IMG/VR virus record: IMGVR_UViG_3300037515_000188 | Location: 45,849-109,848 of that record | DNA from: a virus | DNA: 64,000 nucleotides | Strand: one strand, 5' to 3' | In this document: piece by piece, positions 1-64,000 of the stretch | Position numbering within the stretch: position 1 is the stretch's first letter | Layout of the letters: every line of letters starts with the position of its first letter | Made by a program: the position numbers and the translations under genes | Notes under the pieces: model-generated | What the model was told of the DNA's origin: nothing | Databases searched by the model: none | What the model saw: the letters and a program-made list of their open reading frames with translations, nothing else

Positions 1-176
1 GCAAAATTATTAATAGTGGTCCCAGTGTTTTGATGAAGAATGCCATTGATAAAGTATTGAATCAGCGTAGCGTAGGGATTCGCAAAATTTCCCTGAAGGA
101 AAATAACTTCGATAGTCTGAATATCAGCAAGAATAGTATAGTACCGGATAATATTTAACAGACTAGGAAAAATATC

Positions 177-371
177 ATGAATGCTAAGACAAATTCTGAA
201 GATATGTTGGATTGTCCATTTTGTAAATCTAAACCAGTATTGCTAAGACCAAAAGAATTTACTTTTACTGTATCATGTGTGAATTGCAAGTGTAATGGAA
301 ATAATCCATACTCTTATGCAGGAACTAAAAAGGCTGCAATTAATAAGTGGAATACACGATCATCGGAGTAG
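177..371 (+). CDS. Lar-family restriction alleviation-like zinc-ribbon protein
   Basis: CPFC...CVNC...AAINKWNTR pattern typical of the Lar family; SD (taggaa) upstream. Confidence 0.65.
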   Translation: MNAKTNSEDMLDCPFCKSKPVLLRPKEFTFTVSCVNCKCNGNNPYSYAGTKKAAINKWNTRSSE

Positions 372-378
372 GAAAAAC

Positions 379-573
379 ATCATGTTTATAATTCATTGCT
401 CAGATAATAAAGGAATAACATTATGCGGTGATGCTGATTCTATCATTCATTTAGCATATTTATTTGAACAAAACAAGATAGAATTTACTGTATCCGATAA
501 ATTTGGAACAATGGATCAAGATCAATTTGGATTCAGTGATTTTAAATTTTGGATGATTAAAAAAAATTATTAA
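379..573 (+). CDS. small hypothetical early protein (MFIIHCSDN...); start approximate, near 382
   Basis: 3' part of ORF 295..573; SD-like taggaa just upstream of the internal ATG. Confidence 0.5.
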   Translation: MMFIIHCSDNKGITLCGDADSIIHLAYLFEQNKIEFTVSDKFGTMDQDQFGFSDFKFWMIKKNY

Positions 574-576
574 TAC

Positions 577-605
577 TTGACAAAATAATTGAATTATAGT
601 ATTAT
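577..605 (+). promoter_or_regulatory. sigma70-type early promoter
   Basis: TTGACA-N17-TATTAT. Confidence 0.65.
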
Positions 606-612
606 TATAAAT

Positions 613-720
613 GAAAGTGAAAGAGTAAGATAAATAGGAAAGTGGAAAAGTAAGATAAATTGGAGAAGTAAGATAAATAGGAAAGTGGAAAAGTAAGATA
701 AATTGGAAAGAAAGTGTAAG
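613..720 (+). repeat. purine-rich imperfect tandem repeats (core AGTAAGATAAAT x4)
   Basis: direct inspection; non-coding, just downstream of a promoter. Confidence 0.75.
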
Positions 721-749
721 AGAATTGCTGATGTGATTTTGCATTAGGA

Positions 750-802
750 GCCAGTGGGTACACCAGTGAACAGAAATCGTAGCCGCGACTGGCATTTTTT
801 TT
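750..802 (+). terminator. intrinsic terminator-like hairpin
   Basis: GCCAGT...ACTGGC stem followed by a T-run; loop is unusually long. Confidence 0.45.
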
Positions 803-803
803 A

Positions 804-925
804 AAATGAAATAGTGGTTTAGAGAGGATTGACAAAAATCTATTGATGCCACTTAATGGATTACAAATCAATCGACCGTGGCAAGGTAAATCGGAACCGA
901 TAGGAACCGGGCCACTTTTTCATTT
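804..925 (+). ncRNA. candidate structured ncRNA
   Basis: about 16-bp closing stem (AAATGAAATAGTGGTT / GGCCACTTTTTCATTT, with G-U pairs); GC-richer interior; no ORF. Confidence 0.35.
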
Positions 926-948
926 ATAATCAAACAAAGGATTTATTC

Positions 949-1176
949 ATGATTAAAATAATTATAATTTGTATGATATTTGGCTTACTTGCGGGATGTA
1001 ATGAATATTATTCAGAATGGCAAAATGCTCCAACATGTTATACTTGTACTGAAGCAGAAATGAATAGAGTACAAAATGAAGCAAAATGGTGTAAGGAAAA
1101 TACTACTTATAAAGATACTTATTGCTTCGGTTCAGCCATTATGAGAATATGTCAAAAAAGGAATGTGAACCGATAA
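949..1176 (+). CDS. putative lipoprotein
   Basis: hydrophobic N-terminus with lipobox LLAGC; Cys-rich. Confidence 0.65.
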   Translation: MIKIIIICMIFGLLAGCNEYYSEWQNAPTCYTCTEAEMNRVQNEAKWCKENTTYKDTYCFGSAIMRICQKRNVNR

Positions 1177-1198
1177 TAGATATAATCAGAGATTAAAA

Positions 1199-1399
1199 AT
1201 GTCTAAATATACATTTATTAAAGAATTTTCTTTCGATCATCCAGATGTAAAAAGAACTATTCGCATCGAGATATGGCAGGATAACGAGCAAGATTATACA
1301 TTCGCCGTTGATTCCATATTCTTAGATAAAAGTAAAACATTTTTTAACCCATTCAACGGAGAGTGTGAAGTTATAGACGTTAGCCTTCCGGCACAATAA
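1199..1399 (+). CDS. hypothetical protein
   Basis: ORF in co-oriented early cluster. Confidence 0.6.
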   Translation: MSKYTFIKEFSFDHPDVKRTIRIEIWQDNEQDYTFAVDSIFLDKSKTFFNPFNGECEVIDVSLPAQ

Positions 1400-1416
1400 T
1401 TTTATAACATAATATC

Positions 1417-1623
1417 ATGCTATCAGAAGGAAAGACAAGGGAAAAGGCTCGTAAACTTTCGATAGAAGGTAATTGTATAGTATACGTTACTGAAAAACAA
1501 TATACTGGTGGAAGAATAGATTATAATTATTGCGGAGCCGATGCGTTTCATTCTTTAAATACATGGTTTGAAGATGAAACCATAATTGCAACATACAAAA
1601 ACGGTATAGAACAAAGAGATTAA
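1417..1623 (+). CDS. hypothetical protein
   Basis: ORF in early cluster. Confidence 0.55.
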   Translation: MLSEGKTREKARKLSIEGNCIVYVTEKQYTGGRIDYNYCGADAFHSLNTWFEDETIIATYKNGIEQRD

Positions 1624-1628
1624 AATTC

Positions 1629-1658
1629 TTGACAATCTACCATGATCCGTGCTATAAT
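1629..1658 (+). promoter_or_regulatory. sigma70 promoter with extended -10
   Basis: TTGACA-N18-TATAAT preceded by TG. Confidence 0.75.
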
Positions 1659-1664
1659 ATTCCA

Positions 1665-1789
1665 TATTCAATAGATTTAGTGTAACGGTAGCACGACCTG
1701 CAATGGCAGGTAGCAGGCAGTTCGATTCTGCAATAGGGATTGGTTCCGGCTGACAACTAAGAATGGTTCGACTCCATAGCTATTGAATA
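1665..1789 (+). ncRNA. tRNA-like structured RNA with a D-arm and two T-arms
   Basis: 10-bp perfect closing stem; TAGTGTAACGGTAGCAC D-arm; two GTTCGA T-loop hairpins; begins at the predicted TSS. Confidence 0.6.
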
Positions 1790-1816
1790 CAAATTTCTGT
1801 TAATACGGAACAGATA

Positions 1817-2278
1817 ATGAATAAAATTAATGTAAATGATAAATTCAAGATAATGGAATTAGCATCTAAGTATCTGTTAGATGAATTAAAAACAAATACA
1901 GATGTTTTATCATCGCCAGAAATAGTAAAAATATTCTTGCACACTCATATGTACGGAAAAAAGAATGAGTGTTTTTGTGTTCTTTTTCTAACCTCGCAAC
2001 ATAATTTAATTGCATTTGAAGAATTGTTTCATGGTTCAATAAATAGTTCAGCAGTTTATCCTCGGGTAGTAGCTATGCGAGCATTAGAATTAAATGCAAG
2101 TGCCGTTATTTTTGCGCATAATCATCCGGGGGGAATAGCTAATCCAAGCCTTGAAGATAAAAATATTACAAAGGTATTAACCAAAGCCCTAGAACTATTT
2201 GAGATTAAAGTATTGGATCATCTAATTATAGGAAACGGAAATAATACTACAAGTATGAAGGAACAAGGAATGATTTGA
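1817..2278 (+). CDS. radC: RadC-like JAB/MPN domain protein
   Basis: E.F.VLFL...VYPRVVA..AL..NA.AVIFAHNHPGG...S.ED...VLDHLII motifs. Confidence 0.9.
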   Translation: MNKINVNDKFKIMELASKYLLDELKTNTDVLSSPEIVKIFLHTHMYGKKNECFCVLFLTSQHNLIAFEELFHGSINSSAVYPRVVAMRALELNASAVIFAHNHPGGIANPSLEDKNITKVLTKALELFEIKVLDHLIIGNGNNTTSMKEQGMI

Positions 2279-2303
2279 AACAATGATCTAAATGTGCTAT
2301 ACT
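2275..2303 (+). promoter_or_regulatory. sigma70 promoter
   Basis: TTGAAA-N17-TATACT with TG extension. Confidence 0.65.
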
Positions 2304-2349
2304 ATGTTCCATAGTTGATATAAATTTTAAGAAAAATAGAGAAATAATC

Positions 2350-2703
2350 ATGAGTACAAAAACAATTAGTAATTGTGATGATATTATCGATTCGAGAGAT
2401 ATTATAGAACGTATAAGTGATCTTGAAGATTTGCGTGATAATAATATCATTAATGATGAAGAAAGTAATGAACTTGCCAGTCTAAAAACATTACAAGAAG
2501 AAGTTAAAAGCTTTTCATCGGAATGGGAATATGGAGTTACGCTAATCCACAATAACTATTTCACAGAATATGCCATAGATGAACTTGGGAATTTACCGAA
2601 AGACCATATCGTCATAGATAAAGAAGCCATCGCGTATAATATTCAAGAGGATTATACATCGGTGGAGTTTAATGGTTCTACATATTGGATACTTTCATCC
2701 TGA
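2350..2703 (+). CDS. acidic protein, ArdA-like antirestriction/DNA-mimic candidate
   Basis: very D/E-rich; IDKEAIAYNI resembles the ArdA C-terminal IDYEAIARDL. Confidence 0.5.
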   Translation: MSTKTISNCDDIIDSRDIIERISDLEDLRDNNIINDEESNELASLKTLQEEVKSFSSEWEYGVTLIHNNYFTEYAIDELGNLPKDHIVIDKEAIAYNIQEDYTSVEFNGSTYWILSS

Positions 2704-2825
2704 TAGGAGTAATTAATATGCCTATTATCTTAATGATTATGGCTACTATCATTGTATTAATAGCTACTCATCTTATAGGACATGATCGACAAATTTTGTA
2801 ATACATCATTATCGGAGTAAATGCT

Positions 2826-3044
2826 ATGAAGCGTTTATTTGTTGGTATCACACCATCTGCATCGCGTGAAGTATTTCAATCGTTTATAACACCTACAGCA
2901 GATACGCATGGTGAAAAATATCTAGCATGCATTGGTCCCTTTCGTACTCGTAAAGCTGCTAATTTTATGTCTACTCATGGTAGAAATAATCCACATCTGC
3001 AAACGGTTGCGGATGCTGAACGCATAGTAAAACTTTTAAATTAA
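2826..3044 (+). CDS. hypothetical protein
   Basis: ORF with SD (ggag). Confidence 0.6.
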   Translation: MKRLFVGITPSASREVFQSFITPTADTHGEKYLACIGPFRTRKAANFMSTHGRNNPHLQTVADAERIVKLLN

Positions 3045-3045
3045 C

Positions 3046-3074
3046 TTGATATAATCCTAACATTATAATATAAT
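3046..3074 (+). promoter_or_regulatory. sigma70 promoter (TTGATATAATCCT family)
   Basis: TTGATA-N17-TATAAT. Confidence 0.7.
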
Positions 3075-3111
3075 ATTCCATATTGAATAAGTAATTTAAA
3101 GGAAGAATATC

Positions 3112-3294
3112 ATGAACTATACCTATGTAATCGACTATTCGGACTACGGATGGTATGTTGAATGGTATACGGATTCTGATAATGGATCAGGATTAGGGGA
3201 CAATCCTAAAGTTCAATACTGGTATGGAACACGGGATGAATGCTATGACCGGGTTATGGAAGCGCCATGCGAAGATGCATGGTTTGATATGTAA
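3112..3294 (+). CDS. small acidic/aromatic hypothetical protein
   Basis: ORF with SD (aagga). Confidence 0.6.
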   Translation: MNYTYVIDYSDYGWYVEWYTDSDNGSGLGDNPKVQYWYGTRDECYDRVMEAPCEDAWFDM

Positions 3295-3315
3295 AATAAT
3301 CAAAAGGTATAAACT

Positions 3316-3630
3316 ATGAAGGATTTATTTAATGTATTTTTTGATAAACCAGATGCATTGGATCGTTTAATAGAATGGATCAATCAGGAACCTGAAGATA
3401 AGCTTTTTCAGTTTAATCGTGAAGTATTATCCATTATACGTGACTGGACCAAGGATCGTCAACGTATCGCAGACTTGGAAGATGCATTAAGACCATTCGC
3501 ACATCCTGATTTGTGCAAGATGTTAAGCGGTAATGTTAAAGGTGATGCAAGTATTGTTTTTCAAAGAGATAATGCTTTCTTGAGGATCGGAGATTTTGCA
3601 CGAGCACAAAAGCTTTTAGCTAACGATTAA
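3316..3630 (+). CDS. hypothetical protein
   Basis: ORF with SD (aaggt). Confidence 0.6.
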   Translation: MKDLFNVFFDKPDALDRLIEWINQEPEDKLFQFNREVLSIIRDWTKDRQRIADLEDALRPFAHPDLCKMLSGNVKGDASIVFQRDNAFLRIGDFARAQKLLAND

Positions 3631-3641
3631 TAAATATCTTT

Positions 3642-3839
3642 ATGATTAATTCTCATTGTCTCATATCATTTGATCCTAATCGTCATGAAATGGATCGTGT
3701 ATATTTTAATCCAAATTTTGATGCGGTGGACTGGGTAGAAGAATCTTTTAAAATCGCCCCATCTGGTGGATACTTGTGCGGAGTGTTTAAAATAGTATTT
3801 CCTTCTACACTGTTATTGATTGATGTGAGATATGCTTAA
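3642..3839 (+). CDS. hypothetical protein
   Basis: ORF in cluster. Confidence 0.45.
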   Translation: MINSHCLISFDPNRHEMDRVYFNPNFDAVDWVEESFKIAPSGGYLCGVFKIVFPSTLLLIDVRYA

Positions 3840-3863
3840 ATACATCTAAAGAGGAATAACATC

Positions 3864-4052
3864 ATGACTACTATTAATGATCTTGAAACATATGTTACAA
3901 AATTAGAGGAACTTGTTTTACAGGGTGAAAGAATAGTAGAAGATTTCTTACCTAATATTGGAAAATGTGCATTACAAAATTACGCACAGCTTAATGAATT
4001 TTTAATTGCTGCCAGTTCATTGCGAAACAGTATTAAGGATCGAGTGAATTAA
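3864..4052 (+). CDS. hypothetical protein
   Basis: strong SD (gagga). Confidence 0.65.
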   Translation: MTTINDLETYVTKLEELVLQGERIVEDFLPNIGKCALQNYAQLNEFLIAASSLRNSIKDRVN

Positions 4053-4075
4053 AAGCGGGTGTTCTTAGATAACGT

Positions 4076-4104
4076 TTGATATAATCCTGTCACTATACTA
4101 TAAT
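4076..4104 (+). promoter_or_regulatory. sigma70 promoter driving a probably leaderless ORF
   Basis: TTGATA-N17-TATAAT; ATG 6 nt downstream. Confidence 0.7.
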
Positions 4105-4110
4105 AGCGGA

Positions 4111-4284
4111 ATGAATGATCGAATAAGTGATGAACGGATTACTGCGATTGAGGACATGCGCTTTAAAAATGTAATGGTTTCACCGCATCCGGCACGTTCA
4201 GATTTGGTAATGGAATTGATGAAGGCCCTTAAAGCCGAGCGCGCCCATGCTGTAGAATTGGAAAAACTCTTAAATAAATCTTGA
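4111..4284 (+). CDS. hypothetical 57-aa protein (not in ORF track)
   Basis: MNDRISDERITAIEDMRFK...LEKLLNKS*, directly after a promoter. Confidence 0.55.
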   Translation: MNDRISDERITAIEDMRFKNVMVSPHPARSDLVMELMKALKAERAHAVELEKLLNKS

Positions 4285-4309
4285 TATAATCCTGCCACTA
4301 TGGTATACT
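4281..4309 (+). promoter_or_regulatory. sigma70 promoter
   Basis: TTGATA-N17-TATACT with TG extension. Confidence 0.7.
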
Positions 4310-4334
4310 AATATTTCAATAGGGAGATAAATTA

Positions 4335-4511
4335 ATGAAGCCTACCTCTATCAGTTTTGAAAAAGAAAGTGTTGTTGACAATGAGAAGATACTCGCTATC
4401 CGATTGAAAGACAACATTGTTGAACTTGAATGCGGTAATAGCGTTTATCTTCATGTTAATGACATTGATTGGATAGTTGATGTATTATCGCAACTAAATG
4501 ATCCAATCTGA
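4335..4511 (+). CDS. hypothetical 58-aa protein (not in ORF track)
   Basis: SD gggag; MKPTSISFEKESVVD... Confidence 0.55.
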   Translation: MKPTSISFEKESVVDNEKILAIRLKDNIVELECGNSVYLHVNDIDWIVDVLSQLNDPI

Positions 4512-4589
4512 ATAAGAATTGGTATAACAATCTAGGAACCAATTGTACACTCTGAAAGGAAACAACATAAAGCGCAGGAGTCTGATACC

Positions 4590-4919
4590 ATGACTAGAGA
4601 AAAACTGCAAGATTACCAGAGAACAAAAACCGTGTATGAATGGGACTTTGAGGTAACTGACAAGTATGGTGACGTGATCGACCATAATCATATGGATCAT
4701 CTACCAGTCAAGACTAATCTAACTGGTGAAAAAAACAACAAAGGTGATTTGGTCCTTATTCGTGATAGTGGCACGGATGCAGATGGTTTGCAGGATCGTC
4801 AGTGGGCTTACACCGAGCATGACGATGCTGGCTACCTGCAACTGCCATCGCACTTTGATGGTGGATACAAAGTTCCGTCCAGATATCATACCGAACTGAA
4901 GAGATGGCAAGGAGATTAA
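4590..4919 (+). CDS. hypothetical protein
   Basis: SD aggag. Confidence 0.65.
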   Translation: MTREKLQDYQRTKTVYEWDFEVTDKYGDVIDHNHMDHLPVKTNLTGEKNNKGDLVLIRDSGTDADGLQDRQWAYTEHDDAGYLQLPSHFDGGYKVPSRYHTELKRWQGD

Positions 4920-4923
4920 CACC

Positions 4924-5139
4924 ATGACGAAAATCAAACGCACTGCAAAATGGATGAAGTATTTAACCATAGCAGAATTACGTCATATGAAAGATTGGCA
5001 GAAATCTTTAACGCTGAAAAGTTTTGTAGTTAACCGTGAGTATCAAACAAAATCAAACGGGATAATTTGTTGGGAATGTAAAACGATTGAGAAAAAGTTA
5101 TTGAAGGCTGGAGTACGATTGCCATTCAGCTTGACATAA
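4924..5139 (+). CDS. hypothetical basic protein (CxxC)
   Basis: SD aaggag. Confidence 0.6.
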   Translation: MTKIKRTAKWMKYLTIAELRHMKDWQKSLTLKSFVVNREYQTKSNGIICWECKTIEKKLLKAGVRLPFSLT

Positions 5140-5159
5140 TCATCTTAATATGGTATAGT
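5131..5159 (+). promoter_or_regulatory. sigma70 promoter, probably leaderless transcript
   Basis: TTGACA-N17-TATAGT with TG; ATG at 5166. Confidence 0.7.
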
Positions 5160-5165
5160 ATTATT

Positions 5166-5348
5166 ATGTCCTATATACTTAAACGAACGGATCAAAGTAG
5201 TGGCTATGTAGCCAAGTCTGGTTGCTCTCATAGTTATACAAACAAGATAGCAGAAGTTCTAAGGTTTGCTACCTATGAAGAGGCTAAGACAAATGCCTGC
5301 GGAAATGAAATTGTAGTTAATCTTGACCAAGCTGATCTAGTAATCTGA
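5166..5348 (+). CDS. hypothetical protein
   Basis: ORF after a promoter; last plus-strand early gene. Confidence 0.6.
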   Translation: MSYILKRTDQSSGYVAKSGCSHSYTNKIAEVLRFATYEEAKTNACGNEIVVNLDQADLVI

Positions 5349-5387
5349 GCATATATCATAGACCGTAACATTAAAAAACAAGTTTGG

Positions 5388-5684
5388 AAAAAAATTAACT
5401 TTGTTTTAAAAGTACCCTTATATAATGGTGGGGGTGGAACTCAGTTTTCAGGGTCTGTATATACTTATTTTTATATTTCATGAAAAATTTATATTAACCA
5501 TATTTTTATATCTTTTAATAATAATTATATACTTATCTTTACATAAAATTTTATATTAATATACTTTATACGTATTTTTATACCCTATTATATTATAAAA
5601 AATTAGCTCTGTTTTAAAATTACTCTTATATTATAATAGCGTAAATCTCAGTTTTCAGGGTCTGTATATACTTATCTTTACATT
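5388..5684. repeat. two imperfect direct repeats of about 90 bp at the junction of convergent transcription units
   Basis: identical core CTCAGTTTTCAGGGTCTGTATATACTTAT at 5440-5468 and 5647-5675. Confidence 0.8.
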
Positions 5685-6019
5685 ATATCTAAAATTAAAC
5701 ATTTCTAAAATTTCCATTTAATGTATCATATATAACGCATTAGACCCTTTAATGTATTATATATAATACATTAACCAAAACTATCTTATATTTTTTTTTA
5801 AAAAATTTTGATCCATTTCATCTTGCATTATCATTTTAATATCAGATAAATTACTATCATAAACTAATTTACTGTATATCTTCCTACGGTAAGTAAAATG
5901 ATCATAATATATCATGCGAGGATGTAATATCTTAAAATAACATTTATTAATAATATGCATAATCTTAATTTATAAGTTTATCAATATTCAATAAAAAATT
6001 TTATTATTTTTTTAATTAA

Positions 6020-6211
6020 CTATATATTAAAAATTTTTTTTACCAAAAAATTTCGATTTAATTCATTCTTTATCATCACTCTTATATCATTTAAATGAAA
6101 TAATATATGATATAGATAATATGCTTTAGACTGATTATAATTTAATAGCGTATGCTCAATATAAGCAATTGAATCATTATACCTATAAAAAATATCTTTA
6201 ACAATATTCAT
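6020..6211 (-). CDS. array mini-protein, type B (MNIVKDIFYRYND)
   Basis: paralog of the unit starting at 7068. Confidence 0.65.
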   Translation of the reverse strand: MNIVKDIFYRYNDSIAYIEHTLLNYNQSKAYYLYHILFHLNDIRVMIKNELNRNFLVKKIFNI

Positions 6212-6359
6212 CTTCTAATTCTTCCACTATTCGATCTATTAACTCCCCCAAAATATCAGTAAAATATACAACATCATATAACAGAGAATCATCATAATTC
6301 AATGGTAAACGTATTTTATAATAAAAATCTACATCAAGTTGTTTATATATTGGTTTCAT
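6198..6359 (-). CDS. array mini-protein (MKPIYKQL...IVEELEDEYC)
   Basis: manual translation; conserved termini. Confidence 0.6.
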   Translation of the reverse strand: MKPIYKQLDVDFYYKIRLPLNYDDSLLYDVVYFTDILGELIDRIVEELEDEYC

Positions 6360-6897
6360 ACTAAATTTATCCTCTAATAATTAATTACAAATTTGTCAAT
6401 TTTACTAGAAAATTCAATAAATCTTATATATAATTTTTATTCTTATTTCATGATTTATTATATTCTTTATTATATTTAAATCATTATCATACATTATTTT
6501 ACTATACATTTTTCTCATACTAAGACTCCGAGGGGATAAGATATTAAAAATTAAAGTATCTTTAATGATTTTCATTTTTTCATTCTAATAATAATATCTT
6601 GCAAAAAATAATCAATAACATTTATCATCATCCATAATTTTATATCATTTTCAGATGGATATATCTCTTTAAAATCGTGCATCATTAATGCCAATTCAAT
6701 ATTAATTTTTAATGTGTTATAAATTAATTTCATCAAATTTCAGACTAATATTAATTTACTTGTAATTATATTCATATACTTCTATTTCTTTTAATATTAT
6801 ATCCCTAATATTCTGATTAAATAATACTTTATCATACAATAAAACCCAATAGTCCGGATATAAGTTATATAACCTTAATGGTAGTTCAATTACTTGT

Positions 6898-7068
6898 TTA
6901 TAAATTATTTTCATCCATCGCATTCTTTATTATCATATTCTTTATTATATTCAAATCATTATCATATAAGAATCTATGATATAAATAATTTCCTTTAAAA
7001 TTGAAATCATTATCAATATAAACAAATAAATCGTTATATCTATAAAAAATATCTTCAATAATTTTCAT
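6898..7068 (-). CDS. array mini-protein, type B (MKIIEDIFYRYND)
   Basis: internal start within ORF 6898..7146. Confidence 0.65.
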   Translation of the reverse strand: MKIIEDIFYRYNDLFVYIDNDFNFKGNYLYHRFLYDNDLNIIKNMIIKNAMDENNL

Positions 7069-7268
7069 CTTTTCCATTTTCCAATTATATAATCTATTAC
7101 ATAATCTTCTATTAATTCTTCTAATACTATATTTACTGGTTCCCATATAATATTATTAAAATATATACCATCATATAAAAATAATGTTGTATTATAATTA
7201 TTATCAATTAACATTAAACGTATTCTATTAAATACATCCATAGAAATTTTTTTATAAATCAGATTCAT
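7065..7268 (-). CDS. array mini-protein (MNLIYKKI)
   Basis: conserved termini. Confidence 0.65.
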   Translation of the reverse strand: MNLIYKKISMDVFNRIRLMLIDNNYNTTLFLYDGIYFNNIIWEPVNIVLEELIEDYVIDYIIGKWKR

Positions 7269-7396
7269 AAAATATATAATCCAATTCTTCCAATACTACA
7301 TCCAACAAAAATTCTTGATCCCCCAAATCATACATCTGTAATAGTTCTGAAGAATAATAACCTCCATCATATAATGCCTGACTAATAATATCAATA

Positions 7397-7606
7397 TTAA
7401 ACTGTTGATAAATCAGGTTCATAAAACATATAATCCAATTCTTCTAATATAATATCAATTAATGAGTCTTCTTGAATCCTCCACTCAATTAATGAGTCTT
7501 TAATCCTCCACAATAAATCATACATCTGTATTTTTTGATAATAATCATTATCAAATATAGATTGTTCAATAACATTAATATTAAATTTTTTATAAATCAA
7601 TTTCAT
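7397..7606 (-). CDS. array mini-protein (MKLIYKKF)
   Basis: conserved termini, IDIILEEL. Confidence 0.65.
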   Translation of the reverse strand: MKLIYKKFNINVIEQSIFDNDYYQKIQMYDLLWRIKDSLIEWRIQEDSLIDIILEELDYMFYEPDLSTV

Positions 7607-7778
7607 ATATTTTTTTTCTTAGTTCATGATTTATCATATGCTTTATTATATTCAACTCGTTATTATATATTAATGTATGATATTTGGTATAAATAATTTC
7701 ATCCAGATCAAACATATAATGTTCAAATGCATTAAATGATTTACCCTTTAAGAATATTATTTTTCCAATAGTTTTCAT
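7590..7778 (-). CDS. array mini-protein, type B (MKTIGKII)
   Basis: YNNELNIIKHMINHEL motif shared with other type B units. Confidence 0.65.
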   Translation of the reverse strand: MKTIGKIIFLKGKSFNAFEHYMFDLDEIIYTKYHTLIYNNELNIIKHMINHELRKKIYEIDL

Positions 7779-7919
7779 AAATTTTTTAATGATTCCAATA
7801 TAGCACTCTTTAAACGTATTATATTCATCATAATAGTAAAATATATTACCTCTTCTATTTTTGCATACTTTTTTTCATGCGTCAGTATATACCTGCCATC
7901 ACCATCCCATTGTATTTGT

Positions 7920-8138
7920 TTATATATTAGTTTCATATATTTTCAATTCATCCAATATGATATCGATCATTGATTCTGAGTCATGCCATATAATATTCTG
8001 TTGTACATAATTCCATGTAATATTTTGTTTCCTATTCATAAAATCATGTATCTGAAATATTTCTGAATGATACTCGGTAACGAATAACATGTATACCTTA
8101 TCTACGATACTAGCAAATTGGACATGAATTTGTTTCAT
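7920..8138 (-). CDS. array mini-protein (MKQIHVQF)
   Basis: C-terminus identical to the unit starting at 8474. Confidence 0.65.
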   Translation of the reverse strand: MKQIHVQFASIVDKVYMLFVTEYHSEIFQIHDFMNRKQNITWNYVQQNIIWHDSESMIDIILDELKIYETNI

Positions 8139-8267
8139 AATTGCAATTCATCCAATAATACTGTTCTTATACCCGTAAGTCCGGGAATATAGATTATACG
8201 ATTTATTTTTATGCTTTTAGCATATAATAATGTATAGAATAAATTTCCATCAAATTTATTTAATTGT

Positions 8268-8474
8268 TTATATATTAGTTTCATATATTTTCAATTCATC
8301 CAATATGATATCGATCATTGATTCTGAATTATACCATATAATATAATCCCATGTAATACTTTGTTGCTTGTTTATGAAATCATGTATCTGTAATACTTCC
8401 GGATGATACTCGTGACATAATAATATATAAATAGTTGGTCTTATTTTAACTAATTGTTTATTAATTATTTTCAT
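8268..8474 (-). CDS. array mini-protein (MKIINKQL)
   Basis: conserved termini. Confidence 0.65.
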   Translation of the reverse strand: MKIINKQLVKIRPTIYILLCHEYHPEVLQIHDFINKQQSITWDYIIWYNSESMIDIILDELKIYETNI

Positions 8475-8649
8475 ATAATTCATCCAACATATCATCCACT
8501 ACTTCTAATGTAATTCTAAATCGAGTAATATTATATACACTATCCATATAGTGAGATAAATACATCATTGCATCATAATGATTTTCACTTAATGATGAAT
8601 ATATTTTATCAAATACATTTTCTTCAAATTGTTTATAAATTAATTTCAT
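8461..8649 (-). CDS. array mini-protein (MKLIYKQF)
   Basis: conserved termini. Confidence 0.65.
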   Translation of the reverse strand: MKLIYKQFEENVFDKIYSSLSENHYDAMMYLSHYMDSVYNITRFRITLEVVDDMLDELYENN

Positions 8650-8959
8650 TTTTTATTTGTTCTTTGATAACACTTAATATAGTTACAATATCAACCGAAT
8701 ATAATGGTAGAGTATAATAAAAATGAGTTTTTATTAACATCCAATGTATAGAACCGAATACATTTTCTTCAAATTTGTTATAAATTAATTTCATATATTA
8801 TACGCACCATATCATTAAAAAATAATTCATCTAATAATAAATTCTGAACCAACACCAAATGCATGATTCTATAATGTTTTAACGGCTGCTTTATAACGTA
8901 AATTATTATCTATATTAAATTTAAACCCATTTAATTCATTATATACAATATTCATTATT

Positions 8960-9169
8960 TTAATTTGCCAATTCATTCAAAATAAATAATCTTAATAATT
9001 TTGTTGGATTATCAACATACCAACATATATTTGTTTCATCCGTTCCGGAAATTTCGTTCCATAATGTAATACCCATTGCTTTTAATACAGTCTTTTTATA
9101 TACCAACTTATGGAGTAATTTACCATTAGCAGTAAATTCATTTAATGAGTTATAAATAATTTTCATCAT
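8960..9169 (-). CDS. array mini-protein (MKIIYNSL)
   Basis: conserved termini. Confidence 0.65.
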   Translation of the reverse strand: MMKIIYNSLNEFTANGKLLHKLVYKKTVLKAMGITLWNEISGTDETNICWYVDNPTKLLRLFILNELAN

Positions 9170-9366
9170 AATTTATCCATTATAATATCCATTATGATAT
9201 CATGTATTGCATCTACCCTTAATAATTTTTCTATTATTATTGGTTTGGAAATACACCAACATTTAGATATTTCATTTTCCGTTGCCGTGAAATACATTAT
9301 ACCCGACATATTTCCACGAAATAATATATAAGTTATTTTAACTAATTGTTTATTAATTATTTTCAT
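9166..9366 (-). CDS. array mini-protein (MKIINKQL)
   Basis: conserved termini. Confidence 0.65.
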   Translation of the reverse strand: MKIINKQLVKITYILFRGNMSGIMYFTATENEISKCWCISKPIIIEKLLRVDAIHDIIMDIIMDKL

Positions 9367-9814
9367 CTAAATTGGATTAATTCATCTATTATTAATTCCA
9401 TCATAATTATTTCTAAAGTATTAAATTTAAATGTATGATAATACTTGTTATACTCATTTATACATATTGAATTATATACGTCAGTAAGTATAATTGATTC
9501 AAATTGTTCATAAATCAATTTCATGAATTTATTTTCTTATAACTTATACAAATCATATAACGTGTATAATATAAAATCTTTCATATGCAATCCAACATCT
9601 TCTCGTATAATAACTGGTTGTTCATGTTGGTAATAATACTTACAATAAATTCCCCGCCTGATTTGTTGTTCCCTAAATTTCATTTGGTTATAAATGAATT
9701 TCATTAATTTGTTCCATGATTGATAATTTTAATAATGAAGGGCTTTCACGATTACTTAAAAAAACATTTGGCCCATTATGTAAAATTAAATTATACATTA
9801 TCACTGGTTTAATT

Positions 9815-9982
9815 TTAACTAAAATAAATAGCATGTTTAATCTCCATTAAAATAAATTGTATTAATGTTCTTGGAGTATTATTAATATTCCAAAATCTAG
9901 TTTTTACCATATCATTATTATAACATAATAATTTAAATAATAAGGGTTTTATTTGAGATAATTGGTTATTAATTGTTTTCAT
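9815..9982 (-). CDS. array mini-protein (MKTINNQL)
   Basis: conserved termini. Confidence 0.6.
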   Translation of the reverse strand: MKTINNQLSQIKPLLFKLLCYNNDMVKTRFWNINNTPRTLIQFILMEIKHAIYFS

Positions 9983-10295
9983 ACAGTATTGTAACATTAT
10001 GTAAATTCAATTGTTTATAACTTAATTTCGTAATTCTTCCATTAGTTTATTTCGTATATCTAATATACTTTCAAAATAAAATGACAATAATAGTTTTGGA
10101 TAATAATGAATACCCAATATTTTCCAATATATGTTATCAAATATATTTTCATCAAATTGGTCATAAATTAATTTCATAAATTTGATCCCATATCAATATT
10201 TTAATTAAATTTAAATGCCCCAATATATTATAGGCAAATTATGCTTTTTACGATATTCATGTATTAATATATTAATGATAAATGCATTTAATTGA

Positions 10296-10478
10296 TTATA
10301 AATTAATTTCATCTTCGATATACTCATTATCATCTATTTCATCAACTATGGCATCTGTAATAGTCCATAAAATATTATCATTTATAATATAGTCAATACA
10401 ATCATAAGATTCTTCGCTTAATATAACTTTAAACTTACCAATTAATTCTGATTCCAATTTTTTACAAATTATATTCAT
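10296..10478 (-). CDS. array mini-protein (MNIICKKL)
   Basis: ends DEINL* overlapping the next start. Confidence 0.65.
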   Translation of the reverse strand: MNIICKKLESELIGKFKVILSEESYDCIDYIINDNILWTITDAIVDEIDDNEYIEDEINL

Positions 10479-10653
10479 TTTTTATTTCTTCTTTTATTCT
10501 TAGTAATGGAACAAATACATTATTTGTAGGAGAATTAATCACTATATTTTGATCATATGTTAATATTTTATTAAATTCATAATTATAATAAACTATAAGA
10601 ATAGCTATTATATTAATTATAATTTCATTTAATTCTTTATAAATTAATTTCAT
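10462..10653 (-). CDS. array mini-protein (MKLIYKEL)
   Basis: ends NEYNL* overlapping the next start. Confidence 0.65.
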   Translation of the reverse strand: MKLIYKELNEIIINIIAILIVYYNYEFNKILTYDQNIVINSPTNNVFVPLLRIKEEIKNEYNL

Positions 10654-10980
10654 CTTCTAAATACTCATATACTCATATTCATTTATTTCATTAATTATAG
10701 TAGTAATAATCAATAAAATATTATCATGAATATATATTGCATCATAATATTCTTCACTTAATGGCAAATATAATTTATCTGTAAATATTAAATATAATTC
10801 TTTATAGATTATAATCATTATAGTATCTAATGTAATATTTCATAAAAAATGTAATCTTGTATTATTCTAATTAAATTAAATGATCTATGTGTAGTATGAT
10901 ATAATTGATTTACAATGCCTGAATGATCTATAACCATTTTACGAGGTTTCTCATGGACACGAAGATCAAATAATTTGTTT

Positions 10981-11175
10981 TTAATAATTTTCATAAACTT
11001 GATCCAATATCAAATATACTGCCGCATGTCCAATCTGCGTTCTTATCATAATCTGCATTCTTATCATACCAGTTAATTGATATATTCTATTTGATATAAC
11101 ATTATTATAAATATAATTTACATTATTCCTATCGTGCAATCGGTAATTTAATAATTGTTTATAAATATTTTTCAA
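10981..11175 (-). CDS. array mini-protein (TTG start, KNIYKQL)
   Basis: conserved termini. Confidence 0.55.
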   Translation of the reverse strand: MKNIYKQLLNYRLHDRNNVNYIYNNVISNRIYQLTGMIRMQIMIRTQIGHAAVYLILDQVYENY

Positions 11176-11362
11176 TTTTTTTTCTTATGGATGCATCTAA
11201 TCATCTGTATTTATTTTCGAGGAAAATGTATAACATTCTATTAACAAGTTTCTTACCATAACTGTAAAATTAATTTTAAGTAATTCTTTAAATAATAATT
11301 TTCTTTTTTCTTTAAATTTATGTTTTAAGACAACCTGCATGACAAATACATCTAAATTTATT

Positions 11363-11566
11363 TTAATATTGTTCATAAATTATTTTCCATGCATTTTTTT
11401 CATCAATTAATTGTTCTTTTATTAATAATCGTATAGATAGTAAATCATTATAATAATATGATAATGATCCAATTATTATTTTTGATTTATTAGAATTTAA
11501 TTCATTGCTATAAATTATATCATATATTGGTCGAAATATCAATGCTCTATTTATAATAGTTTTCAT
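11363..11566 (-). CDS. array mini-protein, type B (MKTIINRA)
   Basis: conserved termini. Confidence 0.6.
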   Translation of the reverse strand: MKTIINRALIFRPIYDIIYSNELNSNKSKIIIGSLSYYYNDLLSIRLLIKEQLIDEKNAWKIIYEQY

Positions 11567-11700
11567 AAATTATCAAGTTCGTGAATTATAAACATTTTTA
11601 TATTATTAAAAATCAATAACATATAAATTTTATAATAATCTGAATATGCTATTAAATCAAATATATATGTTATTTTTAATTTGTCGTTAATTAATTTCAT
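11563..11700 (-). CDS. first array mini-protein (MKLINDKL...IIHELDNL)
   Basis: manual translation; ATGA overlap with the next unit. Confidence 0.6.
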   Translation of the reverse strand: MKLINDKLKITYIFDLIAYSDYYKIYMLLIFNNIKMFIIHELDNL

Positions 11701-11709
11701 AACTATTGT

Positions 11710-11738
11710 ATTATACATTGTTTTTTTATTAATATCAA
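11710..11738 (-). promoter_or_regulatory. sigma70 promoter driving the mini-gene array
   Basis: TTGATA-N17-TATAAT; ATG 9 nt downstream. Confidence 0.75.
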
Positions 11739-11744
11739 TAAATA
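11738..11744 (+). promoter_or_regulatory. T4-like late promoter core ATAAATA (also at about 13010, 15452, 16422, 29142, 43168, 46701, 49932, 63054)
   Basis: recurs just upstream of structural and MKLxE genes; matches the T4 gp55 consensus TATAAATA. Confidence 0.6.
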
Positions 11745-11749
11745 CGTCT

Positions 11750-12397
11750 ATGAAATTGAATGAAATAATAGATTTTAAACATGAGATAAAATCAGCATCC
11801 GATCTTAAACCCGGAGTATTACAGGGTAGAGGATTTTTTTCAAAGGTATATACCGATCAGGATGATCCACACATGGTTATAAAACAATCTAAATTTTCCG
11901 ACCAACTTGATACAAGTGATGGGTATTACAAATATATTGAAGCAACCATTAAAAATGGAATGAATGGGGTTAATCCATATGTACCTAGAGTTTATAAAAT
12001 AAATGCGATTGATACTGGTATGCAACTTATGAAAGGAGTAAATTCTTATAATCATGAAGTTCAAATAGAAAAATTAAATGTGGTGTATGATCTTGATATT
12101 AAAGATATTGAATTTATTTTGTCGAAAATTTTTCCAGAAGATTTAGTATCTTCATTATTATCAAAGGAATCACCAAATGAAATATTTGAATCCGTATCTG
12201 ATATATTATTTAAAATATTAAAAGGTACATATACAATTAAGAAAACCTTATCCAAGGATTTAAATCAAGTATTGGAATTAATTAAAAAATTATATGATGA
12301 TAAAATAATTACAGAAATTGATTTAAAACCAGCAAACTTAATGATTCGTAGAAGTCCATATGGTCCACAACTTGTTATTACCGATCCGGCGGCATAA
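11750..12397 (+). CDS. protein kinase-like protein, paralog 1
   Basis: GRGFFSKVY glycine loop, VIK lysine, DLKPANLM catalytic loop, VITDP; start MKLNEII. Confidence 0.8.
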   Translation: MKLNEIIDFKHEIKSASDLKPGVLQGRGFFSKVYTDQDDPHMVIKQSKFSDQLDTSDGYYKYIEATIKNGMNGVNPYVPRVYKINAIDTGMQLMKGVNSYNHEVQIEKLNVVYDLDIKDIEFILSKIFPEDLVSSLLSKESPNEIFESVSDILFKILKGTYTIKKTLSKDLNQVLELIKKLYDDKIITEIDLKPANLMIRRSPYGPQLVITDPAA

Positions 12398-12398
12398 T

Positions 12399-13010
12399 AT
12401 GAAATTAAATGAAATTATAGACTTCAGACATGATAAAATTGATATGTCTTCCATAAAACGTGGGGAACGAATGGGTTCAGGATTCTATTCAACTGTGTAT
12501 GCGGATAATGATGATCCACACATGGTTATAAAGGATATGGAACGCCATGGGGGTGATAAACCAAGAGATGGATTTTCCAGCTATATAGAAGCAATTATTG
12601 AAAATGGAATGAATGGAGTAAATCCTTATGTTCCTAGAGTGTATAAATTAAATTCCTCTAAAACCAAAGATAATGAATATAAACATACTTATCAAATTGA
12701 AAAATTAAATGATCTTGAACATTTAGATAAAAAAGATTTTGAATTTATATTTTCAAAACTTCTTTCTGAAGATAAGATTAAAGAATATACAGATCATTCT
12801 GTTCGTTTAGCATGGGCTTTGGCTTCTTATATTGATGATTTAGTACATGGATATGAACCATTGTCAAAATCCAAGAAATTAAATGAAGTTATAGAACTTA
12901 TCAGACAATTATATCAGAGAGGACTTTCCTATGATATAAAACCTGAAAATATGATGTATCGTTCAACACCATATGGGGCACAATTGGTTATTAGTGATCC
13001 ATTATATTAA
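12399..13010 (+). CDS. protein kinase-like protein, paralog 2
   Basis: GSGFYSTVY, VIK, DIKPENMM, VISDP. Confidence 0.8.
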   Translation: MKLNEIIDFRHDKIDMSSIKRGERMGSGFYSTVYADNDDPHMVIKDMERHGGDKPRDGFSSYIEAIIENGMNGVNPYVPRVYKLNSSKTKDNEYKHTYQIEKLNDLEHLDKKDFEFIFSKLLSEDKIKEYTDHSVRLAWALASYIDDLVHGYEPLSKSKKLNEVIELIRQLYQRGLSYDIKPENMMYRSTPYGAQLVISDPLY

Positions 13011-13021
13011 TAAATATATTT

Positions 13022-13645
13022 ATGAAATTAAATGAAATAATACAATCGGAAGTATCTATTCATGATACAAAAGATTATAATCCATTACAGATGGGAGATC
13101 ATATAGGAACCGGAACATATTATACAAGTTATGAAAATCCTGATGATCCTCATACAATTCATAAATTCTCAAGACAACCAACAATATCCCATGATGGATT
13201 TAAAATTTATGCTGATTACATTATAAAATATAATTTAGCATCGAAAAATCCTTATTTTCCAAGAATATATAAACATCGAACTAATATAGAACCTCCATCT
13301 GATTTATCATATGAATTTGAAATAGAAAAATTATTATTATATTATGATATAAGAATAAAAGAATTTCGTCCCATACTTGAATTATTATTTAATGACTCTG
13401 AAGTTGAAGAAATTATGAACATACATAGTAATGAAGGAATTACAATTAAAATTGCTAGAAAAATACGATTGATGATAACACAAAATATAAAAAGTAAATC
13501 AAAATTATTAAATCAGGCATTTTTTATTATACAAAAGATAATACGTGATAATTCTGATATATATATTGATATACATGAAGATAATATCATGTTTAGAAGA
13601 ACTAATTCTGGCATTCAATTAGTTATTAATGATCCATTAGTTTAA
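13022..13645 (+). CDS. protein kinase-like protein, paralog 3
   Basis: GTGTYYTSY, DIHEDNIM, VINDP. Confidence 0.75.
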   Translation: MKLNEIIQSEVSIHDTKDYNPLQMGDHIGTGTYYTSYENPDDPHTIHKFSRQPTISHDGFKIYADYIIKYNLASKNPYFPRIYKHRTNIEPPSDLSYEFEIEKLLLYYDIRIKEFRPILELLFNDSEVEEIMNIHSNEGITIKIARKIRLMITQNIKSKSKLLNQAFFIIQKIIRDNSDIYIDIHEDNIMFRRTNSGIQLVINDPLV

Positions 13646-13893
13646 AACTCAGGTAATGAAAATATACAATAATTTTCATCCAATCCATATTTTCCACCAT
13701 AAAAAATATATTGTATTTCAAAGGGATCAAGTTTTCTTCCAGTGTATACACCATTAACGGTTTCTTCAAGATAAATCATATCATATTTTTTAAACTCGCG
13801 ATCATTAAAACGTAATTCAAATTTTTTATCCCCGCGTTCTATTGCTTGATAATATTCTGTTTCAGTTTTTAAATGATGATGTTGCCTGCTCAT
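13642..13893 (-). CDS. ASCH/DUF3850 (PUA-like) protein
   Basis: HHLKT..EYYQAI..GDKKFELRFNDR.F...D.IYLEE. Confidence 0.85.
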   Translation of the reverse strand: MSRQHHHLKTETEYYQAIERGDKKFELRFNDREFKKYDMIYLEETVNGVYTGRKLDPFEIQYIFYGGKYGLDENYCIFSLPEF

Positions 13894-13913
13894 AATTTAT
13901 TCTCCAATTATTT

Positions 13914-14189
13914 TTAAGATATTGAAAAGATACAATAATCTTCATGTATTCCATTTATATTATCACCATATAAAATATGTTTTATTTCAAATGATGGATA
14001 TATTCTACCAGTTCTTGTTCCATTGACGGTCTCTTCAAAATAAATCATATCATATAATTTAATGTTATTAGAATTTTCTCGTAATTCAAATTTTTTAACC
14101 TTGCGTTCTAAATCTTGAAATTCTTTTGTTTCCAAATCTAAATGATGATGTTCTCGGCATCTACCATAATATCCAGTTTGTATAACCAT
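13914..14189 (-). CDS. ASCH/DUF3850 protein, diverged duplicate
   Basis: paralog of the neighbouring gene; GxK motif altered (KVKKFELR). Confidence 0.75.
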   Translation of the reverse strand: MVIQTGYYGRCREHHHLDLETKEFQDLERKVKKFELRENSNNIKLYDMIYFEETVNGTRTGRIYPSFEIKHILYGDNINGIHEDYCIFSIS

Positions 14190-14500
14190 AATTTTCTCCA
14201 GTTTATATCTAATCTTTTTTCAATATATCTAACTTTTTCCAATATATCTAATAATTTTATGAAAAATACCAATAATATAAATTATTTTTATTCATTTTAT
14301 TGTTCTAGTCCTTCATCAATTATTTTTTCTAATTCATCTAATGATATCTCTAAAGTTTTTTTAGCAACAGTATCCCAATGTCTCATAAATGATTTTGGAA
14401 TTTTAATATTTCTTTGACGTGTAATTTCATCTTTTACTTTTTGTAAATATTTTTTTTCTATTTTATTTTCCATAATTATGTACCTTTAAATTAAATAATT

Positions 14501-14704
14501 TTATGAGAAATACCAATTAAAAAATGTGCCATATATTGCTACAATAAATGATAATAATGTTATTATTGATATTACGGCTCCCGGAGTTTTATAATGATCT
14601 ACCATAAATTTATGAATTTTCGACCCTATTACACCAAATATGAATACCCCGCTAATGAGTATGATAGATATTATAAATATTTCCAAAAATGTAAACAACA
14701 TCAT
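14501..14704 (-). CDS. small two-TM membrane protein
   Basis: two hydrophobic segments. Confidence 0.6.
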   Translation of the reverse strand: MMLFTFLEIFIISIILISGVFIFGVIGSKIHKFMVDHYKTPGAVISIITLLSFIVAIYGTFFNWYFS

Positions 14705-14940
14705 TAATCCTCGTCAATTATAATTGATAATAATTCTACAATATAATTATGATATGAAATTACTTCTTCTTCCGGTGTGTATCGTTCTAACTTATTGTAA
14801 AAAATCCTAATTTCTTTTAATTTATCAGCAGCTTGTAAAGCTAATCCAACGGGAACTCTAATTTCTTGTTCCATATGTGGAAAATTATCATCATCATATT
14901 CATATGATTCTAATTTGTTGATTAATTTATCTATATTCAT
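14704..14940 (-). CDS. hypothetical protein
   Basis: preceded by TTGACA-N17-TATTAT. Confidence 0.6.
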   Translation of the reverse strand: MNIDKLINKLESYEYDDDNFPHMEQEIRVPVGLALQAADKLKEIRIFYNKLERYTPEEEVISYHNYIVELLSIIIDED

Positions 14941-15006
14941 AAATTATAATATATTATATTAATTTATAAATGTCAAGGAATAAAAAATTATAATAAATAT
15001 GATTAT

Positions 15007-15450
15007 ATGCTTGAAAATAATAAAATTATACATTGGAATGATTTATATGTCACTATTAAAGTGAATGAAATTAATCGTGATATGAATAATATTCCAAATT
15101 TAATAAAATTTGAAATATATCCGCAAATATTTGATGTTTCATCTGGTGTATTCCATGAACACGAAATAAAATATAATAAAAGTAATACTGAATTGGTTGA
15201 TACTATTAATAATGCAAACCCGTATTTTATAGTTTACATTTCATCTGTGAATAATAATTTAAAAACATTAGAAGATAAAATGGATGACAATTGGGAGAAT
15301 GTTGGTATGATGTATAATTTCATACCCTTAAACGATGTTAAATTTGTTTTACAACGATGTTGTGAAATATTTGATTATTCACAAATTGAAAAACATTCTT
15401 ATAATATGTTAATATTATATAATAAAAATTATACATTTAATATTAAATAA
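15007..15450 (+). CDS. hypothetical protein
   Basis: ORF after ATAAATA. Confidence 0.55.
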   Translation: MLENNKIIHWNDLYVTIKVNEINRDMNNIPNLIKFEIYPQIFDVSSGVFHEHEIKYNKSNTELVDTINNANPYFIVYISSVNNNLKTLEDKMDDNWENVGMMYNFIPLNDVKFVLQRCCEIFDYSQIEKHSYNMLILYNKNYTFNIK

Positions 15451-15467
15451 TTATAAATAATTATATT

Positions 15468-15764
15468 ATGAATATAAATGCTAATATTAATACACAACTT
15501 GGGTCGGGAGTGGTAGTATCTGGAGTCCCGCATGTGATCACATTTCCTATACAAACAAAAATAGTTTCATTTGCCGTAAAACCATCATCAGGAAATATCA
15601 TGAATATAAAATATAATCTTGATGAAAACGCTGATGTTATATTATGGATAGAATGGACATATGGTGAAGTTAATGATACTCAAGTATGGTCTGCTGCTTT
15701 TAATGGTGGGTTTAGACAATTTGAGGTTAGTGGAGACGGAAATTATAGTTATTCATGGGATTAA
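15468..15764 (+). CDS. putative late/virion beta-rich protein
   Basis: TATAAATA upstream. Confidence 0.55.
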   Translation: MNINANINTQLGSGVVVSGVPHVITFPIQTKIVSFAVKPSSGNIMNIKYNLDENADVILWIEWTYGEVNDTQVWSAAFNGGFRQFEVSGDGNYSYSWD

Positions 15765-15767
15765 GTC

Positions 15768-16040
15768 ATGGCAATACAATTACCTATACAATTACCTATA
15801 CAATTACCTATACAAGCAGTAATACAAATATTACCAACACCAACACCATCTCCTACTATATCGTTAACTCCCACACCAACAATAACTCCAACAATAACGC
15901 CAACCATAACAATCACGATATTAAATTCGGTTGGGGGGTCATTTATGGTTCCACTAGAGATATTAAATTCATCTGGTGAAAATTTTAACGTAATAAATGA
16001 AATCCGTAATTCTGATGGTGATATATTCTTTGTATCGTAA
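15768..16040 (+). CDS. small Thr-Pro repeat protein with IQLP repeats
   Basis: IQLP x3, followed by a TPT tract. Confidence 0.65.
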   Translation: MAIQLPIQLPIQLPIQAVIQILPTPTPSPTISLTPTPTITPTITPTITITILNSVGGSFMVPLEILNSSGENFNVINEIRNSDGDIFFVS

Positions 16041-16101
16041 TTATTGACTTTTAATTTATTTTATGATATTATAGTATTTTAAATTATGAGGAATTTTTTT
16101 T

Positions 16102-16374
16102 ATGTATAAATTATTGATTTTTATGTTATTTCCAATTATGTTATTCGCTGGAGAGCCTGTATCAAATAGTGCAAAATCTGCACAGCTTGCAATTTCTGTT
16201 ACTGTTATACATGGAAATAGTACAGATCAATCTTATGTTTCATATTCTAAAATGGAATGTAAAATTGTGGATAATATTGAATATTGTACTCCTATAGATA
16301 CACAATCAGATTCTACACTAGAAAATGATTCTATTTGTTCAGAATCGGAAGAAAATATAACTTGTTGGTATTGA
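16102..16374 (+). CDS. putative secreted protein
   Basis: signal-peptide-like N-terminus; SD gagg. Confidence 0.6.
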   Translation: MYKLLIFMLFPIMLFAGEPVSNSAKSAQLAISVTVIHGNSTDQSYVSYSKMECKIVDNIEYCTPIDTQSDSTLENDSICSESEENITCWY

Positions 16375-16401
16375 AAACTAGATAATATTTTATAAAATAT
16401 A

Positions 16402-16442
16402 ATCTCCTTTTTCTATATTTAATAAATATAGAAAAAGGAGAT
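16402..16442 (+). promoter_or_regulatory. hairpin sequestering the RBS, with a late promoter at the loop
   Basis: ATCTCCTTTTTCTATATTT / AAATATAGAAAAAGGAGAT; ATAAATA at the apex. Confidence 0.7.
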
Positions 16443-16446
16443 ATAA

Positions 16447-16899
16447 ATGCCGCAAAGAGAAGTTATTGTTTTATCTGAAGAAAACTCTAGATTAGAAGTT
16501 CCGCAATCAGGAGATACCTATTTAATGCCCCGCGATGTTTCTATTGTGGGAGATGCAACAGTATCTGGAACAATTAATGGGCAAGATATTACTCAATTTA
16601 TATATACTGGAGATATAGATTTTGCAGAAGATAAAGATTATATATTATGGTTTTCTGCTCCATTTAATGGAACTATAACAAGAGTATATACTAAATCAGA
16701 ACTAGGAACAGCTACATTTACTATAAAAATAAATGATGTCGCATCTGGTGGAACGCCTAATAATGTAAGTACAATTTCGGAAGAACAAATTCATTCTTCA
16801 GATAATGAATTTGTAACTGAGGATAAATTATCATTTACACTTGCATCTGTTGTTGATTGCGAAAATGTATCCTTTATTGTTTATGGTGTCCGTACATGA
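16447..16899 (+). CDS. putative virion fibre/adaptor protein
   Basis: late promoter; beta-rich; coupled to the repeat protein. Confidence 0.6.
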   Translation: MPQREVIVLSEENSRLEVPQSGDTYLMPRDVSIVGDATVSGTINGQDITQFIYTGDIDFAEDKDYILWFSAPFNGTITRVYTKSELGTATFTIKINDVASGGTPNNVSTISEEQIHSSDNEFVTEDKLSFTLASVVDCENVSFIVYGVRT

Positions 16900-18593
16900 G
16901 TTTTAATAAATCATTTACCCGTGATTTATCCGTAGCCGAGGAATGGGTTCGTAATCCTGAATGGGTGACATTACCAACAGTTACCACGGGCGATAACACT
17001 TTTGTTGGGTTGTATGCCATTCACCCGGACATTCCGAATCATTGCGCCTTACGTGCTTCCGGAAATTACACGGTGGATTGGGGAGATGGAACCGCTCCGG
17101 AAAATGTAAATTCTGCCGTTACGGCAGAGCATACTTATAATTACGATGATGTTGACTTATTAGGTACTACTGTAGGTGCTGTGGATGCAGTTGACTGTAC
17201 ATTTCAGGATACTGAAGATACAGTTACGGTAACTGATCATCTATTTCAAAACGGACACATTATCCAGTTTGCCACTATTAACAGCACAACAGGGATCAGT
17301 ATTGATACCAAATACTATGTACGTGACCGAACTGTCAATACATTTAAAGTTTCGGCTACTAGAGGCGGGGATGCTCTGACTCTGACTACAGATGGCACCG
17401 GTACAGTCTATGCACCAATGTATCGGCAGGCAGTTATTGTAATCACTATGCAATCAGCACAAACATTTACTAGTATTAGTTTGGACTTTTCGCATTCGGC
17501 AACATCAACTATTAATTTTAGTGGTTTACCATGGCTAGATATAATCATATGTGGTGCATCATTAACCATAATTGATCTCAATATGGGCTATAATCGGCGT
17601 CTTTCACGGCTGGAACAAGTCACTATTATTGATCACTCTATGATAAATATGGCTAACATGTTTATTAAATGCTTCGCTTTGCAATCCGTGCCATTATTTA
17701 ATACAGCATCCGTAACGAACATGTCAAGCATGTTTAATAGTTGCAGCGCTTTGCAATCCGTGCCATTGTTTAATACAGCATCCGTAACGAACATGTCAAG
17801 CATGTTTAATGGCTGCGGCGCTTTGCAATCAGTGCCATTGTTTAATACGACAGAAGTAATAGGTATGAGTAGTATGTTTAACTTATGTTACTCCCTACAA
17901 TCAGTACCATTGTTTGATACGGCAAAGGTAACGTCCATGAACAGCATGTTTAATAATTGTACCTCTTTGCAATCAGTGCCATTATTTAATACAGCGGCAG
18001 TAACAACTATGTCCAGCATGTTTGCTAGTTGTAGCTCTTTGCAATCAGTGCCATTATTTAATACGACATTGGTAGATATTATGAGTAATATGTTTAATGT
18101 ATGCTACTCCCTACAATCAGTACCATTGTTTAATACAGCGGCAGTAACAACTATGGCCAGCATGTTCCAATCTTGCCTCTCTTTGCAATCAGTACCATTG
18201 TTTGATACGGCAAATGTAACGGCCATGAACAGCATGTTTAATGCATGCTACACTCTACAATCAGTACCATTATTTAATACAGCGGCAGTAACAACTATGG
18301 CCAGCATGTTCGGTAACTGCTATAGTTTACGCGAACTTCCGGCTCTTAATTTTTCCGCAGCTACCAATACAACAAGTGCATTTGTATCAGCGACCAGTAT
18401 TTCTAGAATCCCAATAACACCACCCGCAATATCATTTAGTGTTACCGGACTCAATCTTGATGCAAATGCATTAAATGAATTATATACTAATTTACCCAAT
18501 GCAACAGCTACGCTTACAGTAACTAATTGCCCCGGCATTGCTGCTGATGATCCTACTATTGCAACTGCCAAGGGATGGACGGTGGTATCATGA
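16896..18593 (+). CDS. putative receptor-binding/surface protein with DUF285/BspA-like LRR repeats
   Basis: about 10 24-aa repeats SLQSVPLFNTA.VT.MSSMF..C; VDWGDG motif; ATGA overlap defines the start. Confidence 0.8.
   Translation: MSFNKSFTRDLSVAEEWVRNPEWVTLPTVTTGDNTFVGLYAIHPDIPNHCALRASGNYTVDWGDGTAPENVNSAVTAEHTYNYDDVDLLGTTVGAVDAVDCTFQDTEDTVTVTDHLFQNGHIIQFATINSTTGISIDTKYYVRDRTVNTFKVSATRGGDALTLTTDGTGTVYAPMYRQAVIVITMQSAQTFTSISLDFSHSATSTINFSGLPWLDIIICGASLTIIDLNMGYNRRLSRLEQVTIIDHSMINMANMFIKCFALQSVPLFNTASVTNMSSMFNSCSALQSVPLFNTASVTNMSSMFNGCGALQSVPLFNTTEVIGMSSMFNLCYSLQSVPLFDTAKVTSMNSMFNNCTSLQSVPLFNTAAVTTMSSMFASCSSLQSVPLFNTTLVDIMSNMFNVCYSLQSVPLFNTAAVTTMASMFQSCLSLQSVPLFDTANVTAMNSMFNACYTLQSVPLFNTAAVTTMASMFGNCYSLRELPALNFSAATNTTSAFVSATSISRIPITPPAISFSVTGLNLDANALNELYTNLPNATATLTVTNCPGIAADDPTIATAKGWTVVS
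17641..18340 (+). repeat. 72-bp coding tandem repeats
   Basis: TTGCAATCAGTGCCATT.TTTAATAC recurs every 72 bp. Confidence 0.85.
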
Positions 18594-19033
18594 GTGGAAT
18601 ATTGGCAAAAGTAATAGACGGGAACTTAATTATAGGGAAAAATGCTATATATTCTCCGGAATATACTATTTTTATTAATGAACAAAATATAGAAGGTGAA
18701 ATTCAAGATGGATGGTATTATTATAAAGATGATTTAGATTTAGAAGATTTTATTATTTCATGGGATAATAATAAAAGTTATAATGTTGGAGATATTGCCT
18801 TATATAATAATATTATATATGCTTCTATTGAAGATAATAATAATTCCTTACCAAATAATATAACATGGATTATAATTCCAGATGATATACAATCATGGGA
18901 TTATTCTAATATTTATTCTAAAAATGACATAGTTTTGCATGAAGATATTATATGGAAATCATTAATAGATAATAATACAACTGAGCCGGGTATAAATTAT
19001 TGGAAGAAAACAGCATTATATTCCCCATCATAA
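18590..19033 (+). CDS. protein with two CBM5/12-like (chitin-binding type) motifs
   Basis: W....Y..GD.V.Y/H....(Y/W) repeated twice. Confidence 0.6.
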   Translation: MSGILAKVIDGNLIIGKNAIYSPEYTIFINEQNIEGEIQDGWYYYKDDLDLEDFIISWDNNKSYNVGDIALYNNIIYASIEDNNNSLPNNITWIIIPDDIQSWDYSNIYSKNDIVLHEDIIWKSLIDNNTTEPGINYWKKTALYSPS

Positions 19034-19498
19034 ATGATTATAATTGACTATATCGTAAAATATCCTTCTCTAGAATTATCGTGGCTTCCCAATAGTATGC
19101 TTAAAGGATTATCCACACCAATAATAACTTACATATCAAATTCAGATTATGGTGGCAGTTATAATCCAATTGATAATTATTATGATGATATAATTGATGT
19201 TAGAAAAAGACCAGTCATACAAATAGATGCAGATTCAATACCTGATATTTCTTCTGGAATTGCTCATGAATTTAGACATCATTGGCAACTTTATACATAT
19301 GGATGGGGAAATAAAGAATATTGGACTGCATATGATGAAAATATTTCATACGATGAATATATATTAAATTATTATTTAGGTGATAGATATGAATTAGATG
19401 CATTAATATTTGAATGTAAATATGCTCCGAATGATAATAATTTATCATGGTTGGAATTAGTTGTGAAATATATGGAAATTAAATGTAAAATTATGTAA
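19034..19498 (+). CDS. zinc metallopeptidase-like protein
   Basis: IAHEFRHHWQ (HExxH) and downstream E.DA. Confidence 0.7.
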   Translation: MIIIDYIVKYPSLELSWLPNSMLKGLSTPIITYISNSDYGGSYNPIDNYYDDIIDVRKRPVIQIDADSIPDISSGIAHEFRHHWQLYTYGWGNKEYWTAYDENISYDEYILNYYLGDRYELDALIFECKYAPNDNNLSWLELVVKYMEIKCKIM

Positions 19499-19531
19499 AT
19501 ATCATTTATTTTTATATATAAATAATGTATT

Positions 19532-19544
19532 CGGTGCTCATGCC
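19532..19544 (-). mobile_element. isolated remnant of a TnpB-element right end
   Basis: CGGTGCTCATGCC, identical to the element end at 22223-22235; intergenic. Confidence 0.45.
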
Positions 19545-19571
19545 CAAGATGTAATTTTGTACAATTTTAAA

Positions 19572-19844
19572 TTATAAATTAAAATTTTGACGTATAGAAT
19601 CCATTTTTTTACGTCTACGTTCTATATATTTTTCAGGTTTTCTTAACTCTTCATGACCTTTTGCATATGTAGCTGGACGAATTTCTAATTCATAGGCATT
19701 TCCATCACTACCCCTAAAAAACACAGTAAACCCATCATGCATAGCCTTAACATCTAATAATTTTTCAACAAACTCTAGTTTTTTAAGTTCAGTTATTAAA
19801 TCCATCATTTTAGTGGATCGTTCTTCGATTAATTTCATTATCAT
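19572..19844 (-). CDS. hypothetical protein (MKLIEE start)
   Basis: ORF. Confidence 0.6.
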   Translation of the reverse strand: MIMKLIEERSTKMMDLITELKKLEFVEKLLDVKAMHDGFTVFFRGSDGNAYELEIRPATYAKGHEELRKPEKYIERRRKKMDSIRQNFNL

Positions 19845-19873
19845 TCCAATATTAATATTTGATAAATATATTT

Positions 19874-20497
19874 ATGAAATTATTTAAAAATTTAATATTA
19901 ATAGAAACTGAAAAACAGGCACATAGAGAAGTTTTATATGCTATACGTTCTATTAATCAAACATATAATGAATGGCGAAAGAGATTAAAAAATAGAAGAA
20001 AAAATGCGGTAAATTTAACTACATTCTCTATTAATAAAATTGCAACTATATCTCCAGAAAGTTTAGATTATATAAATGAAGAAATAAAACAAAAATTATC
20101 CATTATAATTATGCGATGTTTATCAATACCATCATGGTCAAATATTAATAATAAAAAATCGGCATATAGAAAATTATATCCTTATATAACAAGATTAGAA
20201 AAGATTAATCCCAATACTGGAACAGGAGGTACATTAGGTGAAATTATAATGACACGATTTAGTGCGCCAGTTTGTTTACAAAGTAGATATCCTCAAGTAT
20301 TTGTAGCTTATGAACCATTATTACCTAAAGAATATCTGAATTATTTATTTAGTAAAGAAAAGAAACCTACAAAAACATATAGAATGCAAAATCTGCCACT
20401 TCCAGAAGATTTTAATGATTTAATGGATATTTTAAAAATAAATCATGAAAAAGGGATTAATCTATATTTAAAAAATAAAACGTCGTCATATAAATAG
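19874..20497 (+). CDS. hypothetical late protein (MKLFKNLILIE start)
   Basis: ATAAATA just upstream. Confidence 0.6.
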   Translation: MKLFKNLILIETEKQAHREVLYAIRSINQTYNEWRKRLKNRRKNAVNLTTFSINKIATISPESLDYINEEIKQKLSIIIMRCLSIPSWSNINNKKSAYRKLYPYITRLEKINPNTGTGGTLGEIIMTRFSAPVCLQSRYPQVFVAYEPLLPKEYLNYLFSKEKKPTKTYRMQNLPLPEDFNDLMDILKINHEKGINLYLKNKTSSYK

Positions 20498-20521
20498 TTA
20501 GTACACTAGAGAGATAATATA

Positions 20522-21217
20522 ATGTATAGTTTTGGTAGAATAGAATCACATGATGTTAGAGATACACAGTATTCTATAGCTCCTTTATTATTCTATGCAC
20601 CTAATATAACAGAAAAATTTTGGTGGGATGATGGCTGGTGGGGGGATCAAGGAGATGATCCATTTTGTGTCGCATTTTCTTGGATGCATTGGTTAGAAGA
20701 TGGACCAGTTATTCAAGATAGTATTTTAGGACGGCAAAAACCATTATTTGATGTTTATACATTTTATAAAACCTGTCAAAAAATTGATGGGTTTGACGGG
20801 GATAATTATGCAGGAACTACAGTTAGAGCAGGGGCTAAAATATTAAAAAAATTAGGCTTGATTACTGAATATAGATGGGGATTTAGTATAGATGAAATTA
20901 TAATTTCATTATTAACATTAGGTCCAATGGTTATTGGTACCAAATGGACAGATCGAATGAATATTCCAAATAATAAAGGATTAATTAAATCAAAAGGAAG
21001 GATAATAGGAGGGCATGCTTATATTATAAATGGAATAGATGTCAATAGAGAATATTTTCGTATAAAAAATTCTTGGGGATATGATTGGGGTGATAAAGGA
21101 CATGCTTATATATCATTTTCAGATTTTGAAAAATTATTTAATGATGAAGGAGAAGCATGTATTGCATCTGAAATTAAAATACGAGAAATACCATCATTAG
21201 GATGGATTAAAAAATAA
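20522..21217 (+). CDS. papain-like (C1) cysteine peptidase
   Basis: DQG...CVAFS, GGHA and KNSWG catalytic motifs. Confidence 0.85.
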   Translation: MYSFGRIESHDVRDTQYSIAPLLFYAPNITEKFWWDDGWWGDQGDDPFCVAFSWMHWLEDGPVIQDSILGRQKPLFDVYTFYKTCQKIDGFDGDNYAGTTVRAGAKILKKLGLITEYRWGFSIDEIIISLLTLGPMVIGTKWTDRMNIPNNKGLIKSKGRIIGGHAYIINGIDVNREYFRIKNSWGYDWGDKGHAYISFSDFEKLFNDEGEACIASEIKIREIPSLGWIKK

Positions 21218-21245
21218 TTTTAATATTATATCAATTTTTTTATAT

Positions 21246-21581
21246 TTATTGTTTAGCTGTATCAACGGGATTAAACGTCTCTATTCCATTGTATGTTGTC
21301 ATTATCTGATTCTCTATCCCTAATTCTCCACAACGATATATAATATCTTCTGTGATAACATTTTTTAATATTGTTATTTTTGGTTCACCACATTCTTTTA
21401 TAAATTTATTATCATTATCTTGTATTCCAATTATTATATAATTAATAGGCTCCGAATTATTGGATACCCAAAAATTAAATAATGTAGATACTGAAAAAAA
21501 TATAATTAAAATAACAATAAATAATATTGTAAAAATATAACTTATTTTTTTAAGTGTATTGGTTTTATTGTATCTCTTCAT
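21246..21581 (-). CDS. membrane-anchored hypothetical protein
   Basis: N-terminal TM segment. Confidence 0.55.
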   Translation of the reverse strand: MKRYNKTNTLKKISYIFTILFIVILIIFFSVSTLFNFWVSNNSEPINYIIIGIQDNDNKFIKECGEPKITILKNVITEDIIYRCGELGIENQIMTTYNGIETFNPVDTAKQ

Positions 21582-21892
21582 TTATTAATAAATATTTTCC
21601 ATATATCTATATGTATATCATTTATAACAGACAATAATGATTCACGTAATTTGACATCATTACATGCTTTAATAATATTTTCCATCCTATGTAAATCATA
21701 CTCAATATTCTCAAAAACTTTCATAATATTTTCATTATCTGTATTAATTAGAATTATATTTTCTAATACTTCTTTTATAATATAAATATTTTCATGATCT
21801 ATTTTATATCTAAACTCCAATAAATATAATAATCTATCATAAAGTTCATTACTTATATAATATTGTATTTCATTATCTGTTAATTTTCCCAT
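21578..21892 (-). CDS. hypothetical protein
   Basis: ORF, overlapped operon. Confidence 0.55.
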   Translation of the reverse strand: MGKLTDNEIQYYISNELYDRLLYLLEFRYKIDHENIYIIKEVLENIILINTDNENIMKVFENIEYDLHRMENIIKACNDVKLRESLLSVINDIHIDIWKIFINK

Positions 21893-22215
21893 ATATTTTT
21901 TTCCTTTGATGCTGTTGTATCAATAATCATATAAGGTAAAGAATTATATTCATCTAACAATATAATTAACGGTTTATCACAATATAATCCCATAAAAGAT
22001 TCATTATATGATTGAATAATTATATCTCTAACATTTTTATTTTCACAATATCCCATAATATAAAGATGTTTAAAATATTGTTGGTTATTTATTTTTAATT
22101 TTTTTTCAACAGTGTATTGTAATTTATAATCTATTTCAGGGCGAGTAGTAAAAAATGGTATGGTAATACATATGCCTAATAAAATTCCAAATAAAATTAA
22201 CATTATGTGTTTCAT
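21880..22215 (-). CDS. membrane-anchored hypothetical protein (MKHIMLILF)
   Basis: true start lies just outside the IS right end. Confidence 0.6.
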   Translation of the reverse strand: MKHIMLILFGILLGICITIPFFTTRPEIDYKLQYTVEKKLKINNQQYFKHLYIMGYCENKNVRDIIIQSYNESFMGLYCDKPLIILLDEYNSLPYMIIDTTASKEKNIWEN

Positions 22216-22223
22216 AATTAAAC

Positions 22224-23445
22224 GGTGCTCATGCCGCCACCTTAACAACCACTGCCGCACGAGCACAAAATGCGCTGCTCGGCGGTGATCTTAAAGGTAA
22301 AAGCTCGTTCCCGCAAACGGACGCCGACAACTCGGCGCGACGGAGGATATTTCGAGCCGCATTCACGTCTCGATCATGTGACTCACCACAGTCGCTGCAA
22401 TCCCACTGTCTTACAATCAACCCGTCCATTCCATGAGGTCCAGTTAACGAACCACATGAGGAACAGGTGACGCTGGTGTTCTTTTCATTAATGACTTCAA
22501 CAGACCTACCGGCGTACTCGCCCTTATATTGTAACATCTGTCTGAACATGCCCCAACCTGAATCATAAACGGATTTTGCTATCCGTGTTTTAACTAGTTT
22601 TGGACTGCTCACATCACCAATGATTATTTTCTGGTATTTATCTATAATTTTCCGTGAAAATTTGTGCAACGCATCAGCGCGTTGTCTTTTTATTTTCCGG
22701 TGAATCCGTGCAATTTGTTTCTTATGTCCTCTCCGTTGCGCATTTGCCAATTTATCGGCTGAATTATGGGTCCATTTTCCAGCTTCCAGAACATCTCCAT
22801 CACTGGTTGTGGCAATGGATTTCAATCCCAGATCAATTCCCACGGATTCATATGGTGCGATAGCCAATTCTACCTGCACTTCAACTGGCAAACAGAGCCA
22901 CCAATCACCAACCGCATCTTGTGCAAAACATCCCGCTTTCCATTTTACGCCATCAAGTCGTGAGGACTCGAATACACGAAATGTCTTACCAGCAAATCGT
23001 AAATATTTTCCTTTACGTTTTATACTTAATGCCTTGAACGGAATCCAACCCAAAGAACGATTCCAGCCTCCACTCTTGCGCCAGCGCAATCTTAGTTTTT
23101 TGGCAGCACTTCTTTTTTGTTCATAATGAATGCAAATCGATTGAATGGTGTGTGAACCGATTTTATCAAAATATTCCATGGCACCTGCCGTTAGCTTGCA
23201 TAGATCAAATCCACTCATCCATTTACGGTTTTTATCCGTTCTTATAGATGCCTTAAAACTTGTCTCATTGCAAAAATTAAAAACCTGATTGACTTCAATG
23301 GCTGCGGCATTCAACCATGGATATGCCTCACGCTTAATTTTAAGGCGTAATGTTTTCATAAATAAATGCGGCATGATCAAATTGTTATTCATTATTAATT
23401 CCTCTGCTCCGGTTTCACTGCGCGACCGTCTTATGGGGTCGAAAC
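22224..23445 (-). mobile_element. IS200/IS605-like TnpB-only element 1
   Basis: left end GTTTCGACC hairpin after GAT; right end GCATGAGCACC; ends shared with the other copies. Confidence 0.8.
22229..23392 (-). CDS. tnpB: RNA-guided endonuclease TnpB
   Basis: RuvC-I GIDLG, Zn finger CSSC...[15 protein letters not shown]. Confidence 0.95.
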   Translation of the reverse strand: MNNNLIMPHLFMKTLRLKIKREAYPWLNAAAIEVNQVFNFCNETSFKASIRTDKNRKWMSGFDLCKLTAGAMEYFDKIGSHTIQSICIHYEQKRSAAKKLRLRWRKSGGWNRSLGWIPFKALSIKRKGKYLRFAGKTFRVFESSRLDGVKWKAGCFAQDAVGDWWLCLPVEVQVELAIAPYESVGIDLGLKSIATTSDGDVLEAGKWTHNSADKLANAQRRGHKKQIARIHRKIKRQRADALHKFSRKIIDKYQKIIIGDVSSPKLVKTRIAKSVYDSGWGMFRQMLQYKGEYAGRSVEVINEKNTSVTCSSCGSLTGPHGMDGLIVRQWDCSDCGESHDRDVNAARNILRRAELSASVCGNELLPLRSPPSSAFCARAAVVVKVAA

Positions 23446-23721
23446 ATCCCTGTTTCTACAGTATAATTCCATGTCCATAGTGTTTCCATATTCTTTATAT
23501 GCTAAAACACATCTGGTTCCATTTCTAGTTAAAAATTCAACAATTTTTACTGGCGTTTTAATTCCTGAAATACGTATATCAAATTCATTAATGGATTGAT
23601 TGTGACCAAATGTTTTAATATTATTATCATTATTATCAGCCATTGTTACGTTAATTGTAATAAACACAATTAAAAAACATATAATTCCTATCATTACACT
23701 TATTGAATTATTTTTATTCAT
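23431..23721 (-). CDS. membrane/secreted hypothetical protein; last codons supplied by the IS left end
   Basis: N-terminal hydrophobic segment. Confidence 0.6.
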   Translation of the reverse strand: MNKNNSISVMIGIICFLIVFITINVTMADNNDNNIKTFGHNQSINEFDIRISGIKTPVKIVEFLTRNGTRCVLAYKEYGNTMDMELYCRNRDVSTP

Positions 23722-23722
23722 A

Positions 23723-24289
23723 TTAATCTCCTAATTTTTTTACATTTAAAATATATGGTAAGAATTTTACCATATTTTTAACATCATTTATAGCTCTATG
23801 CGGAATACCATCAAAATTTTCTTTAATAATGTTTAATCCCTTTCTAACACCATATTGCTTTTTTCGATTTATGGATTGCGAAAATAATGATTTTAAATTT
23901 ACATGATTTGAAAATGGGTATAATACATCTTTATTTTTTGTTTCTCGTAATAATATATCTCTATCAAAATTTCCCCATGACGAAAACACATAATCATTAT
24001 TAAAATTATTCAACCAGTTTCTAAAAATATTAAATGCATCTTTAAACATAAGTGCAGTATCAACATCTGATTGTGTTATGCTAGTCAGATTTATACAAAA
24101 TTCTGTTAAGGTTGGAAACATAATTGGTTTAATAAATATATCAAATTCTGATATAATATTTATATCATTTTTGTTTATCATAATTGCTCCAATTTCTATT
24201 ATTTCCATTTTTTCACGCGGTACACTACCATCATTAGAACAAGTAGCTTCCACATCAATAATTAAAATATTTTTTTTATCTAAAATCAT
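23723..24289 (-). CDS. DEDDh 3'-5' exonuclease (ERI-1/KapD-like)
   Basis: IIDVEATC, EIIEIGA, SWGNFD, HRAINDV. Confidence 0.9.
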   Translation of the reverse strand: MILDKKNILIIDVEATCSNDGSVPREKMEIIEIGAIMINKNDINIISEFDIFIKPIMFPTLTEFCINLTSITQSDVDTALMFKDAFNIFRNWLNNFNNDYVFSSWGNFDRDILLRETKNKDVLYPFSNHVNLKSLFSQSINRKKQYGVRKGLNIIKENFDGIPHRAINDVKNMVKFLPYILNVKKLGD

Positions 24290-24290
24290 T

Positions 24291-24962
24291 TTAAAAAGTT
24301 TTTACTCCAACTGTATTATGCATAAAGTTATCTTTCCACTTAACATAATTTCTTTCCGTATCAAACTCTACTCCTAATTCATCAGCGGTTAATGACATTG
24401 GAGTATTATCATAATCATCAAATAATAATTCGCCATATATGGTAAATCCGTATATGAATTTTTCTACATCATTAATATTAAAATATGGAACATCCATTCT
24501 TATATGTAATCCAATGCCATATCTATAAGTTTCATCAATTTCTATATTCCATGGGGCAATACTTATTTCTTTAGAATTTAATAATTTAATAGTTTCTTCT
24601 GCAATTAATTTAGAACGAGCTTTACTTAATTCTGGTGTTGGATCAATAAGTTCATAATATTTTGTTCCCTTTATTTTTTTAAACATATTATCAAGATCAA
24701 TTTCTGATGGATATTTGTCATATCCTATATCCATTGCCTTTCCTTCTACGGTATCATAATAATCTCCCCTAGAAGTACTTAATGTTGAATTCCATACTAC
24801 AGATTCATCATTATATTCTCCAATAAATAAAAAATCCACATATCCAGAATTATAAATAATTTGATGGGATGTGAAATTTGGATATTCATCTTTTGAAATT
24901 CGTTTTTTAACATTTTTTACATATGATTTCATTTTAATATTTTTTATAAATTTCTTTATCAT
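24291..24962 (-). CDS. hypothetical protein
   Basis: 223-aa ORF in operon. Confidence 0.65.
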   Translation of the reverse strand: MIKKFIKNIKMKSYVKNVKKRISKDEYPNFTSHQIIYNSGYVDFLFIGEYNDESVVWNSTLSTSRGDYYDTVEGKAMDIGYDKYPSEIDLDNMFKKIKGTKYYELIDPTPELSKARSKLIAEETIKLLNSKEISIAPWNIEIDETYRYGIGLHIRMDVPYFNINDVEKFIYGFTIYGELLFDDYDNTPMSLTADELGVEFDTERNYVKWKDNFMHNTVGVKTF

Positions 24963-26278
24963 TTTATTTTCTCCGTTGTATCAGCAATAGTTTTATCTTC
25001 TCTTAATTCTATGAATCTAGGAGAGAATAAACTATCAATATCATCTCTATGTTGATCCTTTATTCGACAATTATATTTAATTGTTACAATGCGTCCCATC
25101 CATCCATTAATATTATTAAAAATTTCTTCCCTTAATTCTTCCGTAAATCCACTAATTGAGGTAATAACCTTCTTATCAGACGATGCACAAATTAATGATC
25201 CCAATTTATTTTCCCATTTAGTTCCTTCTTTACCGGGATTCCACCCAATTACTTCTAGATCACAGTCATTTTCAGCCTTGAATTTTAATAAATGTTCAGA
25301 CCTTTTGTTTTCCCATTTATGAGAAATATTTTTAACAATGATTCCCTCTTCTCCTCTCGATATTGCATCATTATAATGATCAAGAGATTCTTCTAACGAA
25401 TTAACTATTTTATGCTCTATTAACATTAATTTATTAGATTGCACTTCTATAATAAAATCTTGTAATGTCTCCCATCTTATATCATATGTGGGAAAATATG
25501 TTGGCGCTTTTTTATAACTAGATAAAAAATGATCTAATAAAATAAAATCCCATCCAATAAATTTTACACATGATGCTTCATTTTCCGATATTGTTCCTCG
25601 TATAGCCTTATTTAAAATTCCATTTCCCACTTTACGGTCCAATATATTATTATTTTCATCAACTACAACTAATTCGCCATCTAATACATAATTATTAAAA
25701 TAATTATTAAGAAAATCAAAATTATTAAATAAATCTATTATTTTTCCTGATCGACCACGTATTATAATATTATTATTTTCATTTATTATATTAGCCCGCA
25801 TGCCATCCGCTTTTAATTGTGAATATGCCGGAAATTTTATTTTCTTAACCGCCTTATCCGAATATGCAGTTGCCTTCAGGCATGGATGCGAGGGTATTAA
25901 ATTAGGAATAGCTTTATTAATTGATGCTTCATTCATCCCCAACTTCAAATTTTTTCTAATTATTCGTGATGCAATATCATATTCATCTTCAGATAAACCC
26001 GATAATAATTCTAATAATTTATCTTTAGCTGCATTACCTGTTAATTCTCTATTTTCAAATAAATATAATGAATCTATAAAATCTTTTAATGTTAATGTTT
26101 CAGAAAAGTTTGTAACTAATGGAATATGTTTTAAATAAAATGTTCTATATGGATTTAATCCGGCATCTAATATTTTTTTAAGTAATTCATCATTTCTATA
26201 TTCTTTTAAAATAGAAATTTTAGAATTACTGCTATTAGTTTCTTCCAATTTTTTAAATATGTCTACTATATTTTCCAT
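24959..26278 (-). CDS. lig: ATP-dependent DNA ligase (T4 gp30-like)
   Basis: QLKADGMR adenylation motif, LDGEL, EEGIIVK, LKFK, LFSPRF. Confidence 0.95.
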   Translation of the reverse strand: MENIVDIFKKLEETNSSNSKISILKEYRNDELLKKILDAGLNPYRTFYLKHIPLVTNFSETLTLKDFIDSLYLFENRELTGNAAKDKLLELLSGLSEDEYDIASRIIRKNLKLGMNEASINKAIPNLIPSHPCLKATAYSDKAVKKIKFPAYSQLKADGMRANIINENNNIIIRGRSGKIIDLFNNFDFLNNYFNNYVLDGELVVVDENNNILDRKVGNGILNKAIRGTISENEASCVKFIGWDFILLDHFLSSYKKAPTYFPTYDIRWETLQDFIIEVQSNKLMLIEHKIVNSLEESLDHYNDAISRGEEGIIVKNISHKWENKRSEHLLKFKAENDCDLEVIGWNPGKEGTKWENKLGSLICASSDKKVITSISGFTEELREEIFNNINGWMGRIVTIKYNCRIKDQHRDDIDSLFSPRFIELREDKTIADTTEKIK

Positions 26279-26287
26279 ATGAGTTCC

Positions 26288-26584
26288 TTATCGTTTTCTT
26301 TTATATTTTCGGCATATTGAATCTTTAGTTGTTGCATAAAATTCTATTTCCTTTTTACTAATCCATTCAATAAATTTTATCATATCTGAATGACTTTTTA
26401 TTCGTTCTATGGTATGATAATATTTTGCCAATTCATTTTCAGTCCACAAACTATGAATTTTATTATGACATATTTTATGAACTAATATAACTTCTTTTCC
26501 ACCTTTACTTTTTGGAATTAAATGATGTCTATTACATGTTAATAATTCGTCTGGTAATGGTCTACCGCATATATCACATATCAT
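26288..26584 (-). CDS. HNH endonuclease-like protein
   Basis: CDICGR...HHLIPKSKGG...CHNKIH. Confidence 0.8.
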   Translation of the reverse strand: MICDICGRPLPDELLTCNRHHLIPKSKGGKEVILVHKICHNKIHSLWTENELAKYYHTIERIKSHSDMIKFIEWISKKEIEFYATTKDSICRKYKRKR

Positions 26585-26631
26585 TTATTAATTATATCAT
26601 ATGAAAAAATATTTTGCAACTAAATATTCAT

Positions 26632-26865
26632 ATGAATATTATAACCATAAATAATAATGATGGCAATGTTATTGATATTATTTATACAATAAATTCAACG
26701 GTTTGCAGACATGAATATAAAAGATATAAATGTTTTTGCTTTATAGAGTCTATAAATGATTATGCGTTCATGTTTGTAGTACAACTTGCCCTTTTGAGAC
26801 ATAAGAGAAAATTAAATAATGACAAATCCAATTATAGTACCCAAAAAAATTACTACAGAAGATAA
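26632..26865 (+). CDS. hypothetical protein
   Basis: ORF. Confidence 0.4.
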   Translation: MNIITINNNDGNVIDIIYTINSTVCRHEYKRYKCFCFIESINDYAFMFVVQLALLRHKRKLNNDKSNYSTQKNYYRR

Positions 26866-27133
26866 TAAAAAAAATAAATTTGGAATAGATGAAAATAAAT
26901 TTAAAGTAATTATAAAAGAAATTTATGATCTAATGTTACACTATTCAACTGCTAGAAATATTTTATTAGTAAAAAATAATCCTATTAGAATTGGTGGAAT
27001 ATTATTTTGGTTTGAAACTGATAAAAAAACAGGAGAATCTTATTTAAAATATAATCAACCTCCTTCTCAATGGAAAGAGGATGAAATTATATATGATATA
27101 GATACTCATCTATACAATTTATACGGCGGTTAA
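26819..27133 (+). CDS. hypothetical protein
   Basis: ORF. Confidence 0.55.
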   Translation: MTNPIIVPKKITTEDNKKNKFGIDENKFKVIIKEIYDLMLHYSTARNILLVKNNPIRIGGILFWFETDKKTGESYLKYNQPPSQWKEDEIIYDIDTHLYNLYGG

Positions 27134-27135
27134 AA

Positions 27136-27474
27136 TTAATGTGAATTTTGTATTTGACTATTTCTGGGAGGCACAAATATACTTCCAGTCTGTCTAGCAT
27201 ATTGTTCAATTAATTGTACTGGCGGATCAATAGATAATAAAATTGTAGTAAAATATAATTGAACATTAACTGCTCCATCTGACGATTCATTCATTGCAAA
27301 GGGGGTAATTGGAGCTAATTCAATATGAATTCTCTTTTCAATTTGGCTAGCATGAATGCCATATGCCTTTTCAATATCGTAATATCCATTTTCTATTTTT
27401 TTAACTTTTCCTAATATTTCCATACCAGTTATTAACATAAATGATTTAATATCACCTTCTTCAATTTTACTCAT
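27136..27474 (-). CDS. Sm-like fold phage protein
   Basis: MLITGMEILGKV pattern, common in T4-like and jumbo phage Sm-like proteins. Confidence 0.55.
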   Translation of the reverse strand: MSKIEEGDIKSFMLITGMEILGKVKKIENGYYDIEKAYGIHASQIEKRIHIELAPITPFAMNESSDGAVNVQLYFTTILLSIDPPVQLIEQYARQTGSIFVPPRNSQIQNSH

Positions 27475-28597
27475 TATAATCTCCTTTAATTTTTTCTTCA
27501 TATTGTATCAAACTTGTATTTAATTGTTTATTAACTCTTATAAAACGAGTACATTTTGAAATTTCTTTTAATTCCATTGCTCCAATATACATCATGCTGC
27601 TACGAATACCACCTAATATTTCCTGAATAGTTTTTTCAACTGGTCCACGATAGGGTATTCTAAGAACTCGTCCTTCACTTGCTTTATAATCAGCCATACC
27701 ACCACTGTATTTTTCCATTGCTATATCTGATGACATCCCATAAAATTCTACATATTTTGGAATTTTATCATGTTTCGCCAATTTACTATTATTAGGCAAG
27801 TTTACAACAAATTCATAAATTATTTTTCCTCCACTTTCATCATGTCCTGCCAACATACTACCTAACATTACAAAATCCGCACCCGCACCAATGGCTTTTG
27901 ATATATCTCCGGGAATAACACATCCCCCATCAGAACATATTAATCCATTTAAGCCATGGGCAGCATTAGCACATTCTATAATAGCTGATAATTGTGGTCT
28001 ACCTACCCCTGTAACATGACGTGTACTGCATGCTGCCCCATTTCCAATACCTATCTTGGCACATGATGCTCCAGCATTAAGTAATGCATATGTGGCATCT
28101 CCAGTAACAACATTTCCTGCCATTATGAATGATTCTGGTGCTAATTCTCTAACAGTAGAAATAAAAGGTGTAAAATGTGGCATATAACCATTAGCAACAT
28201 CTATACAAATATTTTTAGGAATTTTATATTTTTCTTTAAACGTGCAAAGTTTTTCAAGTGAATTATCAGTTAATCCCATAGTAAAAAATAATAAATGTTC
28301 ATTTTGTTCATTTTCTTTATAAAATTTTACTAGATCATCAACAGAATAATGTTTATGTAGTGCAGTACAACAATTATATGTTATTAAAACTTTCGCCATT
28401 TCAAATGTTCCAACTGTATCCATATTAGCAGCTATAATTGGAATCCCCGTCCAATTATAATATCTATAAGATTCCGGGCGGTTAATAAATGTACGCTCTA
28501 AAATAACATTATTTCTAGAAGTTGCATTTTTTCTAGCTAATTGTGGAAGCATTAAAACATCTTCAAAATCTAATTCTATTTGAGTATCCAATAACAT
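27467..28597 (-). CDS. guaC: GMP reductase
   Basis: LDFEDVL, AANMDTVGTFEMA, ICIDVANGY, GIGNGAACSTR, SDGGC, FYGMSS, ASEG. Confidence 0.93.
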   Translation of the reverse strand: MLLDTQIELDFEDVLMLPQLARKNATSRNNVILERTFINRPESYRYYNWTGIPIIAANMDTVGTFEMAKVLITYNCCTALHKHYSVDDLVKFYKENEQNEHLLFFTMGLTDNSLEKLCTFKEKYKIPKNICIDVANGYMPHFTPFISTVRELAPESFIMAGNVVTGDATYALLNAGASCAKIGIGNGAACSTRHVTGVGRPQLSAIIECANAAHGLNGLICSDGGCVIPGDISKAIGAGADFVMLGSMLAGHDESGGKIIYEFVVNLPNNSKLAKHDKIPKYVEFYGMSSDIAMEKYSGGMADYKASEGRVLRIPYRGPVEKTIQEILGGIRSSMMYIGAMELKEISKCTRFIRVNKQLNTSLIQYEEKIKGDYNE

Positions 28598-28609
28598 GTA
28601 ATATCCTTA

Positions 28610-29080
28610 TTATAAAGCTAAATCAAATTCTGTTAAAAAGTTATAAAAGTTTAATTCCAATGCATTTGACATTGTTTCTATGGGATAGGAATATTCATAT
28701 TCTTTATGAGTATATTCAAAATCAAATATAAATGATGGTATAATACCAGCAAATGCAGTATACATCCTATTCATGGTTTCTTTATCTTCTCTAAATATTG
28801 CATGTGGTAAATCAAATAATTTACAAAATTTCTTAAATTCTGAATAGTTATTTTTAATTTCATTATTAAATCCACAATCTAAAAAAATGAGAGTTTTATA
28901 ATTTTTTGACCAATCTGTTAGAATTTCTAATTCTGGACCATCAAGTTTAATATATTTATTATATAATTCAATAAGCGCATGTGATCCTTGTACACCTTTT
29001 TGAATAGATGATAAGGCTTTATTTACAAATACATAGCCTTTATAACTGTTTGTATATTGTGATATGGTTTCCTTTGACAT
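28610..29080 (-). CDS. peptidyl-tRNA hydrolase 2-like protein
   Basis: LSSIQKGVQGSHA...W....KTLIFL..G...FRED pattern of phage PTH2-like proteins. Confidence 0.6.
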   Translation of the reverse strand: MSKETISQYTNSYKGYVFVNKALSSIQKGVQGSHALIELYNKYIKLDGPELEILTDWSKNYKTLIFLDCGFNNEIKNNYSEFKKFCKLFDLPHAIFREDKETMNRMYTAFAGIIPSFIFDFEYTHKEYEYSYPIETMSNALELNFYNFLTEFDLAL

Positions 29081-29184
29081 AATAAAATAATCCTATGGAA
29101 AAATAATTATATAAGTTTTTTCTGCAAATGTCAATAATTATTATAAATAGTTTATGTAATAAAATATCTTTCGGGAGATTGTAA

Positions 29185-29715
29185 ATGAAACTGTTAAAAG
29201 AATTATTTTCATTTGATGAAAAAAACTTTAATTTTGATAATGATGAAGATGAAGATGAAGATGAAGATGAATATAAAAAAGATAAAGATAATGAATTTGA
29301 TTTTAATTTTGGTAATGATGATGAATCAAATGATGATGAATTAAATGATGATGAATTAGATTTTGAAAATAAAAGTTATTCTCAATTTGATGATAATAAT
29401 GATGATCAACTTAATAGATTCGTTTCTGACGAAGAAGAATATGAAGAATTTGGTGCCGAAGAAGATTATCCAGAAAGATTAAGTGATATGCCACATGATG
29501 ATTTTGATGATGAAGATGAGTTTGAAGATGATTTTAATATTGATGATTTAGATTCTGAAGATGATCTAGATATTGATGATTTAGATTCTGAAGATGATCT
29601 AGATGTTGATGGTAAAACCGATAGAGAGGAAATAAAAGATATTGAACACGAAATACAAGATTTACATGCTAGATTGGGGAAATTAGCTGCAAAAGGAGAT
29701 TTAACTTTTTATTAA
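29185..29715 (+). CDS. highly acidic low-complexity late protein (MKLLKELF start)
   Basis: D/E tracts; TATAAATA upstream. Confidence 0.7.
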   Translation: MKLLKELFSFDEKNFNFDNDEDEDEDEDEYKKDKDNEFDFNFGNDDESNDDELNDDELDFENKSYSQFDDNNDDQLNRFVSDEEEYEEFGAEEDYPERLSDMPHDDFDDEDEFEDDFNIDDLDSEDDLDIDDLDSEDDLDVDGKTDREEIKDIEHEIQDLHARLGKLAAKGDLTFY

Positions 29716-30266
29716 AATCGTCGTTCATTACTATTTAATTTAGATTTAGCCTTGATAAGATTACAAGTTATAGAATTTGTTAATTCTGAATCAATATTTT
29801 CTTTACATGTTCGCATAATAATATTACTTGCATTTTCTTCATTAATGTTTTCTAATTTTACGGCACAAGATTGTTTATCATTATAATCAGTTAATATCAT
29901 TATTTTATCAATTTCAATTTTTATTTCTATATTTAATTCTTCCATTTGTTTTTGTAACATATTAATATCATCTAGATTTCTTTCTCCCTCTAAAAGTAAT
30001 TGAGCAGATTTATTTTTCTCCTCCATTGAAAATAATATATCATATTCTAATTTTAAATTTTTAATTCGTTGTTTTAATGTATCCTGCATTTTATAATTTA
30101 ATTGTTGTTTACCATATATACGTTCTACATTTATACTTATATCACTTATTTTAATTACATTTGTAGCACATTTAAAATCTATATCTGGTAAAGATGTATC
30201 TGGTGATGGTTCATCAATTACTGATTGAGTCATTAACAATATTGATAATAATACTAGATTAATCAT
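29712..30266 (-). CDS. putative secreted coiled-coil protein
   Basis: signal-like N-terminus; SD aaggag. Confidence 0.6.
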   Translation of the reverse strand: MINLVLLSILLMTQSVIDEPSPDTSLPDIDFKCATNVIKISDISINVERIYGKQQLNYKMQDTLKQRIKNLKLEYDILFSMEEKNKSAQLLLEGERNLDDINMLQKQMEELNIEIKIEIDKIMILTDYNDKQSCAVKLENINEENASNIIMRTCKENIDSELTNSITCNLIKAKSKLNSNERRF

Positions 30267-30285
30267 AACACTCCTTCAAATTTCA

Positions 30286-30313
30286 AATTCAGGGGGAACT
30301 TTCCCCCTGAATT
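30286..30313 (-). terminator. intrinsic terminator hairpin
   Basis: AATTCAGGGGGAA-CT-TTCCCCCTGAATT. Confidence 0.7.
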
Positions 30314-30331
30314 TCTCATATACTAAACTAT

Positions 30332-30775
30332 TTATAGGGAAATATTAGTGAAATGAGTATTTCTTGGATTTCCGTCCACATATCTTACATTAGGGGACGA
30401 AGATCGACTTCCCAAATATCCCCGCGCAACCAACGTAGCCACGGAAACTGTAACTCTCTTGCCTCCGCTATTCTTAATACGCACAACGGGTTGTCCATCA
30501 GTTAAACGAACACGGGACGAAATGAAATTATCACTAATCGGATTATATACCGTACCATCTGGTAATATTAAATAATCAGGGAATCCATATGCCCTAACAG
30601 GACTAGGTACATGATTCCATGTATTATTATTAAGAATATTATAAATGGTTTTAGTGGAAACACCATATGCATCAGATAATTCTGAAACACTAATTCCACG
30701 CATTCCCATTAACCTAATGGATGCTACAGAGGAATCATTCAAACTAGATTGAGTAGAACCTTTTCTATATGTCAT
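30332..30775 (-). CDS. HTH plus degenerate NUMOD4/HNH-like DNA-binding protein
   Basis: ELSDAYGVSTKTIYNI (HTH); YVDGNPRNTHFTNI resembles an HNH lacking the catalytic His. Confidence 0.6.
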   Translation of the reverse strand: MTYRKGSTQSSLNDSSVASIRLMGMRGISVSELSDAYGVSTKTIYNILNNNTWNHVPSPVRAYGFPDYLILPDGTVYNPISDNFISSRVRLTDGQPVVRIKNSGGKRVTVSVATLVARGYLGSRSSSPNVRYVDGNPRNTHFTNISL

Positions 30776-30856
30776 TTTTTAAATCTCCTTTAATAATGTT
30801 ATAATATTACAGGATTAAAAATGACTTGTCAACTATTTTTTTAAAAATATATTATT

Positions 30857-30931
30857 TGGAGCGGGGGAGGGGTATCGAACCCCTAACCTCTTGGTTGGCA
30901 ACCAAGTGTTCTACCATTGAACTACCCCCGC
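30857..30931 (-). tRNA. trnG: tRNA-Gly (GCC), CCA encoded
   Basis: cloverleaf GCGGGGG...CTTGG TTGCCAA CCAAG...GGTTCGATA...CCCCCGCTCCA. Confidence 0.95.
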
Positions 30932-30966
30932 ATTTAAAACTATTATATTCTATTATATTTATAAAA

Positions 30967-31404
30967 TCAACCATTTAACCATCTGTCTGCTAATCTTTTA
31001 GCTCGTGGTGGGACATCAATCTTTGCCCATTTACTATCTAACATTTCGTTATATACTTTTCTAACATCTTGATTATTAAGACCTTTTTTCATTTCATTAA
31101 ATCCTGAAAAAGTTCTAGGACCCATATTAAACATCATATTTACTAACACCCGTTTTCTGTTATCATTCCAATAATCAAATGTAGATACTTGATTTCTAAC
31201 ATGATAAATCGAAGAATTTATATCTTGAATAAATGTTACGATAACTTTTTGTGGAGTCCATATAATATTAGAAAAGGCTGGATTTTTACCTAATAAATGT
31301 CCTATTCCAATAGTCCAATTACCCTTGGTATCAGAATATGATTTTAATTCAAATCCTTCATCTAATATTAATTCACTTATTAATATATCATCAAAGTAAT
31401 ACAT
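30967..31404 (-). CDS. T4-type lysozyme (GH24)
   Basis: DEG.....Y.D..G.WTIGIGHL; VNMMFNMG; MLDSKWA. Confidence 0.9.
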   Translation of the reverse strand: MYYFDDILISELILDEGFELKSYSDTKGNWTIGIGHLLGKNPAFSNIIWTPQKVIVTFIQDINSSIYHVRNQVSTFDYWNDNRKRVLVNMMFNMGPRTFSGFNEMKKGLNNQDVRKVYNEMLDSKWAKIDVPPRAKRLADRWLNG

Positions 31405-31405
31405 A

Positions 31406-32104
31406 TTAATCTTCCTCCAATATTGGATCGCCAGTTTCATCTAATATTAAGTCATCATTTTCATCTAATATTGCGTTAGGTATACCAGATGGTGTAACTG
31501 TCATTGTTGGTGTAACTGTCATAGTAGGTGTAACGGTTGGGGTCACAGTTGGGGTTACCGTTGTAGTTGGAGTAACCGTTAGAGTTGGAGTTACAGTTGG
31601 GGTTACTGTCATAGTAGGTGTGACAGTTGGAGTTACGGTAACAGTTGGAGTTACCGTTGTAGTTGGAGTAACTGTTAGAGTTGGAGTTACAGTTGGAGTT
31701 GCTGTCATAGTAGGTGTAACAGTTGGAGTTACGGTAACAGTTGGAGTTACTGTAACTGTCATAGTAGGTGTAACTGTTGGAGTAGGAGTCGGATTTATTA
31801 CTTCGTCACCACAACCACAATTTTCATTTGTGTAAAATAAGATATTACAAAATCCAGTATATTCTTCAGAAAAATAAATTTTTAGAGTGTTTAAATCTTC
31901 AATTATTATTTCATTGGGAATAATTAATTCGTTATTAACAAATACTTGTATATTAATAGAATCCGTAGCATATGGATGGACTATAGTCCAAACATCAGAT
32001 AAAGTATTAATAGTATATTGTTCAAACTGGACACATATCTTATAAGATTTGCTTATAACATATTCTCCAGTTTTAGTGTCTATAAAAAGTTTACCTAATT
32101 CCAT
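31406..32104 (-). CDS. virion-type protein with mucin-like TPT repeat
   Basis: about 100-aa TPT tract; acidic tail ILDE..D.IL. Confidence 0.75.
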   Translation of the reverse strand: MELGKLFIDTKTGEYVISKSYKICVQFEQYTINTLSDVWTIVHPYATDSINIQVFVNNELIIPNEIIIEDLNTLKIYFSEEYTGFCNILFYTNENCGCGDEVINPTPTPTVTPTMTVTVTPTVTVTPTVTPTMTATPTVTPTLTVTPTTTVTPTVTVTPTVTPTMTVTPTVTPTLTVTPTTTVTPTVTPTVTPTMTVTPTMTVTPSGIPNAILDENDDLILDETGDPILEED

Positions 32105-32108
32105 AATA

Positions 32109-33095
32109 TTATCCCGATAATGTTGGTGTTATTGTTGGAGTTATTGTTGGAGTTATTGTAACTGTTGGAGTCACGGTAACTGTAGGAGTTATAGTTAATG
32201 TTGGTGTAACTGTTGGTGTCACTGTCATAGTAGGTGTAACTGTTGGAGTCACTGTAACAGTTGGAGTCACTGTAACTGTAGGAGTTACCGTTAATGTTGG
32301 GGTTACAGTTGGAGTTACCGTTAATGTTGGGGTTACAGTTGGAGTTACTGTCATCGTTGGAGTAACAGTAGGAGTAACAGTAGGAGTAATTGTTGTTGTT
32401 GCCGTTACTGTAGGAGTAATCGAAATAGTTGGAGTTACTGATGGATTTGGTGTAACGGTTGGAGTTACAGCAGCAGTAGCCGTTGGAGTTATAGTTGGAG
32501 TTATAGTAACTGTTGCAGTAACTGTTGGAGTTATAGAAATAGTTGGAGTAACCGTCGAAGTAATAGTCGGGGTAATAGAAATAGTGGGGGTAACAGTTGG
32601 GGTAACAGTCGATGTTGGGGTATTTGTTGGAGTATTACTAGGCGTTGTTACCGGGGTTCTAGTTGGAGTAGCAGTTAATGGCGGAGTTCTGGTTGGTGTA
32701 ACAGTTGGAGTAACAGTATTTGTTGGAGTAACCGTAATTGTTGGAGTTGGTGTGAGAAATGGTGCCAGACTAATATATTCATACCCACATACATAAATTA
32801 TTGTAAATCTTACCTTATTACCAAATTTTATTTTCTTTCCAAATTCAATAGAAATTAAATTACCATTATATGATATTTTTTCAGGTATAATTAATTTTAT
32901 TTGATCTTCATCATATTCATAAATTTGAGTCAATGCTACATCAACTGCTCTAGGCAATTCAATTATATGATTTATTTCTGGTGATATAACTGTAGTTGTA
33001 AATCCTATACAGCTACAATCCTTACCTTCTTTTATTACAATTTCACCAGTTATACTATCATATTGTAATTCTTTAAATGTTGAAATGAAATCCAT
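32109..33095 (-). CDS. virion-type protein with about 210-aa mucin-like TPT tail
   Basis: TPT repeats ending TPTLSG. Confidence 0.75.
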
Positions 33096-33196
33096 CTATA
33101 AATCCTATTATAGATGTATTTATTAAAAGATTTAAAATGTCTATGGTTATAATTTTATTATTTTAAGTATGGAGATTATGAAGTTTATTAAAAATA

Positions 33197-33943
33197 TTAA
33201 ATAATTTCAGCCATATAATAAGTCATTGCATTATTCATTTGAGTTACACTCAATTGATAATTAAAAAGCACGAAGTTATCAATCATAAAATTTGCACTTC
33301 CAGCACTGGACATTGATCCTCCGATAGTAAGATAGCTGCCAGCACTAGTATAAACGGTGGCAGTTCCAATATTTGTAGTACCCAATGATGAAGCATCCTT
33401 AAAACGTCTCCATATTGATCCTCCAAATGTTGCACCATAAACATGAACATCAGTATCATTATTCGTTTGTGTATTTTCAAAATCGGTGCCAGAACTATTG
33501 GAACATCCGAGAACAACTCCTGTTCCGCTAGAAAATTGAGACCAAGATGCAGTAACAGAAGTGGAATTGTTAGTACGCCATCCAAGAAATTTAGAATATG
33601 ATCCAGCAAGAGTTGGACGTTTTAGAGAAAATAAATAACTCCATGCCGTTTGTCCATGAACAAATCCTGTAACTAAGTTAGTATTATCGCCCCAGCCATT
33701 ACTTGACGATCCAACTGATGCCATATTAGCCGATTTTGTTGTAGTTGTTCTAAAGGCTGCACCGGCTGAAATATTACTGACTCCAAATCTAGCTATATGT
33801 CTTGCATTTCCGCTGGAATCCGTTAAATTAGTTCCAGTATTATAATTTACATCCTGAAATTTAAACCAAATAACAGGTGATAAAGATGCTATATAAGCAT
33901 CATACGGAATATTACTCTGTAACACACCGGGAGGAACAAACAT
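33197..33943 (-). CDS. LamG/concanavalin A-like domain protein (putative receptor binding)
   Basis: LSPVIWFKF..TDSSGNARH...IDNFVLFNYQLS; TAATG coupling. Confidence 0.7.
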   Translation of the reverse strand: MFVPPGVLQSNIPYDAYIASLSPVIWFKFQDVNYNTGTNLTDSSGNARHIARFGVSNISAGAAFRTTTTKSANMASVGSSSNGWGDNTNLVTGFVHGQTAWSYLFSLKRPTLAGSYSKFLGWRTNNSTSVTASWSQFSSGTGVVLGCSNSSGTDFENTQTNNDTDVHVYGATFGGSIWRRFKDASSLGTTNIGTATVYTSAGSYLTIGGSMSSAGSANFMIDNFVLFNYQLSVTQMNNAMTYYMAEII

Positions 33944-34662
33944 TATGTCGTCCCACCAATTACAACCCATTCCGTGGCAGCCCGTTTCCATAAGCTAATC
34001 ATTTTATATTGACCAGAAATTTTTGGAGCGCCTCGTAATGTATTGCTAGTAATTGTAATAGTGGTCTGCCCTGCGCCAAATTGAACTACATCAATACGAG
34101 TATTTATTGGAAAGGGAATTGCAACATTAGCAGGAATATTAAGTGTGTTAGCTGATCCGTTATTCATCTCCACAATTTTCCCAGCATCAGCGAGTACTAA
34201 TTCATAACTGGTTCCGGTTTGAAGATTTTGACCGATATATGAAGTCCATATACCTATCATATAATATGAATGCCATGTACTATTTGCATCATCCCAGATA
34301 AATTCCCATCTACCAGAATTTATATCAATAACTACATCTTGTGCCAATCCATCAATATTATTTCCATTTCTATCAATAGTGATATTATTTACACTGGAAT
34401 TATTACCGGCATCGATCACACTTATAAAATTTCCATCTGTTGGAGTGGCTGGAAGTGTTATAATGCTTGGAATTGTTGTAGTATTGACTAACACTCGATC
34501 CTTATGGGCTGCCGTATAATTTCCTTCTTTTAATATTGGATTAAATGCAAATTGACTTATCTCAGATGGTGTTATTACCACATTTCCACCCGATTGAACG
34601 GAAATTAATAATTCTGCACCAGTTAATGCTGCCGCTGATGAATAGGTGCTAATTTTTGCCAT
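33943..34662 (-). CDS. tail fibre-like protein (intact allele A)
   Basis: ITLPATP..G..I.VID.....NNITI..NG..IDG module; C-terminus SYELVLADAGK...WVVIG. Confidence 0.75.
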   Translation of the reverse strand: MAKISTYSSAAALTGAELLISVQSGGNVVITPSEISQFAFNPILKEGNYTAAHKDRVLVNTTTIPSIITLPATPTDGNFISVIDAGNNSSVNNITIDRNGNNIDGLAQDVVIDINSGRWEFIWDDANSTWHSYYMIGIWTSYIGQNLQTGTSYELVLADAGKIVEMNNGSANTLNIPANVAIPFPINTRIDVVQFGAGQTTITITSNTLRGAPKISGQYKMISLWKRAATEWVVIGGTT

Positions 34663-34737
34663 TTGTATTCCAATAAATAAAGATCATGTTTATATTTATT
34701 GGAAATATAAAAATGAAAGAATAAAAATATTAAATAT
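34273..34737 (-). repeat. inverted repeat, left arm (about 465 bp)
   Basis: near-identical reverse complement of 41229-41693. Confidence 0.9.
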
Positions 34738-35964
34738 TTAACCAGATATAGTTGGTGTTATAGTTGGTGTTATAGTTGGTGTTATAGTTGGTGTTATAGT
34801 TGGTGTTGCTGTAACGGTTGGAGTCACAGTTGTAGTCTGAGTTATTGTTGGCGTTACCGTAATAGTTGGAGTTACCGTAATAGTTGGAGTAACTGTTGGA
34901 GTTACTGTTAATGTTACAGTTGGAGTAGATGTTATAGTTGGAGTAATTGTACTCGTTGGTGTTACAGTAGCAGTAGGAGTTACTTCTGGTGTTACTGTTG
35001 GTGTTATGGTTGGGGGTGGTTCAATGTTACTTAATACATAAATTTTTTCCTGTATATTAATTAATATTATTTGGGGTGATATAATTTTAGCAATTATTTG
35101 AGAACTTACCTCATTAGAAATTATTGGAGTCAATTCACCATTCAATCCAACAAATAAATTTTTATTTACATTTTCACTCCAATTCCAATCATTTCTATTT
35201 TCTAAAAACCCAGAAGTTATTATATTAACCTTTTCACCAATTAAATATGTTTTATCCGTTAATCCAATAATTGGTTTTTCATTATTATAAGAACCATGAT
35301 AAATTAACCCATCATCTTCAATAATAATACATTTATGTTTTTCTAGATTTTCTCCAGCAAATACATTTAATTGTAATCTATTAAAACCAATATTATGTAC
35401 ATTTGAATTTATGTTATCTAATGATTTTCCATCTATAGAAAAATATTTAAAATTTCCATCATAACTAAAAACAGGATTATCATTTCTGTCAAATAATATA
35501 CTTCCAGCTTTTCTCTTACCTCGTAGATTAACTTGAGATACTAATCCATATTCATTTAAAATTCCATTTTGTAATTTTGCTGCAAATAATCTTATTGTCT
35601 CAACCCATTTTGATCCATTATAAATTTTCATCTTATTAACTGTTCTATCAAAAAAATGATCATTTATTTCTGGTGATAACGGTAATGTATCACCATATAT
35701 AAATGAATTAGTTGTTCCATATAATAAATTTCCAGTATTTTGATCAATTTCCCAATATAACAAAATATTTTCATTTATATCAGAAAGTATCCACGCATTT
35801 TCTACATCATCATTTATCTCATGTATATAATCTCTTGGTCCATGCGCAAATGTTAATATTATTGATATTATACTTCCACGTATAGAAACATTATTATTAT
35901 CAATATATAACATTGATGGTAATATTGGTTTTGAAATTATTCCTTGTCTATAATTAATAATCAT
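34738..35964 (-). CDS. virion structural protein with TPT tail; N-terminus paralogous to 43193..46180
   Basis: QGI...TFAHG...LYWEID..TG...IRLFA; ends TPTISG. Confidence 0.75.
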   Translation of the reverse strand: MIINYRQGIISKPILPSMLYIDNNNVSIRGSIISIILTFAHGPRDYIHEINDDVENAWILSDINENILLYWEIDQNTGNLLYGTTNSFIYGDTLPLSPEINDHFFDRTVNKMKIYNGSKWVETIRLFAAKLQNGILNEYGLVSQVNLRGKRKAGSILFDRNDNPVFSYDGNFKYFSIDGKSLDNINSNVHNIGFNRLQLNVFAGENLEKHKCIIIEDDGLIYHGSYNNEKPIIGLTDKTYLIGEKVNIITSGFLENRNDWNWSENVNKNLFVGLNGELTPIISNEVSSQIIAKIISPQIILINIQEKIYVLSNIEPPPTITPTVTPEVTPTATVTPTSTITPTITSTPTVTLTVTPTVTPTITVTPTITVTPTITQTTTVTPTVTATPTITPTITPTITPTITPTISG

Positions 35965-35973
35965 TTTATATAT

Positions 35974-37434
35974 TTAGCCTGATAAAGTAGGAGTTATAGT
36001 TGGTGTTAATGATATAGTTGGTGCAAGAGTTGGATCAGGAGTAACGGTATTCGTCGGAGTTGGAGTTAATGTTGGATTGGGCGTTACGGTAACAGTTGGA
36101 GTTATATTCGGAGTAGCTGTCAATGTAGGAGTTATTGTCGGGGTTACTGTTGGTGTAGGAGTTAATGTTGGATTCGGTGTAACTGTTTGTGTACTAGTAA
36201 ATGTAGGAGTAACTGTAGGAGATGCCCCTGTACTTGGAGTAATAGTCATGGTAGGAGTTAATGTCGGAGTAATAGTTGGGGTAATAGTAATTGTAGGAGT
36301 AATAGATATTGTTGGGGATATTGTTGGTGTCAATGATGCAATAGGGGTTGGCGATGGTATTGGTGCTGATATTACTGGAGTAACAGGAATAATATTTACT
36401 ATAGTTTCTCCCAATGCATTTTTAATATCAGGATATGTATTTTCTCTATTTGTAGAATTTGTATGTATTTCATTATCTTTAAATGTAAAATATGAAAATT
36501 CTGTATTAATCATTTCTCCGACATCAACTAATTTATTCCTAATTTTATCCGCAGAAGAATATGGGTATTGTGATAATAAAATAAATAATCCTCTACTTGG
36601 TATGATTCTCCATATTTCATCCCCATAATCTATTCTTAAAATTTTAAAAATTGTTCCATTTGAAATATTATTTTCAGAAATAATAACATCACTAAATGTT
36701 CTTAAATTAGATAATTTTTTTGCTTTTAGATTATAATGTCTTCTATTTCTTATTAATATACGGTTCCAATTAATCCATGCGGTTCCACCTATATCATCAT
36801 CTAATTCTTCAAAACATATTATTGGCTCTTGATTTGGTTTTACAGTTTCCGTTTCTATTATTATAGTTTTATTTTTTGTATTAAATGGAGATTCTTGTTC
36901 TGGATTATCTGTTTTTATTATTAATTCAGGAACGGCAAATACAATATAATCCTCAAATGAAACTTGTATTGGATTATCTATTGGAGTTAATAATTTAGGT
37001 TTTTGTGGTATGGATGAACGAGCCAGACAATGCGCAACCCCCTCTATAGGGACATCAAAACTTATAGTTATTTCATTTTTATCTATTATTGATATAGTAT
37101 ATTCATCTTGGTCTAATTCTATAAACGTGTTATCTATTTTTTTATAAACACTTATAGATGGAAATGATGATAGATTATGATATACTTTCCATTTTTTAGA
37201 TGCTACTATTTGTTTATGTTCAAAAAATGATTTACGAGGAATATAATCTGTTAAACCTTCTTTTGGGGGAGGAAATGATTCTCGTATATTAATTGGGTCT
37301 CGACTTATTTTATATAAATTTCCTTTGCAACCATCTGTAATAATACATTTTGAAAATACTGTTAATCCAAAAATATTTTCTATTTTTCTTATTACTCTTT
37401 TACAAACATTACATTTATATGTTACTGTTGACAT
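35974..37434 (-). CDS. virion structural protein with CxxC N-terminus and TPT tail
   Basis: YKCNVCKR...CIITDGCKG; ends TPTLSG. Confidence 0.75.
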   Translation of the reverse strand: MSTVTYKCNVCKRVIRKIENIFGLTVFSKCIITDGCKGNLYKISRDPINIRESFPPPKEGLTDYIPRKSFFEHKQIVASKKWKVYHNLSSFPSISVYKKIDNTFIELDQDEYTISIIDKNEITISFDVPIEGVAHCLARSSIPQKPKLLTPIDNPIQVSFEDYIVFAVPELIIKTDNPEQESPFNTKNKTIIIETETVKPNQEPIICFEELDDDIGGTAWINWNRILIRNRRHYNLKAKKLSNLRTFSDVIISENNISNGTIFKILRIDYGDEIWRIIPSRGLFILLSQYPYSSADKIRNKLVDVGEMINTEFSYFTFKDNEIHTNSTNRENTYPDIKNALGETIVNIIPVTPVISAPIPSPTPIASLTPTISPTISITPTITITPTITPTLTPTMTITPSTGASPTVTPTFTSTQTVTPNPTLTPTPTVTPTITPTLTATPNITPTVTVTPNPTLTPTPTNTVTPDPTLAPTISLTPTITPTLSG

Positions 37435-37437
37435 TAA

Positions 37438-37477
37438 AAACCCCACCTGAATACATATATTTATACAGGTGGGGTTT
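37438..37477 (-). promoter_or_regulatory. terminator/RBS-sequestering hairpin with TATAAATA in the loop
   Basis: AAACCCCACCTG / CAGGTGGGGTTT stem. Confidence 0.7.
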
Positions 37478-37494
37478 ATATTAATTACTGATTA

Positions 37495-37806
37495 TTATGA
37501 TAAAGAATCAATAAGTTCTTTTGCTTTTTTAATTTCTTCCGCTGCCAAAATAGCCGGTCCTCGTTCGATATCATTAAGCAAATGTGCAAAATCAATTTGA
37601 GCATTATATAATGTCAAATTAGTATCTTGCGGTAATACAGATTTTAAAGTTTTTAAATCACGTAAAATATAAGTAACCGCACCTTTATTAGATTGCTTAT
37701 ATTTATTACATGCAACAGAAAATGCAGAGCGTAAAAATTTAACGCTATACGCAATTTGAGCCGCACTTAATGCTACTTCTTCTACTATATTATCATTTTC
37801 GAACAT
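37495..37806 (-). CDS. hypothetical early protein
   Basis: SD ggag; TTGACA-N17-TATACT promoter at about 37884-37912. Confidence 0.65.
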   Translation of the reverse strand: MFENDNIVEEVALSAAQIAYSVKFLRSAFSVACNKYKQSNKGAVTYILRDLKTLKSVLPQDTNLTLYNAQIDFAHLLNDIERGPAILAAEEIKKAKELIDSLS

Positions 37807-37922
37807 TTAATGTCTCCAAAAAACAACGAATTACCCATCGAATTCGCATCGATGTAATTACCAAATTAGTAATTACGTTGACTAGTATATCAAAAAAATA
37901 AAATATTGTCAAGCTTTATACC

Positions 37923-38355
37923 GGTGCTCATGTCGCCACCTTTACAACCACTATCCCTGCCTCACGAGCGCGAGATGCGGCGCTGCTCGGTGGTGATCAT
38001 AAATATGACAACTCGTTCCCGCAAACGGACGCCGACGCCTCGGCGCGACGGAGAATGTTTCGAGCCGCATTCACGTCTCGATCATGCGACTCACCACAGT
38101 TGCTGCAATCCCACTGTCTTACAATCAACCGATCCATTCAGTTAACGAACCACATGAGGAACAGGTGACGCTGGTGTTTCTTTCATCAGTGACTTCAACA
38201 GACCTACCGGCGTACTCGCCCTTATACTGTAGCATCTATTTAAACATATTATACACGTATTTTGTCATTTGTCAAGCAATACATGATTAAATTGTTATTC
38301 ACCGTTCATTCTACTGCTCGGTTTTACTACGCAACCACATTAACAGAGTTGAAAC
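37923..38355 (-). mobile_element. internally deleted non-autonomous derivative of the TnpB element
   Basis: both ends and the 3' end of tnpB are homologous to element 1; most of the ORF is missing. Confidence 0.85.
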
Positions 38356-38359
38356 ATCG

Positions 38360-39556
38360 CTATTTCCAATATTTTTTTATTCCGGGAATATTAATTTCAT
38401 GTGGTCTAGGTGGACCATGAAAACATATTATTCTAGCATTTTCAGGTATATGCAATTCATTATGTCGATTTATACAATCTTTTTTATAAGAAACAATTTC
38501 ACCATTATATAAATCTTGAATATAATCATAAGATTTTATTGATTTTTCAATAAATTCTTGATCACCATATAAATGATTTTTTATATTACTTTCACAGGAT
38601 TCCATAAATTTTTCATAAATTTGGTATACTTTTGGATTATAATTTTTCCACATCATAATACCACTTCCAAGCCCAAATTGATTATAAAAATTTCTAAGAG
38701 CTAAAAATTTCCCACTATATGAAAGTATATGATCTATATTTTTAATTATTAAAGTATCCAAATCCAAATAAAATATTTTATCGGTTCCAAATTTACCCGG
38801 TGAAAATAATTCAATTTTTCCCCACCATTTAGGAAAATTATGATCAAATGGAATTATAGAATGTACATTTTTTGAATATCCTTCAAAATGATCTGTCATA
38901 CATATAAATTTATAAGGTATATTCACATTTTCTTTTATACTATTGGCAATATGATTTACATATGAAACATCATATACTCCACCAATTTTAAATACAGTAA
39001 CAATAGAAAGACTTTCTTTATTATTATTATTTAAAATAGGTTTTTTATTATTTGGAAAACATTTAATAATTAAATTTACTTCATAATTATTATTAACTAT
39101 AATTTGCCGAGCTTGTGTTATTTCATTAATATTTTCATTTATGAAATTTTTAATTATTTTATTATTTCCGCTATTTGATTTTTTATCAAACATGGAAAAA
39201 TAAATGGTCGCTCCAAATGACATTAATGGATATATTATTTTTAATATTTCGTCTATATTATAATTAGGATGAACGGTATCAATAAAAGCAAATGATATTT
39301 CTTTTATATTTAAATTATCAAAGTTATCTAACGATGGAATTATATTAAATTTATATTCTTCTATTTTAGAATTTAAATCATTATTCCAATTATTATAAAA
39401 TCCATATATTTTTTTATTATGTTTTTCAAATCCATTTATAAGAATTTTAAATATGGATAAATCATTTAATCCAAATTGTACAACATCTCCAGATATTTTT
39501 TGGATATCAACAATATAATTTTGTAGTTTTGGAACATTTAATTTTTTAACTTTCAT
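38360..39556 (-). CDS. GT-A glycosyltransferase (GT8-like) with a degenerate methyltransferase-like N-terminal domain
   Basis: WWGKIELF, YLDLDTLI (DxD), GDQEFI, ICFHGPPRPH. Confidence 0.75.
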   Translation of the reverse strand: MKVKKLNVPKLQNYIVDIQKISGDVVQFGLNDLSIFKILINGFEKHNKKIYGFYNNWNNDLNSKIEEYKFNIIPSLDNFDNLNIKEISFAFIDTVHPNYNIDEILKIIYPLMSFGATIYFSMFDKKSNSGNNKIIKNFINENINEITQARQIIVNNNYEVNLIIKCFPNNKKPILNNNNKESLSIVTVFKIGGVYDVSYVNHIANSIKENVNIPYKFICMTDHFEGYSKNVHSIIPFDHNFPKWWGKIELFSPGKFGTDKIFYLDLDTLIIKNIDHILSYSGKFLALRNFYNQFGLGSGIMMWKNYNPKVYQIYEKFMESCESNIKNHLYGDQEFIEKSIKSYDYIQDLYNGEIVSYKKDCINRHNELHIPENARIICFHGPPRPHEINIPGIKKYWK

Positions 39557-40203
39557 AACATTAATTCTGAAATTATTTTTTTGGGGAAACATGGTATTGC
39601 ACTGGTCTTAGAACAATTTATTATTTCCAGTGTGGGGTATAATTTTCTTACCTCTTTAGCTAAGGATATAATAGATGGTATAAATTGAGTTTTGTATATT
39701 TCAGGTTTTACAACTAAAATATGATTATTATGAAAATGAGTTTCTCCCCGTTTTTCTGGATTATCCCGCATATCAAATCCTATTAAGTATATTTTTTTGG
39801 GTTTAGTATTAACCACTAGATTTAATGCTTCTGTTCCACTATTATTTCCTCGCACATTATCAATAAGTGGATCATATCCATATTCTCCGGTGTTTAATAA
39901 TACAGTGGCTCCACCGAATGTTTTAATATCATTTTTTATATGTCCTGATCCATATGTTTTAGAGACAAATCTAAGGTCCGATTTATGATTTTTAAATTTA
40001 TGATAATTTCTTGCAGCCCATGACTCATCACACCAAAATAATGCAGTAGCATTTGGAAAACGATCAAATGCATCATTTATCGCAATTACATTTTTATCAT
40101 ATAAATAATCTATATTAATGGATTTAACACTATAACCACCGCCAATAATGAATATATCTTGACCGAAAAATTTATTATATAATTCTTGTAAATGTAGTCT
40201 CAT
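39553..40203 (-). CDS. Maf/DUF115 (CstII-like) sugar transferase-like protein
   Basis: IFIIGGGYS, IAIND, NSG..A, IYLIGFDM, IINCS. Confidence 0.65.
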   Translation of the reverse strand: MRLHLQELYNKFFGQDIFIIGGGYSVKSINIDYLYDKNVIAINDAFDRFPNATALFWCDESWAARNYHKFKNHKSDLRFVSKTYGSGHIKNDIKTFGGATVLLNTGEYGYDPLIDNVRGNNSGTEALNLVVNTKPKKIYLIGFDMRDNPEKRGETHFHNNHILVVKPEIYKTQFIPSIISLAKEVRKLYPTLEIINCSKTSAIPCFPKKIISELML

Positions 40204-40244
40204 ATTGTTATCTCGTTATTAATATTATTTATGGAAATTTTTTA

Positions 40245-40742
40245 ATGATACTACCAACGATAAAAAAGGAATGTTCAGATTTTTTAAATGAATCGAATGG
40301 TGAATATATTGTAAAAAATCTACCTAAAAATTATGACGGTTTTGCTAAGGTTAAAGTTAGATTGGGGAAAAAATCTACTAAATTTTCAAAAAATTTTAAT
40401 ACTGCATTTAGAGATAAAATGTCAAAACTATATCAACGGGCTATTTTTACATATACAGATATTTCTAAATTGGAATCTATAATTATAGAAGAACCATTTT
40501 TTATTTTTCCAATAAATGGATATAAATATATTTTTAATCCAGAAATTGAAGATTCAAAAAAAGATTATAATGAATTAAATATAAATGACATTTTAATAGC
40601 AGAATTATTAGAACTCTCTTATCAAAATAATAATTTAAATGAGGCATTTAATTATAAATGCGAAATAATTTTTTATAATATCTCATATTATTATGCAATT
40701 AGAGCAAGTATAGTGGAAGATTACAAATTATTTTTTAAATAA
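40245..40742 (+). CDS. hypothetical protein
   Basis: ORF. Confidence 0.6.
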   Translation: MILPTIKKECSDFLNESNGEYIVKNLPKNYDGFAKVKVRLGKKSTKFSKNFNTAFRDKMSKLYQRAIFTYTDISKLESIIIEEPFFIFPINGYKYIFNPEIEDSKKDYNELNINDILIAELLELSYQNNNLNEAFNYKCEIIFYNISYYYAIRASIVEDYKLFFK

Positions 40743-40792
40743 TTTTCAGTTTTAATTTTCATAAATATAATTAATAACTAATTAGGAATAAG

Positions 40793-41236
40793 ATGAAATT
40801 ATCTGATATTATTAATTCATATAATTTAATAACTGAAATGCCTCGGAGTGATATTAAAGAGGCTACAATGATATTAAAACATATTTTTATGAAACATATG
40901 GGATTAATATTTGAATTTTCCGACCATGCTAAAGATCATTTATTAAGTGATTTTGATACTCAATATACTGAGAAAGGTAGAGAATCAGATATAACAAAGG
41001 AAGATATATATTATATTTTAAAAGAATTAATTAAACGATATAAAGATAATATATTAAATTACCAAAATAATAAAAAAGAATTTTTAGGTGTAATTATAAA
41101 TAAATCTAATAATATTAATATTGTTTTTAAAATTGATTTCCAAAATAAGAAAAAACATAATATTATTAGAATAATCACTATTATGCGTAAAAAAGGTTTT
41201 GTATCTAAAGAAATAGATAGAGTATTTTATATTTAA
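40793..41236 (+). CDS. hypothetical late protein (MKLSDI...LITE start)
   Basis: ATAAATA upstream; FSDHA..H and IITIMRK resemble RelE/BECR-like folds (weak). Confidence 0.6.
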   Translation: MKLSDIINSYNLITEMPRSDIKEATMILKHIFMKHMGLIFEFSDHAKDHLLSDFDTQYTEKGRESDITKEDIYYILKELIKRYKDNILNYQNNKKEFLGVIINKSNNINIVFKIDFQNKKKHNIIRIITIMRKKGFVSKEIDRVFYI

Positions 41237-41693
41237 TATTTCTATTCTTTCATTTTTATATTTCCAATAAATATAAACATGATCTTTATTCATTGGAATT
41301 TAAATGGCAAAAATTAGCACTTATTCATCAGCGGCCGCATTAACTGGTGCAGAATTATTAATTTCCGTTCAATCGGGTGGAAATGTAGTAATAACACCGT
41401 CAGAACTAAGTCAATTTGCGTTTAATCCAATATTAATAGAAGGAAATTATACGGCAGCCCATAAGGATCGAGTGTTAGTCAATACCAGCACAATTGCAAG
41501 CATTATAACACTTCCAGCCACTCCAACAGATGGAAATTTTATAAGTGTGATCGATGCCGGTAATAATTCCAGTGTAAATAATATCACTATTGATAGAAAT
41601 GGAAATAATATTGATGGATTGGCACAAGATGTAATTATTGATATAAATTCTGGGAGATGAGAATTTATCTGGGATGATGCAAATAGTACATGG
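41229..41693 (+). repeat. inverted repeat, right arm
   Basis: near-identical to the reverse complement of 34273-34737. Confidence 0.9.
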
Positions 41694-42290
41694 GTTGGAT
41701 CATATGTAACAGTCGGCGGATTAAATCAGACACAGGTCGATGCACGAGTGGTGGCGGTTGCGAGTGGTACGAAAACTCAATGGGTGCCAATAACTGAAAT
41801 GCAACCCGGTGGGACTAGTATACCAGCCAATCAAGTAATGTACGGTAATGCAGGCTCTGCGGGGCAAATTGCTGGAAGAGCATTTGACCCATCAAGTGAT
41901 GAAGTTATGTTGTTTTCTTGGGTTGTTCCGAAAAATTATTTATCGTCTAATGGGATATCTTTTATCCCATATTGGGCACCAACTACTACCAATATAAGTG
42001 GTGATGTACAGTGGGAAATCCGGTGTTTGAACCTCATTGATGGCGATGCTATTGACCAAACTGTTCCGGGTGGTTCAATGATTTCTCAAGATACTCCTAA
42101 TGGCACAGTAAATGATCTTCATATTGGACCAGAAACGACACCCAAAAAATATTTAAACTCATTCATACCCGGATCGATAGTCGTGATGCGCGTACAGCGG
42201 AGGGCTGCAACACCAGATGATTATACTGGAGATGCGGCATTATTTGGTGTAGTATTGCTCTGGACAACCAATTCGCCAATTGAAGACTAA
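41304..42290 (+). pseudogene. tail fibre-like allele B, interrupted by one in-frame TGA (41658-41660)
   Basis: TGA aligns to TGG(Trp) in allele A; the frame continues into ORF 41748..42290. Confidence 0.75.
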
Positions 42291-42293
42291 TTT

Positions 42294-43073
42294 ATGACTA
42301 GACTTCTCTCAGACTTAGCAAATGTTGGCTCATCCGATGCCACTGCTCTACAACATCATATAACGGCAGGAAAAACTGCTTATATTGTTAATGGTAAAGT
42401 ATCAGGCACTTATGGACTATCTAATGGTCTATTGGTCGATCAACTTAATGTTATTGATAACGCAATAGGAAATTTTAATCCTGATAGCGATGATAATTTA
42501 ATTTTTTTGCATCCGTCTGCCGTTAATGCTGGTTCATCTATTGATTGGGATAGGGATGTTGACGGTTATGCATGGCATGATACGTTGAATCCAGCAATAT
42601 TTATAGATATAACATCAATACCTGCACAACAAGCTAATGTGCGGAAATATGAACTTTTCGGAAAATGGGTGGGAAGAAGTAACGATCATGGATTCAAATT
42701 ATTCTTTAATGTCGCCAATCCAACAACCAACCATTGGTATATTTCAATTTTTTGGTTTGCATCTAATGGAACTTTTAGATTGGAGTTGCATGAAGTAACT
42801 AGTAGTATAGATACACTCAGAGCATCAGTGAATGAAAATGCCAGTATGGATGTACCGTGTCAATTTCACTTGATTGTCTATGATCAAGGTGATGATATCA
42901 TTTGTCATTTTGGAATGTATGAAACTGACTCAATTATTGATCGAGAGGCAGTATCTATCAACTATAATGCAGTAGGTCGTCCAAATAAAACAGCAACTGG
43001 TTTTCGTGTTACTCGTTTTGGAGCAACCGGTAGTGAAGGTCGTATTAGAGGATGTCGAGTTACGGATTTATAA
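42294..43073 (+). CDS. putative fibre-associated beta-sandwich protein
   Basis: ITAGKTAYIVNGKVSGT motif; follows allele B. Confidence 0.6.
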   Translation: MTRLLSDLANVGSSDATALQHHITAGKTAYIVNGKVSGTYGLSNGLLVDQLNVIDNAIGNFNPDSDDNLIFLHPSAVNAGSSIDWDRDVDGYAWHDTLNPAIFIDITSIPAQQANVRKYELFGKWVGRSNDHGFKLFFNVANPTTNHWYISIFWFASNGTFRLELHEVTSSIDTLRASVNENASMDVPCQFHLIVYDQGDDIICHFGMYETDSIIDREAVSINYNAVGRPNKTATGFRVTRFGATGSEGRIRGCRVTDL

Positions 43074-43192
43074 CTAAATGATGTCTATAAAATATATTTA
43101 TAATAGAATTCATAGATGAATTTCATTTACAATTACATTATTCGCATCTTCAATTAAATAAATATTTTATAAATATTAGAAAGGATTAATAA

Positions 43193-46180
43193 ATGTTAAT
43201 AGAATTTATTCAAGGTATTTATAAACAACAAGAAACCAGACCATTTTTAACATTAACAGATAATGGTGTGGATTTAAATGTTGATGATTTTCCTACTATT
43301 ATTACTATGACACATGGTAAAAGTAATTATTTATTTACTGAAGATAAATCTATATTAACGGCATGGAAAGGACCATTTTCAAGAAAAAAAAATTCATGGT
43401 TATATTGGAATATTAATACATCTACAGGTAAACGAACATTTGGATATACTACAATAGACCCATATTTAAATAAAGGATATGGTGACACACTCCCATCCAG
43501 ACCAACAAAAGGACAACATTTCTTTTTAATTCCTGAAAATAAAATGAAATATTTTTCAGGAAAATCATGGAAAACAGTTATAAGAGTATTTGCCGGAGTT
43601 GTAAAAGATAATGGAAAATTAGAAATATATCCTAATGGCAGTCAGATAAATCGTAATATATATACAAATGCTGGACATATTTTATTTGATTATAATAATA
43701 TCCCTGTTAAAAAATCTGGTAAATTTAATAAAACTGAATTTGTAACAACTGAAACATTTTTTTCCCCACAAGATGATTTAAATAATAATTATAAAATAGA
43801 AAATATTCAAATAAATGCTAGAGCAATAGAACCTATAGCAAAATATCATTGTATTAATTTTAAAGGTCCAAAGAAATATGGAATGGCATCCAGATTAAAT
43901 CCAAAAGAGCCATGTATAGGCATAGCAGTTGAAAAGTTTGATAAAGATAAAATAGGTAAAGTATTAACTTATGGTATAATTCAAAATAGAGATTTTTGGA
44001 ATTTTAAAGAACCATACGGTACTAGTATTTGGGTTGGTGATCATGGTGAAATAACTACCATTATTCCTAAAGATACATCTATACAAAATATAGGATATGT
44101 AGTTAATAATACTACAGTTTTTATAGATATAAGATATGTAATACAAATGATAAGACATGATGAAGATTGTATTATACCATCTCCTACTCCAACAACAACT
44201 ATGACACCTACTCCTACTATAACAACTACTGCGGTTCCTACTCCAACTCCTAGTCAAACATCTGAAATAACTCCTACACCAACTATTACTTCAACAATTA
44301 CCTCAATTGTAACTCCAACTGTTACTCTTACAACTACTATAACTCCAACAATTACTAATACTATAACTCCAACATTAACAGTCACTCCAACAATTACTAA
44401 TACAATAACCCCAACAATAACCCCAACAATAACGCCAACTGTAAGTGAAACTATAGGATTTCTTTCTGATGATTATATTGTATTCAGGGCAAGTAATGGA
44501 GATATTCACTATATGCATGTTGATATTACTTCTGGAATTATAACATTTTTTGGCGATCCATTTGTTGGTCCTGTAAATAGGACTTTATCATCTGATGGAG
44601 AATTTATATTTGTTCCTAGAGGAAATGGTGAAATTTATCAATATGCATGGAATGGATCAAATTTAAGTAATAGATTTGGCATAGGAAATCCGGTAATAAC
44701 AGGAGATCAATATGAAGTTTCTTATGTTATGCCAAATAATATTGGAAATCTTTTACATGTAGATGAAGATGCTGGGGATGGGTTATCAATATTTTCATAT
44801 GAAACAGCGCCTCCATATTCATATGGTATTCCAGAAACTTTTAATACAGGAAATTCCTTTTGGACAGTTATAATGGACTTTAGAGTCGGATTTGAGGGAA
44901 TTCCAACATATGGAGATACTATAGTTGTTGGTGGGCAATTTGGAAGCCAAGATATCAGATCATTTACAGCTTCTGGAACAACATTAATTGCACATGATGA
45001 TATAAATATAGGAAGTGTACGTGTAAATATGCATAATATAGCATGGGATAGAGATACCGGACTTATAGCTAGTTTTAATGATAGTTCAACAATAACTTTT
45101 GTACAATTAAATATGACTACAAGAGAACTTTCTAGTTTGGGAACAGGAAATACATTAGATACAATTAAAGCAGCAGCATTTACTAATGGGTATCTTTTAA
45201 CAGTGGAAGAGGTAATAACTGGTGATATACTATTAAACACATATTCAATTTCTGGAATAACATTGACTCCAATAGATTCATTAAATTATTCCGCAGAACT
45301 TACATCAATTGGGGCTAATACTATAATGTTGACAAGTCCATTTACTGATGCGGTATTTTTAATTCCTAATCAAAGTGATTCTTATATATTTACAGTAGAT
45401 GATATGGGAAGTATAACAGAAATTGCTAAAGCAGACGTTGGTGGTGTCTCAATTGATTATGGAAATCCTGTTGCATTTATAGGTGGGGAATTACCAATAG
45501 TACCATCAACACTATTAGATGGATTAATATCGTTTTGGAATTTAGATGAAATTTCTGGAACACGAATTGATTCTCATACAAATAATTACGATTTAATTGA
45601 AAATGGCACCGTTGGACAAGAAAGTGGAGTTGCTAGTATAAGATTTTCAAGTTCTACTATTGGTGGGTCTTCAGATCATTTATCAATTTTACAATCTTCT
45701 GCTCCGTTATTGTTCCCAACTGATTCAGATTTTACTATATCAGCATGGATATATTTAGACCCGGAGCCAACAACTTTAGATACTGGAATTATATCAAATT
45801 GGGATTCGGGGAGCGGTTTTAAAGTGTGGATTCCTCCTGCTTCTTATGAAATACAATGGTTAGTTAATGGATCATTTGTATCGTTCCCGGTTTCATCTGT
45901 TTTTATTGCATCTTCATGGAGACATTTCATATTTTATCATGATTCAATTAATGATGAAATTGGTATAATATATAATACTGGAACACCGGATGTTGTAGCT
46001 CATGCAACTGGTATAAATTCTCCGGGAAGCGCAATACCATTTAAACTTCATCAATATGGTAGCGGCACATTAAGTTTTGGTGGTCGGTTAGATGATGTTG
46101 GTGTTTGGAACCGGTTATTAACTTCAGATGAAATAGAGGAACTGTATCATAATGGTGGAAGTTTACCATATCCCGGATAA
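43193..46180 (+). CDS. large virion protein: structural N-domain, TPT linker, propeller-like region and C-terminal LamG
   Basis: GLISFWNLDE...FTISAWI...GRLDDVGVWNRLLT; TATAAATA upstream. Confidence 0.8.
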   Translation: MLIEFIQGIYKQQETRPFLTLTDNGVDLNVDDFPTIITMTHGKSNYLFTEDKSILTAWKGPFSRKKNSWLYWNINTSTGKRTFGYTTIDPYLNKGYGDTLPSRPTKGQHFFLIPENKMKYFSGKSWKTVIRVFAGVVKDNGKLEIYPNGSQINRNIYTNAGHILFDYNNIPVKKSGKFNKTEFVTTETFFSPQDDLNNNYKIENIQINARAIEPIAKYHCINFKGPKKYGMASRLNPKEPCIGIAVEKFDKDKIGKVLTYGIIQNRDFWNFKEPYGTSIWVGDHGEITTIIPKDTSIQNIGYVVNNTTVFIDIRYVIQMIRHDEDCIIPSPTPTTTMTPTPTITTTAVPTPTPSQTSEITPTPTITSTITSIVTPTVTLTTTITPTITNTITPTLTVTPTITNTITPTITPTITPTVSETIGFLSDDYIVFRASNGDIHYMHVDITSGIITFFGDPFVGPVNRTLSSDGEFIFVPRGNGEIYQYAWNGSNLSNRFGIGNPVITGDQYEVSYVMPNNIGNLLHVDEDAGDGLSIFSYETAPPYSYGIPETFNTGNSFWTVIMDFRVGFEGIPTYGDTIVVGGQFGSQDIRSFTASGTTLIAHDDINIGSVRVNMHNIAWDRDTGLIASFNDSSTITFVQLNMTTRELSSLGTGNTLDTIKAAAFTNGYLLTVEEVITGDILLNTYSISGITLTPIDSLNYSAELTSIGANTIMLTSPFTDAVFLIPNQSDSYIFTVDDMGSITEIAKADVGGVSIDYGNPVAFIGGELPIVPSTLLDGLISFWNLDEISGTRIDSHTNNYDLIENGTVGQESGVASIRFSSSTIGGSSDHLSILQSSAPLLFPTDSDFTISAWIYLDPEPTTLDTGIISNWDSGSGFKVWIPPASYEIQWLVNGSFVSFPVSSVFIASSWRHFIFYHDSINDEIGIIYNTGTPDVVAHATGINSPGSAIPFKLHQYGSGTLSFGGRLDDVGVWNRLLTSDEIEELYHNGGSLPYPG

Positions 46181-46196
46181 TTATTTATATTAGTTT

Positions 46197-46660
46197 TTGA
46201 TATAAATTCTGGTAGATGGGAATTTATATGGGATGATGCGAATAGTACATGGGTTGAATCGTATGTGACCGTTGGCAGTTGAATGAGACACAAGTTGATG
46301 CGCGGACGAATGGTAATCAACAATGGTTTTTAAGATCAGATGCAGAACTAAACGGAGTATTTGCAATCTCTCCGACAAGAAGTTATTTGAACTTAGCTTC
46401 TGGTGCTGGACAATTACTTGTCTATAATTTGGTTAATTCTTGAGGAATATTTTCATATAAAAATTTAGCATCTAATTTTGAACTAAAATATATTGGAGAT
46501 GATACATTCGGAGATGTATGTCATAGTTATATCAGTGAATTTACATATCATAATAAATAATTATCAGCATACAAAATACAACAAATATTTGAATCCGGAT
46601 TTCCAAATTATAATGATTCATATTTAGGCACAACTTTATTATTTTTACCTCGTCCACCAT
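46197..46660 (+). pseudogene. third, 5'-truncated and decayed fibre cassette
   Basis: 46197-46304 matches 41638-41746 (DINSGRWEFIWDDANSTWV); then stops and frameshifts; 3' limit uncertain. Confidence 0.6.
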
Positions 46661-46725
46661 AAATAATAATATTATATTATAAATACAATAAAAGAGATAA
46701 TATAAATACTATGAAGAACATAGAT

Positions 46726-47921
46726 GTTTAGATTCCATTGAGATGAACACATATAAGAGGAACTATGGAAATAAATAATACGCTTTCATTCGTCCGCACG
46801 TTTCGTTTCAAAATAAGGCGGGAAGCATATCCGTGGCTGAATTCTGCGGCTATGGAAGTGAATAATGTCTGGAATTGGGCTGCCGAAACAAGTAAAAAGG
46901 CGGGAAGACCATTTTATGGCAAGACGAAATGGTTGGGTGAATTCGACTTGAATAACCTTTCGGCTGGAGCATCGGGGTGTTTCGAACGGATCAATGCTGC
47001 TGTGATTCAGCGAATTAATGGTGAATATGATAAGAATCGTCGGGATGCAAAGAAATTAAAATTGCGCTGGCGTGTAAGCCATGGAAGCGGTAGGTCATTG
47101 GGTTGGATTCCATTCAAGACATTAAGTCTAAAACGTAAGGGAAAATATTTACGCTTTGCAGGCAAGACATTTCGAGTATTTGAAGCTGAACGGTTAAATG
47201 GTATTAAATGGAAAAGTGGTTGTTTTGCACAAGATTCCGTTGGGGATTGGTGGTTAAATTTATCAGTTGAAATGCAAGTCGAACAAGATATTGCCACAAA
47301 TGAAATTGTGGGAATTGATTTAGGACTGAAATCCATTGCTACAACCAGTGACGGAGATAAATTGGAGGCAGGGAAGTGGACATATAGTTCAGCCGATAAA
47401 TTGGCAAATGCACAACGGAGAGGGCATAAGAAACAAGCAAAACGGATTCAACGGAAAACAGCAAGGCAACGCAAGGATGCCTTGCATAAATTTTCACGGA
47501 AGATCGTAAATAATTATCAAAATATAATCGTGGGTGACGTGAGCAGCACAAAATTGGTGAAAACACGGATGGCAAAATCCGTGTTGGATTCAGGATGGGG
47601 CATGTTCAAGAATTTTCTGGAATATAAGAGCCAGCAGGCAGCCAGATCATTTTCAATTATCAACGAGAGCTACACAACAAAAGTATGCAACGGCTGTGGA
47701 GCCTTAACGGGACCTACAGGTCTGGACATGCTTTCTGTAAGAGCATGGATATGCAGTGACTGCGGTGTAGGTCATGATCGGGATGTGAATTCAGCCCTGA
47801 ATATCCTAGCTCGCGCCGAGTTGTCGGCGTCCGTTTGCGGGAACGAGTCAGTTGGCTCATCTGTTTCATATCGCCGCCAAGAGGCGGGGATAGAAACGGT
47901 GAGACAGGAGGCATGGGCATC
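46726..47921 (+). mobile_element. TnpB-only element 2, inserted after codon 5 of a late gene
   Basis: GAT|GTTTAG left end; GCATGGGCATC right end. Confidence 0.75.
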
Positions 47922-47925
47922 GTGA
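46765..47925 (+). CDS. tnpB: RNA-guided endonuclease TnpB
   Basis: GIDLG, CNGC/CSDC, HDRDVNSALNI; homologous to the 22229 copy. Confidence 0.95.
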   Translation: MEINNTLSFVRTFRFKIRREAYPWLNSAAMEVNNVWNWAAETSKKAGRPFYGKTKWLGEFDLNNLSAGASGCFERINAAVIQRINGEYDKNRRDAKKLKLRWRVSHGSGRSLGWIPFKTLSLKRKGKYLRFAGKTFRVFEAERLNGIKWKSGCFAQDSVGDWWLNLSVEMQVEQDIATNEIVGIDLGLKSIATTSDGDKLEAGKWTYSSADKLANAQRRGHKKQAKRIQRKTARQRKDALHKFSRKIVNNYQNIIVGDVSSTKLVKTRMAKSVLDSGWGMFKNFLEYKSQQAARSFSIINESYTTKVCNGCGALTGPTGLDMLSVRAWICSDCGVGHDRDVNSALNILARAELSASVCGNESVGSSVSYRRQEAGIETVRQEAWAS

Positions 47926-48698
47926 GAGTAGGTGGTGTACGATTAGAAGATGGTAAAATTATAGACCTTGTTATAGGAATATTGGATGAGCCTCCTTTAT
48001 TTGATGCTGTAAATATAGGTAATTTTACATTTAGTTTAAGTGATAAAGTTTTAAGATTTAATACTGGAGAAAATTTAGTAGCTTTAAATACTTCTATCAC
48101 AGAAAATCCAAATTTAAAATCTTCATTGGGTAGCAATTGGTTAAATGATGATTTATCATTTAATCCCGTTCCATTTAATAATCTTCCAAATATAATTGGA
48201 TTAGATTCTACAGATAGTTTATTTAATGTAATTGAACAAATTACTGATTTAATTGATAATATTAATAATGTTACATTAGAAGATATAAATTTAGAAGATA
48301 TTATTACCCCGGATATGAGTATATTAGCCTATTTAAGTGGTGATTTAATATTCGTATCAATAGAACAAGTATTAGAGGGTAGTATAATAAGTCTCGATTT
48401 TGATAATTTAGAAGGGTTTAATATAACTGATACTACTACGGGAAACATGATAATATTTCAAAATGAAGAATTAATATCAAAAAAAGTTCATTTTAGATAT
48501 GAAAATTTATCTACTAATGTGGGACATCTGGTAACACATAATTTAAATTCAGAATATTGTTCTGTGTTTTGTATTAATCCGGCGACCAAATTAAGTATTG
48601 TTCCTAGCAGTATAGAATTCGTAAGTACAAATGAATTACTTATTAATTTATCATCCGCACAACCATTAATAGCTCTTGTTACTAATTTTAATGTTTAA
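47922..48698 (+). CDS. virion structural protein (3' part of the IS-interrupted gene; 5' codons at 46711-46725)
   Basis: acidic and beta-rich; VTHNLNS motif; GTG restart overlaps the tnpB stop. Confidence 0.7.
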   Translation: MRVGGVRLEDGKIIDLVIGILDEPPLFDAVNIGNFTFSLSDKVLRFNTGENLVALNTSITENPNLKSSLGSNWLNDDLSFNPVPFNNLPNIIGLDSTDSLFNVIEQITDLIDNINNVTLEDINLEDIITPDMSILAYLSGDLIFVSIEQVLEGSIISLDFDNLEGFNITDTTTGNMIIFQNEELISKKVHFRYENLSTNVGHLVTHNLNSEYCSVFCINPATKLSIVPSSIEFVSTNELLINLSSAQPLIALVTNFNV

Positions 48699-49567
48699 GC
48701 TGCAAATGGAAATTTAATTTCCGGGTGATGTTGATAATTAATTAATTCAAAATCATTTACTGTTACCCATGTTTCCAAATCATTTAAATTTTTAATATTT
48801 TCATTTATTTTAATTTTTGGCGGATTAAATGATTGACGCAATATTTGTTCCTTTATTAAATCATATTGATCTTCATAAATATGGGTATCCCCCATAAAAT
48901 GCGTAAATTTTCCGGGTAAATGATTGGTTATACGAGACATTAAAAGTAATAATAATGAATAACTTGCTATATTCATTGGAATTCCTAATGGAACATCATT
49001 TGATCTTTGATACATACTTAAATTTAATTTATTGTTAATTAAATGAAATTGGTAAAAATCATGACAAGGTGGTAATGCCATTTCATCTAATTCTCCCGGA
49101 TTCCAATGAGTTACAATAAGACGACGATCATCTATATTATTTTCAAGTTTATCAATAATTATTTTTAATTGATCTATAATCTCTCCAGAAGGACTAATCC
49201 AATTTCTTGCTTGTACTCCATATATACGTCCAAGATCATCTGTTCCTTTTCTATTAGGATTATTAATCCAATCTATCGATTCATTAGCATTAGCATTCCA
49301 GAAGTTGCAATTTAATTTTCTAAAATCTTTTGCATTATCATAACCTCTTATAAACCCCAATAATTCACCTACCATGGATTTAAACATTAATTTTTTTGTA
49401 GTTATAGCGGGGAAATATCCAGATGATAAATCATATTCACATTTTTCTCCGCTAATTGTTAAACATTTTTTACCTGTTCTTTCATTTTTAATCCAATACC
49501 CATCTATTAATATTTTTTTTATTAATGAATGATATTCATTATCAAATAAGTTTATATTATTTTCCAT
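48695..49567 (-). CDS. thyA: thymidylate synthase
   Basis: ERTG, DLGRIYGVQ, MALPPCH, YQRSNDVPLG.PMNIASY, GDTHIY; SD before 49567 (ORF open to 49732). Confidence 0.95.
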   Translation of the reverse strand: MENNINLFDNEYHSLIKKILIDGYWIKNERTGKKCLTISGEKCEYDLSSGYFPAITTKKLMFKSMVGELLGFIRGYDNAKDFRKLNCNFWNANANESIDWINNPNRKGTDDLGRIYGVQARNWISPSGEIIDQLKIIIDKLENNIDDRRLIVTHWNPGELDEMALPPCHDFYQFHLINNKLNLSMYQRSNDVPLGIPMNIASYSLLLLLMSRITNHLPGKFTHFMGDTHIYEDQYDLIKEQILRQSFNPPKIKINENIKNLNDLETWVTVNDFELINYQHHPEIKFPFAA

Positions 49568-49734
49568 TTTGTATCCTTTAAAATTATAATTTTCCCTCCC
49601 AACTAAATAATAATCCATTTGAGATAAATGTTCAAGACATTTTTCATTTAAATCAGGGCAATGTTTTTTAACTATTGAAATACAATCTTCTGAATTATCA
49701 GGACATATTTTATTTAAAAAATCATTTTTCATAA

Positions 49735-49917
49735 TTATTTTAAATCAGTATAATTATCCTTATTTAAAAAACTAGCTACAAAATTAACAAATGCAGTAAA
49801 TCTATCTGGAAAATATATTGCCGAAAAAATTGCTAAAGCACTTCCTATTAAAATACCAAGAAATATCATAATAATTACTCCTATATTGTATAATATATTT
49901 ATAATTGATTTTATCAT
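49735..49917 (-). CDS. small membrane protein
   Basis: hydrophobic. Confidence 0.5.
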   Translation of the reverse strand: MIKSIINILYNIGVIIMIFLGILIGSALAIFSAIYFPDRFTAFVNFVASFLNKDNYTDLK

Positions 49918-49983
49918 GTGTTATTTTTTCTTATAAATATTTAAGTATAAAATAATAAATATATAAAGATTAGGAGTATATTA

Positions 49984-51156
49984 ATGAAAGATACAATGGA
50001 AATATCAATGATTGGTCATATAATAATAAAAGATGAGACAAATAATAAAATTATAACCGACCAATATAATGCCATACATCCACAAAATATGTCTAGAATT
50101 TTAGCCAGAGCATTATCTAATGAACAAAATTCTTACATAAGAAGAATGGCTTTTGGAAATGGCGGCACATTTAAAGACGTTGGAGATAATTTGATATTTA
50201 ATCCACCTAATGATGGAACAATAGATGGTTGGGAATCTAGATTATATAATGAAACTTATTCTGAAGTTGTTGATGAAAGTGATGCAAATTTTGGAATAGA
50301 TGAAGGATCAGCAGGACCAAACGTTATAAGAACTGGTGGAGGAAGTGATCCATCAAGTGATCCAAGTGGCGGGGGTGTAGTATCTCAAGAAGCAGGATTA
50401 AAATCTAATGTAATTATTACTGTATTTCTCAATGAGAATGAACCTTCTGGGCAGGATTTAAGTATCTTGGACCCATCTGGGGATGAAATTTTTACATTTG
50501 ATGAAATTGGTTTATACAGTCCCGGAAAACCAGCAGTATCCTCACCCGGTTATTCTAGCATAAATGTAGGAAATAAAAATTCTGAAGATGTATCATTAAT
50601 AGTTCCAAGTTCTACAGTTACTATTGATATAGATGTTGACGGGTTAACATATAGTAGTGAATTAACAATTCCGGCATCAGGTACTGGTCCAAGTGGAGAA
50701 ATAACATATGGTGACATTTGTGAAGGAATAAATACCGGGGCATGGATAACATCCGGTGACGATATTAATGATTTTGTTTTTGTATTTATTAATGATAGTT
50801 CGGGAGGAACTTATCCTTCTATTATAGGAAAAAATTCATTTGGATTATTGACATTTCAAAGTAAAACTGTTGGGTCTGGTTCCAGTGTAGAACTAGGATG
50901 TGATATAAGTGAAGCCTCTGATTTCGCTAATATTATAACGGCTGGAGTTTGTGCCAATTGTAATGTATCTCAAATTAACGGACAAGATGCGGGTTCCGCA
51001 AATGATTCCGTAAGTCCAGAAAATGAAAGAGAACGATTACTTACACATATAATTTTTACACCAATACCAAAAGCTATGGATGTCGCTATAAGTATAACTT
51101 ATATTTTAACTGTATCTGTTTGTAATACTTCAGATTCTATTATTGACATTTTATAA
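49984..51156 (+). CDS. putative baseplate/virion structural protein
   Basis: NAIHPQNMS...MAFGNGG...FDEIGL...LLTHIIF pattern; late promoter and SD aggag. Confidence 0.65.
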   Translation: MKDTMEISMIGHIIIKDETNNKIITDQYNAIHPQNMSRILARALSNEQNSYIRRMAFGNGGTFKDVGDNLIFNPPNDGTIDGWESRLYNETYSEVVDESDANFGIDEGSAGPNVIRTGGGSDPSSDPSGGGVVSQEAGLKSNVIITVFLNENEPSGQDLSILDPSGDEIFTFDEIGLYSPGKPAVSSPGYSSINVGNKNSEDVSLIVPSSTVTIDIDVDGLTYSSELTIPASGTGPSGEITYGDICEGINTGAWITSGDDINDFVFVFINDSSGGTYPSIIGKNSFGLLTFQSKTVGSGSSVELGCDISEASDFANIITAGVCANCNVSQINGQDAGSANDSVSPENERERLLTHIIFTPIPKAMDVAISITYILTVSVCNTSDSIIDIL

Positions 51157-51177
51157 AATATATTATATTATGATGTA

Positions 51178-52908
51178 ATGACTATTAAAATATTATTCAC
51201 AGAAGAAGAAAAACAAAAAATAATAAATTTATATAAAAATGACATTGCAATAAAAAATATAACAAATATTTATAACTGTTCTGTCACTACAATAATTAAT
51301 TTATTAAAAAATGAAAAAATTTTTAAACCTGCAAAATATAAAAATCTTGCATATAAGTATATAAAATATACAAAATCAAAAAAATTATGTGAGAAATTAT
51401 ATAATAATAGTTCATCATTGAAAGATTTTTCTAATAAATTAGAATGTAGTATTGATATGGCTAGAAATATTTTATTGGATCATAATATAACTATATTGGT
51501 ATCTCATGAAATTAAAAGAAAAAATTCAATCCCGTTAAATGAAAAGGATATAATATTTAATTATATTAATAATGATTTTAGCATATCAAAATTAAAAAAT
51601 AAATATAAAACATCATCTAATACAATAAAATCAATATTAACAAAAAATAATATAAAAATAGTCAATAATTCAATTAAACAATTATCTAAAAATGCTAAAC
51701 TTGCATTAAATGATTTTAATTATGCTAAAACACAATATGAAAATAGTATAACTCTTTTTGGATTTCAACAAAAATTAAATTGTGGTGCTTTGACGGCTAA
51801 AAAAATAATAGAATTTCATGGTTTAAAAAATTTTACAATAACAGATAGTAAATATAATAAATATGTAGCAACCTTTCATAATAATTTTAAAAATTTTAAA
51901 TTAATTGATAAATCGGGACCATATTTAACAATAAATCATAATATTTGTGATAAAAAATTTAGTATAACAACACAAACTGCTGGAAAATGGAAACAGTATG
52001 ATGATAATGATTTATGTCCATATTGTAATAATAGATATAAGACTTCAAAATTTGAAAAAGATATAAAAAACTTTTTATTAGACAATAATATATCATTTGT
52101 ATCAAATGATAAATCAATATTAGGTCATAATTTAGAATTAAATATATTATCAAAAGAGTATAATATAGCCATAGAATGTTGTGAGCTATATTGGCATTCA
52201 AATATATTTAAACATAGGACATATCATTTAGATAAATTAAAATTATGTAAAGATAAAAATATAAAATTAATAACTATATTTGAAGATGAATGGAAATATA
52301 AAAAACATATAGTTGAAAATAGATTATTATATGCATTTGGTATTATTGATAAAAAAATATATGCAAGAAATTGTTCTATAATTACTAATATAAATAAAAA
52401 TGATGCATTATTATTTTTAGAAAAAAATCATATACAAGGAAAGGATAATGCTAAAATATATTTGGGATTATCTTATAATAATGAAATAATAGGAATTTGT
52501 AGTTTTAAAAAACCAAATGTATCTACTAATAATGTAACAGATAATAAAAATATATACGAATTATCCAGATATTGTACATCCATACATACTATTGGAGGAT
52601 TTTCAAAATTATTATCACATTTTATAAAATTATATAATCCCGAAAAAATAATAACATTTTCAGATCGAAGATGGGGTGAAGGAGAAGTATATTCAAAAAA
52701 TAAATTTACTTTTATCCATTCCACTAATCCCAATTATTGGTATGTAAAAGGATTAAATAGAATTCATAGATATAATTTTGCAAAACATAAATTAATTAAT
52801 AAATTTCCAGAATATAAAAGTTTAACAGAATCTCAAATAGTTGAAAATGAATTAAATTATAATAAAATTTATGATTGCGGTTCCAATAAATATGAATTTA
52901 TTAAATAA
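51178..52908 (+). CDS. Hef-like homing endonuclease (HTH repeats, PD-(D/E)xK domain and C-terminal domain)
   Basis: IAIEC..LYWHS, IFEDEW, YARNC, NHIQG, ELSRYC, GGFSKL, YDCG; ELNI in place of ELDI. Confidence 0.8.
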   Translation: MTIKILFTEEEKQKIINLYKNDIAIKNITNIYNCSVTTIINLLKNEKIFKPAKYKNLAYKYIKYTKSKKLCEKLYNNSSSLKDFSNKLECSIDMARNILLDHNITILVSHEIKRKNSIPLNEKDIIFNYINNDFSISKLKNKYKTSSNTIKSILTKNNIKIVNNSIKQLSKNAKLALNDFNYAKTQYENSITLFGFQQKLNCGALTAKKIIEFHGLKNFTITDSKYNKYVATFHNNFKNFKLIDKSGPYLTINHNICDKKFSITTQTAGKWKQYDDNDLCPYCNNRYKTSKFEKDIKNFLLDNNISFVSNDKSILGHNLELNILSKEYNIAIECCELYWHSNIFKHRTYHLDKLKLCKDKNIKLITIFEDEWKYKKHIVENRLLYAFGIIDKKIYARNCSIITNINKNDALLFLEKNHIQGKDNAKIYLGLSYNNEIIGICSFKKPNVSTNNVTDNKNIYELSRYCTSIHTIGGFSKLLSHFIKLYNPEKIITFSDRRWGEGEVYSKNKFTFIHSTNPNYWYVKGLNRIHRYNFAKHKLINKFPEYKSLTESQIVENELNYNKIYDCGSNKYEFIK

Positions 52909-53473
52909 TTATTTCATATATTGAATTTTTATTTAAATGAGGAATATCACAATCTGGTATATCTTTATTAACAAATTTACACAAATCAACCCACCCAGAT
53001 TTAAAATTATATATCAATAATTTTTCCTTTGGTATAGCATCTATAATATATTCTCTATGATTAATAAAACTTAATTTAGCTATGGTTTGATTATATTCTT
53101 CAAATGAAAAAAATTCTCCCAAACTAGTTCTATCTAAATCATTAATTCCATTTTTAGGAATCATATTGTTTAATAATGCTGTATAATTTTTATGTAAATT
53201 TACACGTTCAAAAGAATCCAACCATTCATCTATATCGCGGTCACAATATATAAATTTATGATTTTCATTATGAATTAAAGTATTAATAACACTAGGGACA
53301 TATATTGGAGTGTCGGCAAATACTTGAATTTTATTTTCATTTAAAAGTCTTTTTAATGCTGTGGATGGTACATGTTTAAATGTAAATCCTAAAATACTCA
53401 CCATTTTACACATACTTTTAGTTCCAGTACGAGGGGGACTTACTATAAAATATTTTTTCATTTTTGTTGTCAT
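52901..53473 (-). CDS. sulfotransferase-family P-loop protein
   Basis: PRTGTKSM, DTP, RDIDEWLDSF, GWVDLCKF, IPHLN. Confidence 0.75.
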   Translation of the reverse strand: MTTKMKKYFIVSPPRTGTKSMCKMVSILGFTFKHVPSTALKRLLNENKIQVFADTPIYVPSVINTLIHNENHKFIYCDRDIDEWLDSFERVNLHKNYTALLNNMIPKNGINDLDRTSLGEFFSFEEYNQTIAKLSFINHREYIIDAIPKEKLLIYNFKSGWVDLCKFVNKDIPDCDIPHLNKNSIYEIII

Positions 53474-53483
53474 TTATAATTTT

Positions 53484-55139
53484 TTAATTAGTATAATGCT
53501 CATTTTCTCGTCTAATTTCTTTTTTATAATGAAATTTTCTATTATGTGTTATAATACTCCCCAATATACATCCGGCTTTAATTTTTTCTTCCATAATTAA
53601 TTCCATTACATGGCTCATCCATGTTTGTTCATATTTATGTTCAAATTTTGTATGTAAAAATATTTTTTTATTTCCCTCTTTAGTAAATAGTATAGGCCAA
53701 TTACAATAATGATATTCCCCTACAGCATATGGAACTCCACGGAAAGAATTAATATAAAAAATTTTTGTTTTTTTTGGGTCCGTATAAATAATTCTTTTAT
53801 TAAACCATTTTTCTTTTTTTTCTTGTGGAACATTATACCACGCCCAGTTGTCCGTATTCGTGCCATAAAACTCGGAAAATGACAATTTTAAATAATCTAA
53901 ATTTTCACTCTCTATTATTGTCATAGCTTTTGAAATAGCATTAGGAAAATATTTTTTGAACCCAGTTTTGCAGGCTATAGATGAATCTTCTTCACCGCAC
54001 AATAACATATCATCTTCAAAAAATATCATATATTTATGATTATTTTCTTCAAAATGTTCTGCTGCAAATTGTCGTCCACCACATATTCCAATATTATCAA
54101 ATTTTATTTCAATAAATTCATATTTTTTAAATAATTCATTATATTCATCTGCTACACTTGGATCAGTTGAATTATTAATTACATATTTTGTAGTATCTTC
54201 TTTTAATCCAATTTCAAAATTTTTATTAAATTTTTCAGCCCATATTTCAAATTGTTTTGGGAGATTAAAGGTTAATACATAAATTGCCAATAATGATTTA
54301 AAATAATCTATGCTTAAACTTTTTATATATTCCAAAAATTTAAATACTAAACCATTACTTTCTATCATATGAATTGTACATAAATGTGGATGTTTATAAG
54401 TAATAATAGTAAATATACTTTCTTCCGTTCCCATATATCCTGATTGTAAAGTATTGGATAATATACCATAATAAATATCATTTATTATATTAATCGCATC
54501 TTTACTACCACCAAATATTCCCCCACGAGAAACATATTCTGTTTTTTGACCAGCATAATTATATAATGCATTTTTTTCAAATCCATGAATTTCTGTGTCT
54601 GCATTATATGGAAAACAAACATAATGCATTTTGTTATCACTGAATATTTTAGATAGTTTTTCTCCAAATTCAGAATCTATATAATTTACAGGATCACCAA
54701 TAGTATTTGATATACCACCATCTATCCATAAAAAATATTTTGTATCAAATATATTAAATAAAGTGGCATCATTTAAAAAAAATTGTTTGCTCATAACTAA
54801 TGGATTATAAAGTGATAATTTAGCTTGTGGACTATCTTCTATCCATCCTGCTCTATGTATCCATTCTTTTTGATTTCGTATTTCTTGAATTTCATTATAA
54901 AATGGAAATAATTTAAGATCATCTAATTCTTTATTAACAATATATGTTGGACGATCTCCTCTTTCATTCGTAACCATAACAGTTAATTCTTTAGGTATAT
55001 ATATTATCATTGGATATTCTATTTTTAATAATTTTTTGAAACATTCAACATAATGATCAAAACTTCTAGAAAATCCATTGACCAATTCCCCGCGACCAAT
55101 ATCAAATAATCCTGTAACAATTGTTAATTGATTTTTCAC
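53484..55139 (-). CDS. HtrL/YibB-like domain fused to a GT-A glycosyltransferase domain
   Basis: TIVTGLFDIGR, LWIDGG, GGIFGG, GTEES; C-terminal IGICGGR...FFEDDM. Confidence 0.75.
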   Translation of the reverse strand: MKNQLTIVTGLFDIGRGELVNGFSRSFDHYVECFKKLLKIEYPMIIYIPKELTVMVTNERGDRPTYIVNKELDDLKLFPFYNEIQEIRNQKEWIHRAGWIEDSPQAKLSLYNPLVMSKQFFLNDATLFNIFDTKYFLWIDGGISNTIGDPVNYIDSEFGEKLSKIFSDNKMHYVCFPYNADTEIHGFEKNALYNYAGQKTEYVSRGGIFGGSKDAINIINDIYYGILSNTLQSGYMGTEESIFTIITYKHPHLCTIHMIESNGLVFKFLEYIKSLSIDYFKSLLAIYVLTFNLPKQFEIWAEKFNKNFEIGLKEDTTKYVINNSTDPSVADEYNELFKKYEFIEIKFDNIGICGGRQFAAEHFEENNHKYMIFFEDDMLLCGEEDSSIACKTGFKKYFPNAISKAMTIIESENLDYLKLSFSEFYGTNTDNWAWYNVPQEKKEKWFNKRIIYTDPKKTKIFYINSFRGVPYAVGEYHYCNWPILFTKEGNKKIFLHTKFEHKYEQTWMSHVMELIMEEKIKAGCILGSIITHNRKFHYKKEIRRENEHYTN

Positions 55140-56026
55140 TATTTTTTAATCTCATCAAAGAAATCACAAAAACTTATTTGCGATGAATTAAATCTATTAT
55201 CTCCCCAATCCGCATGATACCACGTATTAAAACTAAATATTTTTATTGGAAATGTTTCTTCTGATAATATATACGTCATTAATTGTTCTTCTTTATATAA
55301 TTTCTTTTCTTTTAGAAAAAATTCAAATAATTCTATTATTCTATCACAATATGAATCAATTAAAGAAACATGTCCCCCAAAAATTCCTCCTATTACTGAT
55401 CCTTTAAAATTTTTATGAATTGAAGTATGTGCTATAGGATGTTGAGGATTTATTGATACTATATTTAATATATTATCTCCGGTATAATTTATTAAATTAT
55501 CCATGAAATTTTTATTAAAAATTAAATCATTTTTAAATGTAAGAGGATATGTTTCTTTATTTAAATCATGAATAAAATTAAGATTATGTTCAAAATTAGA
55601 ATTAAATCTACTATGAATTATTCCACTATGCGATATTCCAGCATCAATCCAAAATATATTTTCAATATTAGGATTTAATTTTATTGTTTCTTTCATAAAA
55701 ATAAATTTTCCCCACATAATTTCCATGCACCGATCTCTCCAATCTGGGGACGTTCTATATAAATCAGAATATAAATCTCTTATATTATTTACTTCTTCAT
55801 GAAAATATAATTCATATAAACTTTTCGGTATAAAATTTATATTTAATTCAGTAAATTCAGTTTTAAATTTATTTATTTCTTCCGGAGATGTATAACATGT
55901 TATATCAGTACCAGAATTAACAATAGTTTTTAGAGAATATGAATATGGACGATCACGATTTAATCTTCCACATAATTTTGTATGATTTAATCCATTATAA
56001 ATACAAGTTACTAATTTATTTAACAT
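55139..56026 (-). CDS. HtrL/YibB-like putative glycosyltransferase
   Basis: MWGKF, FWIDAG, GGIFGG, EEQLM. Confidence 0.7.
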   Translation of the reverse strand: MLNKLVTCIYNGLNHTKLCGRLNRDRPYSYSLKTIVNSGTDITCYTSPEEINKFKTEFTELNINFIPKSLYELYFHEEVNNIRDLYSDLYRTSPDWRDRCMEIMWGKFIFMKETIKLNPNIENIFWIDAGISHSGIIHSRFNSNFEHNLNFIHDLNKETYPLTFKNDLIFNKNFMDNLINYTGDNILNIVSINPQHPIAHTSIHKNFKGSVIGGIFGGHVSLIDSYCDRIIELFEFFLKEKKLYKEEQLMTYILSEETFPIKIFSFNTWYHADWGDNRFNSSQISFCDFFDEIKK

Positions 56027-56028
56027 TA

Positions 56029-58326
56029 TTATTCCATAAATGTATAATTATTCTTATCTTCTAAAAATACTATTGTCAGAAAATCATTATCTTTTGCTCC
56101 TCTATTATGAAATAAATGATAGCGAAGGTTTCCTTCATATGTTCGAGTTAATTTTAATATATTTTCTGTATATCCTGCATATAATTGAAAACTTGGAAAT
56201 TTATTTTCAAAATCATATTTAAATTTATCATCTATAAATTTTTTCATAGATGGCTCCAATGTTTCATCACATACATTTAATATAATACTGTCAGATAAAT
56301 TTGATTTATTCATATATTTAGCGTAAAAATGATTTAATTTTTCAAAAGAATTTTCTAATGATAAATCAACTATTATATGAAAATCCGCACCTTGATTATT
56401 TTCAGCAACAATGTCTTTTATCCATAATGGTTTTATAAAATTTATTTCCTTTCCTTTATATCCAGCGGATTCTAACATCTCTTTATAAAAGAATTTATTT
56501 TCATCCATGAACAATAAATTTATATTTGAGAATTTAGAACTTATTATATTTTCATGTACTTGATTTGCAATTATGCATATTTTTTTACTTTTATACTCTA
56601 ATTGTTCTATTATTGATATTATTTGTTCTAATTTATTATTATCCGTTGTATACATTAAAATATATAAACATGAATTAGATGAATCCATTGATATATTTTT
56701 TGGACGTAGTAAATCCGTTAATTCTCTTTCTTTTCGTTGTTTAAATATTAAATTAGAATTATAATATATACAATCTAATTCTGTTTTTATTAAAATTTCA
56801 AATGCATCACTTAAACGTGTCAATATAGGTTTTCCATTAACATTAAATGATGTATTTAATATCACACCATATCCACTAAGTTTATCAAATTCATCAATAA
56901 TAGTATATAAAAATTCATTTTGATCTTTTGTTATAGTTTGTAATCTACCTGTTCCATCAACATGAGTTATTGCCGGAAAATCATATTCTTTGTTTACTGT
57001 TGCAATATATGTCATATGTTGACTTTCATATGAAAAATCAAAATATTTAGATACATCTTCAAATTTCACAACCGGGGCAAATGGTCTATACCACTCTCTA
57101 TGTTTAACTTTAGCATTTAATATATCCTTCATATTTCCAACCGGATTACATATAATACTTCTATTTCCGAGTGCTCGTGGTCCATGTTCAGAATTTCCAT
57201 GTATTATACCAATTATATAATTATTTTCCAATAAAATAGCGATATCTTTTTCTGTAATATTTTCTATAACTGAAACTGGATTATCTTCCAATAATGCAGA
57301 ATAATTTAATGTATCCATTATTGGCAAACCAGAATATGTAATATCAATTTGTTTTTCTGGTTTAATATATTCTAATAATCCACCAATTGCTATTCCACAA
57401 TCATTTGTGTTTGGTGGAATATATACATTTCCATCTTTAATAATATTAATTAATTTACTATTTAATATTACATTTAATGCACATCCACCAGATAAACAAA
57501 CCGGATATGAAGAATATTTGGAAATATATGGCATTGCCAACTCTAAAAATACATTTTCAAATGCTTGTTGCGATGTAGCTGCCATATCCCATGAAAATTG
57601 TCCTTTAAATCTGGTTGTCTCTAAATCAAAATCAATTATTCCTATGGAATTAAATAATTCTTTTGTTACAGAATAACGAATTTCTGCCCCTCCGGCATAT
57701 GAATTGCCAGCATATCTAAATTGTTTATAGAACTTTTCAAAATGTGGTAGCCATTTTTCATTTACTTTACCATATGCACATAATCCCATTAATTTTCCGG
57801 CATACACTAAATTACCTATATTTAAAGGTTCTTTCGTTATATCTTCCATATGATCTGCTAATATCATATAAGGAAATCCAAGATCAATATCGAATTTATC
57901 TATTAATTTTGGTCCAATATTTCTAGTGTTTGCCAGATATACATTAAAAAATGCACCATTTCCCCCTCCATCATAAGTAAATATTAAAGATTTATTATAT
58001 GGAGATTGATAAAATGCACAAGCTGCATGGGCTGCATGATGGTCAAATCTTTTATGTTGTTTTATATTATAATTTGATAAATCAACTTTAGAAAAATAAT
58101 TTGATAAAAATATATCAATAACATTTGTATTAGTTTTTTCAAAAATATAATTTAAAATGTCATCAAACACTTTTTGCGGACATTTTGCAGGCAGATATCC
58201 CGCTAAACCTGCATTTTTTTTATTTAACCATCGTTCTAATTCTATAATATAATATTTTTCATTATAAAATGCAGCTATTGCTGCGTTATGTGATCCATAT
58301 GCAGATATTAATAACCCATCAGTCAT
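56029..58326 (-). CDS. O-carbamoyltransferase (NodU/CmcH family) with C-terminal extension
   Basis: ELER, HHAAHAA, YDGGG, GKLMGL, SGGCALNV, NDCG, EHGPRALGNRSI, HREWYRPFAP, HVDGTGRLQ, LNTSFN. Confidence 0.93.
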   Translation of the reverse strand: MTDGLLISAYGSHNAAIAAFYNEKYYIIELERWLNKKNAGLAGYLPAKCPQKVFDDILNYIFEKTNTNVIDIFLSNYFSKVDLSNYNIKQHKRFDHHAAHAACAFYQSPYNKSLIFTYDGGGNGAFFNVYLANTRNIGPKLIDKFDIDLGFPYMILADHMEDITKEPLNIGNLVYAGKLMGLCAYGKVNEKWLPHFEKFYKQFRYAGNSYAGGAEIRYSVTKELFNSIGIIDFDLETTRFKGQFSWDMAATSQQAFENVFLELAMPYISKYSSYPVCLSGGCALNVILNSKLINIIKDGNVYIPPNTNDCGIAIGGLLEYIKPEKQIDITYSGLPIMDTLNYSALLEDNPVSVIENITEKDIAILLENNYIIGIIHGNSEHGPRALGNRSIICNPVGNMKDILNAKVKHREWYRPFAPVVKFEDVSKYFDFSYESQHMTYIATVNKEYDFPAITHVDGTGRLQTITKDQNEFLYTIIDEFDKLSGYGVILNTSFNVNGKPILTRLSDAFEILIKTELDCIYYNSNLIFKQRKERELTDLLRPKNISMDSSNSCLYILMYTTDNNKLEQIISIIEQLEYKSKKICIIANQVHENIISSKFSNINLLFMDENKFFYKEMLESAGYKGKEINFIKPLWIKDIVAENNQGADFHIIVDLSLENSFEKLNHFYAKYMNKSNLSDSIILNVCDETLEPSMKKFIDDKFKYDFENKFPSFQLYAGYTENILKLTRTYEGNLRYHLFHNRGAKDNDFLTIVFLEDKNNYTFME

Positions 58327-59971
58327 TTGTATTTGGTTTCCACAAGTAAACATCATTTCCGCAATCCCAAATTCTATAATATCCATTATTCATCATATTT
58401 TTATACTCTGATAAATTAGGATCAAAAGTTTCCAATAACTTTGGAAGTTTATGTTTTTGAAATTTATTTCTAGAATATAATTCAAAAATATTATTTATGT
58501 GGAAATATTTGTAATTGGGGGTTGATCGTCGTATTAATTTAAATCCATTCATAAAGTAAATGGAGCCAGAGAAATAAGCAATATCGCAATAAGATATTAT
58601 TGATTCTGGATTAACTTTTATAATAAAATATTTAAATAATTTTGAAAACCCACCTAAAACAGTTATCCCTAACTTATTAGAAAATCTATATAATTCATAT
58701 TCAGCATCTTTACTAAATCTTGAGTTTGAAATTGTCATAACTGAAACCAATTCATTATTGTAAAATAAACCATATCTATATTTTGATGGAATGCTACCTT
58801 GTAAATGATTTTTATTTAAAAATTCAGAGCTAATATTATGAGATAATTCTTTTATTTCACATTTTCTTGCTGGTATTTTTTGATTAATAATATCTAATTT
58901 TTTCTTAATTAAATCCTTTACTATATCTTTTTTTGTCCCCCATTCTGAATCTGTAATATGAATTACATTATATCCATTATTTTCAGCTACCAATGTTTTA
59001 TTTAAATGATAATTTTTATCTTTATGTGTATCAGAATGCCAATATACACCGTTACATTCTATAGCCAATTTTTTATCTGGTAATACGATATCCAGTTCGT
59101 TTGGTGCTATTATAATTCTATCATTATTTAAAACAGTTCCAGAATATATAGATTTTATATATTTAGTGATTTCATATTGAAAAACACTTCCATTAGAAAT
59201 TAATGTATCCACCCATTTAATATTGCTTAAATTCCTGTCTTCAATAATACCATCTACAGTTTTAATTCGAATAGGACTCTTATTATTTTTATATTCAGTA
59301 GATATTAATTCTCCGCCTCTTGATTCAACAATTTTTCGAACATCTTCTATAGTATGCCGTTGTTTCTCAAATCTACTTTCACGAATATATTCTTTTGAAT
59401 ATAATTTGTTCAATTTTCTAATGGATACCAACCCTCGTTCTTCTATTACTCCATCAATTGTTTGAATTTTAATGGGATCATTATATTTTGCTATTGTAGT
59501 TGATAATAGTTTCCCCCCTCTACGTTCTACAATATTTTTAATTTCATTTAAAGACAATTTATTATTTTGGCGTCTATTTTCTATAACTTCTTTCATTGAA
59601 ATTAATTGTTCAGAACTCCGTATACTGCATAAAGATCGTTCTTCAATCTCACCATCAGAAAATTTAATTTTTATTGGCGTTAAATCATTTACATATTCGG
59701 TAGAGAGTAATTCTCCGCCCTTAGATTCAATAATTTTTCTAACTTGATCTATAGATAATCTTGATTTATCAGATAATGATTTTATTTGATTTTTCTTGGA
59801 AATTAATTTTTTGGATGGATATATATTAGTCAAACATCTTGTTTCTATCTCTCCATCTGATGTTTTAATCGTAATAGGGACATTAGTCCCCCCATATTCA
59901 GTAGAAATTAACTCTCCACCTTTAGATTCAACAATTTTTCTAACTTCTTCTATTGATAATTTTTTACCCAT
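58319..59971 (-). CDS. Hef-like homing endonuclease with four N-terminal repeats of about 68 aa
   Basis: SIEEVRKIVESKGGEL repeats; ELDI...AIECNGVYWHS; ARKC; NHLQG; WDCG. Confidence 0.8.
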   Translation of the reverse strand: MGKKLSIEEVRKIVESKGGELISTEYGGTNVPITIKTSDGEIETRCLTNIYPSKKLISKKNQIKSLSDKSRLSIDQVRKIIESKGGELLSTEYVNDLTPIKIKFSDGEIEERSLCSIRSSEQLISMKEVIENRRQNNKLSLNEIKNIVERRGGKLLSTTIAKYNDPIKIQTIDGVIEERGLVSIRKLNKLYSKEYIRESRFEKQRHTIEDVRKIVESRGGELISTEYKNNKSPIRIKTVDGIIEDRNLSNIKWVDTLISNGSVFQYEITKYIKSIYSGTVLNNDRIIIAPNELDIVLPDKKLAIECNGVYWHSDTHKDKNYHLNKTLVAENNGYNVIHITDSEWGTKKDIVKDLIKKKLDIINQKIPARKCEIKELSHNISSEFLNKNHLQGSIPSKYRYGLFYNNELVSVMTISNSRFSKDAEYELYRFSNKLGITVLGGFSKLFKYFIIKVNPESIISYCDIAYFSGSIYFMNGFKLIRRSTPNYKYFHINNIFELYSRNKFQKHKLPKLLETFDPNLSEYKNMMNNGYYRIWDCGNDVYLWKPNTND

Positions 59972-60070
59972 TATAACATTATATCATTAAAATACATAAT
60001 AATCAAGATGTTAATCGATATTTTTACCTATTATTATATTATATCAATAAAATACATAATAATCAATAGT

Positions 60071-61441
60071 TTAGTCAATATTTTTAACCATTCTATTTAA
60101 CCATCCATCAGATTTACTATGTGGCCATACAGTAAAGGTTACTGGAATTTTATTAGCTAAAAATATTAATCTGAAGTCAAACCATTCATTTTGTAAATAT
60201 GTTTTTATTTTTTGTTCCGTTAAATCTTCTCTATATATTTCTTCATAATTTTCATCATGAGACCCCACATAAAAGAAATCATAATCATCTTTTAATTCAC
60301 CTAATTCATCTCTATGGAAAATTATTCTAACATCATTTGATCGACAAAATGATTCTCGCCATGCGTCTTCTGTTGTATAAGGATAATTATTTGGTGGGTC
60401 CTTTCTGTCTATAGTATCTTGTTGAACTCCTCTATATTTAAAACATATTCCCGCATATTCTTCATATTCTCTTAATGTTCGTTCTGTACCAAAACCATAT
60501 TTTCCAAAATCAATTTGTTTTGGGTCTTCACCATCCATACCAAAAAGTATTCTATTCCTCTTATGGGATAAATTATTTCTTTCAACCCAATCTAATTCTA
60601 TAATACCTTTTTTCTTTTCTGGAGTAGTGTGATCGTCCCAAATTTTCTGTCTATTCTTCCGGGTGTATTCGTGCCACGCTATTACTTTATGAGGATGAAA
60701 TAAATCATATCCATGCGTAAATGCTCTTACAGCTATTGATATTTCTTCACCATGGAAAAAATAATTTGGATCATGCTGTACTTCTGTTACAAATTTCCCA
60801 TCTGTGAAACAAAAATGTGCAGAATAAAATCTAGATTTCATAGGTTTATCTAATTCTTTCCAATTATCTATAGTAGAAGGTCTAAAAAATACTGCTCCTT
60901 CTGGTATAAATCTATCAAAATCCATTTTCCATGGGGCCTGAATTCTTGATTCTGGGTCATTATCCGGGTCAAAAGATGGTATATATGCTGTTAATAATGG
61001 TTTTCTACATTCTAAAGTTCTAATAGATTCCAATATATTAATAGATTCTTTATCCCAATGTTTAATAAATCTATGATGAGAATCCAATTGCAATGTATAT
61101 TTCTCATTTTTATAAAATTGTTGTATTTTATTTCTAGCCCAACAGGCACCCTTTGTTGAATTATAATCAATATCTAAAATAGTTAATTTTGAATTTAATT
61201 TTTCCGCAAATATAACATTAGATATATGTTTATAATCATCAATATCTTGAGATGGGTCTTCAAATCCTAAAATATTAAAATCATTTTCTATAAAATCTTC
61301 TAATGTTTCTCCCGATCCGTGTTGCCATGCAATAACAATATGTAAATTTGAAGGATTTTCAGCATTTTCTATTATATTATTTAATGTGGGTAAAAGTTGC
61401 GGGTCTTTATAACTCGCAATCTGGACAAAAATACTATCCAT
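60071..61441 (-). CDS. GT60-family polypeptide N-acetylglucosaminyltransferase
   Basis: IFVQIASYKD, GACWAR, LQLDSHHRF..WD, LLTAY, SAHFCF, FHGEE....RAFTHGYDLFHP. Confidence 0.85.
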   Translation of the reverse strand: MDSIFVQIASYKDPQLLPTLNNIIENAENPSNLHIVIAWQHGSGETLEDFIENDFNILGFEDPSQDIDDYKHISNVIFAEKLNSKLTILDIDYNSTKGACWARNKIQQFYKNEKYTLQLDSHHRFIKHWDKESINILESIRTLECRKPLLTAYIPSFDPDNDPESRIQAPWKMDFDRFIPEGAVFFRPSTIDNWKELDKPMKSRFYSAHFCFTDGKFVTEVQHDPNYFFHGEEISIAVRAFTHGYDLFHPHKVIAWHEYTRKNRQKIWDDHTTPEKKKGIIELDWVERNNLSHKRNRILFGMDGEDPKQIDFGKYGFGTERTLREYEEYAGICFKYRGVQQDTIDRKDPPNNYPYTTEDAWRESFCRSNDVRIIFHRDELGELKDDYDFFYVGSHDENYEEIYREDLTEQKIKTYLQNEWFDFRLIFLANKIPVTFTVWPHSKSDGWLNRMVKNID

Positions 61442-61467
61442 TTTTAAGTCTCTCCTATTCAATATTC

Positions 61468-61836
61468 TTACGTATATTGAGAGCGTTTTGGAGCTACTGA
61501 TACACTACCACGTTTAGGCTTAGAGATTTGTCCACTCGGATATAATATTTTAACATATTGGTGGAAATAATCTAATGCATTAACTCCATTACCTAAAGTT
61601 ATATCAGCTAATGTTGAATACAATGGTTGAAAATCATTAACTCTGGCACTTTTCTGAAGAACTTCAAGAAGTCTTTGCTGATCAATATCATCTAATTCAC
61701 TATTTTTAATAAACCAAATCTCATAAATTGGCGCATTCTTTTCATCTTTACCAACTTCTATAGCTTTGACCACAGTGACTTCCTCGGCAATCCCATTTCG
61801 TTTTAAATCTAAATATTTTATAAATTTTGTTTCCAT
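61468..61836 (-). CDS. hypothetical phage protein
   Basis: SD aggag; LGNGVNALDYFHQ. Confidence 0.65.
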   Translation of the reverse strand: METKFIKYLDLKRNGIAEEVTVVKAIEVGKDEKNAPIYEIWFIKNSELDDIDQQRLLEVLQKSARVNDFQPLYSTLADITLGNGVNALDYFHQYVKILYPSGQISKPKRGSVSVAPKRSQYT

Positions 61837-61919
61837 AATAAAAACTCCTGTAATAAATATACTTGTAAAACAAGTTTTTGTTAATAATATTTATTAGTAA
61901 TAAAATAAGGTGTAACTAT

Positions 61920-62351
61920 ATGAAAGAATATAAGGATAAAACATTAAGAGCGGGCATTATTCCGTTCTATAAAGATAAGAATGATAAAATAATAATGTTG
62001 TTTATGAAACCGTCAAATAAAAAATTTGGTGGGAATAAATTTCAAATAGCTAAGGGAAAAATAGATAAAGGAGAAAATCCATTAGAATCTGCTATTAGAG
62101 AAGCCAAAGAAGAATTAGGTCTTATAGAAAATAATATAAAATGGATTAAAAAGGCTGGTATATATTTAGATAATCATCATATTTTTATAGCTGAGGTTAT
62201 TAACAATAATTCTACAAATTTTAATACTCCACATTATGAAACGGGAGATACTAAATGGATGCAATTGGATGAATTTATGGTTATTGGACGTGAACTACAT
62301 ATCCCTATAATCAAAAAATGTTATAAATTAATTAAACAGGAACTTTATTAA
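61920..62351 (+). CDS. NUDIX hydrolase
   Basis: KGKIDKGE....AIREAKEELG (Nudix box). Confidence 0.9.
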   Translation: MKEYKDKTLRAGIIPFYKDKNDKIIMLFMKPSNKKFGGNKFQIAKGKIDKGENPLESAIREAKEELGLIENNIKWIKKAGIYLDNHHIFIAEVINNNSTNFNTPHYETGDTKWMQLDEFMVIGRELHIPIIKKCYKLIKQELY

Positions 62352-63030
62352 AATTAACAGATAATTTAGAAATAATAGCTGTTAAATTATTTATAAAGAA
62401 AAATCCATTATGTTCATAATCTTTATTTCCTCCTAAATTTATTATAAATTCTTCTGGATTAAAATTATTTGGAACAAAATATGCACAAACTAATTTAGTA
62501 TTTGATTTATGAATATAATCATTTATAGATGAAATTCCCCCATTAGTTATACCACATTTAAAATAATTTCTTTGAAAACCGGGATTAAAAATAATATAAA
62601 AAATATTATTTAATTTTAATATTGTTTCCTCTTTAGATAATAATGTTAATCCTAAAAAGTTTGCCCATGATACCCATTCATCTTTATTTCTATAATATAA
62701 ATCAGGTCGGCGTGGTATATCATTAGGTACTTTTTCGTCATCATTTTTATCTAACCATTGTTGTTTAGTAGATATATTTAATGATTGAGCAAACGCCCGC
62801 GCTTCAATAAATGATCTATATGTTTTTCTTATTATTGGAAACGGATTATTATTCCCTAAAAAATTATTCCATGTAGTAAAATCTTTATAATATGCCCTAT
62901 CTGGTCTTTTTGGTATTCCAGCAGGCTTATTTAAATTATGCCATTTTTTATATTGGGCAACAGATTCTATTCGCTCACTTTGAACTATTTTTTTAGCTTC
63001 CTCAAAAGGTAAATTTACACGAAACGCCAT
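62332..63030 (-). CDS. protein with two phage-integrase-repeat-like units (putative DNA binding)
   Basis: F.EA.........W......IP.RPD..Y...W..FLG x2. Confidence 0.6.
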   Translation of the reverse strand: MAFRVNLPFEEAKKIVQSERIESVAQYKKWHNLNKPAGIPKRPDRAYYKDFTTWNNFLGNNNPFPIIRKTYRSFIEARAFAQSLNISTKQQWLDKNDDEKVPNDIPRRPDLYYRNKDEWVSWANFLGLTLLSKEETILKLNNIFYIIFNPGFQRNYFKCGITNGGISSINDYIHKSNTKLVCAYFVPNNFNPEEFIINLGGNKDYEHNGFFFINNLTAIISKLSVNFNKVPV

Positions 63031-63067
63031 TATAATTCTCTTTAATCATCTCTTATAAATATATATC

Positions 63068-63673
63068 ATGAAATTTAGATATGTATCACTAGCTATAGCT
63101 GAAAGTTTCGACGCATGGAGAATTATACCACGAACTATTTTAATTTTATATTCTACATTAGTTTTTAATTTATATATGTGGTATAGATCAATTCCAACAT
63201 ATATTCAAGAACAATGTGAAGCAGGAGTTTTAAAAATTTTATTAGATTCAGGATTAACATTGGAAGAAGCAAAAACAGTAGCCTGTTCCGTTATAGATAT
63301 TGTAGGCGGACCTACTATGGCGCAATCAACATTTGTAACTACTATTATTGGATTATCCACTGGAATTTTTGGTTTATATGTAGCAACTGGACGTAGATGG
63401 GATCGTAATTTTTCTATGCAAGATAATGATAATAATCCATTTAATGGACCCAATTATCCATATAGTCCAAATAGACCATTCGGTCCCGGAAATCGTCCGT
63501 ATGGTCCAGATAGACCATTTGGTCCGGAGAATAATTATGATCCAAATAATAATCCATATGGACCGGAGCCAAATCCATATAATCCCCATAATCCCCATAA
63601 TAAAGATCGTGGTCCATGGGGAGACTCACAACTTCAAAATGATGGGGATAGTGGTGATGAAGATAATATATAA
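63068..63673 (+). CDS. membrane protein with P/N/G-rich tail (holin-like candidate)
   Basis: TM segments; DAWRIIPR; TATAAATA late promoter. Confidence 0.55.
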   Translation: MKFRYVSLAIAESFDAWRIIPRTILILYSTLVFNLYMWYRSIPTYIQEQCEAGVLKILLDSGLTLEEAKTVACSVIDIVGGPTMAQSTFVTTIIGLSTGIFGLYVATGRRWDRNFSMQDNDNNPFNGPNYPYSPNRPFGPGNRPYGPDRPFGPENNYDPNNNPYGPEPNPYNPHNPHNKDRGPWGDSQLQNDGDSGDEDNI

Positions 63674-63948
63674 GATTTAGTTAAAATGTTTAAAAAATTA
63701 TGTTTTTCTTTTATTATATCATTCATATCATATTTGTAACAAAATTTTAAAAATGATAGTATATTAAATTTTCCAGAATTTTTAATTCCATTATCAATAG
63801 TTTTATTAATTATTTCTTTTATATATTCAGGTTGGTTATTTAATCCCATTAATATTTTATTTTCTTCAAATAATTGTTTAGTTTTATATTCATATTTAAT
63901 GAGTTCGTCATTATCATTAAGTTCTTCTACTACAAATTCATAATTCAT
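63634..63948 (-). CDS. hypothetical protein
   Basis: ORF. Confidence 0.45.
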   Translation of the reverse strand: MNYEFVVEELNDNDELIKYEYKTKQLFEENKILMGLNNQPEYIKEIINKTIDNGIKNSGKFNILSFLKFCYKYDMNDIIKEKHNFLNILTKSYILSSSPLSPSF

Positions 63949-64000
63949 TATATTACTTTTAATATAATCATTATTATATGCATCTATTATTTTATTTTTT

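Follow-up and report, generated by a model that had tools for sequence, protein, structure and literature searches.

A run of 35 consecutive open reading frames (ORFs) of 28-72 aa occupies positions 5781-11700 on the minus strand of a 64,000-nt stretch of phage DNA (the window), which is part of a 110-kb contig that is about 47% complete. The source is an uncultured large phage from sediment, and the mini-genes probably serve early host handling. The locus raises the question of whether these frames are genes, whether they form one family, and how so many of them have arisen. We lean, by a small degree, to the reading that the array is a native early operon whose small helical proteins are translated as a chain, act on the host, and have been diversified by duplication and junction recombination.

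Coding nature and expression of the array

The initial annotation had listed 32 starts of densely packed small genes. All 32 were found to be real minus-strand open-frame starts (31 ATG and the TTG at 11175), and three additional starts (11376, 8864, and 5960) give the 35 ORFs. The median length is 55 aa, and 22 of the 35 ORFs are shorter than 60 aa. With four or five ORFs decayed or split, the unit count is about 33, for proteins of 45-72 residues (Table 1). ORFs that begin with ATG and reach 40 aa or more number 32 and take up 90% of the sense strand, compared with 9% for the antisense strand; the chance cover in 500 Markov-1 simulations was 5% on average and 19% at most. Since stop trinucleotides make up approximately 10% of all trinucleotides in the array, this cover is far beyond chance. 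The G content of the three codon positions (19%, 7.5%, and 13%) has a coding-type periodicity, and the mini-proteins are already called as genes in public collections. By these sequence measures, the array clearly appears to consist of real, densely chained protein-coding genes, as had been claimed.

Within the 110-kb contig, all matches to the 21-nt start motif ATGAAATTAATTTATAAACAA lie inside the array and on the same strand; with up to three mismatches, 18 matches were counted in the window against 0.4 expected. The octapeptide MK(L/I)I(Y/N)(K/N)Q(L/F), described earlier as a shared N-terminus, occurs in its strict form in 18 of the 35 units but not in the others. In codons 3, 4, and 8, positions 1 and 2 carry high information, and position 3 carries almost none in codons 3 and 8. 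With second codon positions fixed and third positions free to vary, the conservation of the octapeptide is at the protein level. A non-coding locus of AT-rich repeats in DNA or RNA, with the 21-nt motif as the repeat and the gene bodies as spacers, would account for a conserved motif at regular 130-220-nt spacing at one locus only. That reading is scarcely credible, as it is contradicted by the 90% ORF cover (5% by chance) and by the codon periodicity of motif conservation; paralogs in the array align as proteins along their full length, and Rfam gave no match to the array at E up to 1.

Genes overlap at 24 of the 34 junctions, by 17 nt in ten, 14 nt in four, and 4 nt in six, and the ten share one common 17-nt stop/start overlap. 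GGA is present at -20 to -4 of 16 of the 35 starts (mean 5.4 and maximum 13 in 2000 samples), a weak ribosome-binding core with enrichment 11-13 nt upstream of the mini-gene starts; AGGA or GGAG sites were found at 22 of 60 long genes of the phage. Translation would pass from gene to gene by termination-reinitiation, assisted by weak internal ribosome-binding sites.

The near-consensus promoter claimed at the head of the array was located, and transcription would start from it. Only 9 nt separate the end of its -10 hexamer from the first ATG, so the leader would be approximately 1-3 nt and the first cistron almost leaderless. A single promoter for the whole array is plausible but no firmer than that, because a second promoter-like match (11 of 12 positions) lies within gene 2 and promoter-like hexamers in the AT-rich array are not more frequent than in shuffled sequences. 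Across the genome, 45 sites agree with the promoter consensus at 11 or more of the 12 positions (16.3 ± 4.3 in simulations), and one of them holds the equivalent position at the head of another mini-gene array of the contig (array 1). No terminator was found at the end of the array.

Table 1. Features of the mini-gene array (window positions).
Feature	Position	Strand	Description
Promoter	11710..11738	-	Putative sigma-70-type promoter, TTGATA-17-TATAAT, array head; sole gap between array and divergent kinase genes
m01	11563..11700	-	45 aa; MKLINDKL...HELDNL
m02	11363..11566	-	67 aa; B-like; WKIIYEQY at the C-terminus represents a fossil unit start (ATG to TGG, in-frame readthrough)
m03	11197..11376	-	59 aa; basic, atypical; without family N-terminus
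m04	10981..11175	-	64 aa; TTG start, (M)KNIYKQL
m05	10827..10994	-	55 aa; MKIIKNKL, B-like
m06	10657..10818	-	53 aa; m08 paralog
m07	10462..10653	-	63 aa; MKLIYKEL
m08	10296..10478	-	60 aa; acidic, net charge -12; overlaps m07 by 17 nt
m09	10211..10312	-	33 aa; truncated unit
m10	10022..10177	-	51 aa; core cluster (m10, m14, m19, m20, m28, m33)
Fossil unit start	9985..10031	-	Motif with ACG for ATG, then short dead frame
m11	9815..9982	-	55 aa; MKTINNQL; cluster with m21 and m23
m12	9688..9834	-	48 aa; N-terminus replaced, LVKIKP core retained
m13	9537..9704	-	55 aa; MKFIYNQM
m14	9363..9524	-	53 aa; core cluster
m15	9166..9366	-	66 aa; MKIINKQLVKI
m16	8960..9166	-	68 aa
m17 + m18	8778..8955	-	28 aa each; N-half MNIVYNEL, C-half with LLLDEL
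m19	8633..8794	-	53 aa; core cluster
m20	8461..8649	-	62 aa; start motif is the exact consensus; AlphaFold2-modelled member
m21	8268..8474	-	68 aa; 65% identity to m23
m22	8135..8284	-	49 aa
m23	7920..8138	-	72 aa; chimera: C-terminal two thirds match m21, N-terminal third does not
m24	7775..7936	-	53 aa
m25	7590..7778	-	62 aa; subfamily B (NELNIIKH)
m26	7397..7606	-	69 aa; m27 paralog
m27	7252..7422	-	56 aa; acidic, net charge -12
m28	7065..7268	-	67 aa; m33 paralog, core cluster
m29	6898..7068	-	56 aa; m34 paralog, subfamily B
m30	6756..6914	-	52 aa
m31	6572..6733	-	53 aa
m32	6414..6575	-	53 aa; subfamily B
m33	6198..6359	-	53 aa; core cluster; 54-nt gap before, own GAGGA ribosome-binding site
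m34	6020..6211	-	63 aa; subfamily B
m35	5781..5960	-	59 aa; subfamily B; final gene of the array
Junction-spanning repeat	7913..7996	-	95% identity to 8261-8344, 69 nt identical

Relationships among the mini-proteins

The units had been taken for one paralogous family on a common scaffold. For about half of them, paralogy can be demonstrated, within five small clusters, but the remainder have only the N-terminal octapeptide in common and, in some cases, the C-terminal motif. Once the first eight residues were removed, a detectable paralog was left for only 16 of the 35 units, which argues against a single scaffold family. An HMM of the core cluster recovered no further members above decoys among the remaining units. 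Two interspersed subfamilies, A and B, were confirmed by two alignments (A1 and A2), and their profile-profile comparison gave 12% probability. The C-terminal motif, hydrophobic-hydrophobic-x-(D/E)E(L/I/M), was found in 13 of the 35 units against 0.6 expected and was absent from the rest. The mini-proteins are probably helical; the predicted common helical scaffold comes solely from AlphaFold2 models, which are single helices of moderate or low confidence (pTM 0.29-0.36).

In agreement with the earlier failure to assign a known family, no relatives outside the phage genome were found in Pfam, PHROGs, PDB, IMG/VR, or JGI metagenomes, nor among 1.84 billion representatives (profile search) or 5.8 billion clusters. 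The searches also yielded no related genome for a strain-to-strain comparison of units.

Duplication, recombination, and divergence

The mean distance of a unit to its best paralog is 5 units, compared with 12 in permutations (p = 0.0004), and two-gene blocks are duplicated (m21-m22/m23-m24 and m28-m29/m33-m34). Identity between the copies of the junction-spanning repeat is mosaic: the identical tract crosses the junction, and identity drops to background 21 nt inside the downstream gene. This pattern appears to mark a recombination or conversion tract ending at the start motif. New units would arise when a segment of one or two genes is duplicated locally, and parts of units would be exchanged through recombination or gene conversion ending at the conserved start motif. 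Because the two alternative frames of this motif are closed by stops (TGA at 2-4, TAA at 8-10 and 15-17), most joins would leave the upstream gene with a stop and the downstream gene with a start. The unit bodies would then drift rapidly to AT-rich codons.

GC3 of the array (0.172) is the same as that of the 43 long ORFs of the phage (0.170), which suggests that the array is native; GC1 and GC2 are 0.29 and 0.16 in the array versus 0.39 and 0.35 in the long ORFs. Twelve paralog pairs gave dN/dS of 0.49-1.14, consistent with the rapid diversification proposed initially. Purifying selection on the termini proved weak: pooled dN/dS values were 0.55, 0.76, and 1.09, the lowest for the first 8 codons and the highest for the last 15. 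The termini also have a depressed dS, in line with dual coding where the genes overlap. Values of dN/dS near 1 and the AT drift of GC1 and GC2 also fit weakly selected or unselected ORFs.

The array could be a near-neutral by-product, that is, the residue of repeated tandem amplification (a "genomic accordion") of one or a few once-useful small genes, with most copies drifting and no longer specific in function, and the frames open because the copies are young or because translation shields the transcript. The paralog dN/dS of 0.5-1.1, the fall of GC1 and GC2 toward the mutational AT bias, and the lack of a detectable paralog past the first eight residues in half of the units point that way, as do four or five decayed units: m09, the ACG fossil, the fossil fused in m02, and m17/m18, a single ancestral unit in which a stop and a frameshift have separated the halves. 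T4 is also known to amplify the small counter-defence gene tifA in tandem segments via microhomology recombination (bioRxiv 10.1101/2022.04.14.488369). We nevertheless consider a near-neutral origin rather unlikely. At a dN of approximately 0.4-0.5 per site and with stops at about 10% of trinucleotides, most unselected frames of 55 codons would be disrupted, yet 30 of the 35 frames are intact and ORFs occupy 90% of the strand. Protein-level conservation is seen in the octapeptide as well as in the acidic motif of the C-terminus, and three such arrays, together approximately 16% of the contig, would be a costly load for a packaged genome.

Genomic setting and comparison with known phage systems

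The promoter-headed array has an early-type setting: three divergent T7 gp0.7-like kinase paralogs adjoin the array (11747-13645). Two further mini-gene arrays lie elsewhere in the contig, and rIIA/rIIB lie beside arrays 1 and 2. In the operon reading, early small proteins would hit host targets for host takeover or counter-defence. This role, suggested by gene neighbourhood and analogy, is the least certain part of our proposal; the neighbouring gp0.7-like kinases and rIIA/rIIB beside the sister arrays fit it.

The same kinases could instead be the shared modifying enzymes of a RiPP-like library whose members, peptide precursors or substrates of an enzyme, each have a conserved leader and a variable core, unless an unseen maturase has that part. 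The conserved N-terminus, the hypervariable remainder, the three kinase paralogs diverging from the same intergenic gap, and the Tyr-rich composition noted initially (8.5%, against 4.5% in long ORFs) are in keeping with such a library. It is very improbable, given that the "leader" has only 8 residues, the cores are low in Cys (0.6%), Ser (3.7%), Thr (3.1%), and Gly (1.6%), gp0.7-type kinases phosphorylate Ser/Thr, and no maturase family was seen among the scanned neighbours.

[quoted passage not shown] Like them, the mini-proteins are small, highly diverse, and alike only in a short N-terminal peptide; unlike them, they number 35 rather than 3-4, are a mix of acidic and basic rather than all basic, and are known from the genes of an early-looking operon alone. 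The octapeptide as a comparable sorting tag, with the bodies packed in the head and injected as counter-defence proteins, would suit a protein-level N-terminus of 8 residues on otherwise unalignable small proteins in a phage with T4-like genes (rIIA/B and RNA ligases). We regard this as decidedly unlikely: 35 (or approximately 88) distinct cargo proteins would be well above any known case, 14 of the 35 are acidic (to a net charge of -12), the operon appears early, is sigma-70 driven, and is distant from structural genes, and no (L/I)xE cleavage site stands at a fixed distance. A gp21-type protease was not found, in a contig about 47% complete in which a control search was also without a match.

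The early operon that we favor can be compared with further phage systems. The SPO1 host-takeover module consists of 26 clustered small early genes (bioRxiv 10.1101/569657). It resembles the array as a few dozen small early genes of a large lytic phage that target host processes. To our knowledge, its genes are not a single paralogous, junction-linked family. Sequence similarity to the array is absent.

In T4-type phages, hyperplastic regions carry PeSL (promoter-early stem-loop) cassettes (Arbiol et al., 2010, PMC2839356; Comeau et al., 2014, PMC4122927). Like the array, they line up small and novel early genes of fast turnover in a large phage related to T4, with a short conserved boundary sequence as a possible recombination point for modular shuffling. 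The PeSL boundary, however, is a promoter and a terminator hairpin between genes, an element that the array lacks; there, the boundary element consists of the opening 21 nt of every coding sequence, into which the end of the preceding gene, with its stop, extends. PeSL ORFs are unrelated ORFans, whereas the genes here form one chained operon with paralogous units.

A parallel in process is tifA of T4, likewise a small early gene copied in tandem by short-homology recombination. Its copies are identical, recent, and unstable, whereas those of the array are old and mostly diverged past recognition; tifA amplification would represent a route from a single gene to an array.

Array 3: a chain of small genes

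The initial annotation proposed an array of paralogous small genes. Every start that it listed opens a minus-strand frame, and three further starts were found at 11376, 8864, and 5960. The array, referred to here as array 3, comprises 35 ORFs of 28-72 aa, numbered m01-m35 in transcription order (table). ATG-initiated ORFs that reach 40 aa or more account for 90% of the sense strand and 9% of the antisense strand; simulated cover (500 Markov-1 runs) had a mean of 5% and a maximum of 19%. Stop trinucleotides make up 1 in 10 across the array DNA. G occurs at codon positions 1, 2, and 3 at 19%, 7.5%, and 13%, respectively. Decaying AT-rich repeats had been named as an alternative; with this ORF cover and G periodicity, the units are genes and not decaying repeats. 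The start motif ATGAAATTAATTTATAAACAA, the first 21 nt of many units, is matched 18 times when up to 3 mismatches are allowed, compared with 0.4 expected, and across the contig it is confined to array 3 and to its strand. No Rfam family matched array 3. Recoding, or a single giant repeat protein, was rejected because the units occupy all three frames and the usage of stop codons (TAA 21, TGA 8, and TAG 6) is close to that of long genes. Membrane peptides were rejected on a mean GRAVY of about 0 and a candidate transmembrane window in only 2 of the 35 proteins. These gene-level statements are well supported.

Overlaps were found at 24 of the 34 junctions, with sizes of 17 nt (n=10), 14 nt (n=4), 4 nt (ATGA, n=6), and 1, 20, and 26 nt (n=1 each); the other junctions have gaps of 3-59 nt. 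In the consensus start, one alternative frame contains TGA at 2-4 and TAA at 8-10, and the second contains TAA at 15-17, so that an upstream gene in either frame terminates within the first 17 nt of the next gene. The frequent tails ..YE(I/T)N(L/I)-stop are MKLIYK read one frame over. Neighbours in the same frame fuse when the ATG is lost; m02, with the tail WKIIYEQY, is one example, and a fossil start with ACG lies at 10031. Upstream of the starts, G at -13 and -11 reaches 34-40% against a background of 13%, a weak signal. GGA is present within -20 to -4 at 16 of 35 starts (in 2000 samples the mean was 5.4 and the maximum 13), and m33 has a full GAGGA after a 54-nt gap. AGGA/GGAG sites precede 22 of 60 long genes of the phage. 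Translation would be handed from gene to gene by termination-reinitiation, aided by weak internal sites.

The near-consensus sigma-70 promoter reported at the array head is present as TTGATA-17-TATAAT, in the sole gap between array 3 and the divergent kinase genes. Its -10 hexamer ends 9 nt upstream of the ATG at 11700, so that the leader would be 1-3 nt long. Promoter-like hexamers are as frequent in the AT-rich array stretch as in shuffles (102 vs 102); hence, this site alone is weak evidence. Across the contig, 45 sigma-70 sites agree with the consensus at 11 or all of the 12 positions, compared with 16.3 ± 4.3 simulated, and nine are perfect TTGACA-17-TATAAT sites. The enriched host-type sites lie mostly on the plus strand, at 15 to 51 kb of the contig. 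Several plus-strand MKL... genes share a near-identical leader, ..T(T/A)(G/A)ATAAATATATTT-ATG ("58870-type"), which may be a common early leader or a promoter-proximal element.

No terminator was found at the end of array 3; the one terminator-like site in 8 kb equals the shuffle expectation and lies outside the array. Just 3' of the last array gene is a two-copy repeat of 50-100 nt with an identical 29-nt core, CTCAGTTTTCAGGGTCTGTATATACTTAT, absent from the rest of the window and without a match in Rfam. The repeat may act as a terminator or processing element, or encode a small RNA.

Features of the contig (window positions unless marked as contig positions)
Feature	Position	Strand	Remark
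Array 3	11700-5781	-	m01-m35
TTGATA-17-TATAAT	11738-11710		head of array 3
Two-copy repeat	5440-5489 and 5647-5696		also 5526-5559 / 5665-5698
Three tandem T7 gp0.7-like protein kinase paralogs	11747-13645	+	33-49% identical
ATAAATATATTT leaders	13000-13021 and 19840-19858	+
DUF285 protein	16857-18593	+	578 aa
Transposase-like ORF	22229-23392	-	387 aa; phrog_506, E 1e-68
HNH/homing-endonuclease-like gene	51178-52908	+	phrog_3339/559
HNH/homing-endonuclease-like gene	58319-59971	-	phrog_3339/559
Array 1	contig about 180-8750	-	low-GC, ~40 chained mini-genes
Array 2	contig about 10350-12160	+	low-GC, ~8 chained mini-genes
rIIA/rIIB	contig 15.1-18.8 kb		after arrays 1 and 2

Protein families, shared motifs, and sister arrays

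The proposal of one paralogous family held in part. Clusters of paralogs and a common N-terminal octapeptide were found, but 17 proteins are singletons. In composition-corrected BLASTP (E<1e-4), the other proteins form five clusters with 6, 5, 3, 2, and 2 members. After the first 8 residues were trimmed, a paralog was still detectable for 16 of 35. An HMM of the core cluster found no additional member above shuffled decoys. The proposed interspersion of subfamilies was borne out by subfamily A (alignment A1) and subfamily B (alignment A2, with the signature ..NDLNIIKN..), and duplicated two-gene blocks account for it. Profile-profile comparison of A1 with A2 (hhalign) gave a probability of 12%.

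The octapeptide M-K-(L/I)-I-(Y/N)-(K/N)-(Q/K)-(L/F) is strict in 18 of 35 units (pattern M[KN][LI]I[YNC]..), and most of the others start with MK or MN followed by I or L. Selection on the octapeptide acts on the protein: in its codons 3 and 8, position 2 is invariant (T, hydrophobic), whereas position 3 varies freely. A C-terminal motif, hydrophobic-hydrophobic-x-(D/E)E(L/I/M), occurs 2-15 residues from the end in 13 of 35 proteins, compared with 0.6 expected. The proteins are rich in I, L, Y, N, and K and poor in Gly, Pro, and Ala. Array 3 is unified by the octapeptide, the C-terminal motif, and this general composition.

Two sister arrays, arrays 1 and 2, lie outside the window on the same contig (table). 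Their genes start with MKIL... or MKLIN..., and their families have no detectable relatedness to those of array 3; A1 against the main family of array 1 gave a profile-profile probability of 0.2%. The array 1 proteins start with MKIL..., and 34 of 39 are basic. The head of array 1 carries TTTACA-17-TATAAT, ending 6 nt before the first ATG. Together, the three arrays hold about 80-88 genes on ~16% of the contig. The kinase paralogs beside array 3 all start with MKLNEII and are transcribed divergently from its head.

Relatives were searched for at the levels of locus, motif, neighbouring gene, and protein. The locus had no relative by megablast among 50,697 phage records. A motif scan of IMG/VR gave one chance match and no related array, and a degenerate motif scan of metagenomes gave single chance matches without an array or HMM match. 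The kinase and RIIA neighbours led to no related array in IMG/VR, the kinase alignment found no relative in JGI metagenomes, and peptide-pattern scans found no kinase relatives in IMG/VR or JGI metagenomes. MW462191, with a YjgR-like ATPase of 60% identity, was rejected as kin, since this contig is bacterial and carries a gene transfer agent. No family was found in PHROGs v4 (best E-value 0.039, 1 of 24 members) or Pfam-A (two single-member matches at chance level). Among PDB sequences, the A1 profile had no match and the A2 profile a best E-value of 1.8, and the ESM Atlas gave no usable match. The A1 profile found 17 proteins among 1.84 billion representatives, all from the window, and A2 and m23 matched only this genome among 5.8 billion clusters. 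The array 3 protein families are new, with no relative detected among about 15 billion proteins.

AlphaFold2 predicted a single long helix both for m20 (pLDDT 81, pTM 0.36), with the C-terminal motif most confident, and for a subfamily B member (pLDDT 66, pTM 0.29); the helices are too featureless for a fold search. The proteins are probably helical, as modeled.

Origin and interpretation of array 3

GC3 is 0.172 in array 3 and 0.170 in 43 long ORFs, an equality that marks the array as native and old. The array's GC1 and GC2 are 0.29 and 0.16, compared with 0.39 and 0.35 in the long ORFs, and the amino-acid composition has therefore drifted towards the mutational bias. Paralog dN/dS ranges from 0.49 to 1.14; pooled over 11 pairs it is 0.55 for the first 8 codons, 0.76 for the bodies, and 1.09 for the last 15 codons (NG86 estimates, rough under AT bias, from pairs that are not independent). 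The comparison of termini with middles suggested by the initial annotation thus placed the N-terminus below the bodies but the last 15 codons above them. dS is lowered at both unit ends (0.36 vs 0.61), in line with the shared bases of overlapping genes. In the main rival explanation, an earlier amplification left behind copies that are, for the most part, nearly neutral. High dN/dS and the drift in composition are both compatible with this; the intact frames and the motifs kept at the protein level speak against it.

The best paralog is on average 5 units away, whereas permutations gave 12 (p=0.0004). Duplication has also copied blocks of two genes (m21-m22/m23-m24 and m28-m29/m33-m34), which explains why the subfamilies are interspersed. 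Between m21-m22 and m23-m24, identity is at background across the first ~50 nt of the upstream gene and 80-100% over its last two thirds; 69 nt are exact across the junction, and background returns 21 nt into the downstream gene. This mosaic profile places one end of the duplication or conversion tract at the boundary of the start motif. Decay or splitting has affected four or five units, namely m09, m17+m18, m12 (replaced N-terminus), and two fossils.

The kind of array is not new: in T4-type phages, early genes that are small and evolve fast are known to occur in runs, with boundaries that are recombinogenic (PMC2839356, PMC4122927). In PeSL cassettes, an early promoter and a stem-loop terminator motif flank every small gene or cassette; in array 3, terminators and promoter-like sites are only at shuffle level, and the 24 overlapping junctions leave no intergenic space. 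PeSL cassettes show indels and replacements between close relatives at the boundary motif; in array 3, one conversion tract within the genome terminates at the start motif. T4 internal proteins (PMC3012670, PMC9026906) carry a short conserved N-terminal propeptide on divergent small proteins, much as the octapeptide is conserved at the protein level on divergent bodies. The T4 proteins are basic, undergo cleavage by a gp21-type prohead protease, and occur in virions; in array 3, charge is mixed, with 14 acidic and 17 basic proteins. PF03420 had no match in the contig, which is ~47% complete, and control genomes were equally without a match. RiPP precursor libraries have a core rich in Cys, Ser, and Thr and a cognate maturase nearby; array 3 has 0.6% Cys, 3.7% Ser, and 3.1% Thr, and no maturase family was found among the scanned neighbours. 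Tandem amplification of tifA in T4 offers an analogy (10.1101/2022.04.14.488369). Particular to array 3 are the pairing of an N-terminal protein-level handle with a coding, self-punctuating junction, and the scale.

Array 3 is most likely an early operon, driven by sigma-70, whose translationally chained genes encode small helical proteins. Its units would arise through local duplication, be reshuffled at the conserved frame-tolerant junction, and then diverge fast; the route indicated by these data combines duplication, recombination at the junctions, and drift under AT pressure. A function in host takeover or counter-defence is suggested by the neighbourhood (gp0.7-like kinases and rII) and by analogy with the T4 cases. 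A bolder reading, which we consider improbable, joins the three arrays into a combinatorial cassette system. The start motif, with stops in both other frames and a start, would then be a self-punctuating, frame-tolerant recombination joint, at which half-genes would be gained, lost, and recombined at a high rate while units stay translatable. The octapeptide would be a common handle for one partner, for example the adjacent kinases, a packaging core, or a chaperone, and the product a continuously regenerated, phage-encoded library of small proteins that bind the host.

Large phages have many small early genes of unknown function, which are a main reservoir of host-takeover and counter-defence proteins. 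Array 3 is an extreme and clean example: its 35 chained genes belong to families that none of the other genomes searched contained, and arrays of this kind take up about one sixth of the phage's assembled contig. Should the proteins prove functional, the birth and diversification of new small proteins and the role of the common 8-residue N-terminus become testable questions, and the units are short enough for pooled synthesis and screening against defence systems. If the units are largely neutral, array 3 gauges the near-junk coding load that a phage can carry.

Phage genome and source samples

The contig is a single, linear IMG/VR virus record of 109,848 bp with 28.7% GC, and the window spans its positions 45849-109848. 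CheckV completeness is ~47%, so the full phage genome is probably about twice the contig size. The genes include RIIA, RIIB, two RNA ligases, an ATP-dependent DNA ligase, HNH/homing endonucleases, a carbamoyltransferase, and the three gp0.7-like kinases. The nearest isolates (Pseudomonas PA5oct group and T4-like phages) share 33-40% identity in ligase or RIIA.

The stretch is present in seven sediment metagenome DNA runs, and no RNA run is among the listed runs containing it. Contigs from four runs represent an identical phage with 0 differing letters, in which the array is fragmented. Assembly loose ends near junctions 7281 and 8463, in two runs each, were rejected as strain variation because de Bruijn assembly is expected to break at a repeated motif.

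The transposase match (table) places a mobile element within the phage genome. The two large HNH/homing-endonuclease-like genes are paralogous and bracket a cluster of carbamoyltransferase and glycosylation-type genes. In the DUF285 protein, three repeats of DUF285 (BspA-type leucine-rich) are combined with an N-terminal segment that resembles a tail fibre; the protein may be a receptor-binding one and gives a hint to the host.

Follow-up and report, generated by a model that had tools for sequence, protein, structure and literature searches.

What do the clustered glycan-modifying genes of this jumbo phage act on: its own proteins, the glycans of its host or DNA? The window analyzed here, a stretch of 64,000 nucleotides, is the final 64 kb of a 110-kb contig that is ~47% complete and has roughly 28% GC. 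The preliminary description had proposed that a GT60 enzyme initiates O-glycosylation on the phage's own Thr-Pro-rich tracts, and this proposal was supported by the fold of the enzyme, a two-way co-occurrence of GT60 and tract genes, and their adjacency in distant phages. We consider that the phage probably encodes in this cassette a system for mucin-type O-glycosylation of proteins in the cytoplasm, most likely acting on its own fibre-like proteins.

The GT60 cassette and its enzymes

The cassette spans 52.9-61.5 kb on the minus strand and encodes GT60, a carbamoyltransferase-HtrL fusion, an HtrL-like protein, an HtrL + GT-A protein, and a sulfotransferase (Table 1). Enzyme identities were taken from Pfam, NCBIfam, and PHROG matches; profile searches at the locus bore out the positions of the genes named earlier, and the PF11397/GT60, HtrL_YibB, carbamoyltransferase, and sulfotransferase families were all matched. 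The gaps from the carbamoyltransferase gene to the sulfotransferase gene are 2, -1, and 10 nt, and the GT60-carbamoyltransferase-HtrL gene order is kept in phages and Bacteroidota genomes. No transmembrane segments were found in the cassette proteins, all of which were predicted to be soluble, and family searches found no flippase, polymerase, or initiating phosphotransferase in the cluster. A homing-endonuclease insertion splits the cassette between GT60 and the carbamoyltransferase. Its ORF matched phrog_3339 (E 1.8e-104), on which ground it was rejected as a pathway enzyme, as well as phrog_559 (E 2.9e-101) and, weakly, the MTES_1575 nuclease; its occurrence among related loci is sporadic and its position varies. 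The 122-aa and 232-aa gene pair upstream of GT60 is syntenic with it in the XacN1-like group only and had no family match in Pfam, NCBIfam, or PHROG.

Table 1 Features of the window relevant to the probable glycosylation cassette and its candidate acceptors
Feature	Position	Strand	Basis
90-aa ORF, 35-aa Thr-Pro tract	15768..16040	+	sequence
Small-domain protein, 110-aa Thr-Pro tract (52 Thr), acidic tail	31406..32104	-	sequence
Small-domain protein, 221-aa C-terminal Thr-Pro tract (99 Thr), end TPTLSG	32109..33095	-	sequence
Fibre-like protein, 98-aa C-terminal Thr-Pro tract, end TPTISG	34738..35964	-	sequence, paralogy
Fibre-like protein, N-terminal Cys-rich domain, 137-aa C-terminal Thr-Pro tract	35974..37446	-	tblastn
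Further glycosyltransferase, between fibre genes	38360..39592	-	phrog_1962 E 4.5e-42, residues 196-409
Maf/MptE-like, sialyltransferase-like protein	39553..40203	-	phrog_4603 E 2.6e-30
995-aa fibre-like protein, 99-aa Thr-Pro tract	43193..46180	+	Laminin_G_3 E 4.8e-15
Homing-endonuclease-like gene, related to 58319..59971	51178-52908	+	weak MTES_1575 match, common to both
PAPS-type sulfotransferase, 190 aa, accessory	52901..53473	-	Pfam, motif
Double glycosyltransferase, 551 aa: N-terminal HtrL_YibB, C-terminal GT-A (EDD motif)	53484..55139	-	Pfam, model
Stand-alone divergent HtrL/YibB-like (GT-A-like) protein, 295 aa	55139..56026	-	profile comparison
NodU/Nol-type O-carbamoyltransferase fused to C-terminal HtrL-like domain	56029..58326	-	Pfam, PHROG, hhalign
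Homing endonuclease, 550 aa, between GT60 and carbamoyltransferase	58319..59971	-	PHROG
GT60 (PF11397), putative polypeptide HexNAc-transferase, initiator	60071..61441	-	Pfam, PHROG, model
Two conserved genes upstream of GT60, function unassigned, 122 aa and 232 aa	61468..63030	-	

The GT60 protein is a bona fide member of its family: it scored 260 bits with PF11397 (cut-off, 21; E 5.7e-77), nearly the whole profile being aligned (positions 1-350 of 352), and it also matched phrog_24687 (E 2e-176). The DSH motif noted earlier is genuine: D127-S128-H129, the metal-binding motif, is invariant across 39 GT60 homologues. The listed ORF reaches 61462, opening at TTG, and M8 (61441) is the likelier start. 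As modeled (pLDDT 94), the fold is closest to that of the polypeptide GalNAc-transferases (ppGalNAc-Ts) that initiate mucin glycans, with the best 29 structural matches all being ppGalNAc-T catalytic domains (Z 19-22, ~280 residues) and the next fold being LARGE1 (Z 16).

The carbamoyltransferase part of the fusion protein (residues about 21-547) is intact and matched Carbam_trans_N (E 2e-30), Carbam_trans_C (E 1.5e-54), and phrog_1601 (E 8e-125), while its C-terminal domain of ~230 aa aligned with the HtrL-like family (hhalign probability 92.7%, E 4e-7); its ORF was listed to 58386, and the alignment makes M21 (58326) the likelier start. Two HtrL/YibB-like proteins, one joined to a GT-A domain, had been reported, and PF09612 matches, profile comparison, and, for the fused protein, a model upheld both. 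The 295-aa protein itself had no Pfam match, but 5 of the 20 members of its family match HtrL_YibB (PF09612), and hhalign profile comparison aligned it with the HtrL domain (probability 99.3%, E 1e-20). The 551-aa protein matched PF09612 at residues 4-256 (E 1.2e-21), and its model (pLDDT 92) resembled BoGT6a in both its C-domain (Z 14.8) and its N-domain (Z 13.3). Sulfotransfer_4 was the match of the sulfotransferase (E 7e-26), which has an SPPRTGTKS motif including the PRTGTKS PAPS-loop. Among 59 related GT60 loci, the steadiest partner was the HtrL/GT-A gene (46 loci), while the 295-aa HtrL-like gene was present in 28, the carbamoyltransferase in 24, and the sulfotransferase in only 5.

Two further candidates lie near the fibre genes. 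The one called GT8-like belongs to a generic phage glycosyltransferase family (phrog_1962), without a Pfam GT8 match. The Maf-like label of the other holds only weakly in Pfam (MptE-like PF01973, E 0.003, below the cut-off), its PHROG match being annotated as sialyltransferase.

Thr-Pro tract proteins and their association with GT60

The six ORFs described as carrying Thr-Pro (TPTx)n tracts proved to be real, with tracts of 35-221 aa and 12-99 Thr each, ~300 Thr in total, and the TPTxTPTxTPT DNA pattern occurred 10 times in the contig versus 0 times when reversed. The ORF at 15768 is in frame with an upstream ORF (15468-15764), from which a single TAA separates it, and the tract of the protein at 32109 matches phrog_15511. 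The N-terminal domains of the proteins at 34738 and 43193 are paralogous; the latter protein consists of the N-terminal domain, the tract, a beta-rich middle, and a C-terminal ConA-like lectin/glucanase domain. The N-terminal 339 aa of the protein at 35974 aligned with ORF370/ORF372 of Xanthomonas phage XacN1 (tblastn; 37% identity, 99% coverage, E 7e-68). These two and ORF236 are XacN1 tail-module proteins that bear long TPT tracts, and the XacN1 homologues of the gene at 35974 sit beside tail sheath genes. In the window, the tract genes adjoin a gene for a protein with tail-fibre PHROG matches. From this homology and gene neighborhood, we infer that all six are virion proteins. A comparable PTVTPT-type domain in T. 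cruzi gp72 has been named as the probable site of phosphoglycan chains (PMC3630849).

Whether GT60 co-occurs with TPT-tract genes across phage genomes was checked, and an association was found both ways. The TPTx3 pattern was present in 24 of 47 GT60-bearing IMG/VR records, including 4/4 complete ones, versus 0 of 44 size-matched control records picked for collagen-like repeats (Fisher p = 3e-9). Conversely, PF11397 was found in 12 of 46 records picked solely for (TPTx)5 versus 1 of the 44 controls (p = 0.0017). These record counts are not fully independent because the phages compared are partly related; tracts occurred in 13 of the 19 clusters that the GT60 sequences form at 70% identity, and the tract proteins fall into ~22 clusters with no detectable similarity between them beyond the tracts. 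In distant phage loci (L030, L031, L033-L036, L038, L039, L042, and L071), the ORF immediately preceding GT60, oriented the same way, carries a tract. Such adjacency, counted without a control, was also seen in bacterial records labelled Gemmatimonadota, Sphingomonas/Novosphingobium, Saprospiraceae, Planctomycetaceae, and Vicinamibacterales. Among the observations against the O-glycosylation reading, the well-sampled GT60 cluster L060-L068 had no tracts in 9 full-cassette records of 20-89 kb sequence each, and in this phage and its XacN1-like relatives a distance of 15-45 kb separates the cassette and the tract genes.

The likely target of the cassette

The absence of membrane segments and of a hydroxymethyl-pyrimidine DNA route also favors O-glycosylation, as do the virions of XacN1. 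Its ORF334 matches PF11397 (E 3e-77), is 61.6% identical to the GT60 of the window, and has carbamoyltransferase, HtrL-like, and HtrL/GT-A genes after it. XacN1 virions gave at least two Schiff-stained glycoprotein bands, whose proteins are unnamed in the text, and its authors proposed ORF328/ORF334 as glycosylation enzymes (PMC5852040); the bands could also stem from another glycosyltransferase or a co-purified polysaccharide.

Late in infection, GT60 would transfer HexNAc, probably alpha-GlcNAc from UDP-GlcNAc, onto the Thr hydroxyls of TPTx tracts in fibre-like or appendage proteins. Chain extension would fall to the HtrL/GT-A double enzyme together with the separate HtrL-like protein, and the glycosyltransferase and Maf-like genes near the fibre genes may supply more sugars. 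The carbamoyltransferase would O-carbamoylate a sugar hydroxyl, consuming carbamoyl phosphate and ATP, and the sulfotransferase would add sulfate from PAPS, so that the glycan would be both carbamoylated and sulfated.

A variant that we regard as unlikely is that GT60 glycosylates the tracts while the other enzymes act elsewhere, or that the tract proteins are secreted or cell-associated rather than part of the virion. The patchy presence of the carbamoyltransferase and sulfotransferase among related loci would fit it, as would the unnamed XacN1 bands and the lack of visible tail fibres on XacN1 by electron microscopy. The tight gene spacing, the conserved gene order, the homology of tract proteins to XacN1 tail-module genes, the tail-fibre-PHROG neighbor, and one lectin-like C-terminus argue against it.

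It is improbable that the enzymes alter host glycans (LPS, capsule) or host proteins, for example to block superinfection, and leave phage proteins untouched. Bacterial LPS-core/LOS loci contain HtrL/YibB genes, in line with the family name (PMC4172580). NodU-type enzymes carbamoylate free oligosaccharides, the PHROG category of both GT60 and the carbamoyltransferase is 'moron/auxiliary metabolic gene', and jumbo-phage glycosyltransferase clusters have been interpreted as surface-polysaccharide modifiers (PMC7824862). However, the cluster has none of the flippase, polymerase, initiating phosphotransferase, or membrane segments noted above, and the cassette is ~60% identical between this ~28% GC phage and Xanthomonas/Stenotrophomonas phages, whose host envelopes are very different. 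To our knowledge, the characterized GT60 members all act on polypeptides. Host modification also leaves the association and adjacency with phage tract proteins unexplained.

Hypermodification of DNA against restriction (glycosylated, carbamoylated, or sulfated hydroxymethyl-pyrimidines), with the tracts as unrelated linkers, is very unlikely. Phage glycosyltransferases decorating DNA are well known, the cassette neighbors replication/nucleotide genes (ThyA in the window, and in XacN1 those for DNA polymerase, RNase H, and NUDIX), and the GT-A domain is faintly similar to two DNA glycosyltransferase families, namely the TET-associated glycosyltransferase (TAGT, PF20691; E 0.005, with 17 bits where the cut-off is 27.5) and the beta-glucosyl-HMC alpha-glucosyltransferase of phrog_842 (E 0.001). 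Yet the ThyA homologue scores as a canonical thymidylate synthase (243 bits with TIGR03284, whose cut-off is 108), no complete relative has more than one gene of this family, G011 retains the cassette while lacking any such gene, and Tet_JBP was not found in five records, in a search without a positive control. In addition, XacN1 DNA was mapped by digestion with BssHII, NaeI, and SpeI, which cut it (PMC5852040), the GT60 fold is nearest to polypeptide transferases with no DNA glycosyltransferase in the top 50 structural matches of either the GT60 or the HtrL/GT-A model, and the two-way association and adjacency with tract genes would be left unexplained.

If O-glycosylation of the phage's own tracts is true, the tail-appendage stalks would be stiff, protease-resistant, hydrophilic, and glycan-coated.

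Comparison with known systems

The protist GT60/PF11397 alpha-GlcNAc-transferases (Dictyostelium Gnt1 and pp-alphaGlcNAcT2; T. cruzi mucin initiators) are alike in the family itself, which the window's enzyme matches at full length, in the DSH (DxH) motif, and in the association with Thr/Pro-rich acceptor tracts. The window's enzyme, whose activity is putative, differs in being of a type encoded by phages and also by many bacteria, in being soluble without a membrane anchor, and in having a further C-terminal domain, conserved and beta-rich, of ~90 aa. The GT27 ppGalNAc-Ts of animals and apicomplexans, the closest solved fold to the GT60 model (rmsd 3.4-3.8 Å), have the DxH metal-binding motif in common with it and start dense O-glycans on Thr/Pro-rich tracts. 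The phage GT60 is not a GT27 member because identity is 12-16% and there is no Pfam GT2 or ricin-lectin match, and it would be cytoplasmic, whereas GT27 enzymes are located in the Golgi. Like the 551-aa protein, LARGE1, K4CP chondroitin polymerase, PmHS2, LH3/COLGALT1, and mimivirus R699 carry two GT-A-like domains per chain, and LH3, K4CP, R699, LARGE1, and PmHS2 were its top Foldseek matches; since the whole-chain TM-score is ~0.27, only the domain folds match and a polymerising role is not implied.

Mycobacteriophage glycosyltransferases O-glycosylate terminal extensions of their own structural proteins, forming a glycan shield (Freeman et al. 2023, cited after PMC12619734). Their acceptors are the C-termini of capsid and tail-tube subunits, unlike the putative acceptors here, the long (TPTx)n stalks that fibre-like proteins carry internally or at the C-terminus, and, compared by description only, the window differs in having GT60 as its lead enzyme plus a carbamoyltransferase and a sulfotransferase. 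The same cassette is present in XacN1, Xoo-sp13, and Stenotrophomonas CM1/RAS14, phages of proteobacterial hosts with GT60 (57-62% identical), carbamoyltransferase, HtrL-like, and HtrL/GT-A genes; a homologue of the Cys-rich N-domain of the fibre protein, together with TPT tracts, is another feature in common. Their cassettes, in contrast to that of the window, have no sulfotransferase; XacN1 and Xoo-sp13 have an additional 246-247 aa gene, and XacN1 has a GT9 nearby. The XacN1 paper (PMC5852040) made no connection between GT60 and the tracts. Because this cultured relative has the same genes and glycoprotein-stained virions, a bench test of glycosylated tracts is now possible.

The gene cassette and its GT60 lead enzyme

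The window is the terminal 64 kb of a 109,848-bp record, a single IMG/VR virus entry that is 47% complete (CheckV) and has a G+C content of about 28%. Its nearest complete relatives are jumbo phages of 315 to 350 kb with terminal repeats, and the cassette and structural proteins are common to the window phage and the cultured Xanthomonas jumbo phages XacN1 and Xoo-sp13 and Stenotrophomonas phages CM1 and RAS14. A megablast search found no near-identical DNA to the cluster among GenBank phages.

Profile matches to PF11397, HtrL_YibB, carbamoyltransferase, and Sulfotransfer_4 confirmed the gene cluster where the preliminary description had placed it, on the minus strand at 52.9 to 61.5 kb. In order, the genes encode GT60, a homing endonuclease of 550 aa (phrog_3339, E = 2e-104), a NodU/Nol-type carbamoyltransferase, and proteins of 295 aa, 551 aa (HtrL_YibB), and 190 aa (Sulfotransfer_4). 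The gaps from the carbamoyltransferase through the sulfotransferase gene are 2, -1, and 10 nt, making these genes an operon-like block. The homing endonuclease gene, which overlaps the annotated carbamoyltransferase start, has a relative on the other strand, and the positions of such genes vary among related loci, suggesting that they move actively within the cassette and its surroundings. Two TnpB/OrfB_IS605-type genes also lie within the window. No membrane-spanning hydrophobic segment was found in any cassette enzyme, and no sugar-nucleotide synthesis genes were found within the 64-kb window, where a "dehydrogenase" considered for such a role was ruled out as IMPDH/GMP-reductase-like. For a 390-aa neighbor protein, the protein atlas returned unnamed viral clusters only.

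Coordinates of the features discussed, in window positions
Feature	Coordinates	Strand	Remarks
98-aa ORF	15468-15764	+	upstream of tract ORF
Thr-Pro tract ORF	15768-16040	+	in frame with the 98-aa ORF
BspA-repeat protein	16857-18593	+	578 aa; about 11 BspA-type leucine-rich repeats (LQSVPLFNTA...); N-terminal region matching tail-fiber PHROGs
TnpB/OrfB_IS605-type gene	22229-23392	-	Cas12f1-like TNB domain; phrog_506 transposase
IMPDH/GMP-reductase-like gene	27467-28597		
Thr-Pro tract ORF	32109-33095	-	TPT(L/I)SG end
Thr-Pro tract ORF	34738-35964	-	TPT(L/I)SG end
Thr-Pro tract ORF	35974-37446	-	TPT(L/I)SG end; Cys-rich N-domain
TnpB/OrfB_IS605-type gene	46765-47925	+	Cas12f1-like TNB domain; phrog_506 transposase
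Thymidylate synthase	48695-49732	-	N-terminal extension of about 65 aa outside Pfam and NCBIfam models
Homing-endonuclease-like	51178-52908	+	related to the gene at 58319-59971; Vsr/MTES_1575-like nuclease core, repeated N-terminal modules
HtrL/GT-A enzyme	53484-55139	-	551 aa
HtrL-like protein	55139-56026	-	295 aa
Homing-endonuclease-like	58319-59971	-	phrog_3339/phrog_559; Vsr/MTES_1575-like nuclease core, repeated N-terminal modules
GT60	60071-61462	-	

The sequence of the lead enzyme places it in GT60/PF11397 (260 bits; cut-off, 21; E = 5.7e-77; profile positions 1 to 350 of 352 covered), with a putative activity of transferring alpha-GlcNAc from UDP-GlcNAc to Thr, Ser, or Hyp of a polypeptide. 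Its D127-S128-H129 triplet, the DSH form of the DxH metal-binding motif, is invariant in 39 of 39 homologous sequences. The structural model (pLDDT 94) adopts a GT-A fold, and its 29 best structural matches are all polypeptide GalNAc-transferases (T1, T2, T4, T7, T10, T12, Toxoplasma T3, and Drosophila PGANT9), with Z scores of 19 to 22 and an rmsd of 3.4 to 3.8 Å over about 280 residues; the next fold was LARGE1 at Z 16. At its C-terminus, the enzyme has a conserved, beta-rich domain of about 90 aa, which bacterial homologues also possess. Only the fold search succeeded in the PDB, neither the single sequence nor a 39-sequence profile giving a match. Although the GT27 polypeptide GalNAc-transferases are thus nearest by fold, they combine a GT2-type catalytic domain with a ricin-type lectin domain, whereas the window enzyme has no Pfam match to Glycos_transf_2 or Ricin; with likeness in fold only, it is not a GT27 member.

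Thr-Pro tracts and their association with GT60

The six Thr-Pro tract ORFs noticed earlier in the window proved to be real, with tracts of 35 to 221 aa that hold 12 to 99 Thr each, about 300 in sum, mainly as TPT-[VILMT] repeats. In three of these proteins, TPT(L/I)SG immediately precedes the stop codon. This ending may be a terminal signal common to the three, or it may be left over from a recent exchange of tracts among the genes. Another tract ORF is separated from the upstream 98-aa ORF by TAA plus one codon (tgg gat taa gtc atg), and the pair may be two coupled genes or a single gene with stop-codon read-through. The window also encodes a BspA-repeat protein that is probably a receptor-binding protein.

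The preliminary description had proposed looking across phage records for co-occurrence of GT60 with TPT tracts, and we found it in both directions, in samples of partly related records. The TPTxTPTxTPT DNA pattern was present in 24 of 47 GT60-bearing IMG/VR records, including all four complete genomes, but in none of 44 control records (Fisher P = 3e-9); the reversed pattern occurred in 0 of the 47. The controls were chosen for collagen-like Gly-X-Y repeats, another fiber repeat, and totaled 2.9 Mb against 3.8 Mb for the GT60 set (medians, 43 and 42 kb). Conversely, PF11397 was found in 12 of 46 records picked solely for (TPTx)5, 10 of them at 160 to 210 bits, versus 1 of 44 controls (P = 0.0017). 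When GT60 sequences are grouped at 70% identity, 13 of the 19 clusters have tracts, and the tract proteins encoded near GT60 form about 22 clusters that show no detectable similarity beyond the tracts, so the association is not one inherited coincidence. A search with DNA ligase for clade-matched control relatives yielded one locus only. Homologues of the fiber N-domain were not found in cultured phages lacking GT60, tblastn matching only the same four GT60-bearing phages, which leaves no within-family contrast to be drawn.

In more distant phage lineages, GT60 is immediately preceded by a co-oriented tract gene (loci L030, L031, L033 to L036, L038, L039, L042, and L071); the distance from cassette to tract genes in the window lineage is 15 to 45 kb. 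We failed to find a Thr/Pro tract in the available sequence of nine phage contigs of up to 89 kb (L060 to L068, e.g., record G044), the cassette of which comprises GT60, a short 526-aa carbamoyltransferase, HtrL-like, and HtrL/GT-A genes. Their acceptor may either lie in the missing half of the genomes or be of a different type.

Bacterial GT60 homologues of the same length occur in genomes of many phyla, and a T/P-tract ORF, often ending at the GT60 start, lies within 8 kb of GT60 in 36 of 80 bacterial loci, a count made without a control. Three Bacteroidota loci (L346, L352, and L350, the last from cultured Jiulongibacter sediminis JN14-9) have a GT60-carbamoyltransferase-HtrL/GT-A operon, which in L350 adjoins a TP-tract gene. 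Five short contigs of about 29 to 33% G+C (L347, L354, L359, L370, and L382), from metagenome-assembled genomes labeled Proteobacteria, Alphaproteobacteria, Gemmatimonadota, "bacterium," and Chitinophagia, appear to be of phage origin and to have been binned wrongly with bacteria. Most of them bear the phage-type parts GT60 and HtrL/GT-A, with an additional HtrL-like gene in L347 and GT60 plus carbamoyltransferase in L370.

The cassette can also be followed in XacN1, whose ORF334 matches PF11397 (E = 3e-77) and is 61.6% identical to the window GT60. Downstream of it are ORF333 (carbamoyltransferase), ORF332 (HtrL-like), ORF331, and ORF330 (HtrL/GT-A). ORF331 (L001, 16586-17326) is an extra gene of 246 to 247 aa without a Pfam family, also found in Xoo-sp13 between the HtrL-like and HtrL/GT-A genes; judging from a gene-sized gap at the matching place, several metagenomic relatives probably have it as well, and it is absent from the window and its closest relatives. 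The large ORF370 and ORF372 adjoin the tail sheath genes, contain several long TPT tracts each, and share a Cys-rich N-domain with one of the window tract ORFs, while ORF236 has two tract regions, one reaching the C-terminus. XacN1 virions show at least two bands positive with periodic acid-Schiff; the text does not name the stained proteins, and the authors suggested that the glycosyltransferases ORF328 and ORF334 produce these virion glycoproteins, drawing no link to the tracts (PMC5852040). The XacN1 virion proteome has been deposited (ProteomeXchange PXD008065).

Taken together, the fold, the two-way co-occurrence, the gene adjacency, and the XacN1 virion glycoproteins support the interpretation offered in the preliminary description. 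We consider it likely that the phage encodes a putative O-glycosylation system for its own fiber-like proteins, started by GT60 on Thr-Pro tracts. Against it stand the cassette-to-tract distance in the window lineage, the tract-free contigs L060 to L068, and the partial kinship of the sampled records. Co-occurrence and adjacency also speak, indirectly, for a possible place of the enzyme in the mucin-initiating subgroup of GT60, which acts on Thr/Pro-rich mucin-like acceptors.

Decorating enzymes and alternative substrates

The 785-aa carbamoyltransferase, of the NodU/CmcH O-carbamoyltransferase type, has a Kae1-like N-domain (107 bits; Pfam cut-off, 24) and a YrdC-like C-domain (185 bits; cut-off, 27), and its His cluster, H116, H117, and H120, is invariant. 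It scores below the NodU equivalog threshold (151 versus 1,000 bits), and so the function of rhizobial NodU is not assigned to it. A third HtrL-like domain (probability, 92.7%) makes up its final 230 or so residues and is missing from the enzyme of about 526 aa encoded by relatives outside the XacN1-like group. The 295-aa protein is related to HtrL at the profile level only (hhalign probability, 99.3%), as a divergent paralogue, and 5 of 20 members of its family match PF09612.

The 551-aa protein matches HtrL_YibB PF09612 at 78 bits (cut-off, 24.1), below the YibB equivalog threshold (85 versus 265), and has no solved homologue in the PDB by sequence. Its model (pLDDT 92) contains two GT-A-like domains, and the leading Foldseek matches are the two-domain transferases LH3, K4CP, mimivirus R699, LARGE1, COLGALT1, and PmHS2. 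The C-domain resembles B4GALNT1, GnT-I, POMGnT1, and TarP (Z about 14.8) and the HtrL domain BoGT6a (Z 13.3). It is conceivable, if rather doubtful, that this enzyme works in the manner of LARGE1 or the chondroitin and heparosan polymerases and assembles, on Thr residues primed by GT60, a repeating polysaccharide with carbamoyl and sulfate groups. If so, the tail appendages would be proteoglycan-like, with a virus-made glycosaminoglycan-type coat from the bacterial cytoplasm, and bacteria of many phyla would use this machinery for their secreted Thr/Pro proteins.

The sulfotransferase matches Sulfotransfer_4 PF17784 (91.8 bits; cut-off, 22.8) and has the PAPS-binding loop SPPRTGTKS at residues 12 to 20. 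Of 59 related loci, only 5 have it and 24 have the carbamoyltransferase, in keeping with an alternative that we regard as unlikely, namely, that GT60 modifies the tracts but the decorating enzymes work on other substrates, or that some tract proteins lie outside the virion. That the cassette enzymes instead remodel the host envelope is improbable, as this would leave the tract association unexplained and no membrane, flippase, or polymerase component is present.

Hypermodification of the phage DNA seems very improbable: ThyA adjoins the cassette in the window, as DNA polymerase, RNase H, and NUDIX genes do in XacN1, but the window thymidylate synthase scores as canonical ThyA, complete relatives have at most one gene of this family each, with no additional TS-like genes found, one relative keeps the cassette without any, no Tet_JBP was found in five records (a search without a positive control), and restriction enzymes cut XacN1 DNA, its genome having been mapped by BssHII, NaeI, and SpeI digestion (PMC5852040). 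The GT-A matches to TAGT PF20691 (17.1 bits; cut-off, 27.5) and the HMC glucosyltransferase phrog_842 (E = 0.001), which would speak for such a role, are read as generic GT-A similarity; as a DNA-base glycosyltransferase of the TAGT or T4 HMC type, the window GT-A domain was rejected, since it missed the family thresholds and no hydroxymethyl-pyrimidine partner was found.

Implications and known virion-glycosylation systems

If GT60-led glycosylation of the fiber-like proteins is true, these phages would start glycans on Thr/Pro tracts in the mucin-type manner of protists and animals, possibly adding carbamoyl and sulfate groups, and the "PT linkers" so common in phage fibers would need rereading. 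It would also bear on host recognition, protease resistance, adhesion to mucus or biofilm, and, for therapeutic jumbo phages, on immunogenicity. To this picture, the window contributes the carbamoyltransferase-HtrL-like fusion, the sulfotransferase, and a connection to cultured phages for which glycoprotein staining has been published. The cassette can be tested in cultured XacN1, Xoo-sp13, CM1, and RAS14 and in cultured bacteria, such as J. sediminis JN14-9.

Full-text literature searches returned nothing relevant on GT60/PF11397 with phage or on a link between GT60 and phage Thr/Pro tracts. Phage-particle glycosylation is known from experiment chiefly in mycobacteriophages, whose virions it protects against antibodies. 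Compared with the mycobacteriophage system as described in PMC12619734, the putative one of the window would work alike, although its lead enzyme, type of acceptor, and decorations differ. It would be, if true, a second, mechanistically different virion-glycosylation system, broadly distributed among bacteria and large environmental phages.
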